Below are positions 1-64,000 of a stretch of DNA of 64,000 nt, piece by piece (within the stretch, counting starts at the first letter, position 1; every line of letters begins with the position of its first letter). The translations under genes were made by a program, and so were the position numbers. Origin of the DNA: Schmidtea nova (taxonomy: Eukaryota). The stretch spans positions 19,282,001-19,346,000 of the forward strand of contig CM097884.1 of the NCBI GenBank assembly GCA_044892505.1, in the 5' to 3' direction. The notes under the pieces are model-generated. The model made no database searches. It had not been told where the DNA came from and was given only the letters and a program-made list of their open reading frames with translations.

Positions 1-1918
1 CATTAAAAACGAAGCAGAATAAATTTTTTAAGCAAACAAAAATTAATTTTACTTTTCTGATCCATTTATTGATGAATTTCTTGATAAATTTCTTGAAAGC
101 ACACTCTTTTTGCCGTTGTCTTTGATCCTTTTTAGACTGAATTAGAAAATAAATTAAAAAATTTGTCATTGAAAACTTTAAATTACTTTGAACTTTTTAA
201 CGCCCAATGTTTTTCACTTCGTGACATAGGATTTATATATTTGCCATAGAAATAGTGTATCTTAATTACTAGACCACCATATTAAAACAATCAAACTGTA
301 AATATTTTCATTCTAAATCTTGATTTTAAATTTCAAAAACTATTAAATAATTATTTTGATATTTTATTATTTTAAAATATGAATTAAACCCATATCAATC
401 TTTTACCATACACTGTGCAACTATATTTTTCAGGAAAAAACAAGAAATCAGTTTTATTTAGTAAACAAATTTATCATAGGGTTTCTCATTTGAAATATTG
501 TATTGATATTTTATATTGCATGAATAACAAGAATAGGAAAAATAATTTTTAATGATGACTTTTTTAAAAAAATTTTAATTTAGTATATGTTGGGCTGACA
601 GAAGTAGTGCGTTATTACATATCGATTTGAAATTGACTTAATCCTTAGTAACCGCATACAAACATTGACAAACCATATTGTTACCAGTCACCTCGCAACG
701 TTGCTAATGTAACAAGCCGGCGGATATCCGCAAAAAGTAAGCTACAAGTAGGTCAGAACTACAATTGACCAGATATCGAGGTTAGGTCCAAGGACGGCAG
801 ATAGAAGGTATAATCCCATATTATCTGTTCCACAATATAGACAAAAAATAATCGTAAATAGCTTTCTCTATACTCGAAAATCATTTTGATTAAAGTAAAA
901 TTATCACGAGTGCTTCTTAATCTAATTCCCCCTTTTAATTATTTCATTTGAGTTCACCTTCGCTCAAAATACATTTGTAAAGAAAATATATTAAAATCAA
1001 AAAGTTCCAATTTTTATTTATTAACTAATTAACTACAATATTCAGCGACTCGCACGCAAACATTAATTTCATATAATGAGAATCTCATACATTCATAATC
1101 AATAAAATAACTCAATTTGTAACATTTCGACTATTGAGATAGAAAGGAAACTAAAAATTGACCTTAAATTACACAGTAATAATAACAAATACAGTATTTA
1201 ATAAGCTCACAAGAAAACGAGAAGCTAATCATTCAATTCAGCGTTAGATCTACTGCTAGTGCGTCTATTTCCGTGAGTATTTTCCTCTTCAATTGTCTCA
1301 ATAAACCGGCTTCATCCTAAATTAAGTTCGATAAACCATTAAAGATAAAGCACAATAGATATCTATGTACATGTATTACAAATAATAATAATAAATTGTA
1401 AATATTCCTATGCAGACGAAATTTCATTTCATTACTGCACTTACATCAACCTAAATATTGGTAATGCCAGGCCCGGATCCAATAAGTGCGGCCTGATTTG
1501 ATTTTTTTGTGAAGCCCTCTATATATTAAATATCTAAAGAAATGCAAATTCTATTGTTGGGCAAAAACTGAATTTTATTTAAATAACGCGGTATTACTGC
1601 ATGTATAGAACGCGCACGGAGTAAACTTAAAATATGATCGAGAAAAACACCAAGTAAAACAGTAATAACAGAACACATAAATAATCAATTAAAACACGTT
1701 TAAAAATTGAAATGAACAAAAGTGCAACAAATATACACATGAAAAACACTTATATAACATAAAAACATCAATTTGTAATAAAATAACAAACTAGGAAAAG
1801 TTAACATATTTTCGGGAGGAAATTTTCGATTTTTACGTTAAAACTCAGAAAAATATAAAAGAAAATTGTTTAGAGAAAATTTGACAAATTGAATTAAAAT
1901 AGAAAAACTTTGATTTAA

Positions 1919-2103
1919 CCTTTTGATTAGTAAGTTTTATTTTACAATGATACGTATCGTTTCATCTAGAGAGCTATATGCGACAAAGCGATACTTACTC
2001 ATTTACTCTAAAGTGCAATCGGCAGAAAACGTACCGGTACGTTCATACTCTGAGAAGTGCAGTCAGCCGTAAACGTACGGGTACTTTCATACTAATCAAA
2101 GGG
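1919..2103. mobile_element. piggyBac-type MITE
   Basis: TTAA on both sides (1915-1918, 2104-2107). TIR CCTTTTGATTAG vs CCCTTTGATTAG (11/12). Internal duplicated motif aacgtacc/gggtac(g/t)ttcatact. Confidence 0.75.
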
Positions 2104-3633
2104 TTAAAAATAAAATTTTGAATCAAAAATAAATTAATTAAAGTTCTATTAAAATTTTATACAAAAATAATAATTCAATCTTGCTTAAAATTATTAAAAG
2201 AATTTTAAAAGAATCGAAAATTCCTTTTAGAACAATTAGTTTTAATACATCAATGAAAATAACAGTCCAAAACAATTATATATACTGCCATAAAAATCAT
2301 TAAAATTCAGAATTTGCATATTGCCACTGGGTAAAATTTGAGAATTTGCTAAGAATTCACGAAGAATTTTGCTAAAGAATTGTAAGAGTATTTCGCTAAG
2401 AATTCTGCGGAAATTTTCTTGAGAAAAGAATTTTACCAAGAAATTGTAAAAGAATCCTTGACTACTAACCGGGAGAAACCGTGCAAGAAATCCACAGATA
2501 AATTATATACTGTACCACATCCGAATTTGAGCCTCTCGCTGAAAAAACAATCCGAAACAGGATGTAAGAGCTAGTTTCTTAATTTAATGCAAGACTTTCG
2601 AGATCATGTCCCTTGATCGTCCCATACCCAGTATTTTTGATTTGTGGTATTATTTATTCTTTGATTGATTTTATGAATAATTTATTTATTATGTGTTAAA
2701 AATTATATTTTGCTATTTAAATTTTTTATTATTTATGCTAGATCTATTTTATCAAGAATCAAAATTAGAAACCGGTCACATTTTTCCTCAAACAATGTTA
2801 AATTTAAGTCATGCACCATATAAATTATATAAATATGAACATTTATATTTTTGTTATATTAAAAATTCTTTCATACGAGCTATATGAGGAGTAGTGGCTT
2901 GGCCAAGTGCAAAGTTTTGTTCAAATTAAAATTATTCATATTGTAATATAGTAACTATTTTTATTTATACATAAATCTATTGAGTATTTACGATTACACA
3001 AAATGTTTATATAATTAAAGAAGCTGAACGATGTACATATCGCGTAATTCACCTTCTTCCACATGAACATCTTTTTATCTCATTCCGAAAGAAATTGCAA
3101 AGTCATCTGAAATTCGAATTTATAAAAATCGTCTCATTAGCAGCTCCAAAAGGAAAAGAAAATGTTTACATCATGTTGAATCATATAAATATCAATTGAT
3201 TTCATCTAGTAGAACCTCAATTATTACTAAAATTAATAATAAAAATTTATTTCATTCGAACTATAATTTCATGTATTTGAAATCTTCAAGTGAAGTGTCT
3301 CGAAAAATTCATGTACACTTTGCTTGGAGAATTCACATACGATCGGAATTTAATCTTTCTAAAAAAACCATTATTGAAAATAATACGATGTGAAAAGTTT
3401 TAGAATTGAATTATATTATGGAAAAAAGAAAACTTTCTAATCAAAAATTCTATTATTTTATAAAATTTTTAAATTTAAATGTATTCTGATTTATAAAGGA
3501 AAATTGTAAATTAAAAATTTTATTATGAATTTAATATGCTGAATTTACTATTAAAAAAGATATATTACGAAAAAAAATTCAAAATTCAACTAGTCTGGTA
3601 AAAATTACAAATCTGAAATTTTACATGATTGTA

Positions 3634-4416
3634 CAGGTAACCCTCGATTAACACGGTACTTGAATAACACGATTTCGCTTTAACACGGTTAAAATATCGC
3701 GGCACACCCTTGTCTAACACGATATTTTTTAGCACGGTTTTGATTTTACACGGCTTCAAAATTGATGAAAACCCTTAATTAACACGGTTTCAAAATTCAC
3801 ACTCAAATCATTAAGAGAAGGATTTGAGATTGCTAAAAAATTAGAAAACCATTTCCTTGACAATGATCCGTCAATGGACCGTAGTCTGAAAATTCAACGC
3901 GAGATAGAAAAATGCTTAGCTCCTTACCGAGAAGTCAAGAAAGAACTTTAAAAAAATCAAAAACAGGCTCTTCTCACTGATTTTATATCCATAATCCAGA
4001 AACCACAAGCGACTAATGAAGTGTCAGAAAATTATTCAAGTGATGAAGAAGCACCAGTAAAAATGAATCAGCCACACATTACACATTTTTTCAGAGATTT
4101 TGAGAGTGATGTTTAAGTTAAAAGTGATTATGATGGAATTTGTTAACTTCATCTATGATCAATTTAAATTATGCTATATTTTTATTTTGATATTTATGCA
4201 AAATGAATTAATTTATTTTACTATTCTTTGTTAAATTTTGATTTCAAGTCTGTTTGTATTTCAATCTTCTTTTTTTGTACTGGATGCATGAAAATAATAA
4301 AAACTATCAAAAACATAAATCATTTTTTAAATTTTTTGATAGTCTCGATTAACACGATTTTGATTAGCACGGAGTATTCTTGGAACCAAACTACCGTGTT
4401 AATCAAGGGTTACCTG
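3634..4416 (+). mobile_element. Internally deleted pogo/Tigger-like DNA transposon
   Basis: TA TSDs. 23-bp TIR CAGGTAACCC(T/C)TGATTAACACGG-type with 1 mismatch. Repeated AACACG(G/A) subterminal motifs. 3810-3990 reads ...KKLENHFLDNDPSMDRSLKIQREIEKCLAPYREVKKEL*KNQKQALLTDF, resembling a Tigger transposase C-terminus. Confidence 0.85.
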
Positions 4417-4495
4417 TATAATTTTTTATAGAACCCTAAATTTAATTCTATATTAATTTACTGCAAAAATTGTTTTATAAAATTTCTTAAAAATT

Positions 4496-4497
<2 letters not shown>

Positions 4498-4530
<33 letters not shown>
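4498..4530. repeat. (TA)n microsatellite
   Basis: Direct read. Confidence 0.95.
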
Positions 4531-4534
<4 letters not shown>

Positions 4535-4539
4535 ATTTC

Positions 4540-5700
4540 ATAAATTACCGTCTTAAACCTAATAGAATCCATAAAAATCTTATTTGCAAAACTATACACT
4601 CATACCACTCATTAATAACTACTCATATCTAATAGTATACACCAAATTGCATACATTCATAATTTCAGGTAAATTATCTCATTTCAGACATTAGCACCCA
4701 CTTATAGCATCGTACATCCAGAAAATTCATACCATATTAACTCATTCACATCCATCATTACACCTTCCATCACATTTAACCACATCTTCTACATTCAATC
4801 ACCATACTGAAAATTTTGTTATTAAACCTATAAAAAACTTATCAACTTGCAACAACTGCATCCGAGATCATCAATTCACTGTAAATCACAACATCTCTTG
4901 ATTTAAATACTTGCATATCATAACATCCATTAACATAATTTACTTATGTCACACAACATCCATTTTCACAAATTAATTTAATCCATCCAGTCATCCATCT
5001 GCATCCATATCTAATATAGCTCCGAGAATTTAACTTTTCATACATCCATTCAATTTACATAATCTCATTCATTAATATCTTACATACAGCTTGCTACACC
5101 CAGATAATCACTGTAAAAATCCCTCCATCTTGCGTTATAGTCAAGTCATTCACAACACCGGACAACATTAATAATGCTATTCGAAAAATATGACATCCTA
5201 CCAGGCAAACCAACATGATCATAACAAATAACTTCCCATCGAACTAACTTTCAACATTACAATAGTTAACATTTTTAACTCAACCACATTTTATTCATAA
5301 ATCACCTCACTCATCAAACTCCCATCAAAAATTCATTCATTCCTATTGTTAACTCGAATGAATCATTACAATGTGCACTACCTTATACACTTAATTATCC
5401 TATTTAGCAAATAATTATAAAATCCTTAAAAGTGTAATTTCCACATGAAATACTATCCATTACCCGAATGTAATTTAGGCACAAAATTTAATCCTCTGAG
5501 AAATTATCATCTATAAATTTTTTTTAATATAAAAACTTATTCATCATCTAGGTTACTACTCCATTTAATAAGTAATTGTCACAAAAATTGTAACTCAACA
5601 TAAAAATTTCCTTATCACACCGATCACATTCTAATTATTAACTATACAAACATATTTTGCATCAGAGGGTTATATCATGAATTCCGACCACGTAATTCGA
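4540..5700 (-). pseudogene. Highly decayed Cys-rich (EGF/laminin-EGF-like) coding relic
   Basis: Minus-strand fragments CDRCDK, CDGRCNDGCE, CENGCC, CKLNGC and YGC..TGW among many stops and frameshifts. Strong strand asymmetry. Confidence 0.35.
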
Positions 5701-6385
5701 TATAGGATTTTCAAAATTATTCCTTCTCTATCCCTAATGAATTTTTAAATTAAATCTCTACTTCTTCTGTATCAATCGCCCTTTTGTGAGATGTAGAAAA
5801 TTCAAGACGAATCAATTCAACAATTGGTAAATTCATTTATACATATGAGATGACTATAAGTAAATAAATCCGGACAAGTTACAGAAATATGAACCGCAAT
5901 CAACGTCTGACACTTAAATATTGCAATAGAAGTACAATATGATCTAGAGACATCCCGATTCACTGTGATGAACGATAAAACGATAAAGATTACTAATTAT
6001 TAATAAACATTCGATTCAAGGAAAAGAAAGACAAAATTATTTTACAAATTTTCATATAGATTACCAAACATATCACTTACAAGTTCTTAAAATAAAATAA
6101 ATGTTTCCCAGGTATAAAAATTCAATTCAAATTGAGGTCGACGCTGCAGATGCAATAGCACTCCTTAAAAAGTAAATATAAAAAGCATAAAAAATACCCA
6201 AATTGCTCGAACGGAAAATGAAAATAACAAACTAAAACGAGAAACTAAGAATCAATAATCATAATATGTAAATTACTTAGTGGCGTACCTAGGGGAGGGG
6301 CAGTGGGTGCGGTCCGCACTGGGCGGCACATATTTTGGGGCGGTTTTTTTTATATTTATAAAACCTTAGATTATACGGTTTAGAC

Positions 6386-6725
6386 CAGGGCTTCTTAAAC
6401 TTTTTTCATTCACGACCCCATTTATGATTGTGGATTTTTTTAGTGACCCCATATAAATATAAAATAAAAATATATAAATATTTTGTGATGATTTATTGAT
6501 GATTTATTGATTAGGTTTAAAATTTGTTTAGAAACACATTAAAATATAAAATTAAAAATTGAACATAAAATTGTAAAATTGTATTTACTATAGTTATAAA
6601 AATTATATGCTCTATTTTTCATCAAAATTTTAGTTTTGGTAATAAAACATTTAAATTTTATTTTAAATTCGTGTATTTAAATATTTTACATTTAAATCTC
6701 GCGACCTATAGTTTAAAAAGCCCTG
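6386..6725. mobile_element. hAT MITE nested in the hAT element
   Basis: 16-bp TIR CAGGGCTT(C/T)TTAAACT (15/16). 8-bp TSD GTTTAGAC/CTTTAGAC. Confidence 0.85.
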
Positions 6726-6959
6726 CTTTAGACTTTAGAACTATTAGTTCTATTATTTAAATTTAAACATATAATATAAACTGCTCAATTCTTATTACGT
6801 TCATATTAATTACTATTTATGAATTGTATTTTACTTGTGAATTAATATATAAAATATTTATAAAACCTATCGTTATAAGTTTTATAGCATTAATAACGGG
6901 GCCTATAACAGTTTTCCAAGTATTTTATAGAAAATTGTTCCCGCCCGAATCATAGAAAA

Positions 6960-8164
6960 CGGTATTCAATTAATTGTTTACATGTGATATGACCTCTGAT
7001 TTGATTTGTTTCTAAATATGTTAGCATATTTATTCTCTTGGCATGTTTACACGCAGCTTCTACTTCTATCGATTCCATAACAATTTTTGGAACTATCGAA
7101 CAGTTGTTTTTGTTTATTTCTTCCACATATCGATGGGATGTTTTACTTTCTGTCACTGGTCAATGGTTCAACGCAGTGTAGAAACTCGCTGGAGTGCTAG
7201 AGCAGAAGCAGTAACTATAGTAAAAAAACATTATTTTTACATTTTTAGCGCTTTGGAAAGATTAAAATTTGAAGAAGAAAATAGTAAGACGAGATCAGAT
7301 GCTGGAATATTACTAAATTCAATGCAATCTTTTTCTTTTCTATGTTATCTTATTTATGGGAACTCGTCCTTTTGGAAATTAATGACGCCCAAAATACTTG
7401 CAAATAAAAGAGTTAAATGTCCATTAATGCCATATGAGACTAAATTTTTTGCAAATCTGTTTCATGGAACAAAGAGATGCGCTAATACTAAACGCTATTA
7501 TAGTAGCTTAAACGATTTGTGAAGAGTTGAAGATATCGACTGAGCGTCGAGTTAGAAGGGGAAAAATATGAGTGGTGAAAATTTGCAAAACTTGGGGCTA
7601 TCCTTAGAACAAGAAGTACGAAGAGAAATGTTTTTATCTATGGATAGAATTATAAAGGAAATTAAAGAACGCTTTGATCAGTTGCATGTTCTTGTAAAAA
7701 AAATAGTCGTGTATAACACCATGCAACTTACTAAATGAAAAATTTGAATGTCAAATAAATGATTTTATTGACATTGATAAAGAACAGTTTTATATTGAAA
7801 GAAAATGGATCCAGGTTTCTTGGCTGTACCAGAACTAAAAGAATAAGTAAAATTTTTGAGAAATGCGGAGAAAGGCCCTCGTGATCTACTAAAGTTTATT
7901 CAATATTATAGATTGGAAAATTCTGTACCCAACATTATAATTTTGTTAAGAATAGTTTTAACAATTACCATCAGTGTCACTAGTTGTGAAAGGAGCTTCT
8001 CAAAATTGAAGTTGATTAAAAATTATCTTCGTTCCACAATGAGTGATTTAAGACTACAAAATCTTGCAATATCGTCCATAAAACAAGAAATTAAAAATAA
8101 TATAAATTTCGAGGGCATTATACACGATTTTTCTACTATGAAAGTTAGAAGAGTAAATTTCTAA
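6960..8164 (+). pseudogene. hAT transposase pseudogene with C-terminal dimerisation domain
   Basis: ETRWSARAEAV motif. ILLRIVLTITISVTSCERSFSKLKLIKNYLRSTMSDLRLQNLAI matches the hATC dimerisation domain. Frameshifts and stops. Confidence 0.9.
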
Positions 8165-10160
8165 ATATGGTTACATCCAAATATGTGTACAATTTGATTG
8201 TCTATCCAAAAGAAATTGAAATTTATTTATTTATAAATATAAAAAAGTTTTTAATGCAATTTCTTTGTAAATTAGGTATATGTTATGTCTCATAAGTGGC
8301 CTCCGTAAATTTCTTGTGGTCTTTAAAAAAGTATTTTGTTTTTTATAAAAGTTGTATAAATAGGTATATCAACTTATGCGGTCTCCATTTTTATTGCCTA
8401 ATTTAAATGTGGTATCCAATGATAAAAATGTTTCCCACCTATTGTGTGTTTATGTTTATTAATTTACACAAACCACCATTTCTTCCTATTTAATTGATTT
8501 AATAAAAGGGGAGCCGTCAACATTTCAACACCTAATACGATATTTAAAATAGAAACTTTTCATGTATTTGAATAATAAGGAAACTTAAGGGTTCAGAAAT
8601 TTTAGATTTTACTGTGACAACCGATGCCAAGGCCCCCTCAAAAGATTTAAAAATTCAAATATTAAATTTTTAATAAAAATGTTAAAATAATTTACAATGC
8701 AAGATAGATATTAGGTTTAGTATATAGATAGAGTTTTAACTAAATTTGTAACATACAAAATCCAGAAAGTGAAAATCATGGAGATAATAGTTAATCAGAA
8801 TAAAATAATAACTATCAAATATCCCCGAATTTACACCTTTTTACGGAGAACTAGCCCCGAATCGAGTAGTGCTACCAATTTAATAGTTAATGTTTGATAA
8901 GTATAATTGAGTATATGGATAAGAGGTGAAATTGAGATTTATTATTTATTTTTATGTGTTTTTTCAGTATTGGAATCCAAGATAGATCAGATGACGACAC
9001 AATTGACGGGAATGCACAGCAGCATGCAGCATCTGACAGCCCGCGTAACGGAGATGAAAGAGGAAAGAAGCTCCTATGTGTAGAGCTCTGAGTGATGACG
9101 GAGCGGATGGAAAAATTTCGCTCTCGGTGCCGGAAGGTGAAATCCACTTGGAGAAATGTGGAGGGCACCGAGAAGATGCAAAAGCAGATTTTAATGCTAC
9201 AGAGTCAGGCCGCTGAAGATGCGCTCCAAATGCGCGCGGTGAAGATGTCAGTGATTCTTTAATGTTAGAATGGGTCTGCGTTAGTAGTAAATGTTTTTCG
9301 ACTTCTAAACTTAACAAAGTTGTATTGAGTGCTATAATAGGTTTTATTGAGGTTAGATTTCCACGCAATAACAGCGTGAAGTTTTATTAGATGTTAACAT
9401 ATAATTCTAATTTATATTAGACTTTAATTGGAAAATACTAAGGTAAACTAAGTCCTTAAGAATTTTTTATGGATCTTAATTAAGTTTAAATTTTTATAAA
9501 ATAATGTAATAAGGAAATGATTCATAACAAAGGGGGTATGTATTTGTAATGAGTCATTTCTTTTGTCTCCAGGGCGCACACTATATTCTACTTATGAGGC
9601 TGGAATTCGATGTCGCGTCAAACGCGTTTATTGGGCAGTTTGAAAAATCCCCTATCCACTCGTAAACTCACAAAGACGTACCTGCATCCCAACAAGATGG
9701 AGTTACTCAGAGAGAGTTAACGACTCGGAAGGTCAAGAAGTAAAACAAACAAAAACAAAGATTAATTTCATTTTATTGTATGTACTAAATGTTCTCTTTC
9801 ATTGAGTATCCGTTGATAATCGAACAGCTTTATCCGACATCCTTACTTGCCATACCATAAATAACACGAACAACTGGGCAAATTCCGGTGCAGAATGTAA
9901 CTGATGAATTATCACAACAATCAAACTGACATATTTTGTATGATCAGAATGATGTCGTCTCTCCAAACAACTTTTAAATGGCGATCCGCCTCTGAATTAT
10001 ACTTTGCAACTGATGAAAAGTGTTATTCTTTTGCTTGATGCTTTTGTTAAGATTTCGAAAAGAATAATTAATTCTTCTTCGAGAAAATTTCTCTAAATTC
10101 TCAAAATTCTCAAAATTATTTAATTTTTATATATTTACAGCAAAGAATTTAAATTAAATA

Positions 10161-11289
10161 TGTTGAGGATACCTAAACAACAATTTACTAATAAATAAAT
10201 AAAATTACCTGGGGGAAAATCGTATGAGACGGCTAATGGGAACTCAGAAAATAAAACAGAAATATAAAGAAATCAGAAAGAGGAAAGAGGAATCAGACAA
10301 AAGAAATCGGACAAAAAACAAAAACAAAGGTCAGCACTAATTAATTAGTACAAAAGGAAAAGGAATTTCAAAATCTGAAAAAACAGAAATAACTACAACA
10401 ACAATATACTTATCTCGACAGCTTGTCAGAGATAACGGGAACAAAAATAAAACAGGCCGAAGCGACAAAAAGAAAAAAACAAAGTAGCCCGAGTGCCGAG
10501 CTGTCAAACGCAGCATGGGAGTTCTAAAAAGTATGGAAAATGCCAGAAGCAGAAATGAAAAAAGTAAGTGTCACGAGTGCCGAACTGTCAGGAGCAACAT
10601 GGGAGTTGCGGAGAAAAAATGGAAAATACCAGAGACAGGAGTGGCAAACGCAAAGTGCCACAAAGTGACGAGATATAAAAGGAGGAAGCACAGCAGAAGC
10701 AGTCAGAAATTTTAGGCAGAACATTTAAGAATTGTATACAGAAGTTGTGAGAGAGGAAAATTGTGGTAGACTAGATTTAGTGGAGAATTTGAAATTGACA
10801 AACAAAAAGATTGAAACCTGAACCAGAGGTAAATTAAAAGTTGACGTGGAAAATACGAAACAAGTTTGAAAAGCAAAAGGAGAAATTTGATATACCGAAA
10901 TAAAATTGTTTATTCAATCAGTTGCAGAAATAGAAATTGTGTTGCAAAGACAAAGGAAGCCAAGCAGACAAGAAGTTAAAAGGCCAAAGAATATTGAGTA
11001 AAGAATAAAGTCAAAGCTTGGAAACAATCGAAATCAATTACCTATATTTAATCCAAGTCAGTGGTTAGTAGTTGTTGTATTCTAGACATTATACTTCACG
11101 AAGTGTCTTAATAAGCTCGTATAATTGTCAAAAGAGGTATTGAATTGAGCGTGATATTTTGAATCGTGTAAATCATTGTAATAGTCAAATAAAGTTTGTT
11201 TTATTGAAAGTGTTATTGGGGGTCAATTAAATGCATGCTTTGGAGTCAGATAGTTGATAGCATTTCACCAAAAACCCCAGAACTCAACA
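10161..11289 (+). mobile_element. Solo LTR
   Basis: TGTTGAG...CTCAACA 7-bp terminal inverted repeat. 4-bp TSD AATA/AATA. Internal duplicated GAGTGCCGA(G/A)CTGTCA..CATGGGAGTT. TATA-like GATATAAAAGG near 10672. AATAAA near 11188. Confidence 0.8.
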
Positions 11290-11424
11290 AATATATAAAC
11301 TGGAATAAATTATAAAATATAATAAATTTAATAAAACTTTGAATAATATTGAAATTTTTGAATTAAAATTAAATTATTTAGAATTTATATTAAAATTTAA
11401 CATTAAATTAATAATTTGTTTTAA

Positions 11425-11666
11425 CCCTTTCGCGGACGCACTTTTTTAGTTGAGGTTCCCAGAACGTCACTTGCCACATCTTTTACACAATCTAATCCAA
11501 ACACAATCTAATTTTATTACCAAAAAAAATAATATGACTTTTCACTGTGACACTAAATGCACACAATTCATATGAACTCATATATTTTGTGGCGTGTATA
11601 GCCGTCATGATTTTATTAGCAAAATAATTTTTGACGTGTATACACTTTGCAATGTCCGCGAAAGGG
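11425..11666. mobile_element. piggyBac-type MITE
   Basis: Perfect 13-bp TIR CCCTTTCGCGGAC. TTAA TSDs at 11421-24 and 11667-70. Confidence 0.92.
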
Positions 11667-12009
11667 TTAAATTAAATTAAAAAAATTTTATTTTGAAAAT
11701 TTTAATTAAATTAAACTTAGAAATTTGTTTTAAGGTATCAATTTAAAATATATAGCGAAAATTTGTATAAATACCAGAGCTTTTTTGGCAATAAAACAAC
11801 CACAAACTCATTTTTTGAGATAATCTCGAAAAATGCAAACATTTTTTGGATTATTTTGATAATTGACTCTTACATTCGAGCAGTCGAGGGAACCAAATTC
11901 TAAAAGGGAAAAATTTCCATCAGTAGTCAATAATTACCTCACTTGAATTCTTGGAGGACTCAGATACCGTCTGTTGGGGTTATTAAAATTTACAGAAAAT
12001 AAATATTAA

Positions 12010-13440
12010 ATAGCACAAATCAATAAAAATACAAAAATTGGAAAAATAATAATTAATGTGAAAACATTAATTAAAAATTTATAAAAAATTAAAATAAAGT
12101 TTGAGCGGGGGAAATTGGTATGGGAGGATGCCTAATGATGAGACGAATTCGAATATGGGTATATAAAAATAAAAAGGGGTCCCCAGAAAGAAATATTTAG
12201 AAAATACAAATTACTCTATACAAATACTCTATACAAATTACTCTATACAAATACAAATTACTCTATAGGAAACCCGAGCTAATGGGAAACCCGAACTAGT
12301 AGGAAACCCGAGCGATATTGGAAACCCGAGGCATCAGCAATTCGATTAATTAAAACTAATGGAAAAACTGAAGGGTGCCCCGGGGAACAAAGCCGCAAAC
12401 CCATTTAGCGGCAACTTACAAATTAATTTTATAATTGACAGATCCATTAAAGCGTGACAGGAAAAATCAATAAAACACTATAAAAGGCAAGGCAAAACTG
12501 CAGTACTTGCCAGTTGGTCGAAGAAAAATCCAAGAGTTAAACGAGGAATCACCAATTGAAAGGAGGCTGAAACGTTAACAAGTGGTAAAGTGTTGATCGT
12601 TCAATTCCTTACGTACCAGAGTGCAGATAATATTAGAACTTTCTGTGAATTATATTGTTGTGGTATTGTTAAAAATAAAGTTTACTCTATTGGGTCTTAT
12701 TTGTTTTGTGAACGAAAGAACACCGGAGTCAGATACCAACCGACTTCTCAGTAATAACCCAACACGTCCAAATGTATAACAATATGATTTTGGCTGATTG
12801 CATGTTGGATCATACCCCAATGTGAAANNNNNNNNNNNNNNNNNNNNNNNNNNNNNNNNNNNNNNNNNNNNNNNNNNNNNNNNNNNNNNNNNNNNNNNNN
12901 NNNNNNNNNNNNNNNNNNNNNNNNNNNNNNNNNNNNNNNNNNNNNNNNNNNNNNNNNNNNNNNNNNNNNNNNNNNNNNNNNNNNNNNNNNNNNNNNNNTC
13001 AAATAAGCAGAAAATAAAATTAAAAGGCACAAAAGCTATGTGCAAATCAATAAAAATACAAAATTGGAAAAATTAAAATTAAAATGCAAACATTAATTAA
13101 AATTTACGAAAATTCTAAATAAAGATTTAGTGAAAGAAACGGGTATGTGACAGGCCAATTGAGGAGACGAATTCAAATATGATTATAAAAAATTAAAAAG
13201 GGGCCACAGAATATTAAGAAAAGACAAACTAATTAAAAATAGATAAATTACACATGGAAAATCCAAGTTAATGGGAAACCCGAACTAATTGGAAACTTGA
13301 GCTAATAGGAAACCCAAGTGTTGTAGGAAACCCGGGCATCAATAAACTCATGTAGTTAGATAAATAAATTGAATAATTGAAGGATGCCTCGGGAATAAGA
13401 CACAAATCAACATAGCGGCAAACTCCAAATTTATTTGTAC
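12010..13440. repeat. Two ~400-bp diverged direct repeats (~12020-12420, ~13030-13440), each with GGAAACCCGA x4 arrays, flanking a gapped unique segment
   Basis: Shared AAAATACAAAA-TTGGAAAAAT, GAGACGAATTC, GGAAACCC(G/A)A every ~20 nt, and TAGCGGCAA. The first copy also has AAATTACTCTATAC repeats. Confidence 0.7.
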
Positions 13441-38300: not shown

Positions 38301-41263
38301 AGCTTGTCTTATCTTACCTTTTTCATTAATTTTTAAAAATTATGTCATTCTTTTGTCTTTGTAAAATTCTCCATTCTTTATTCAACCTTAATTTAACCAC
38401 ATATTTCATAAATGTAGTACTTTGACATGTCTGTACAAAAATGCAGAGTCACTTTTTGTCTGAAGAAAATCTGAGAGTTGAAAATACTTTACAAAATAAT
38501 TAAAATCTATTTTACTGGTGTAAAAAATTAACACGTGTTTACCATAAAAATCTCTAGTTAAAAAAAAATTTAGTTTAAAAATACAAGAGCCCCTTTTTGC
38601 TGGTATAAATTATGAGAGTGGGAAATCTGTTTATAAAAAATCCTATACAAAAGATCAAGGTGAAAATCCAATACAAAAAACTGAAAAGTTTTTTCCCGTC
38701 AACTCACTTTTTACTTGGAGGGCAGGCGTGAGTTTGGGGACCACTAACTACCTACTTAAAGATGTTCTCAATTTGAATGTCATTTCACCATACAATCCAA
38801 TAAATCGTGAAGAAGAAAATACAAAAAAATATAATTCTTTACAACAAGTTCAATAATATTCCCTTTGAATTTAGCAACTGTCATTGCTATGGTAATTTTT
38901 TTGTATTAAAAACTTTGTTAGAGTACCTTCCTTTTATTTAGAATCTGTGCTTGAATTGTAAGCTCTTTTATTGCTTTTTTACCTCAATAAGCTTGAAATC
39001 TTTTGGATGTAAGGGTAAATTGAATAACCTAGTGGCTGAATTACCTCCGCTCCCATTTCCTGCAAGAATTTCTGAATTACGTGGCTTATTTCCATTTATC
39101 AATTGACATATGAAAATATTTTTTTCCTTGAGATAATCCAAAGTATTCAAATACTCCAGTTTTCTTATGTTCCATTTTTTACTAATTACATTTTTGTTTC
39201 AAAAATTAAAAATTAAGTATTTTCGAATCCCAAAGCAAACTTTAAAATTTTATTTTTATTTTAAATTAAAACGCCCCAGATTAGTTAAAAGGAAAAAAAT
39301 TAAATACAGTTCACAATGCAAACAACTTCACAATAAGCACACAACTATTTATGTTTATTTTTCTCTTTCGCTTCTGTATTTTACTATTTTATTTATACAA
39401 TGATATTTATTCATATAACTGATAAGCATACAAGACTTTCAAGCAGAGTTCTCTTGTACATATAATATTTTAAAAAAGCTAGAGAATGGAATATGAAAAA
39501 TGAAGATAAAGAAAAGCATCACTGAGTGAGATATACGTGTACATATGTATTATATAATTACATTTTGTCTTTCATGTGCATTTTTATAAAGAGTAAGAAG
39601 TTACTAATATATCTTGCTACTCCTTATTCTTACTATTACTTACAAATTTATTTTTACTTCTTATTACTACTCCTACTCCCAGCTGTGGTCATGAGTCACA
39701 TTAGCTAATTTGCTAAAATTGCAAAATTTGAAGAATACACATGAACTCAAAATTCTCAGATTCTAATATTCACACACATGATTCAAAATAGCACTCATTC
39801 CCGTTAAATGACAATGCTCTGAAACTCAAATACATCTCATTCATGACGTTTATAAACGACAACAGTCCAAAGAGCAATATAGCAATTTGAGTATCGCCAA
39901 TAATCACACCAATTAATTCACAAACAATAAAATAAGAAAAATAATCACAGAAATGTGAACCTTAGCATTCAATCGAAATATTGATTTAATAATATAAAAT
40001 TTAATACATACATGACAATAGAAATTATTTGTCAACCTGAACATAAACAATGCAATCAAAAACAATTCATTGTCTTTCAATCTTCAATTCTAGAATATCA
40101 ATCCTCATTTTTTTAATGTTGAAACGAACATCATCAATTTCTTCCACTAGATAAATTTCTTTATTAACTTTGATTTATTTTCCAGTTTCCATTCTTTAGT
40201 TACCTCTCTTTGCATTGGAAATTTGTAATGAGTGCTTTTTAATGCGTTCACATATTTTTATTCATTTTTAATCAAACTTTATGGGATATAACTTTTATAA
40301 GAAGCATTTCAGACTAATGTTCTTGATCCTTGTTCTTGATATAAAATAATGAGTTTCAAATTGATTGATCGAAAACGTCTTTTTTTGGAATTTCAAAATT
40401 ATTTTGATTTTTTGAGTACCACACCCCTAAAGTTCAATATCAATTTTTTTCAACACCCTGAATAATAAAATGTAATTTGGCATTTAAATTAAAATTACTT
40501 GTTTTCTGTAATTAATTAAAAAATCATCTTAACTATAATTTTCGATCTTTTCTATTACAGTTGATTTTTTTTACCGAACGCACTATTTAATTAAAATGTG
40601 ACTTTTGAGATCAATAATTTTTGATAATTTCAGTTATTTCTTTTACTGCATAAACGTTTAAGATTTTCAACTACCTGAAGAACTTATTGGTCACCCACGT
40701 GGTCATTATCGCCAGAAATCAGATCCGTGGATTCTAGAGAGCCTAGGTTGTGATTCTAATTTGAAATGGACTTGTTCTAAATGTAATGTTTCAAATATAT
40801 CATCAAAATGTTCCCGTTGCCTCCGTGACAGAATTCAATCAGGTAAAAATTTATCATTTTCCTAAAAATTAAATTTCTAAATTTAACTAACGGCTAAAAC
40901 TCGAAACATGGACGGAATTAATAATTTCAAATGGCATATTGTTCATATTAAATTTTCCTTAAATAGCAATATAAAAAGATAAAATTTAGAATATTATTTC
41001 GCTTGTCAATTATATGTGATGCATTGGATAAGTCCCAAGCTTAATATAGAATTAAAAATAATAACTTTGTCATTTTTAGTCTTGACATAGCTTTATAAAT
41101 ATAGGTGAAGAATGAAGTTGGTTTTACTCTCATTTTTCTTTATTACAGTATTGAAAAATCGTCCAAGTTATGATTTCACCGATCAAATATTGAAGTGTGA
41201 TAAAATTCTTTGTTTTGCAACAGAAAATAGCAATAAAATTCACGAGTTGTTGCAGTCAATCAG
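16635..41263 (+). CDS. Multi-exon host gene encoding CUE domain + coiled coil + RanBP2/NZF-like zinc finger (TAB2/TAB3-like architecture); 5' and 3' ends not resolved
   Basis: Phase-compatible AG/GT exons: 16635-16747, 18933-19076, 19122-19188, 27634-27773, 34651-34873, 34925-35080, 40663-40842, 41149-41263. The first splice builds DVNKLFSQFSSQFPSLKSEVIYKAINN|FNCDHDKIKDFLLS (CUE-like). 27634 exon DVNRLQDEYFKMQNNMEYLKNEMKYLKE is coiled-coil-like. 40663 exon WTCSKCNVSNISSKCSRC is NZF-like. The donor at 34874 (GTTCTC) is weak. Confidence 0.75.
17815..17879. repeat. (TA)n microsatellite
   Basis: Direct read. Confidence 0.95.
19574..20520 (+). pseudogene. mariner (DD34D) transposase pseudogene
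   Basis: N-terminal HTH (KATIYNCIRDFKSGRTDVFD..KPDRP). LNDNAPICTS and HPPYSPKLTANDFPPFRQLKK motifs. Frameshifts. Confidence 0.9.
21936..23849 (+). mobile_element. Mutator-like (MULE) DNA transposon
   Basis: Imperfect TIRs sharing G(G/A)CAATTCGGCG. 8-bp TSD TTTGTTCC/TTTTTTCC. Confidence 0.75.
22280..23530 (+). pseudogene. MULE transposase pseudogene with N-terminal FLYWCH-like zinc finger
   Basis: LVYNGYLY..RCCDRSCKGRCHT..HSH, WFVNGTFKVSP..QLYTIHG, ITDFEQ..GCHFH and LLNYFEDTFIG motifs. Stops and frameshifts. Confidence 0.9.
25603..25635 (-). ncRNA. Degenerate minimal type-I hammerhead (family B)
   Basis: Minus strand reads ATAC TAGATAA A GGC TGT ATC GAAA TAT T GTGT. Core and stem II are mutated. 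Confidence 0.45.
26613..26651 (+). ncRNA. Minimal type-I hammerhead, U3-G8 core variant (family A)
   Basis: GAGA TTGACGA G GATTAT TTT ATAATC GAAA AT T T TCTC: 4-bp stem I, 6-bp stem II, palindromic AATT stem III. Confidence 0.6.
29005..29310 (+). pseudogene. Chimeric ARF-GTPase / actin pseudogene fragment
   Basis: [43 protein letters not shown] (ARF C-terminal half) runs in frame into VVPEEHPLWLIEVPIN..REK, then after a frameshift MTLLMFKIFNAPAINIAIKAVLSLLVSG*TS (actin). Confidence 0.88.
29390..29545 (-). pseudogene. mariner transposase N-terminal HTH fragment
   Basis: IRILIRHYWEKCLTSVSLTRKICNVEGKDVLKEKTAQYYL (with frameshift) resembles a mariner N-terminus. Confidence 0.55.
30619..32450 (+). 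pseudogene. Buster/ZBED5-like transposase pseudogene
   Basis: RKYDKNYLSFGF..PLCVIC.ETLSN..MKPSNLKRHF.TKH, ISTDGAKSM, VRWLSRGK and YLVDVF motifs. Several frameshifts. Confidence 0.93.
32452..32561. mobile_element. Small hAT-like MITE inserted at the transposase stop codon
   Basis: CAGGGTCGGGTCGAT vs CAGGGACGGTCCGAT imperfect TIR. TSD GCATTAAT/ATATTAAT (6/8). Confidence 0.5.
35532..36396 (+). mobile_element. Penelope-like retroelement 3' remnant (GIY-YIG endonuclease + pseudo-LTR)
   Basis: CNKCEEIYIGSTLRTLHQRIKEH..SSVYRHLQQC, then after a frameshift LKEALLIRDKHPKINSKEE. pLTR is homologous to 26600-26740. Confidence 0.88.
36276..36314 (+). ncRNA. Minimal type-I hammerhead, U3-G8 variant (family A, copy 2)
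   Basis: GAGA TTGACGA G GATTAT TTT ATAAAC GAAA AT T T TCTC, with one stem II mismatch. Confidence 0.55.
37998..38030 (-). ncRNA. Minimal type-I hammerhead, U3-A8 variant (family B)
   Basis: Minus strand reads ACAC TTGAGAA A TGC TGT GGC GAAA TAT T GTGT. Confidence 0.5.
38053..38084 (+). ncRNA. Minimal type-I hammerhead, U3-G8 variant (family B)
   Basis: ACAC TTGATGA A GACTGTGC GAAA TAT C GTGT: 4-bp stem I, ATAT palindrome, AUC cleavage triplet. Stem II is degraded. Confidence 0.6.
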
Positions 41264-41269
41264 GTAAGG

Positions 41270-41612
41270 TCTCATTAGATCGCGTCCCATTTGGGCTTAT
41301 CTCAATAGAGTGCAAAATATATTTTTATCCCATTAGAGGGCAGCTTACTAAGGTGCAATGAAAAAGTATCATTAAAGCGCGGCCAATAAACTAGGACCAT
41401 ACATATTCTATATATTTTAACGTTGATTTATTTGAGTTTGTGAAGCAATAACTGTTGGTTCATTTACAAATATATGTAATACCAAGAAATTCACATACAA
41501 ATGTGACGACAATCAAATTGTTTTGAATAATAGTTTTTTTATTTTATGCGACCTAATGTGAATGCGCTCTATTGGGAAATTTTCGCGCCCAAATGGGATC
41601 AGCCCTAATGAG
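41270..41612. mobile_element. MITE with ~45-bp imperfect TIRs
   Basis: GTCTCATTAG..CCCATTTGGGC..CAATAGAG vs CTCTATTG..GCCCAAATGGG..CTAATGAGAC. Confidence 0.55.
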
Positions 41613-41699
41613 ACTACAAACAGTTTCAATTCCTCTTTGATCTGTGCTCTAATATGATGTGCTCTAGTGTGTGTAAATCAGTCTATCTTAAAAAAATTG

Positions 41700-42430
41700 T
41701 GAAGAACTGGGTAAATACATTCAGACGTGGTCACATATCAGTTGTTGATGATGTCAGATAGGGTTAACAAAGGGAAATTTCTAACATTGTTGATAAAAGA
41801 CTGCTGAAAATGGTGCAGGAGAAGCGAAGAATCAGCATTTAGACGCTATACACAGCTTTTAACGTCAACGCGGAAAGTGTGCTTGCATGACTAAAGGCTT
41901 TAGGTATGTGAAAATTGTGTGTTGAGATTTATGAAAAATCGTCGAATCACATGTGTGAACAACATCGACATCTGGAAGCAGCATGTGAACAAGTTTTTGT
42001 GGAATATTCTTGCAGATGTTGAGACCCCTTTATCTCATATATTCACGAGTTCAAACGGAATTCTTCTGAGTAAAAATTCTGCGATGAGAAGTCGTCTGTC
42101 AAAATAAGATCAGGAACTACCAATAATCAACTTTTAATGCTTTCCATATTATGGGGCAGCAAGGATATTTCGTTGTCAAGTTAGTAATAAAGCCAAGTAC
42201 TACAGCAACCTTTTAGTAACAGTCAGAAGGAATAGGTGATGAGAAACTGGGGCACCGCTGTGATTTTTGCATGACAATACACGTGTTCTTGGAGCAGACA
42301 TTTCTCAGTCCAAAATCGAGTTTGCTGATTTGACGCTTCTTGAGTACTCTGTGTATAATCCTGATATTGCGCCCAGTGACTATTACCTATTCCAACATCT
42401 GAAGAAGTATCTAAGAGGGAAATAATTAGC
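41700..42430 (+). pseudogene. Decayed mariner transposase
   Basis: LHDNTR and YNPDIAPSDYYLFQHLKKYLRG (DD34D third-Asp motif). Many disablements. Confidence 0.8.
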
Positions 42431-43190
42431 AGGAGCGAGGATTATTTAAAATTATTTTGTAATCCCTTTTAACTCTAGTAACAATATCTAATTCTACCTA
42501 AGTACACTTGCTTTACCATTACAAATCATCATAATTTTGATAAGCTTTTTAGACACCTTATAATAATTTAGGGAAATATGATAACTTAATTGATTTTATA
42601 GGCTAAAAACACATTTCATGTTTTATTTCAATGGTGTCTTGTAATTTACGATAATTATTTGGGGTTATCCATGACACGGAGGATTTCATAAGAATTATCT
42701 GTCAATTTTAACTGGCTTTAGGAAAATTGTTGCTAATTTTGAATTCTCATTTAAAAATTGATATTTGATTCAGTAATGATAGTGAAAGATATTTCAAAAG
42801 ATAGTTTAACTCTGCAGTAATTTATGATAATTTTTTAAAATTTTAGAATATTTTAAAGATTTACTAACAAGTTAGATGACAATATTTTATTGGGCTTTAG
42901 TTGTTTTTAGATTGACTTGGATAAATATTAATTATAAATCAATTTAATCTGAATTTTTTAAATACTTTGAATGTACCAGTATTTGAATAATTATTTATTT
43001 ATATTCATTTAGAAAATATTTAAATACTCTAAAATTAATTTTATTTTTAAAACAATATTAATTCTCTTAATGATAAATTTATAATAAATTCCCAATTACA
43101 ATTATATTTTTAAAAATGATAAGTTCTTAATAAATTATAATTGAAGAGTTTTGAATCGATTTGTTAATTAATAACACAATTTTCATACTA

Positions 43191-43350
43191 CACTCAATCC
43201 TTTTTTACGCGTTTATTTACGAAAATGAACATATTATATTCACGAGAGTTTTTATCTTTGGCACCAATCTACCCAATTTACATATGAGTAGTGAATTTTT
43301 TTGCGCGTCTTTCGCTGGAACCAATCTATTGCATTAAAAAGGATTGAGTG
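43191..43350. mobile_element. Tc1/mariner-type MITE
   Basis: TA TSDs. TIR CACTCAATCCTTTTT at both ends. Confidence 0.85.
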
Positions 43351-43772
43351 TATTAAATTAATTTTTAAATTAAAATAATTAATTACTATTTAAGTTCTTT
43401 TAATATTAGAATTAAATATCATTCAATTTCCATGCGTATTTAATTATATAATTATTATTTGAATAAAAATGTTTTATATCGAAAATTATTTATTCGAGTA
43501 ATATTTTACAAATTTATTGTTTGTTTTTCAAAAAAATTCCACGAAAACCCTGGATAAATAAAAAAATTCATAATGTATGTTACTCAGTAAAAATCATTAT
43601 TTTGAATCATTATTTATAATATATTGGGAAATTAAATTCTATGTTTAAATAGTTACAGCAAAGAAAAGTAATTATTTACAAGACACATGAGTGGGGCGCA
43701 AAACACAACTTTTTAATATTTCTTTTGAAATTCTTATAGAGAATTAAATTCTTTTCCTCCAATGTAATGAAA

Positions 43773-43946
43773 AATTGTTCAGACCAATGGATCTAGGTAA
43801 AAAACAGTAGAGTAGAGGGAAGTGAGCATTCAACACAAAGTCATTTATCTCAGGATACAACTGCCCCCTCTACAACTCTAAACAAGAAAGGATTTTTTTA
43901 CTCTTTTGTTTTTCTCTTTTACCTAGATCCAATGGTCTGGACAATT
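43773..43946. mobile_element. MITE with ~31-bp TIRs
   Basis: AATTGT(T/C)CAGACCA(A/T)TGGATCTAGGTAAAAA inverted pair. Confidence 0.75.
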
Positions 43947-44899
43947 CTTAATTGCACTTTTGTGTAAAGTATCGATCAGTTCGGTGAACAGAGACTGATA
44001 ATAGACATTTTTGTTAAAACAAAATTTATTTGATAATGTCATTATTTAAATTTTAAGATTGATATGATTACCAGTTTTTGATATTATAATATCTCATTTC
44101 AGATCGGCTTTAAATCGTATCTCTTTGTGATAGAATGCATAGATGTTTTAATAAAGCATAATTGTAAATAGAAATTCTGTGAAGGTTTTATTATTTGATA
44201 ATGAAAGAATGTATAAATGCAACTCTATTTAAATCTGGTATTATTGTATTTTGTTTAGATATAGATTATGATTACGTAGAATGTGTTTATTTATTATCTG
44301 CTTTCTATTAAAAGATCATATTTCTTTTTGATGAGCTTTTCATTGGTAGCTTTCTAAAAGTTTTAATGTATTTTCCACTACTACTGATTGATTACTAATT
44401 TGTAATATTTTTTTCGATAAAAATGGAAATTTATTTTTCTATAATTGTTTTGATCGCTATGGACAATGAATTTAAATTTGTGGATATGATAATAAATTTT
44501 TGAATTTCATTTATATGCAATGGAAATGTTTTTTTTAATTTGACTTAAATAAATGGAGAAATCAATAGTTGTAAATAGAGGTATTTATTAGTAGAAATTG
44601 TTTATAGTTGATATGTTAAACGATTAAAATGTACAATTGATTATAATACACAAGTGCATTCAAAAGCGCGTGTGTGTGAAACAGACCATAGCCTCTCAAT
44701 TTATGGTCTGCAAGCCAGAATGAAAAATTGTTTTTAATTTATTTAGTTTCGAAAATTAATTATTCAGACAGCTAAGTATATTGATATAAAAGGATGGTTT
44801 CTTGGTAGCAGCTTTAATTGTGTAATAAATAACAAGATAAACCTTATAGTACACATGTTATATGTCATAATATTGATTGTCAAGTACTACTATTGATTT

Positions 44900-45841
44900 T
44901 TAGTTCTATTTTTGGTTTTCAAGAGAGCAAACATTTCTTTTTATATAATTAAATGTTTTTATATAGATTATCGTTGTCCGTGAGTTATCAGTTGCCGGTT
45001 CGTAAAATGCACCAAGATGATGGGCAAAACAATTAAATATAATAAAAATTAAAAACACAACAATTAAAAGAGAATACCTACAGTAGCACAAAAAATACCT
45101 GAAATAAAATAAATGAAAATAAAAGAATATTACCAAAGAAACCACAAGGGAGAAATTGGAGAATTGCCAAGATACCTAAAAAATAGAAAAGCAAATAAAA
45201 ACAAAAAAATACGAGTACAACTAAATACTTATTATAAGACATCATCAGTCATCAATCATAAATCAATAATAAATCATCAATAAATCATGGACAGGGTAAA
45301 TGATTTGATGTTTTGAAATTTGAGTACGAGAAAGAAATAGCAAAACATAAGAAGATGGCAGCGAAATAAAATAAATCGAACAATTAACCAAAAAAGGTCA
45401 TTTCTAATTAAGAAGTACAAAAAGGGGAAAAGAAATTTCGAATTCTAAAAACCAAAACAAGAAAAAAATTATATATTGACAGCTTATCAGGTATATCAGG
45501 ATTACAGGAGAAAAAGTAGGAATAACATAAGAAGGGACGCATAGGAAATCTCTACAACTGTCAGAGATAAGGTGGGAGCTAGGATAAAATTAAAATGCAT
45601 GCTGGAGGCAAAAATGGAAAAATAAAATTATCTCAAGTACCACAAATTCGACGAATTATAAAAGAAAGAAGCAATAATAGGCGAGAGAAAAGATATAAGA
45701 GATTCAAAAGGAAATCTGTGGAAAAATTGAAATTGAGAAGAATCAGAGTGTATAAATAGAAAACGTGAATTAAAGGAAAATTTGAGAAGATTGTAGTGAA
45801 TTTAACGAACTAAGAAATTAATTGAATTAAAGAATCAAAGT
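44900..45841 (+). repeat. Probable LTR fragment related to the 10161-11289 solo LTR
   Basis: Shares GACAGCTT.TCAG and CTGTCAGAGATAA motifs and A-rich composition. TATAAATAG near 45752. Termini not found. Confidence 0.4.
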
Positions 45842-46269
45842 TTAACACTGGAACACCGGAAGTCGTCATTACTCCTCGAACGCCGAAAGTGGTTATCCAT
45901 GACCACGTAATTAATTATACTATAAATAGGGGCTCAAATAGAGACTTAGAAGCAGTTTGTGCACTTTTTAATGAATTAAACGTCTAGGAGATACTTTGCG
46001 CATACAAAAATCATGTATTAGTAGCTAAGCTCCCCTCCTCCATCCTCATACTAGAAAATATATGCATGAATATCCCTGATTTTTTCCTTAACCCATTCAA
46101 TGCCGGAAGGGGATAGGGCCAGCTTTCACCTTTCAGGTGAAAGTCGATGAAAAGAAATCGAATAGCGGTGTCAGTTTTTGTCTAAAACGCTTTCTTAAAT
46201 AGATATGGCAAAAGAGAGAATGTTCAACGACCCAAAACAGTTGCTGGCAGAGAATATTCTTGAAAAATA

Positions 46270-47095
46270 ACTATTTTATTTACACTTGTGGGATACAATC
46301 GTTTCATTGAAATGTTTCTATTTGATTGTGAAGTTCATGTTTGCCACAAAACGGTTTGTTGCAGTTGTCACACGCGTTGTACGTTTTGTTGTATCAGTTT
46401 TTTCGTCAACATTTGAAACGCTTTTGCTTTGCCTTCACTTGTTGGATCGTCGTTTCCGAGACTCTTGAACGGGCTTTCAAAGAGCTCTTGCTAGTTCCAA
46501 CATGAATCGTTTTCTGGGTATGTGACCAACGACTTCTTAGTATATAACATGTGCATTAATAAGAGCCTCTTCAAGTAAATCGTAGAACACACAAACTGGC
46601 CATCGTCTTGAGGCAGCTTTCGTACTATATACACGTAACATCTGGTCGAGGCAGTCTCCTCCAGTCTTGGTTTTGTTGTAGGTTAAAACAATCTCTAGTT
46701 TCTTCTTGTTTGAATCTGGACAAATGCGTGGACTGCAATGGAGCGTAGACATAAGGAACACATTATTTCTTGCTTTGCACTTGTAATTAACTAAGCGGAT
46801 GTCACCTGATTTGTGAAACATTGAATTATGTAGCTCTAAATTCATATTCTTAAAATCCGTGGGCAAGCTTCGCGAAGTCTTCCTCACTGTACCAAGATAA
46901 GTTATTTTGTGTTCCAATAAATGACTTGCTAATGGAGCAGAAGAAAAGAAATTGTCGGCTGTAACATGATAGCCACAATTTTTAACTGGTTCCACTAACA
47001 ATTTCACAACATGTTGTCCAACTGTTTCCCCTGACGGGCAAACAGTTGCCCGTTCCACTGATATTTTGAATGTGTTTAAGTAACTGAAGGTTGAA
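46270..47095 (-). pseudogene. piggyBac transposase, 3' half
   Basis: HVTADNFFSS, TYLGTVRK, YNKTKTGGDCLDQM and RRWPVCVF motifs. Cys-rich tail at ~46280-46400. Confidence 0.92.
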
Positions 47096-47418
47096 TGTTG
47101 CGGATTATGTTTGTGGTATTATTATGTTTGTTTGTTTGTTTGTAAAAATTTTAATTTTTTTTTAAATTTTAAAATTTGTAAATTTTATGTTGTGTTAAAA
47201 TTTTATTAAATTAAATTTTATTTTTAAAATAATACGTATGTTGTTCTATGTATAATGTTTGTTTTTAATTAAATTTTAAAAGATTTTTGTGTAATAAAAT
47301 AAAATAAATTTTTAAATTTTTAAATTAAAATTTTGATATGGTATTAAGATGATTTTTATTGATTAATTTGTTTAAATTTTAGCATATTTTCTATTTTATT
47401 ATTGATTGTCCTGATTGC

Positions 47419-47459
47419 CTCGACTGAAGAAGATTGTTATACAATCGAAATATATCGCG
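47419..47459 (+). ncRNA. Minimal type-I hammerhead with canonical core (family C)
   Basis: CTCGA CTGAAGA A GATTG TTATA CAATC GAAA TA T A TCGCG: perfect 5-bp stem II, 3+1-bp stem I, ATAT palindrome. Confidence 0.7.
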
Positions 47460-47495
47460 TTTATGTTGAATTTACTGAGTTGGCGTTTTTCTATA

Positions 47496-47496
<1 letters not shown>

Positions 47497-47573
<77 letters not shown>
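47497..47573. repeat. (ATT)n microsatellite
   Basis: Direct read. Similar tracts at ~26750, ~35285 and ~48490. Confidence 0.95.
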
Positions 47574-47575
<2 letters not shown>

Positions 47576-47590
47576 GATTATTTGGATGTA

Positions 47591-48054
47591 TTATATAGAA
47601 TAAGAATTAATAATTACAGCAGTAATTTCATCCTCATCGTCGGAAATATTAATTACTTCATTTTTAATAAATTTACAAGGAATTGATTCCTCGTTTAAAA
47701 TTTTTCGTTTATTGTTGTTGCTAGAAAAATTATTATTATTATTTATATTATTATTTCTATTGTTGTTTGAGAAATTATTGCTGTTGTTGGAAATATTATT
47801 ATTATTATTTCTATTGTTGTTATGTATATTATTTTGAATATTAATTTTATTATTATTAAAAATAGTTTTTTTAGAACCAATATACTGAGTTAAATGATAT
47901 CGGTGTTTATCATAAAAGTCAGTATATGGAAGGGTTTCGTTGATTTTACAAACAGGGCAAATGAGGAAGGTGACTCTACTATATTTATACGAATAGTACT
48001 TTTCCATAATTTGATGGCAATCATTATGTAAAGTACTATTACAGTATAAAGGGT
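47591..48054 (-). CDS. Exon of an orphan Cys/His-containing, Asn-rich protein in the Polinton remnant
   Basis: Acceptor TTTAAAG at ~48055. Open frame SNYPLYCNSTLHNDCHQIMEKYYSYKYSRVTFLICPVCK..DKHRYH, then poly-Asn and an acidic tail. Confidence 0.5.
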
Positions 48055-48489
48055 AATTTGAACCTTTAAAATAAAAAATAATGATAAAATAATTAGAAAA
48101 TAATAGAAAAAATTATTATAAAATAGTTATAAAATAATTATAAAATAATTATAAAATAATTGAAAAAAAATTGAAAAATAAACATAAGTTTAACTTATTA
48201 CGGAAGAGTTTAATCTATTTTATCTGTTTAAACTATTACATAATAGGATAATCAAATGTCAATACAAAAATAAAGTTTTTGATTGAAAAGATTACGTCAC
48301 TGTGTGAAGTGCTATTAACTAAATATGATAATTTATATTTAATGATTATGTCACCGTATCTAATATGATAACGTGTTTTAATTGACATTAAAAAGTATTG
48401 AAGGGTAGGTATTAATATCAACTTTTAAGAGACTATATAATTATTATAACTAAATTATTATCATTAAGTTAATATTATTTATTAAAAAC

Positions 48490-48563
<74 letters not shown>

Positions 48564-48899
48564 TCTAATAAAAAACTATAATAATCAAAAAACTAATATT
48601 ATTTTCAATAAGATATTAAATATTTTTTATTATATGTTTTATTAATACTTTATAATATTATTGAAAATTAATACCATTACGTTTCTTTTATAAAATATAA
48701 TATTACTTTTATTATTTTATTGAATGTAATACTAATATAAAAAATGATATCAGTTATTTGAAAATATTATTGAATATATTCATAGTTAATTGAGAATATT
48801 ATTTAATTAAGGGAAAATATTAATATTAAAATATCATAAAAACTACTATAAAACTATTATAAAACATTATAAAAAATTAAAAATCTTACATTTTGTTCT

Positions 48900-49370
48900 A
48901 CCATTCGTCACGGAATTTATCGATGCATTATTAAAAAAGTTTCCATCATTTGAAGCGTTATTAAAATTCGTCGTGGATACATTTGGGGCACTAAAATTAA
49001 AATCCATCGCCGATACATTTTAGGCATTTAAATGTTCTATAAAACATGAAATAAAATAATAAATATACAAATATAATTTTACCGTTTCTATAAAAACCAT
49101 AATTGTTTTCGTTTCCCGATACATTTCTAAAAACATTTGGGACATTAAATTCCATTTTGAACATTTTGAACATTTAAATGTTCTATAAAACATGAAATAA
49201 AATATTAAATATACAAATATAATTTTACCGTTTCTAAAAAAACCATTATCGTTATCGTTTCCGGATACATTTGTAATAATCCGCATATTAATTCTTGACA
49301 TTCCTAAAATAAATAACGTTTAAAAATAATAATAAAATAAAAAATAAATCCTTACCATTGAATCCATTGA
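48900..49370 (-). pseudogene. Spliced Asn-rich accessory gene relic with a duplicated exon+intron unit
   Basis: GT-AG introns at 49304-49355, 49183-49228 and 49037-49082. The last two are near-identical, from a ~146-bp tandem duplication. Small indels break the frame. Confidence 0.5.
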
Positions 49371-49655
49371 TGTTTGTATTTTTAACATTATTGATATTGT
49401 TGTACATATTTAATTAATGATTATAAGATGAATAAGAAATTTTGGGTTATAGTAAAAAGTGACTAAAATATTGAAAACATATCTTTATATAAGATATATT
49501 GCATAATATTAATTGAACCAATGAAAATCGTTTATGAGAAGAAAAGATTCTCTCGCACACATACAACATGGATTTACCAGCTGTATGTGTATTATCATAC
49601 ACGTATGTTATACATACATGTTCACTCATTATAATTTCCATTAATACACACATGA

Positions 49656-50096
49656 TTACTTATTCACGATGACCGCAGAGGTCATGCATTTCAATTGCAA
49701 ATTTTGTCTTTCAAAGCAATTAATTAAGCATATAATTAATTTTTTAAATAATCTAAAGCCAAAACACCAAACACCCTTTATATGATCTCGATATGGACAT
49801 GAAACTTTGTCAGGAAAAGTTTCAACTTCCTTAACATTATACTTAATTAATCTTAGGGAGGTGAAATATCTTTTTAAAACAGCAAGTTTATCTTGATCAG
49901 TGACATAGAAAATTGCACCAACATCTTCAATTTCTTTCAAAATACAAGTTGGACAAAAGTGATCTTCACCTTCATACCATTCTAATCTATCAGGTTCACC
50001 AATTCCAGCTCAAAAAGGAACATCATTATATATCCAATATCTTGGCTGAAAAATATTATTAACATTCATAATACATAATTCTTTAATAATTATCAT
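49656..50096 (-). pseudogene. Polinton accessory ORF (IIKEL...LEWYEG...FYV..DKL...CPYRDH...C) with one in-frame TGA
   Basis: Single frame MIIIKELCIM...VPF*AGIGEPDRLEWYEGEDHFCPTCILKEIEDVGAIFYVTDQDKLAVLKRYF. The motif pattern recalls small nuclease-like proteins of invertebrate Polintons (from memory, unverified). Confidence 0.5.
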
Positions 50097-50395
50097 AATA
50101 TTATAATTATTATAATATTAATTATTATAATATTAATTTTACCTTTGACAACTTTAGCTATGACATCAAGTAAATCATCAATTACATAATTGGGAAACGA
50201 TTGTAAAATACTCATTCTTCTAATGCTTGGAGCCTTGAGTAATGCATTGAAAATTGGAAAACTGCGATGATTTTTAGATTTTTTACTTGCAGTTGCCTTT
50301 GGCATCTTTGGTGTATCGGGTTTTGAATTGTGTGAAATTAGATTCATTTTGGGAAAATTTTCGGTGATTAATTTTTTCGGAGGTGTGAAACTCAT
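50093..50395 (-). CDS. Polinton PW-like small basic protein, 3' end eroded by an AT repeat
   Basis: FPIFNALLKAPSIRRMSILQSFPNYVIDDLLDVIAKVVKGKINI resembles the L..L.kA....R..Il......I..l......vlkG.i pattern. Located directly after the ATPase. Confidence 0.55.
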   Translation of the reverse strand: MSFTPPKKLITENFPKMNLISHNSKPDTPKMPKATASKKSKNHRSFPIFNALLKAPSIRRMSILQSFPNYVIDDLLDVIAKVVKGKINIIIINIIIIIIL

Positions 50396-50481
50396 TTTAG
50401 ATGGAATTAATGTTTCACGATTTTTTTAATAACTTTTCTAAGTTTTGATAGCTTTGGATGTTTGGCTCTTCGAACATGAAT

Positions 50482-51108
50482 TTAACTTTGTTTATAAACC
50501 ATTGATCCTTTGTTAAAAATATCAGTTCTAACACGTAATTCATCACTATATTGTTGAGTAAAATCGAGAAAAATATATCCATGTGGGATTTTAGTTGCAT
50601 CTTGAAATGCATTGATCAAGAAATTCCGATTATTAGGGTAAGCCTGTCTTGCAAGAAAATTAATAACGGTAGCATCTCTAGGATTTTTAAAAATAACTAG
50701 ATATTGAACATTCAAATTTCGAGTTCGATGACTTCCACCCTGATGAAATAAATTCTGAGTAATAAAAATAACTGTAACTTCTTTATGTCTAGCAATTTTT
50801 GTGAATAAATTATTGAAATCCTTCTCTTTATTTGTTTCTTGATACAAATCATCAATAATAATTACATCACCACTTCGTAATCTAGACGACCAGTTTTTAT
50901 CGAATCCCTTTATTATTGTCATTTTAATCTTACAAAATTGATCTTGAGTCATTCCATATTCATCATCAGCTCCCCTATGCCAATAAATTTTGTTAAATTT
51001 TGATTTGAATAATTTTGATTGTAATAATTTACAAACAAATAAAGTTTTTCCACTTCCACTTGGACCGACAATTTGATAAACTGCATCATTTCTTAACTCC
51101 ATTTTCAA
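50482..51108 (-). CDS. Polinton/Maverick A32-like (FtsK-HerA) DNA-packaging ATPase, intact 208 aa
   Basis: Walker A GPSGSGKT, Walker B IIIDD, FTKIARH, VIFITQNLF, R..NLNVQYLVIFKNPRD and DAT..PHGYIFLDF...DELRVRTDIF are diagnostic of Polinton ATPases. Confidence 0.92.
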   Translation of the reverse strand: MKMELRNDAVYQIVGPSGSGKTLFVCKLLQSKLFKSKFNKIYWHRGADDEYGMTQDQFCKIKMTIIKGFDKNWSSRLRSGDVIIIDDLYQETNKEKDFNNLFTKIARHKEVTVIFITQNLFHQGGSHRTRNLNVQYLVIFKNPRDATVINFLARQAYPNNRNFLINAFQDATKIPHGYIFLDFTQQYSDELRVRTDIFNKGSMVYKQS

Positions 51109-51254
51109 AATATTAAGAGTTTATGGATATTGTTTATATTTGTTTTAATTAATTGTTATACTTTTACGAAAATTATTTAAAAAATAATCAGTCTTATAAT
51201 GTTAAGGATTGATTTTTATGTTGAAACTTTTATTAATGCGTTCTTTTGTTTTTA

Positions 51255-51520
51255 GAAAAACTGATGTGCGTTCTGCTTGAAAAAAAGGAGGATTTGTACC
51301 CGAAACTTATGCGCGAATTGGACTCCTTTCTTATAAAATATTGGCATTAACCGGAATTGATCTCAACAAGGTGTTGCTCGACCATCATCATAATATAGAA
51401 GAAGAAGAATGCAGCGCCAGTATTATATGTACCTATAGATGCGAAAGTTGCGTCAATAGGACTCAGAAATACCACAGATGGTTACTCCAAGAGGAGTTAA
51501 GAAACTTTTTAGGACAATAA
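51255..51520 (+). pseudogene. Orphan small ORF with one frameshift, divergent from the ATPase
   Basis: EDLYPKLMRELDSFLIKYW (frameshift) TGIDLNKVLLDHHHNIEEEECSASIICTYRCESCVNRTQKYHRWLLQEELRNFLGQ*. GC is higher than in the flanks. Confidence 0.45.
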
Positions 51521-51971
51521 ATATTTTATAATTAAAATGTCTTTTTATTGTGTGTTTTATAAAGTATTTATTTTCTTAAAACGTACCGAGTTATGAAAAA
51601 TGTTTTGTAGTTAAAATTAATTTTTATAAAATGTTGATGCTGAATATTTATTGAAAATAATAATATAAAATAATTNNNNNNNNNNNNNNNNNNNNNNNNN
51701 NNNNNNNNNNNNNNNNNNNNNNNNNNNNNNNNNNNNNNNNNNNNNNNNNNNNNNNNNNNNNNNNNNNNNNNNNNNNNNNNNNNNNNNNNNNNNNNNNNNN
51801 NNNNNNNNNNNNNNNNNNNNNNNNNNNNNNNNNNNNNNNNNNNNNNNNTTGCGATAGATATGTAAATAACTTACAATATATATAGAAAGAGATTGCAGTA
51901 GATAATCATCAACATGTATACAAAGTCAATTATTAATACATATTCAATCGATTAGCAAGACATGTGCAAGA

Positions 51972-52010
51972 ATCTGATTGGCTGCACACAGACGATGATG
52001 AGTATAAATA
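51972..52010 (+). promoter_or_regulatory. CCAAT box + TATA box upstream of ORF 52039
   Basis: CTGATTGGCTGC at ~51974 and GTATAAATAAG at ~52002, about 35 nt before the ATG. Confidence 0.55.
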
Positions 52011-52038
52011 AGAAAACAAAAATATTATTGTTCATAAA

Positions 52039-52446
52039 ATGCAAAATATTTTCAGCAAATCGAGTCCAATTAAAATGAAACCAGTTTGGAACGATAACAA
52101 ATCAACTCAAAACAAATTTGATTTGCGACCGGTTCAGATGTTTCACGATTACCAAATGTTTTTCTTGGTAAACGAAATCTCTTTCAAGGTCCCAAATCCG
52201 GTAAAGCTGTTGACTTCGCAATATTCCAACTTAATTGGTCAGATTTATAAAGAAGATGTTGTTGCAATCAATAAAGTGTTGACGAAAATCAACAAGAAAT
52301 TATCTTCATCAACAACAGGAACACCGAATTTCATAATGCATTTCAATCAGTTGAATATACGGATAATGAAAATTGGTTTATTGATATATCCATCCAAGGA
52401 TATAAAATCGATCCAAAAGAATCAATGTGTCCAATTTGGAAGATAA
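52039..52446 (+). CDS. Orphan 135-aa Polinton accessory protein
   Basis: Intact ORF with a compact Pol II promoter, next to the Polinton terminus. No family recognised. Confidence 0.6.
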   Translation: MQNIFSKSSPIKMKPVWNDNKSTQNKFDLRPVQMFHDYQMFFLVNEISFKVPNPVKLLTSQYSNLIGQIYKEDVVAINKVLTKINKKLSSSTTGTPNFIMHFNQLNIRIMKIGLLIYPSKDIKSIQKNQCVQFGR

Positions 52447-52484
52447 AAAACGCAAGAATTGCATAGATGTAATAACATTGTTGT

Positions 52485-52543
<59 letters not shown>

Positions 52544-52659
52544 TTATTAATAAATGTTGATAAATTCTCATTTAGTGTTTTTGAAAAAAAGTTTTGTAAA
52601 ATTTTCTGTTTTTTATAAAAGTTTTAAGTTTTTGGAAAATTTTTTGAATTTTTGAAAAA

Positions 52660-52892
52660 CTTTAGAATTTGACCTTAAAAATTGACCTTAGCTTGACCTT
52701 GACCCCATGGTGACCTTGTCTTTAAAGTGTCCTCAAAAAAAATTTTTTGATGACTCATCGTCTGTGTAAAAAAAATTGGGGGGTCGCACAAAGAAAAAAG
52801 TACCCCCGAGGAGTCACTTGATTTTGATTTGATGCACACATGCGATGACGTCATATGTCTTTGTTCTCCCGTCTACACTTCCTCCTACTACT
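52660..52892 (-). repeat. Polinton terminal inverted-repeat region with AGGTCA array, AP-1-like and CRE-like motifs
   Basis: Plus strand shows TGACCT(T) x5 at 52670-52716, TGATGACTCATC at ~52748, GATGACGTCAT at ~52844 and terminal CTACTACT at 52885-52892. Confidence 0.65.
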
Positions 52893-53672
52893 GATTAAAT
52901 TTGGAACGATTTTTTTAGGCAGAAGTTGTTCATCAGCCGTTAGAATTGGATGTGGTTGATATACTTGAATGGAGTTCGCCACGAACTCATTAAAAAGATC
53001 TCTAATTGGTGCAAAGAGATCTTCCGCCACTCTCGCTCTTCTCGTAACTTTCTCATCAAAACGAAGATTGCGCATGATTGAACAGAATTTGTCTCTTGGC
53101 ATTGTATTGCTGAAGAAAGGACAGCCGAATTCTTGTGAGAAGAGTTCGTGTACTTCAGCTCGTCACAAATGAAGTGCTCCCCTCATATATGCCAAACCAA
53201 TGAATGCCTCTATATCATCAAGTGTAACCAGGAAAGCATCATTGACTTCCTTTCCCTTTTCGTTCGTTGACTCCAGTACTATTTTCAGCATCTTGTCCGT
53301 AAATAATAATCGCCATGCAGATAGGGGTGAATCAACCTTCTTTGCAAATGGTTTCACGCCCGGAGTTTTAGAGAACATATTACGATTAGGAACTCTTCCG
53401 ACACTGTTCCCGTTTTGTAATTGTGTTCACACGGTTCCGTCTGGACTCGTATATTGATTGGGAACTTCTTCATCAGTGTTGGAGGATTCAGAGGTACTAC
53501 AATCTTCATCTGACTCCAAATCAGAGGAATCCGTAGAACTAGAAATATTACCAGAGACGGAACTCAATTCACAATCGTTTCCTTCTTGAAAAATGTATTC
53601 CTCTTCCGACTCCTGGGGATCGCAATTACATAAACGACGAATTGTAAGCTGCACAGTTGCTCGATGAGTCAT
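52893..53672 (-). pseudogene. piggyBac transposase, 5' half
   Basis: Acidic N-terminus, SAWRLLFTDKML, FIGLAYMRG, MPRDKF..I..NLRFD and TADEQLLP (first catalytic Asp), then KNRSKFNQ right up to the Polinton end. Confidence 0.92.
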
Positions 53673-54363
53673 AACCAGTCCTCGAAAAGAAAATGTAAGA
53701 AACATAAAATAAGATCAAATACAGAAGGAAGTAAGACGAAATGCAAAGCTTTTATAAAATAGGCATATCAAAATTCCAAGAAACCATAAATAAGTTCTAT
53801 CATTGAAACTATCGGATTGAAAAAAGAGGGAAATTATTCACGTTAAAGTCGAAATGAAATCAATTGCTTATTTTAAAAATATGAAACAAAATAATATTAT
53901 AGAATAATTGACCAACAACGTCGACCGTAATGTAAATAATTTTACACAATGATGACAGTCTCAAAAGTTACAAAAGATTTTTGTTTGTGGTTTGCGACTT
54001 GTGAATAACAATTCGAATCTACTAAAAACGTGACTTTCAAATAAAAAACTATCTTGAAAAAAAATTTCTAAGAAATACCTACTTTTGTATGGTAAGTGCT
54101 TCAGAGTATATCGTTCTTTGAAAAATCGGCAAGCATCAACGAAAATAAACAAAATATCCTCAATACATTCATATTTGGTCACGGCTGACCACTTTCGACG
54201 TTGTAGTGTAAACTTTTTTTTACAATTCAATACAATTAATACTTACAACTGTATATAATAGAAATTTAGGTGGGTAAAATTGGGGTTTTTAGTCACATCA
54301 GCTTAAATAATACAACTTTTAAAATTGAAAATGTCACAAATGACCACTTCCGGCGTTCTAGTG

Positions 54364-54720
54364 TTAATGATTGATGAGAACACTCTGTATGAGGTGTCAA
54401 GAATTGCTATAGGTCTCTATGATGAGACGTCGTGACTCGTATCTCTTTTTCCTGGTTTCAAGAGTAATATGGTTTTGTAAGTCTTCCAGCTTGTAGGGCT
54501 TTTTTGTTTCTTAAAATATTATTGTATATTGCGATAAGCAAAGAGAAATTCGAGTTTATTGTTGTCCAATCTTTGTAGGTGATTTGATCCGATCCAGGTG
54601 TCAATGTCGTAGAAAATTTCTGTTATTTCTTCATACTAGATAATATTATTTAAATTTGTTTTAATAGTAATGTTTTCTCTGATTCTTTGTTCGAGTTCCG
54701 AAAGATCTTTTTTTTGGTTG
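54364..54720 (-). pseudogene. Non-LTR retrotransposon RT fragment (RLE clade: R2/NeSL/Utopia-like), cut by the piggyBac TTAA
   Basis: TPGSDQITYKDWTTINSNFSLLIAIYNNIL (frameshift) PTSWKTYKTILLLKPGKRDTSHDVSS*RPIAILDTSYRVFSSIIN corresponds to RT domains 0-1. Confidence 0.8.
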
Positions 54721-57206
54721 TGAAATTTTTTGTTATATTATTAGTTTCTGGTAGTACGCGTGGTCGTCCAGACTCTCGCATTATTTGTACGGAAAAATTA
54801 TATAAGAGAAGAATATAAAACGCATCTGTTAAAAAAAAATTATTAAATTATTAAATACCTACAGTTATTTTCTTTCAAGGTTCAAATTAATGATACGAAT
54901 GATTTTCCTCCGAGTGTTGTTAAAAATGTAATTGCATGAACTTCTAAAAATGTGAGTTGGAAATATGCTCGTTTTACTAACGATTAATGACCTTTAATGA
55001 TATAAATGACATTAACTTACTGACTTGAGTGCCTCCTTTTATGCTAAATTAGGCGCTCAGGCAGCCAATCAAAATCGATTTAGCCTTTTATTGATTAGAC
55101 CTCAGATTTTCCTATTATTATATATTATTATTTTATTTGTTAATTGATTATCTTCTTCTGATTATTATCTTCTTCTGATTATTATTTCTTATTTCTTTTA
55201 TTAATTTGATTTAATTTTTATTCTTTTAGTCTTATTTCTTGTTCTGCTTAGAATTTTACATTTCCATCTTTGTTTTTGTTTTAATTAATTCTTTTTTGAT
55301 TGTTACTATTTTCTTAATCGTTTATGCTTTTATAATTGTTTTTATTTACTATTCTTGTTTCTCATTTAATTTCCTAATATTATTAATTATTTGCCTAATA
55401 ATTAGTATGTGCTAACCCAACAGATGTTTGTTTTAGCAATTATCAAGTAACGCTAATATAATTTGACATAGAATCAGAATTTGAATGCCAGAAGCCAATA
55501 TACACTTCGTCCGAGTCGCCAGAGGTCTATATAAATATCTTTAATGTACAACTAACACCATTGGAGGCCAAATTGTAAAACATGATTCATTATATGAATG
55601 AAAAATAATATACTTATATTAAAAATATAAATATTAAAAACACAACTTACATTTTTATCACAAATAGCGATCAATATAATATGACTGATCTATAAATTTT
55701 ACAGACCGATCGATATTGGATTAAATAAAATCTGATTCTTCTAAATATGGTATATTTCAGAGGGGAATAAAAAGGACAGATTGGAATAAGGGAGTAGGGA
55801 TGGGAAATTGTTCTTCTATATGGAAAGTCCTTAATGGAAACTTATTTGCGAAATAAATGTTCTTCCATAAACAGGCAAGGATAATGAACTAAAAAATTAT
55901 TTTGAATTGAGTCAAAATTATTCAATTATTAAACAGAACTTTCAATTGACATGATTGTGAATATTAAACAAAGACCCGGCTATGTCCGGTCTGTATTTGT
56001 ATCAGTTATCGCGCACGTGTTTATTGTGGGATTTTTAAAAATTGTGTTTGTTTAAATGTTTAGAAATTTTTAATTATTTTTTAATATTAAACTAAATATT
56101 TTATTTATTAAATTATTTATTTATTTTTAATATGTGACTAATTATTTTATTTTAATTGACTTAATTTCATTTTAATTAATTTTTATTTAATTATTTATCT
56201 TTTAATTATTTTTTAAATTAGACTAAATATTTTATTTATTTATTAATTTTTATTAATCATCAGTAATTCTTTTAAATTTTTACATACAGATTATCAACAA
56301 CTATTTATTGTTGAAATGTAGAATTTAATCGGTATCCGAAACCTGTTTTACTTGAATTATTACTGGGAACCAAATTTCCAAAAGATCTGGTATGTCAAAA
56401 AGCATTGATCAATTTTTAATAAATTGTAATTTATATCCCTTTGCCATATAGATATTGCGAGAGAAAAACAACAAAATATAAAATAAGATTAAAAAACTTC
56501 ATTAGAAATATATTTTATCAAAAATAAAATAAGTTTAAATAATCATCACATGTTAAAAACAAAGAATTTCTACATCCGTTGTTATTAAAATCTTTATACA
56601 CAAAAGCGAATAATATTGCGATAAACGCTTACTGCCGATTAGAGCCTGGTAGAGAATGAAGATTTACTTTTATTTTCTCTAGTAAATTCTTCCAAGCATA
56701 ATTTCATATCATCTTGGAGCTAAAAAGAATTAAATAAGAATAATTTTTTAAAATTTATATTATTGTCGAGAGGTTTATGTATTAATAGTTAAATAATAAT
56801 AATACATATTTGTGAAGCTCCTTTTCCAATTAAATTCTAAAAATAATTCTAAAAATGGTAGGAGGCACATATTTGTATGTTAGACAAAAGACAAAGATTC
56901 AGTTTCTAAAGTTTGAATGAAATTTAAGTGGTCGCAATATCTAGGCAGTGTCCAAACATTATTATGTTAAAAATCCACAAGCAGGCTACATATACTTGTC
57001 ATCCGAATTATCATTAATTTATTAATGAAAATGGATTTGAATTAAATTGTTTGGGTTGCTAGTTATTTAGATAAAAATAAACACTCTGATTATATTGTTA
57101 TCATGGATCGTAAAAAGCCTGGTTATTTTTCAATAAAAATATTTTGCTAACAACTTTTTCTGAGAATTTACAGGGTTACTAATCATTATAAAGAAATCAT
57201 ACATAC

Positions 57207-58077
57207 ATGACTGAAGAATTTAACGCAGAATCAATCCAACAAACAAGATCAAGCCGAAAATTAAGGACCAGTATTATTAAAGCCACCGTTGAACTTTATA
57301 ACGTTCATAAAATAGCAAGGATGCTAAAAATATCTATAATATCTGTATACAAGTGGTTAGGTGTACTAAACGACATTTCTAACGGACAAAAAAGTTTGGA
57401 TAGTTATTTTAAAGGACCAGGCCCGAAACACAAGGGAATAACTGATAAAAACTTGAAGGTTGTGCAATGTTTTTACAAAATGACTGCGTTTACTCAGAGT
57501 GATGTCGTTGAGACTCTTCGAAATATTAATGTCGATGTTTCACAATCATCAGTATCATTCAACTGTAAAAAATGGAACTTACAAGAAAACGATTGGGACG
57601 ACTGAGAGATAAATACATATCGCTAGCAGATTTAGGAATAAGAAAACATTTTACTTATATATGTCAGAAATTGCCAAATATTATATTTAGATGAAACGGG
57701 ATTTAACCTGTTTATTTCAAGAAAATATGGATATTAGTAAACAACGTCTCGGCAAATCTTATAATGCCAGCAAATCAAGGAAGGAACGTTGGTTTGCTAA
57801 CTTTGATATCAAACGAAAAAATGTCCAAGCTAAAATTATTGAAGGGGCTTATAATTCTGATTCCTTTATAATATTTTTAGAAGAATGTTGTAATATTAAT
57901 GTTTTTAGAACTTTGAAATATGTAATAATTTACAATGTTCGTTTACATAAATTTTCAGCAGTTCTCGAATGGTTAAATAGAAAAAATATTTTCTATGAAT
58001 ATTTACCCCTAAATACTCGACAACTCAATCCGATGAAGTTTTTTCTGCACATAATAGTCGTCCAAGTTATGGAATAA
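57207..58077 (+). pseudogene. Tc1/IS630-like (DD34E) transposase pseudogene
   Basis: HTH with SVYKW. YLDETGFNL at ~57685, IIYNVRLHK (degenerate DN..FH) and YLPLNTRQLNPMK (degenerate LPPYSPQLNPIE). Confidence 0.85.
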
Positions 58078-59552
58078 ATGGATATATCAACAGAGTTGTG
58101 GATGAGATGAATTCTAAATATGATTTTGTTTTCGAAAACTTTTATAAAAATATGAGAAAATACATTGAATAAAGTATAAATGGTGTTCATTTTTTATGCT
58201 TCTAAATATAAGGTGTCCAACTGTACTCATTTACTGAGTTTTGTACTCTTTTTTCACAAACCGTATAGTAAATAATAAATAAGTTCTTGATAATAATAAA
58301 TAAATGCTTTATATTAAATAATAAATTCTTAAAATATTAATTAATAACCCTGAAATAAAAAAATGAAGTGCAATAATATGCCCAGAAATATTTCTTTGAT
58401 CCAAATAGTTAACAAGCGATAAAAAGTTTTATTTAGAAATTTTGAAAATGCTTTTGGTGCAATAAGTAATTAATTAAAGGTTGGGTATTTTTCGCACATA
58501 AATTTTATTTTATTTACATAACATTACTTCATCACACACAAATTTTATTTTTTCTACTTAAAATTGTAAAATCCCTTTATATTGGCACAATTTTACTAAA
58601 AGCCACACAAATTNNNNNNNNNNNNNNNNNNNNNNNNNNNNNNNNNNNNNNNNNNNNNNNNNNNNNNNNNNNNNNNNNNNNNNNNNNNNNNNNNNNNNNN
58701 NNNNNNNNNNNNNNNNNNNNNNNNNNNNNNNNNNNNNNNNNNNNNNNNNNNNNNNNNNNNNNNNNNNNNNNNNNNNNNNNNNNNNNNNNNNNNNNNNNNN
58801 NNNNNNNNNNNNNNNNNNNNNNNNNNNNNNNNNNNNNNNNNNNNNNNNNNNNNNNNNNNNNNNNNNNNNNNNNNNNNNNNNNNNNNNNNNNNNNNNNNNN
58901 NNNNNNNNNNNNNNNNNNNNNNNNNNNNNNNNNNNNNNNNNNNNNNNNNNNNNNNNNNNNNNNNNNNNNNNNNNNNNNNNNNNNNNNNNNNNNNNNNNNN
59001 NNNNNNNNNNNNNNNNNNNNNNNNNNNNNNNNNNNNNNNNNNNNNNNNNNNNNNNNNNNNNNNNNNNNNNNNNNNNNNNNNNNNNNNNNNNNNNNNNNNN
59101 NNNNNNNNNNNNNNNNNNNNNNNNNNNNNNNNNNNNNNNNNNNNNNNNNNNNNNNNNNNNNNNNNNNNNNNNNNNNNNNNNNNNNNNNNNNNNNNNNNNN
59201 NNNNNNNNNNNNNNNNNNNNNNNNNNNNNNNNNNNNNNNNNNNNNNNNNNNNNNNNNNNNNNNNNNNNNNNNNNNNNNNNNNNNNNNNNNNNNNNNNNNN
59301 NNNNNNNNNNNNNNNNNNNNNNNNNNNNNNNNNNNNNNNNNNNNNNNNNNNNNNNNNNNNNNNNNNNNNNNNNNNNNNNNNNNNNNNNNNNNNNNNNNNN
59401 NNNNNNNNNNNNNNNNNNNNNNNNNNNNNNNNNNNNNNNNNNNNNNNNNNNNNNNNNNNNNNNNNNNNNNNNNNNNNNNNNNNNNNNNNNNNNNNNNNNN
59501 NNNNNNNNNNNNNNNNNNNNNNNNNNNNNNNNNNNGGGATGATTAATATTAA

Positions 59553-59798
59553 CCCCTTTATGCATGAGTGTTCATATATGAACATAATTAATTAAGACTC
59601 GAAAATATTTTTTTTTCATAAAAAATATTATTTTGTTTCTGGTAACATTCTTAAATTGCAACCCTATTTATTCTAATTTAGTACCAAAAACTGTCAAGTG
59701 GCGCTAATGACCCTACTTTTTTAAATGTAACGGTTACTATTCGGCCATTTTGTGTTGTTATTTTTTAAATATAAATAAAAAATTCATGCAGAAAGGGG
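59553..59798. mobile_element. piggyBac-type MITE
   Basis: TTAA TSDs. TIR CCCCTTT(A/C)TGCATGA (14/15). Confidence 0.9.
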
Positions 59799-60839
59799 TT
59801 AATAGCTTTCTAAATTTGTGTGCCCTGTAATAAAATAGTGTGTCAATAAAAAGGCATTTTCGAAATTTAAGTGTCAAAAATAAAATTTGTGTGTGATGAA
59901 GTAATTTTATGTAAATAAAATTTATGTGCGAATATATTTTTATCCATTAATTAAATGGGAAAAATTAGTCTTTATTAATTCATTTATAAGTCGATTTTAA
60001 TGTTTTAAGATACAAACATATACATTTTATGTATTTAATATTTCTAAAATTTTGGTTGTAGGCAGTATCACATGTCCAAAATACCTAATTACTAATACTG
60101 CATTCACTAATGCGCAACTTCAGATTGTAAGATAATTGAAAAACTAAACTGAAATTCTGCAAATTTCTAATTTTCTTATTGTTAACTTATTTCCAACATA
60201 ATATTGTAGAGTTTCAGCGGCTTATTGAAAATATATTTTCAAGAATTTTAATAAAAATTAAGTCGGAAATTTTCAATTTTTTTCACAAGGTAATTTTTTG
60301 TTTTCAATATTCAAGTATAATAAAACTTTCGATATTCAAAATACTCGATTAACCCCAAAATAAATAGGTAAATAAAAAATAAAATAAAAACTAATAAATA
60401 ATTTAAATTTGATCATTTGAGATTGAATATACTAAGGAATAAAATCCCCATGAATTTTGTAATTAATTCAATTTTGTTTGTGTGACCTTCCAGCGTTTGA
60501 AATTTGTATTTGGGTTTTAGTAAATAATAAATTTTTGGTTAAATAAAAATAATTTTCTTTTTCAATGCTTGAAAAAGGATGCAACGAATACTTTAAATAT
60601 ATTTATCTCAAGCATTATTTAAAGTAAATAAACATTAAATTTGGTTTTAGAAAGTAAAAAAGATTTTCATCTGTTCATTGGCCATTTGAAATTAGCTATT
60701 AACCCTTTCCACTCACAATCATTTAGCCGTGATTGTTCGTTCCAGTCATACTTAATTTTGAGAATTTTGTGGAATTTCAAGAATCTTTGTTGGAATTTGT
60801 AATTATTTGTAATTAACCACAAATCAGAAAGAAGTGATC

Positions 60840-61180
60840 TTGGTGTCGTTTCCGACTAAGTTGGGGTCAAGGAATGCGAAAAAATAGTGCTATCATCGCG
60901 AACTTGACCTTTGACCATAAAATGACCATGCAAATAAAGGTCAAGTCATTAGCACAATTTTTTGGGTCTCCTGTAGTACCTCTTGCATGGTTTTTGCAAA
61001 TTTTTGTCATAGGTGTTTTTATAATGGAAGAAATCAATGTCAAGCAACCGGAATGGTACGTAGTGGGTTAAAATGGTGAAGGGTCGATATCTCCGGAAGT
61101 AAATGTGATAGAAAGCTGATTTTAGTGTCTAAGATATGGTTTTCAGGGTCAAGGAATTCAATGAAAGTACTTTCCACATT
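60840..61180. repeat. Unclassified repeat fragment with TGACCT/AGGTCA and GGGTCAAGGAAT motifs
   Basis: CTTGACCTTTGACC, AAGGTCAAGTC, two GGGTCAAGGAAT copies and CCGGAA motifs. Confidence 0.4.
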
Positions 61181-62147
61181 GAAAATAATCACTTAACCTA
61201 GTACAAAAAGCTGTCCAACACGTGTTGTAAAATTAATACGCAAAACAGATTCTTTTCTATACAAACAGATTCCTTTCTATACAACAGATTCCTTTCTATA
61301 CAAAGCATACATAATTTGTCATACTGCCTAATTATGCGCAAACAGTAAGACACATAAAATGACCAGAGATGAGCGGAGCCAGAGCCTGATCTAGTCCTCT
61401 ACGAGTAAGCTGCTGACTAAGCGATGCGTGATACACACAATTTTAATGAGGGATGGTTGTCTCGCCGTGGGGAGTAGTAGAAACAGTTTTTAAGAACGTG
61501 GCAACCATTCCTGCCATTATGAGTGTTAGGCCAAAAAAATATCCTTGCCAAGATGAGTAGAAATGGTTAAATTAAACAAAACTCATTTATAAATAACAAA
61601 TTAAAAATATAAATTTTATAATTTTTGCAAAAATATAAAAAATGAGATACTTAAACTGATTTTAGTTAAATAAAATTAAAAATAGAAAAAAATTAGATAC
61701 AAATATGTTGATGTTTTTACCGTCGAAAAAAAAACTTTCAAAAACGGTGACTTTTTCTTTTGTCTTAATTTGATACATTACACTCTTTTGACAGAACATT
61801 ATTTTGAGTTGGAATATGTGGGGAAAATTGCAATCTTCAAATTATATTGCCTATAGATGTTTTACTCGGGATGTACGGTAAAGGTGGTTAAAAACGTTTT
61901 ATATTCCATGCTAGTATCTATATAATTGTATCTTCATACGAACTTTTAATTAGCCTATGTCGGAATTATCTTATATAATTAATGATATTTGTGTGCTTAT
62001 TAATAGATGTCGATTAATAAATCTTTAGATTACATAACTATGCTGTCCATGGATGTGCAATGGGTAAAAGAGAATTTCACCAATGAAAGAGTGTTAATCA
62101 GTAAGAAGTAACTACTATTGATACGTTAAAAAGGCATAAATTAATAC

Positions 62148-62404
62148 CTGTGTCAAAGGAACAGAGAGAAATAATTCTTGAATATATTGCCTAGATAACC
62201 TAGAAAAGCCATACAAACTCATTATAATACAAATTTCTGAAAACAAGCAAGGATCCATCCAAAATAGTTGACTTTGACCACTTTTTAATCTTGCAAGATT
62301 GATTTCGGTTTTCTTTGTTTTTGAACTAATAGTAAGCATGAGACTGACTGATTTCAGGATCTTTTGCCGAAATTCAATAACTTCTTCACTGGCTAAATGG
62401 TAAA
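62148..62404 (-). CDS. RICTOR: RICTOR C-terminal-domain exon
   Basis: EFRQKILKSVSLMLTISSKTKKTEINLARLKSGQSQLFWMDPCLFSEICIIMSLYGFSRLSRQYIQELFLSV aligns with the remembered vertebrate Rictor end (LRKEVLRLV...FDDICLYSEVSHLLSHCTFRLPCRRFIQELFQDV). Donor CAG|GTATTA at 62148. Acceptor at 62392 or 62404. Confidence 0.75.
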
Positions 62405-63415
62405 CTTTAGTATTAACAAGGTTTACCAGAAATTAAATATTTTTATTCTCAAATTTTAAAATCTAAATAAATTTGAGACATTGGACCACGATTTATGGTA
62501 ACCAAACGTTCACATTTTTGTTATAAAATATGTCCAGCTCCACTCCTTTATAAGCAAGGATGTTTAATAATAAAAATAATCGGCAAAATGCCTATGAAAC
62601 AAATATAGTAGCACTTTGACTTCGCTCAACATACGAACTTTTTTGAGATACAAACTTTTTCATAACTGATTTTGACCTCTATGTACGAGCCTAGATTCGA
62701 GATACGAACCACTGTGGTGTTTGCTGTTATTAGGCCACATTTGTCTGGAATACGGCTTAATGAGTGGTATATGCAACACATGCAGAAGGTACATGTATTT
62801 TTGTGTATCTAATTTGATTTTTGTGTAATCAAACAATCTAATTAGTGAAGAGTTTTTTAGGTTTGTATAAATTAGTGTACTTTATGTATGCATTTCTTTT
62901 TGTGATGTCTATAGGAAGAATGATGGAATGACAGCAATACGCGAGTTCGAGACGAACGGGTATGTGTGTATGGAGAGGTACGTTAGTCGAGTATACCTAA
63001 GTCAAACGGAAAACGGGAAAATGATCTCTCCATTTCACGTCTTCCAACTCATAAAGGATCTGTTAGAAGAATAAAACATTGAGCTGATCATTGAAGAGAT
63101 ACAAGAGTTAAGAAGAGAGCGGTAAAAAGTAAAAGAAGAGCAAGAACTCTTGTTGGTAAACAGCTTTCAGTTCAGAAAGAACGTCTTCTCTATTTTTTCC
63201 TTTCAGAAAGAGAAAGCGAATAACGCTACCGTATTGAATAGTTTCCAGAGGCATTTTTCGAATATTCGCAAAAATATACTTAAACAATAATGGATTATTA
63301 AAACAAAATACATTTTCTTTACCTAAATATGTTGAAGTTTCAATATGTATGTTTCAATTTCTTTACTATTATTATTTCTATATTAGTCTCACGACTTATT
63401 GGGCGCACCACGTAC

Positions 63416-63448
63416 ACACTTGATAAAGGCTGTGCCAAAATATTATGT
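63416..63448 (+). ncRNA. Decayed minimal hammerhead, U3-A8 core (family B)
   Basis: ACAC TTGATAA A GGC TGT GCC AAAA TAT T ATGT: intact 3-bp stem II, G12 mutated to A. Confidence 0.5.
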
Positions 63449-63678
63449 ACTTAACCAAAATATTTTGATTTACATCAGTTTTCGTAGTTTAAAACGAACT
63501 ATGATACAAGTAGGTGTGTACAGCTACGTGTTACTCATAGTTGCTTTGTTCAATTTTTTATTTATTCTATTAGACATTTTTTTTAAATGGATATCAGGTA
63601 AGTTTATTTATCAAGATATCTTTTAATTTTTAATAAGTAAAGCTTGTGATACTTTGTGATACCCAGTGCAAATCCCCA

Positions 63679-63720
63679 ATAGCAGACTAGTTTCGAGCTT
63701 TTTGCTCTCATCAGTGCTAT
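63679..63720 (-). ncRNA. Canonical minimal type-I hammerhead ribozyme (family D)
   Basis: Minus strand reads ATAGCA CTGATGA GAGC AAAAA GCTC GAAA CTAG T C TGCTAT: 6-bp stem I, 4-bp stem II, palindromic ACTAGT stem III, GUC cleavage site. Confidence 0.9.
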
Positions 63721-64000
63721 GCAGGAGACGCGAAAATTTCTCTCCGCGCCAGGTAAGTATAAAACAAAGTCGAAAGATTTTGTTATATACTATACCTGGT
63801 ACACTGGATAAAACATCACTTGAATATGCAAGGCCCTACAGATAATCTGTAACTTGCAAACATGGCGTATGAATTTCATTTTCACCTCAGCGCACTAAAA
63901 GTGTTCAACAGAAACTGTTTGCAAGCGCACCCGACTGCCTTAGCTTCATTATTTCAATTTCTTGAAATATCTTTTGAAAAAAAAATATTTTTGTCGTATG

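What the first reader, a model, noticed from the sequence alone, without database searches (positions are those of the whole stretch)
47590..52892. Truncated Polinton/Maverick with an intact packaging ATPase and orphan accessory genes, nested inside a piggyBac transposase
Seen: a complete 208-aa A32-like ATPase followed by a PW-like ORF. An AGTAGTAGG terminus at 52892 falls inside the piggyBac frame just after DEQLLP-KNRSKFNQ, and piggyBac resumes near 47095, about 20 codons later. No pPolB, integrase, capsid or protease is visible, and the 173-N gap is too small to hide them. Established: Polintons have AG termini, long TIRs and a capsid module that includes this ATPase. Inference: this is a deletion derivative of an endogenous viral-like element, possibly a non-autonomous lineage that keeps only the ATPase plus accessory genes. 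The ATPase is intact while neighbours are disabled, which could mean selection or recent activity.
Basis: partly seen in the sequence, partly recalled or inferred. Interest (0 to 1): 0.75.

Follow-up and report, generated by a model that had tools for sequence, protein, structure and literature searches.

The report
Broken Polinton fossil inside dead piggyBac
This is a mostly ordinary broken copy of an abundant virus-like Polinton element sitting inside a dead piggyBac transposon; its packaging gene likely survived by chance, and the one odd feature is a predicted intron-split gene that may be the start of its DNA polymerase.

Summary
The anatomy is real; the suggested meaning is not supported. 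A piggyBac (45846-54363, TTAA-flanked) is interrupted at 52892 by an AGTAGT Polinton end and resumes near 47100, about 16 codons on. The ATPase (206 aa, not 208) is a Polinton packaging ATPase: 23 of its 31 closest loci have an integrase downstream.

The 'orphans' are conserved Polinton genes, all broken. A junction at 50092-50130 joins two genes lying 4.4-5.3 kb apart in relatives, removing integrase, both capsid genes and protease. Contigs of four runs run on at both junction edges, so most family copies appear to lack this deletion. The second end and target duplication are gone, so this copy cannot move as it is. An unbroken ATPase is expected by chance (P 0.2-0.3).

Its Cys/His domain precedes the Polinton polymerase N-terminus in 6 of 30 hits, and a relative's polymerase has similar 5' introns. 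It is probably the polymerase's 5' end (about 55%). The scan noted an intron-bearing Maverick before, in another genome.

The parts
45846..45870 (.). piggyBac terminal inverted repeat, TTAA at 45842-45845
   Evidence: 22 of 25 bases match the other end (by eye); TTAA read
46330..47100 (-). piggyBac transposase, 3' part, with a Cys-rich tail in another frame; broken
   Evidence: Pfam DDE_Tnp_1_7 E 1.8e-22; 6x67_C residues 320-485; tail read
47100..47590 (.). Left junction zone: 15% G+C with a (TAT)30 run; no AGTAGT end, no target duplication; whether it belongs to the Polinton is untested
   Evidence: not covered
47591..49407 (-). Predicted five-exon gene (49407-49356, 49303-49229, 49182-49083, 49036-48890, 48063-47591), four phase-1 GT-AG introns of 52, 46, 46 and 826 nt; exon 3 out of frame, stop in exon 4; last exon holds a Cys/His domain; likely the 5' end of pPolB
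   Evidence: exons read one by one; intron G+C 0.11-0.13 against exon 0.23-0.32; homologs; multi-copy cover of exons 1-4
49760..50092 (-). Remnant of the about 154-aa gene that follows the protease in relatives; N-terminus cut off, stop at 50012-50010, short internal gap
   Evidence: tblastn E 8e-20 and 6e-17 from L003 and L011; Maelstrom is a lead only (score 0.85)
50093..50129 (.). Internal deletion junction with A/T tandem filler; 4.4-5.3 kb (integrase, minor capsid, PW-position gene, major capsid, protease) lies here in relatives
   Evidence: loose ends at 50092 and 50130
50130..50290 (-). First half of the gene after the ATPase (PZ by position), cut by the deletion
   Evidence: tblastn hits in 21 loci, 38-64% identity, ending at 50129-50150; naming
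50482..51102 (-). Polinton A32/FtsK-like packaging ATPase, 206 aa, open frame
51676..51848 (.). Assembly gap of 173 N; family contigs cover both sides
52039..52463 (+). Conserved accessory gene of unknown function, head to head with the ATPase as in L003, L013 and L017; frameshift near 52302
   Evidence: hits from L003, L009, L013, L017, L018 (E 1e-4 to 5e-10) and weakly L028
52560..52892 (-). Polinton terminal region ending in AGTAGT (52892-52887), with four TGACCT motifs; no second copy in the window
   Evidence: end motif as in PMC8097293 section 7
52893..53705 (-). piggyBac transposase, 5' part; two in-frame stops and a frameshift just after DEQLL
   Evidence: Pfam E 5e-10 and 3e-6; 6x67_C residues 198-272; pieces in one frame
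54339..54363 (.). piggyBac terminal inverted repeat, TTAA at 54364-54367

Best explanation
A Polinton/Maverick fragment with one AGTAGT end lies inside a piggyBac transposase gene, and it is most likely a dead fossil copy that inserted there and was then likely cut down by two deletions, with its ATPase frame likely still open by chance. Steps: (1) shown: the piggyBac has both ends and TTAA sites, and the fragment interrupts its reading frame. (2) Inferred: a member of a high-copy Polinton family inserted by the family's own integrase. (3) Shown by comparison: an internal junction removes integrase, capsid genes and protease. (4) Inferred: a second deletion took the far end, the target duplication, about 16 piggyBac codons and probably most of pPolB. 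(5) Inferred: every remaining gene is decaying neutrally, and the copy can neither move nor package DNA by itself.
For: Gene order of relatives: ATPase, PZ-position gene, integrase, minor capsid, PW-position gene, major capsid, protease, 154-aa gene. An integrase follows in 23 of the 31 closest loci; the other 8 end within about 400 bp past the PZ-position gene or sooner. Many of the 31 are near-duplicates. The integrase is rve plus chromo, the polymerase hits phrog_1907 at E 5e-20 for L018, and the major capsid model matches PBCV-1 and mavirus capsids at E about 1e-14. The window ATPase sits in a 28-row clade (99/97) with 14 integrase-linked rows. Homology ends coincide with the contigs' loose ends. 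Lesion test P 0.17-0.30; the ATPase has 5 odd residues in 139 conserved columns, a count reached by 13 of 73 homologs. 96% of vertebrate Maverick loci are degraded (PMC8097293).
Against: No genome was held, so copies were not counted and no sister insertion was read. The four runs are contigs from one study, of unrecorded kind, and hold only 0.36-0.42 of the stretch's words. No listed piece bridges the internal junction (32 of 26,928 pieces shown), so the junction is not independently confirmed. One X1 contig (depth 152) has a joint 50132 to 50103 inside the filler and may be a sister with the same deletion (table 5c). Neither outer junction was laid. The tree holds only ATPases found by searching with this one, so it is not a test against other families.
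Confidence: 0.82

Rival explanations
1. The internal deletion predates the insertion: this is one copy of a non-autonomous Polinton lineage mobilised in trans, keeping the ATPase.
For: One X1 contig has a joint inside the junction filler (table 5c). polB-less Polintons that stayed mobile are reported in butterflies (10.1101/2025.02.07.637071, passages). The family is abundant (3,900-13,908 records laid per run), so helpers may exist.
Against: Loose ends at both junction edges, at 50130 in three runs and at 50092 in two. None of the 31 closest loci shows the junction. The deletion cuts both flanking genes. An ATPase has no use without a capsid unless supplied in trans. Only one end is present.
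Confidence: 0.1
2. One or more junctions are assembly mis-joins between copies of a very abundant family.
For: The window has seven N gaps. Thousands of family contigs lie on the stretch, the junction is A/T-rich, and no listed contig bridges it.
Against: The two piggyBac halves are colinear, on one strand, between matching ends with TTAA, and miss only about 16 codons. The AGTAGT end falls exactly at the break. Contigs stop matching at both edges of the filler, so the filler does not look native to either flank.
Confidence: 0.06
3. The ATPase has been kept by host selection (domestication, or interference with incoming Polinton packaging).
For: It is the only unbroken gene of five.
Against: P 0.17-0.30 by chance. 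Its end branch (0.095) is like that of P0002 and longer than that of P0001. Nothing here shows expression.
Confidence: 0.02

Closest known systems
Polintons/Mavericks of animals (PMC8097293, passages and section 7; PMC4028283, part 1 of 4)
   Same: (AGT)2 end; A32-like ATPase followed by a PZ-position gene; relatives carry rve integrase, double jelly-roll capsid, protease and pPolB; most genomic copies are degraded.
   Different: This copy has one end, no target duplication and no integrase or capsid genes. In relatives the ATPase and integrase modules are on one strand, as described for Xenopus tropicalis. Intact vertebrate elements are reported intronless, whereas this family has a gene with four predicted introns.
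Metagenome Polintons L003, L011, L014, L018 (70-75% ATPase identity)
   Same: Same gene set around the ATPase, including the two accessory genes. L018 has three short phase-1 intron candidates leading in frame into pPolB.
   Different: In L003 and L018 pPolB points towards the capsid genes; the window's spliced gene points away from them. A TBP-like gene sits between the accessory gene and the ATPase in L003, L009, L013, L017 and L018 but is not found in the window.
Nematode Mavericks with intron-bearing cargo (10.1101/2022.07.12.499685, passages)
   Same: An intron-containing gene inside a Maverick.
   Different: There the core genes are called intronless and the intron-bearing genes are host cargo (proteases, kinases). 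Here the domain's relatives run into pPolB.
polB-less mobile Polintons of Pieris (10.1101/2025.02.07.637071, passages) and C. elegans Polinton remnants (10.1101/2024.01.15.575659, passages)
   Same: Partial Polintons of a few kb, some with one end.
   Different: The Pieris elements keep both inverted repeats and show amplification; this copy shows neither.

Membership tests
Polinton/Maverick | A32/FtsK-like packaging ATPase of Polinton type | tested here: met
   Pox_A32 above cut-off; clade with 14 integrase-linked rows
Polinton/Maverick | 5'-(AGT)2 or (AG)3 end motif | tested here: met
   AGTAGT at 52892, at the host-element break; one end only
Polinton/Maverick | Terminal inverted repeats at both ends | tested here: not met
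   52560-52892 has no second copy in the window; read as lost by deletion
Polinton/Maverick | 5-8 bp target-site duplication | tested here: not met
   The 6 bases outside the end do not recur at 47000-47300; a 5-base match at 47103 is not followed by an end motif
Polinton/Maverick | rve integrase | tested here: not met
   Absent from the window; present in 23 of 31 closest loci
Polinton/Maverick | Protein-primed family B polymerase | tested here: inconclusive
   No catalytic or terminal-protein region in the window; the spliced gene's domain precedes pPolB N-termini in 6 of 30 hits
Polinton/Maverick | Major and minor capsid proteins, protease | tested here: not met
   Absent from the window; major capsid in 8 of 31 closest loci, fold shown for L011. 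The window therefore holds a fragment derived from a Polinton, not an intact member
Non-autonomous Polinton family | Both ends kept | tested here: not met
Non-autonomous Polinton family | Many copies sharing the same internal deletion | tested here: inconclusive
   Loose ends argue against, one contig hints for; no genome to count in
piggyBac | DDD transposase of the piggyBac fold | tested here: met
piggyBac | TTAA target duplication with terminal inverted repeats | tested here: met
   TTAA at 45842 and 54364; repeats 22 of 25 alike

The most novel reading that the evidence does not exclude
This abundant Polinton lineage expresses its protein-primed DNA polymerase from a spliced transcript: short phase-1 host-type introns, frame-keeping exons that duplicate in tandem, and an unclassified Cys/His domain ahead of the terminal-protein region. 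With the TBP-like gene of its relatives, that would mark an animal polintovirus clade tied to the host's splicing and transcription machinery, against the reported intronless core genes.
Probability: 0.5. Interest if true: 0.5.

Novelty: new member of a known kind. Interest (0 to 1): 0.28.

Why it matters
The locus itself matters little: degraded, nested Polinton pieces are the common state. It does point to an abundant, fairly young Polinton family in this organism. If the spliced gene is the polymerase's 5' end, ORF-based annotation truncates pPolB in this clade, and splice joints give a direct RNA test of when these elements are transcribed in the nucleus. The Cys/His domain matched no Pfam family and models with high confidence, so it is a tractable unknown part of Polinton replication proteins.

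Tried and rejected
Whole-genome search: no genome held, so no copy count, no target-duplication survey and no dN/dS.

Collections with no result: viral contigs gave no ATPase relative with the single protein or the alignment and no match to the terminal 21-mer; genome contigs none; phages none. The domain alignment had no stretch conserved enough to scan with. No RNA holder was listed.

A by-eye resemblance of 47490-47370 to the pPolB terminal-protein region was rejected: the profile search gave no hit there and pairwise E-values were 0.36 or worse. Searches for long proteins bearing the Cys/His domain found none (only 9 and 2 candidates, weak). Fold searches of the domain model gave best Z 2.7 among 48,161 chains and no viral match at E 0.001. 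Atlas searches gave unnamed eukaryotic clusters and a Maelstrom lead at 0.85 for the 154-aa gene, and nothing usable for the accessory gene. L003 pPolB had no hit among solved structures and no polymerase hit in Pfam or PHROGs. Four of the 30 domain hits (P0156, P0160, P0169, P0171) did not hit the window back. The scan's notes held nothing by sequence or by place.

Introns in animal Polinton core genes were not found in the listings of searches. The founding 2006-2007 papers and Repbase entries were not seen and may describe them. No supplements were read.
Full report
OBSERVATION. A piggyBac spans 45846-54363, with TTAA at both ends and terminal repeats alike at 22 of 25 bases. Its transposase is broken by two stops and a frameshift. 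It is interrupted at 52892, where AGTAGT reads inward; this is the commonest Maverick end motif (PMC8097293 section 7), and a chance hit within 30 nt of the break has P about 0.006. The halves align to residues 198-272 and 320-485 of 6x67_C; counting the window codons in between leaves about 16 lost. No second end and no 6-bp duplication is found.

THE ATPASE IS A POLINTON GENE. It has 482 relatives among 944 candidates, the best 87% identical. Of 111 confirmed metagenome matches, 80 loci were returned. Among the 31 closest (52-75% identity; many near-duplicates), 23 have an integrase downstream and 8 reach the major capsid gene; the 8 without an integrase end too early. The order is ATPase, PZ-position gene, integrase, minor capsid, PW-position gene, major capsid, protease, a 154-aa gene (3 loci), then a convergent polymerase (L003, L018). 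Identities were checked: rve integrase, DNA polymerase for L018 (L003 gave only an endonuclease VII hit), weak adenovirus protease hit at E 0.024, and a capsid model matching PBCV-1 and mavirus capsids. The minor capsid, PZ and PW labels rest on position only. In a tree of 69 rows the window ATPase lies in a 28-row clade with 14 integrase-linked rows; all rows came from searches with this ATPase.

THE 'ORPHANS' ARE BROKEN POLINTON GENES. The gene after the ATPase matches 21 loci but stops halfway, at 50129-50150. About 40 bp further, after an A/T tandem filler, begins a homolog of the 154-aa gene, lacking its first 16 or so residues and carrying a stop. In L003, L011 and L014 these two points lie 5.3, 4.4 and 4.5 kb apart (from coordinates). 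The plus-strand gene at 52039-52463 matches five loci and is frameshifted near 52302. So the missing module was removed at 50092-50130, not hidden in the N gap. The gap could still hide the TBP-like gene that relatives carry at that place.

COPIES IN THE ORGANISM. Four runs of one study hold 0.36-0.42 of the words. On 48570-52485, 13,908, 4,579, 4,215 and 3,900 contigs were laid at 85% or better, so the family is abundant and diverse; depth is not a copy number. Among the 24 loose-end rows shown of 2,790, 20, 12 and 11 contigs run on at 50130 and 5 and 5 at 50092, the same places where homology ends. I infer that most copies lack the deletion. Against this: no listed piece bridges the junction (32 of 26,928 shown), and one X1 contig of depth 152 has a joint within the filler, which may be a sister copy or an A/T artefact. 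Several listed pieces differ from the window by 1.5-2.3% (3 of 202, 4 of 172, 3 of 149), others by 7-15%.

IS THE ATPASE SELECTED? Four or five point lesions fall in 1,766 bp of neighbouring coding sequence; none in 618 bp has P 0.17-0.30. At 2% divergence the modelled chance of staying open is 0.14-0.49, depending on the assumed indel share. The protein has 5 odd residues in 139 conserved columns, a count reached by 13 of 73 homologs. Selection on this copy is not needed. Family-wide purifying selection on active elements is reported (PMC8097293) and explains the conservation.

A MISSED GENE. From 49407 to 47591 lies a predicted five-exon gene with four GT-AG introns, all phase 1, of 0.11-0.13 G+C against 0.23-0.32 in exons. 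Exon 3 is out of frame and exon 4 has a stop; at that stop nearly all laid depth reads differently, so it seems private to this copy (table 3). A joint going back by one intron-plus-exon unit, with an exon part of whole codons, is seen in all four runs (tables 5, 5c). Single contigs over exon 1 have depth 575-739 in X2 and X4, against 6-16 for the listed low-depth pieces, and overlapping high-depth contigs link it to the end of the 154-aa gene; it is therefore likely part of this subfamily. The predicted last splice would supply the first Cys of a motif that relatives begin with. The domain has 30 hits; 26 hit the window back and 6 continue into the N-terminal region of L003/L018 pPolB. I read 24 of the 30. 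Independently, three of the four minus-strand short-intron candidates in the 12.9 kb of L018 cluster just upstream of its pPolB, with exons of 117 and 84 nt leading in frame into it. Against: no single locus shows domain, introns and full polymerase together; the window's gene points the other way from pPolB in L003 and L018; it ends in a stop with no terminal-protein region after it; most hits are short; and no RNA confirms any splice. I put 'the 5' end of pPolB' at about 55%.

MECHANISM. Shown: nesting, one end, the internal junction, the lesions. Inferred: insertion of a family member into the piggyBac, an internal deletion with filler, a second deletion removing the far end with about 16 piggyBac codons, then neutral decay. 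Whether the internal deletion came before or after insertion is not settled. The host looks like an A+T-rich animal from its transposon content and short introns (inference; not identified).

COMPARISON. This works like, and derives from, an animal Polinton, but fails the tests for an intact member (no integrase, capsids, second end or duplication). Degraded copies are the rule: 96% in vertebrates, remnants in C. elegans, incomplete copies in Anolis. Mobile polB-less Polintons are reported but keep both repeats. Core genes are described as intronless; introns are known in nematode cargo genes and from introners in dinoflagellate elements. The pPolB N-terminus holds terminal-protein and vOTU domains (PMC11071308); the passages seen name no Cys/His domain before them. 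Seen: passages only for all papers, except PMC4028283 (part 1 of 4) and PMC8097293 (passages and section 7); PMC8502044, 10.1101/2023.08.22.554363 and PMC6431247 passages added only general features. An earlier AI note (e1-7469918) reports an intron-bearing Maverick in another genome; I did not check it and count it as no support.

VERDICT. A real but ordinary Polinton fossil; interest 0.28, carried mostly by the possible spliced polymerase gene.

Noticed in passing
L003 2420-2869; also L001, L002, L004, L009, L013, L017, L018, L028: A TBP-like gene (Pfam TBP E 5e-18 for L003, two stretches) lies near the ATPase in 9 of the 31 closest loci. One paper search with that term listed nothing on it.
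   Followed up: partly
L003 222-719 (-); L011 952-1263: Accessory genes of relatives: a ubiquitin-conjugating E2 (Pfam UQ_con E 2e-12) and an ORF with a phosphatase-like HCxxGxSRS motif (motif recalled, not scanned).
   Followed up: partly
L018 12938-12392 (-): Three short phase-1 intron candidates with whole-codon exons lead in frame into pPolB.
   Followed up: yes
window 50142-50081 (-): A splice-like donor and acceptor flank the internal deletion junction and would join the two cut genes in frame; both sites are native coding sequence, so probably chance.
   Followed up: partly
window 51281-51517 (+): A 79-codon Cys-rich frame between the ATPase and the gap has no homolog in the 80 loci but is covered by family contigs; possibly a true orphan remnant.
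   Followed up: partly
window 19568-20445, 22369-23385, 30589-32247, 35533-35808, 57192-58077: Other decayed transposons by eye: mariner-like, Mutator-like, hAT-like, a GIY-YIG (Penelope-like) piece with a second copy near 25973-26265, and Tc1-like. Labels are recalled, not scanned.
   Followed up: no
window 46088-46112: A TTAA followed by a CCC-starting sequence resembling a piggyBac-type end lies inside the piggyBac's 3' region; possibly a second small nested element.
   Followed up: no
L011 2-400: The contig begins with a bacterial-looking membrane protein fragment that runs into Polinton sequence; likely a chimeric assembly.
   Followed up: no

Follow-up and report, generated by a model that had tools for sequence, protein, structure and literature searches.

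The 64,000-nucleotide stretch analysed here, referred to as the window, ends in a copy of a hammerhead-bearing repeat that very likely carries the beginning of the host U1 snRNA. The minus-strand sequence at 63627-64000 almost certainly belongs to a non-LTR retrozyme, of which it represents a single copy; the repeat unit measures 380-382 nt and contains a type I hammerhead. As a retrozyme it is of a known kind; no U1-derived segment in a retrozyme was found in the literature searched, outside Repbase, retrozyme supplements and most subscription papers. Our leading interpretation, a tentative one, is that a template jump caught the start of U1 and that the retrozyme has kept it for an antisense U1 landing site. 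The copy, its two central parts and the gene that holds it are the following.

63627-64000, minus strand: retrozyme copy of roughly 407 nt, equal to 1.07 units and running from unit position 112 round to 135
63744-63760, minus strand: U1-derived segment ATACTTACCTGGCGCGG, identical to nucleotides 1-17 of host U1
63673-63728, minus strand: type I hammerhead with an extended stem I containing an internal loop, a stem II with an A-rich loop and a 2-bp helix III
62391-64000, minus strand: host rictor intron of about 1.8 kb with GT..AG ends, holding the copy in sense; the upstream exon lies just right of the window
62148-62390, minus strand: downstream rictor exon (tblastn of P0001 residues 1266-1346, 91% identity)

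The copy continues beyond the window end to about 64033, and no open reading frame of at least 120 amino acids runs across it. It lies in sense orientation, approximately 400 nt downstream of the rictor donor AAG|GTAAGT. BLAST matched a natural array unit to positions 1568-1974 of locus L001 at 95-96% identity. The unit lacks LTRs, has a GC content of approximately 37% by composition, and revealed no second ribozyme or other known RNA above chance in an Rfam-type search. In locus L017 the 380-nt period is repeated 5.9 times at 99% identity, and a genome search with a 341-nt query returned at least 76 matches (40 scored of 1,906 candidates), mostly 96-98% identical over the first 274 nt, many of them in arrays with a period of 380-382. 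Both arrays and monomers are present among the fetched family loci.

The hammerhead core CTGATGAG..GAAAC has a single match in the window, with 0.01 expected. Stem I spans 63728-63673, and helix III, with 2 bp and a 2-nt loop, sits inside the palindrome ACTAGT. Against Rfam HH9 the window hammerhead scores 22.9 bits (threshold 52), and an array copy scores 27.6 bits against Hammerhead_1 (threshold 34); the motif is therefore canonical in layout and not perfect by Rfam. The first-pass annotation had called it a perfect type I hammerhead, which is right as to the core, stems and cut triplet and overstated as to the gathering scores and a helix III of only 2 bp. Cleavage is predicted after C63685, at the 63684/63685 position that had been proposed.

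Genome-wide, type I hammerhead-core matches number 5,222, versus 48 in a reversed control, and 94 of the first 100 listed were assigned by eye to the U1-bearing 380-nt family. The exact U1 9-mer stands 20-45 nt before a hammerhead core at 3,975 genomic places and at none in the control; exact U1 16-mers number 3,883, again versus 0. The U1 5'-end-like sequence reported beside the hammerhead is indeed found at 63760-63744 on the minus strand, and it accompanies the ribozyme throughout the 380-nt family. Among 20 fetched loci outside the 3,975-place list, 23 cores were present: eight have point changes in the U1 motif, two are heavily decayed, 11 are truncated or inverted just upstream, and two, from other hammerhead families, lack the motif. 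The U1 piece is therefore a property of the 380-nt family and not of hammerheads at large. The type I motifs that differ in their flanks and carry no U1 piece are at L270:1076-1110 and L274:1135-1170, so hammerhead repeats as a class do not need one.

A general link between the U1 word and hammerheads was considered and rejected. A metagenome scan (22 of 64 collection parts) gave 117 loci, most without hammerhead stems. Four small groups had good stems. Judged by eye, L104 lies beside a bacterial-type transposase ORF, in L125 the word is the ribozyme's own stem I, L098/L139 look phage-like, and L045 and its kin form a dispersed eukaryote-like repeat with a 9-nt match only. In that last repeat (L045, L078, L138, L043 and kin), which is often inverted, AAACTTACCTG stands 24 nt before the core, perhaps by chance. 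Viral contigs contain the U1 word 25 times and its reverse complement 37 times, a chance level at which the general link was dismissed.

Descent of the segment from host U1 snRNA, not chance, is very likely from sequence comparison. Rfam reports 42 U1 matches in the genome. The dispersed U1 genes L031-L034 share their first 17 nt with the young element and the arrayed U1 gene L040 shares 14 nt, while the longest match of the segment to 10 U2, U4, U5, U6 and variant-U1 genes is 7-11 nt anywhere. The chance expectation of a 17-nt U1 match is 1.5e-9 per unit. Identity with host U1 goes beyond nucleotide 11, where it had been suggested that the likeness might stop: it reaches nucleotide 17 in young copies and 19 in the oldest. 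Within the window, the exact 11-mer ATACTTACCTG occurs once, at the U1 segment. The older-form 21-mer is found exactly at 52 genomic places, and all 12 of those fetched are old family copies, 74-87% identical to the young unit, that equal the arrayed U1 gene over 19 nt.

Descent from something other than U1 is very improbable. It would require that the segment arose as a plus-strand splice donor, or as a duplicate of the hammerhead stem I word UUACCUG, with the remainder due to chance. The Rfam HH9 consensus does have UUACCUG in stem I, variant letters in part of the X8 contigs (X8 being a run with relatives of the family) spell it as well, and in phage and bacterial DNA chance alone puts the 9-mer near hammerhead-like cores. 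Against this, the identity covers 17-19 nt from exactly U1 nucleotide 1 in two host paralogs, and the six bases past nucleotide 11 have by themselves a chance of 1e-5 to 2e-4. The plus strand of the segment does read as a perfect U1-binding site, CAG|GTAAGTAT, with its junction at 63752|63753, one base from the 63751/63752 first given. A simple plus-strand donor, which had been offered as the plainest origin, fails on two counts: a donor covers 9-11 nt of a 17-19-nt match, and rictor lies on the minus strand, so the motif is not that gene's donor. Of the contig joints that were listed (15 of 124 in one set, 6 in another), none falls at this donor, and contigs show presence only.

Two observations concern rictor itself. 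One X8 contig of 5,050 nt matches the rictor exon (L001:2110-2387) and goes no further than its two borders, either because X8 is assembled from RNA or because the introns have diverged. A second U1-like word, AAACTTACCTG, lies at 63595-63605 on the minus strand, immediately beyond the point where the copy ends on its 3' side. On the plus strand it reads AG|GTAAGT approximately 25 nt after TAG and resembles a tiny exon antisense to rictor. Around the 96 insertions, up to a distance of 150 nt, only one other such 8-mer has the same orientation.

Old and young copies match different U1 paralogs. Position 15 is T in 14 of 25 older copies, with TG outnumbering CA by 12 to 3 at that CpG, a more lopsided ratio than at other CpGs, and position 17 is A in 21 of 29 aligned copies. 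Subfamilies matching different paralogs could mean that the element tracks or re-captures the U1 in use. The switch may also be coincidence, because hairpin pairing permits only those letters at 15 and 17.

Both U1 matches, young and old, begin at U1 nucleotide 1, with no similarity upstream, and among the routes weighed a template jump of reverse transcriptase from element RNA onto U1 RNA fits best. Fresh inversions at the U1 spot, for example in L176, yield the same kind of fold-back as the one described below. A mini-U1 with an Sm site at AAUUUUCG was rejected, as those bases sit in a stem with compensatory changes.

Alternatively, the element might have taken the U1 promoter plus the first bases, with transcription from U1 +1. 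An ATGYAAAT-like box was located by motif search at -67 to -76 in nine of 12 host snRNA genes (U1, U2, U4, U5 and U6 genes at L034, L035, L037, L240, L251, L253, L306, L308 and L320), and this octamer-like box is likely a host snRNA promoter element. In sense, the unit contains the box at no more than the random level: its best score, 5.7, is below the median of 6.1 for random window stretches (n=457). Nor do insertion 5' boundaries peak at U1 +1, where four of 96 fall within 5 nt against approximately 3.7 expected; the U1 piece is thus not the element's 5' terminus. Newt satellite 2 offers a precedent, as described (PMC2220036), and a block 90-127 nt upstream, kept in runs X8 and X9, holds ATGAAATTCAT, which loosely resembles the upstream region of the arrayed U1 gene. 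Promoter capture is nonetheless very doubtful.

63851-63888, minus strand: second conserved block (L001 1792-1829), recognised from contig depth and joints and covered in two other organisms' runs as well

Runs X8 and X9 cover this block, which contains ATGAAATTCAT, but not the sequence to either side of it; the block is a candidate protein-binding site.

Folding predictions place the U1 segment in a compact structure beside the ribozyme.

63761-63799, minus strand: fold-back arm and hairpin top, the predicted pairing partner that would mask the U1 segment (probability of being unpaired no higher than 0.14)
63729-63748, minus strand: 8-bp hairpin with a GNRA loop, from the predicted fold and compensatory changes, overlapping U1 nucleotides 13-17
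63800-63809, minus strand: 5' strand of the closing helix in the predicted fold (the CCAGTG of the first-pass annotation)
63661-63670, minus strand: 3' strand of the closing helix in the predicted fold (its CACTGG), also present in the loose ends of runs X8 and X9

The 196-nt region is predicted to fold at -69.6 kcal/mol (z -6.3, with none of 200 shuffles as good), and the circular monomer at -115.4 kcal/mol (z -7.1, 40 shuffles), which makes it strongly self-paired in the model. The fold-back of the U1 segment with CCAGGTATAGTAT (63799-63787), already recognised in the sequence, is present in the predicted fold. Similarly, the inverted CCAGTG/CACTGG pair that was thought to bracket the unit exists as a predicted helix (63809-63800 with 63670-63661); it closes the junction of U1 segment, hairpin and ribozyme, and it is internal to the 380-nt unit instead of marking its ends. 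The GNRA loop is GAAA, and GCAA in old copies and in organism C. Read by hand, compensatory changes in the GNRA hairpin occur at unit positions 16/29 and 17/28 in X8 and at 19/26 in X9, and a compensatory pair in hammerhead stem I occurs at 45/78 in X9.

The two strands are predicted to behave differently. In sense RNA the arm would be synthesised first and would mask the motif at once, and opening nucleotides 1-11 is estimated to cost 13.6-17.4 kcal/mol at every length tried. In antisense RNA the perfect U1 site would be synthesised first and would stay open for approximately 30 nt of synthesis, over which opening the same bases is estimated at 3.4-5.4 kcal/mol, with a modelled U1 duplex of -14.0 kcal/mol.

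The first 12 nucleotides of the segment are probably under selection, as far as sequence comparison can indicate. In 29 aligned copies no recurrent change falls at nucleotides 1-12 and no majority-carried change in the catalytic core, while many fall in the arm, the hairpin top and the GNRA hairpin. Relatives are found in contigs of two other organisms (runs X8 and X9, from two studies); the contigs aligned had to be at least 80% alike, a cut-off biased towards conserved pieces, and run X6 was left out for having too few pieces. X8 has no listed variant at nucleotides 1-15 and compensated changes in the next hairpin; a minor X8 form (three contigs, agreement 0.62) keeps nucleotides 1-13 with that hairpin replaced. 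X9 has no listed variant at nucleotides 1-25 and diverges right upstream. In relatives and subfamilies the arm drifts yet stays complementary to the U1 segment. The hairpin shapes nucleotides 13-17, which changed with compensation in X8, so the constraint seems confined to about 12 nt. For nucleotides 1-12 to show no change at all, a rough estimate gives a chance of 0.05 in the host genome and 0.02-0.04 in X8. The borders were chosen after the fact; given this, and an alignment biased towards conserved pieces, the constraint is suggestive.

These data also bear on a reading only a little less credible than the antisense landing site, in which the U1 capture is real and the piece has no U1-related role, being a junction helix beside the ribozyme or a slowly decaying relic. 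The helix is perhaps read by the reverse transcriptase, or perhaps it docks the GNRA loop. In the predicted circle the U1 piece is always paired, the fold-back is kept as a structure in old copies and in X8 and X9, and the subfamily changes at nucleotides 15 and 17 are the only ones that pairing allows; the constraint statistics, moreover, are just 0.02-0.05 each. Yet pairing alone predicts changes in both strands of the helix, whereas only the partner arm changes, and the invariant stretch is the very part of U1 that reads splice sites.

Insertions were analysed at 96 loci, with overlapping fetches of the same array and two other hammerhead families left out, and their anatomy looks Penelope-driven.

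63627-63660, minus strand: start of the A/T-rich stretch (unit 101-180), the zone of insertion 3' ends

In 125 of 140 element runs the 3' end lies at unit 101-180, 25-100 nt beyond the cut site, and the A/T-rich stretch is, we infer, the zone where reverse transcription starts. The polarity of insertion suggests, in turn, that the ribozyme strand is the copied RNA. An (AAT)n or (AT)n microsatellite lies within 60 nt of the 3' end at 63 of the 96 loci, and 48 of them contain an inversion. By orientation, 125 loci comprise 52 head-to-head, 0 tail-to-tail, three complex and 70 single-orientation cases. The 5' ends are truncated and spread over the unit. Seven of the 96 5' boundaries fall at unit 78-83 (63683-63678), just past the predicted cut, and positions 68-77 have none. 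Some copies may have been made from cleaved linear RNA, but the hint is weak, as the count does not clearly exceed the local rate. Target-site duplications of retrozymes, where there are any, exceed 4 bp; for the window copy none is evident by eye, flanks being mostly microsatellite (63/96 loci). The earlier proposal of a retroelement targeting U1 is not supported, as insertions sit at microsatellites.

These features match those of Penelope-like elements as described in the sources consulted (PMC4209133, PMC8557442, PMC11167929). The genome contains an intact Penelope-like element with an 855-aa reverse transcriptase and GIY-YIG protein, terminal repeats and (AAT)n flanks. In this comparison with one Penelope-like family, the tail shared with the retrozyme is not significant (alignment p 0.08-0.25), and a piece of the element lies within 20 nt of an insertion at only two of 96 loci. 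The Penelope-like family (window 36278-36320, plus strand; L218-L234) carries a minimal hammerhead-like motif shortly before its 3' end, with U for core C3 (UUGACGA..GAAA), helix III AAUU and a 4-bp stem I; the start of this motif occurs 20 times, at 15 of 17 loci, with partial matches at window positions 26615 and 54369.

The insertion data are also relevant to a sense-strand role, in which the fold-back opens in sense RNA or the circle and the U1 mimic pairs with pre-mRNA 5' splice sites, for chromatin tethering or splicing disturbance. Insertion polarity makes the retrotransposed RNA the mimic-bearing strand, and the window copy lies in sense approximately 400 nt past AAG|GTAAGT, with which the motif is predicted to form a duplex of -12.5 kcal/mol. 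The fold-back arm, however, is predicted to bind more strongly (-17.2 kcal/mol) and is synthesised first. Donor words within 150 nt of the 96 insertions number five in sense and 10 antisense in 27,854 nt, a rate not above that of the farther flanks or the window, and the sense RNA of the 855-aa element offers the motif no strong partner site, the best being -8.0. The U1 mimic suggested at the outset is weak as an explanation, since the motif would be paired in sense RNA once made (14-17 kcal/mol predicted) and donor words are not enriched. This role is improbable, and both the antisense landing site and the structural or relic role rank above it.

For the antisense landing site the following course can be proposed. 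Host polymerase II would read through a copy or an array, and the hammerheads would excise 380-nt monomers that circularise, as the anatomy and published retrozymes suggest (PMC7229834). A Penelope-like reverse transcriptase would begin synthesis 25-100 nt downstream of the cut, within the A/T-rich stretch, and the cDNA would enter (AAT)n or (AT)n to give monomers, multimers and head-to-head inversions. At the origin of the element the enzyme would have switched from element RNA onto U1, copying to the U1 5' end, and a fold-back inversion would then have made the arm that now masks the U1 piece. At head-to-head inversions a read-through transcript would reach antisense copies before ribozyme-bearing ones. 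U1 binding prevents early transcript termination. The open antisense site would thus bind U1, which would protect the transcript from ending too soon where the DNA is very rich in A and T. Head-to-head transcripts would also make long double strands.

Such a landing-site function, derived from modelling, is plausible and still falls short of probable. It is ranked slightly above the structural or relic role because the antisense site is made first and is open, and because of the head-to-head inversions. Head-to-head geometry alone is no proof of use, as it is an ordinary by-product of Penelope insertion. Against the landing site, 70 of 125 loci have a single orientation, and the window copy has no upstream antisense site. 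The broader proposition, that a selfish circular-RNA retroelement retains the splice-site-reading end of U1 because selection favours contact with the splicing machinery, through either the antisense site or an unmasked mimic, is rather unlikely on present evidence.

Metazoan non-LTR retrozymes are described as 150-450-bp tandem type I hammerhead repeats (PMC7229834; bioRxiv 10.64898/2026.07.22.740005). The present family resembles them, as far as those descriptions go, in its low GC, self-paired predicted circle, range from monomers to multimers and coexistence with Penelope-like elements in the same genome, and it differs in its internal U1 segment in a conserved fold-back beside a GNRA hairpin. 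Like the hammerheads of Penelope-like pLTRs, it has a short helix III whose palindrome would suit cleavage as a dimer, and the two also share insertion at microsatellites, both tandem and inverted copies and reverse transcription that begins internally, according to the portions consulted (PMC4209133, PMC8557442, PMC11167929); unlike these elements as described, the unit has no ORF. The D. virilis pLTR intron is described as ending at helix I and so shares its strand with the ribozyme (PMC4209133, PMC8557442, PMC11167929); the donor-like word of the present unit is antisense to its ribozyme.

The nearest precedent for the capture, from what its description covers, is SINEU of crocodilians, where the U1 5' sequence on a non-autonomous retroelement is attributed to template switching, with repeated exchange with U1 sequence and no internal promoter found (PMC4494074). 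Both carry sequence from the U1 5' end, here 17-19 nt from U1 +1. SINEU heads are 5'-terminal, longer (the SINEU-2 U1/U2 junction is at approximately nucleotide 53) and Tx1-linked, with no ribozyme described in the text consulted (PMC4494074); in contrast, the present U1 piece differs in position, being internal to a circularly permuted ribozyme repeat, and the insertion anatomy appears Penelope-like, not Tx1. Newt satellite 2, a hammerhead repeat of approximately 330 bp, is said to use an snRNA-type promoter (PMC2220036, PMC7229834). Unlike that repeat, as described, the family owes its link with snRNA to a transcribed part of U1 and lacks the upstream box of the host snRNA genes.

Other features were encountered in the genome (G000). 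Its snRNA genes form tandem arrays accompanied by a few dispersed copies: U1 on C2 at 312.96-313.03 Mb (period approximately 2,523), U2 on C1 at 159.98-160.03 Mb (approximately 930), U4 on C2 at 331.20-331.26 Mb (approximately 1,740) and U6 on C2 at 333.38-333.42 Mb (approximately 739). U1-like genes above the Rfam cut-off but with altered splice-site-reading ends (AAACUAACCUGG; AAACUUACUUGG) are found at L035:1501-1653 (plus strand) and L036-L039. Those at L036-L039 have canonical U1 genes as neighbours at a distance of approximately 400 nt, and the L036/L037 pair has U5 genes close by too. All of these U1-like genes may encode variant U1 snRNAs. Within the window, ORF pieces at 19568-20445, 30589-32247, 46537-47118 and 50482-51120 are presumably of mariner-, hAT- and piggyBac-type transposases and a Polinton-type packaging ATPase.

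Promoterless retrozymes must somehow be transcribed, kept nuclear and matched with a reverse transcriptase. A 12-base U1 segment, seemingly as invariant as the catalytic core, provides a small, mutable handle on how they do so. The family is, in addition, an example of a ribozyme repeat, apparently Penelope-driven, that captured part of an snRNA. Through it a single genome contains perfect U1 sites by the thousand, and antisense intronic copies among them could affect splicing or polyadenylation.
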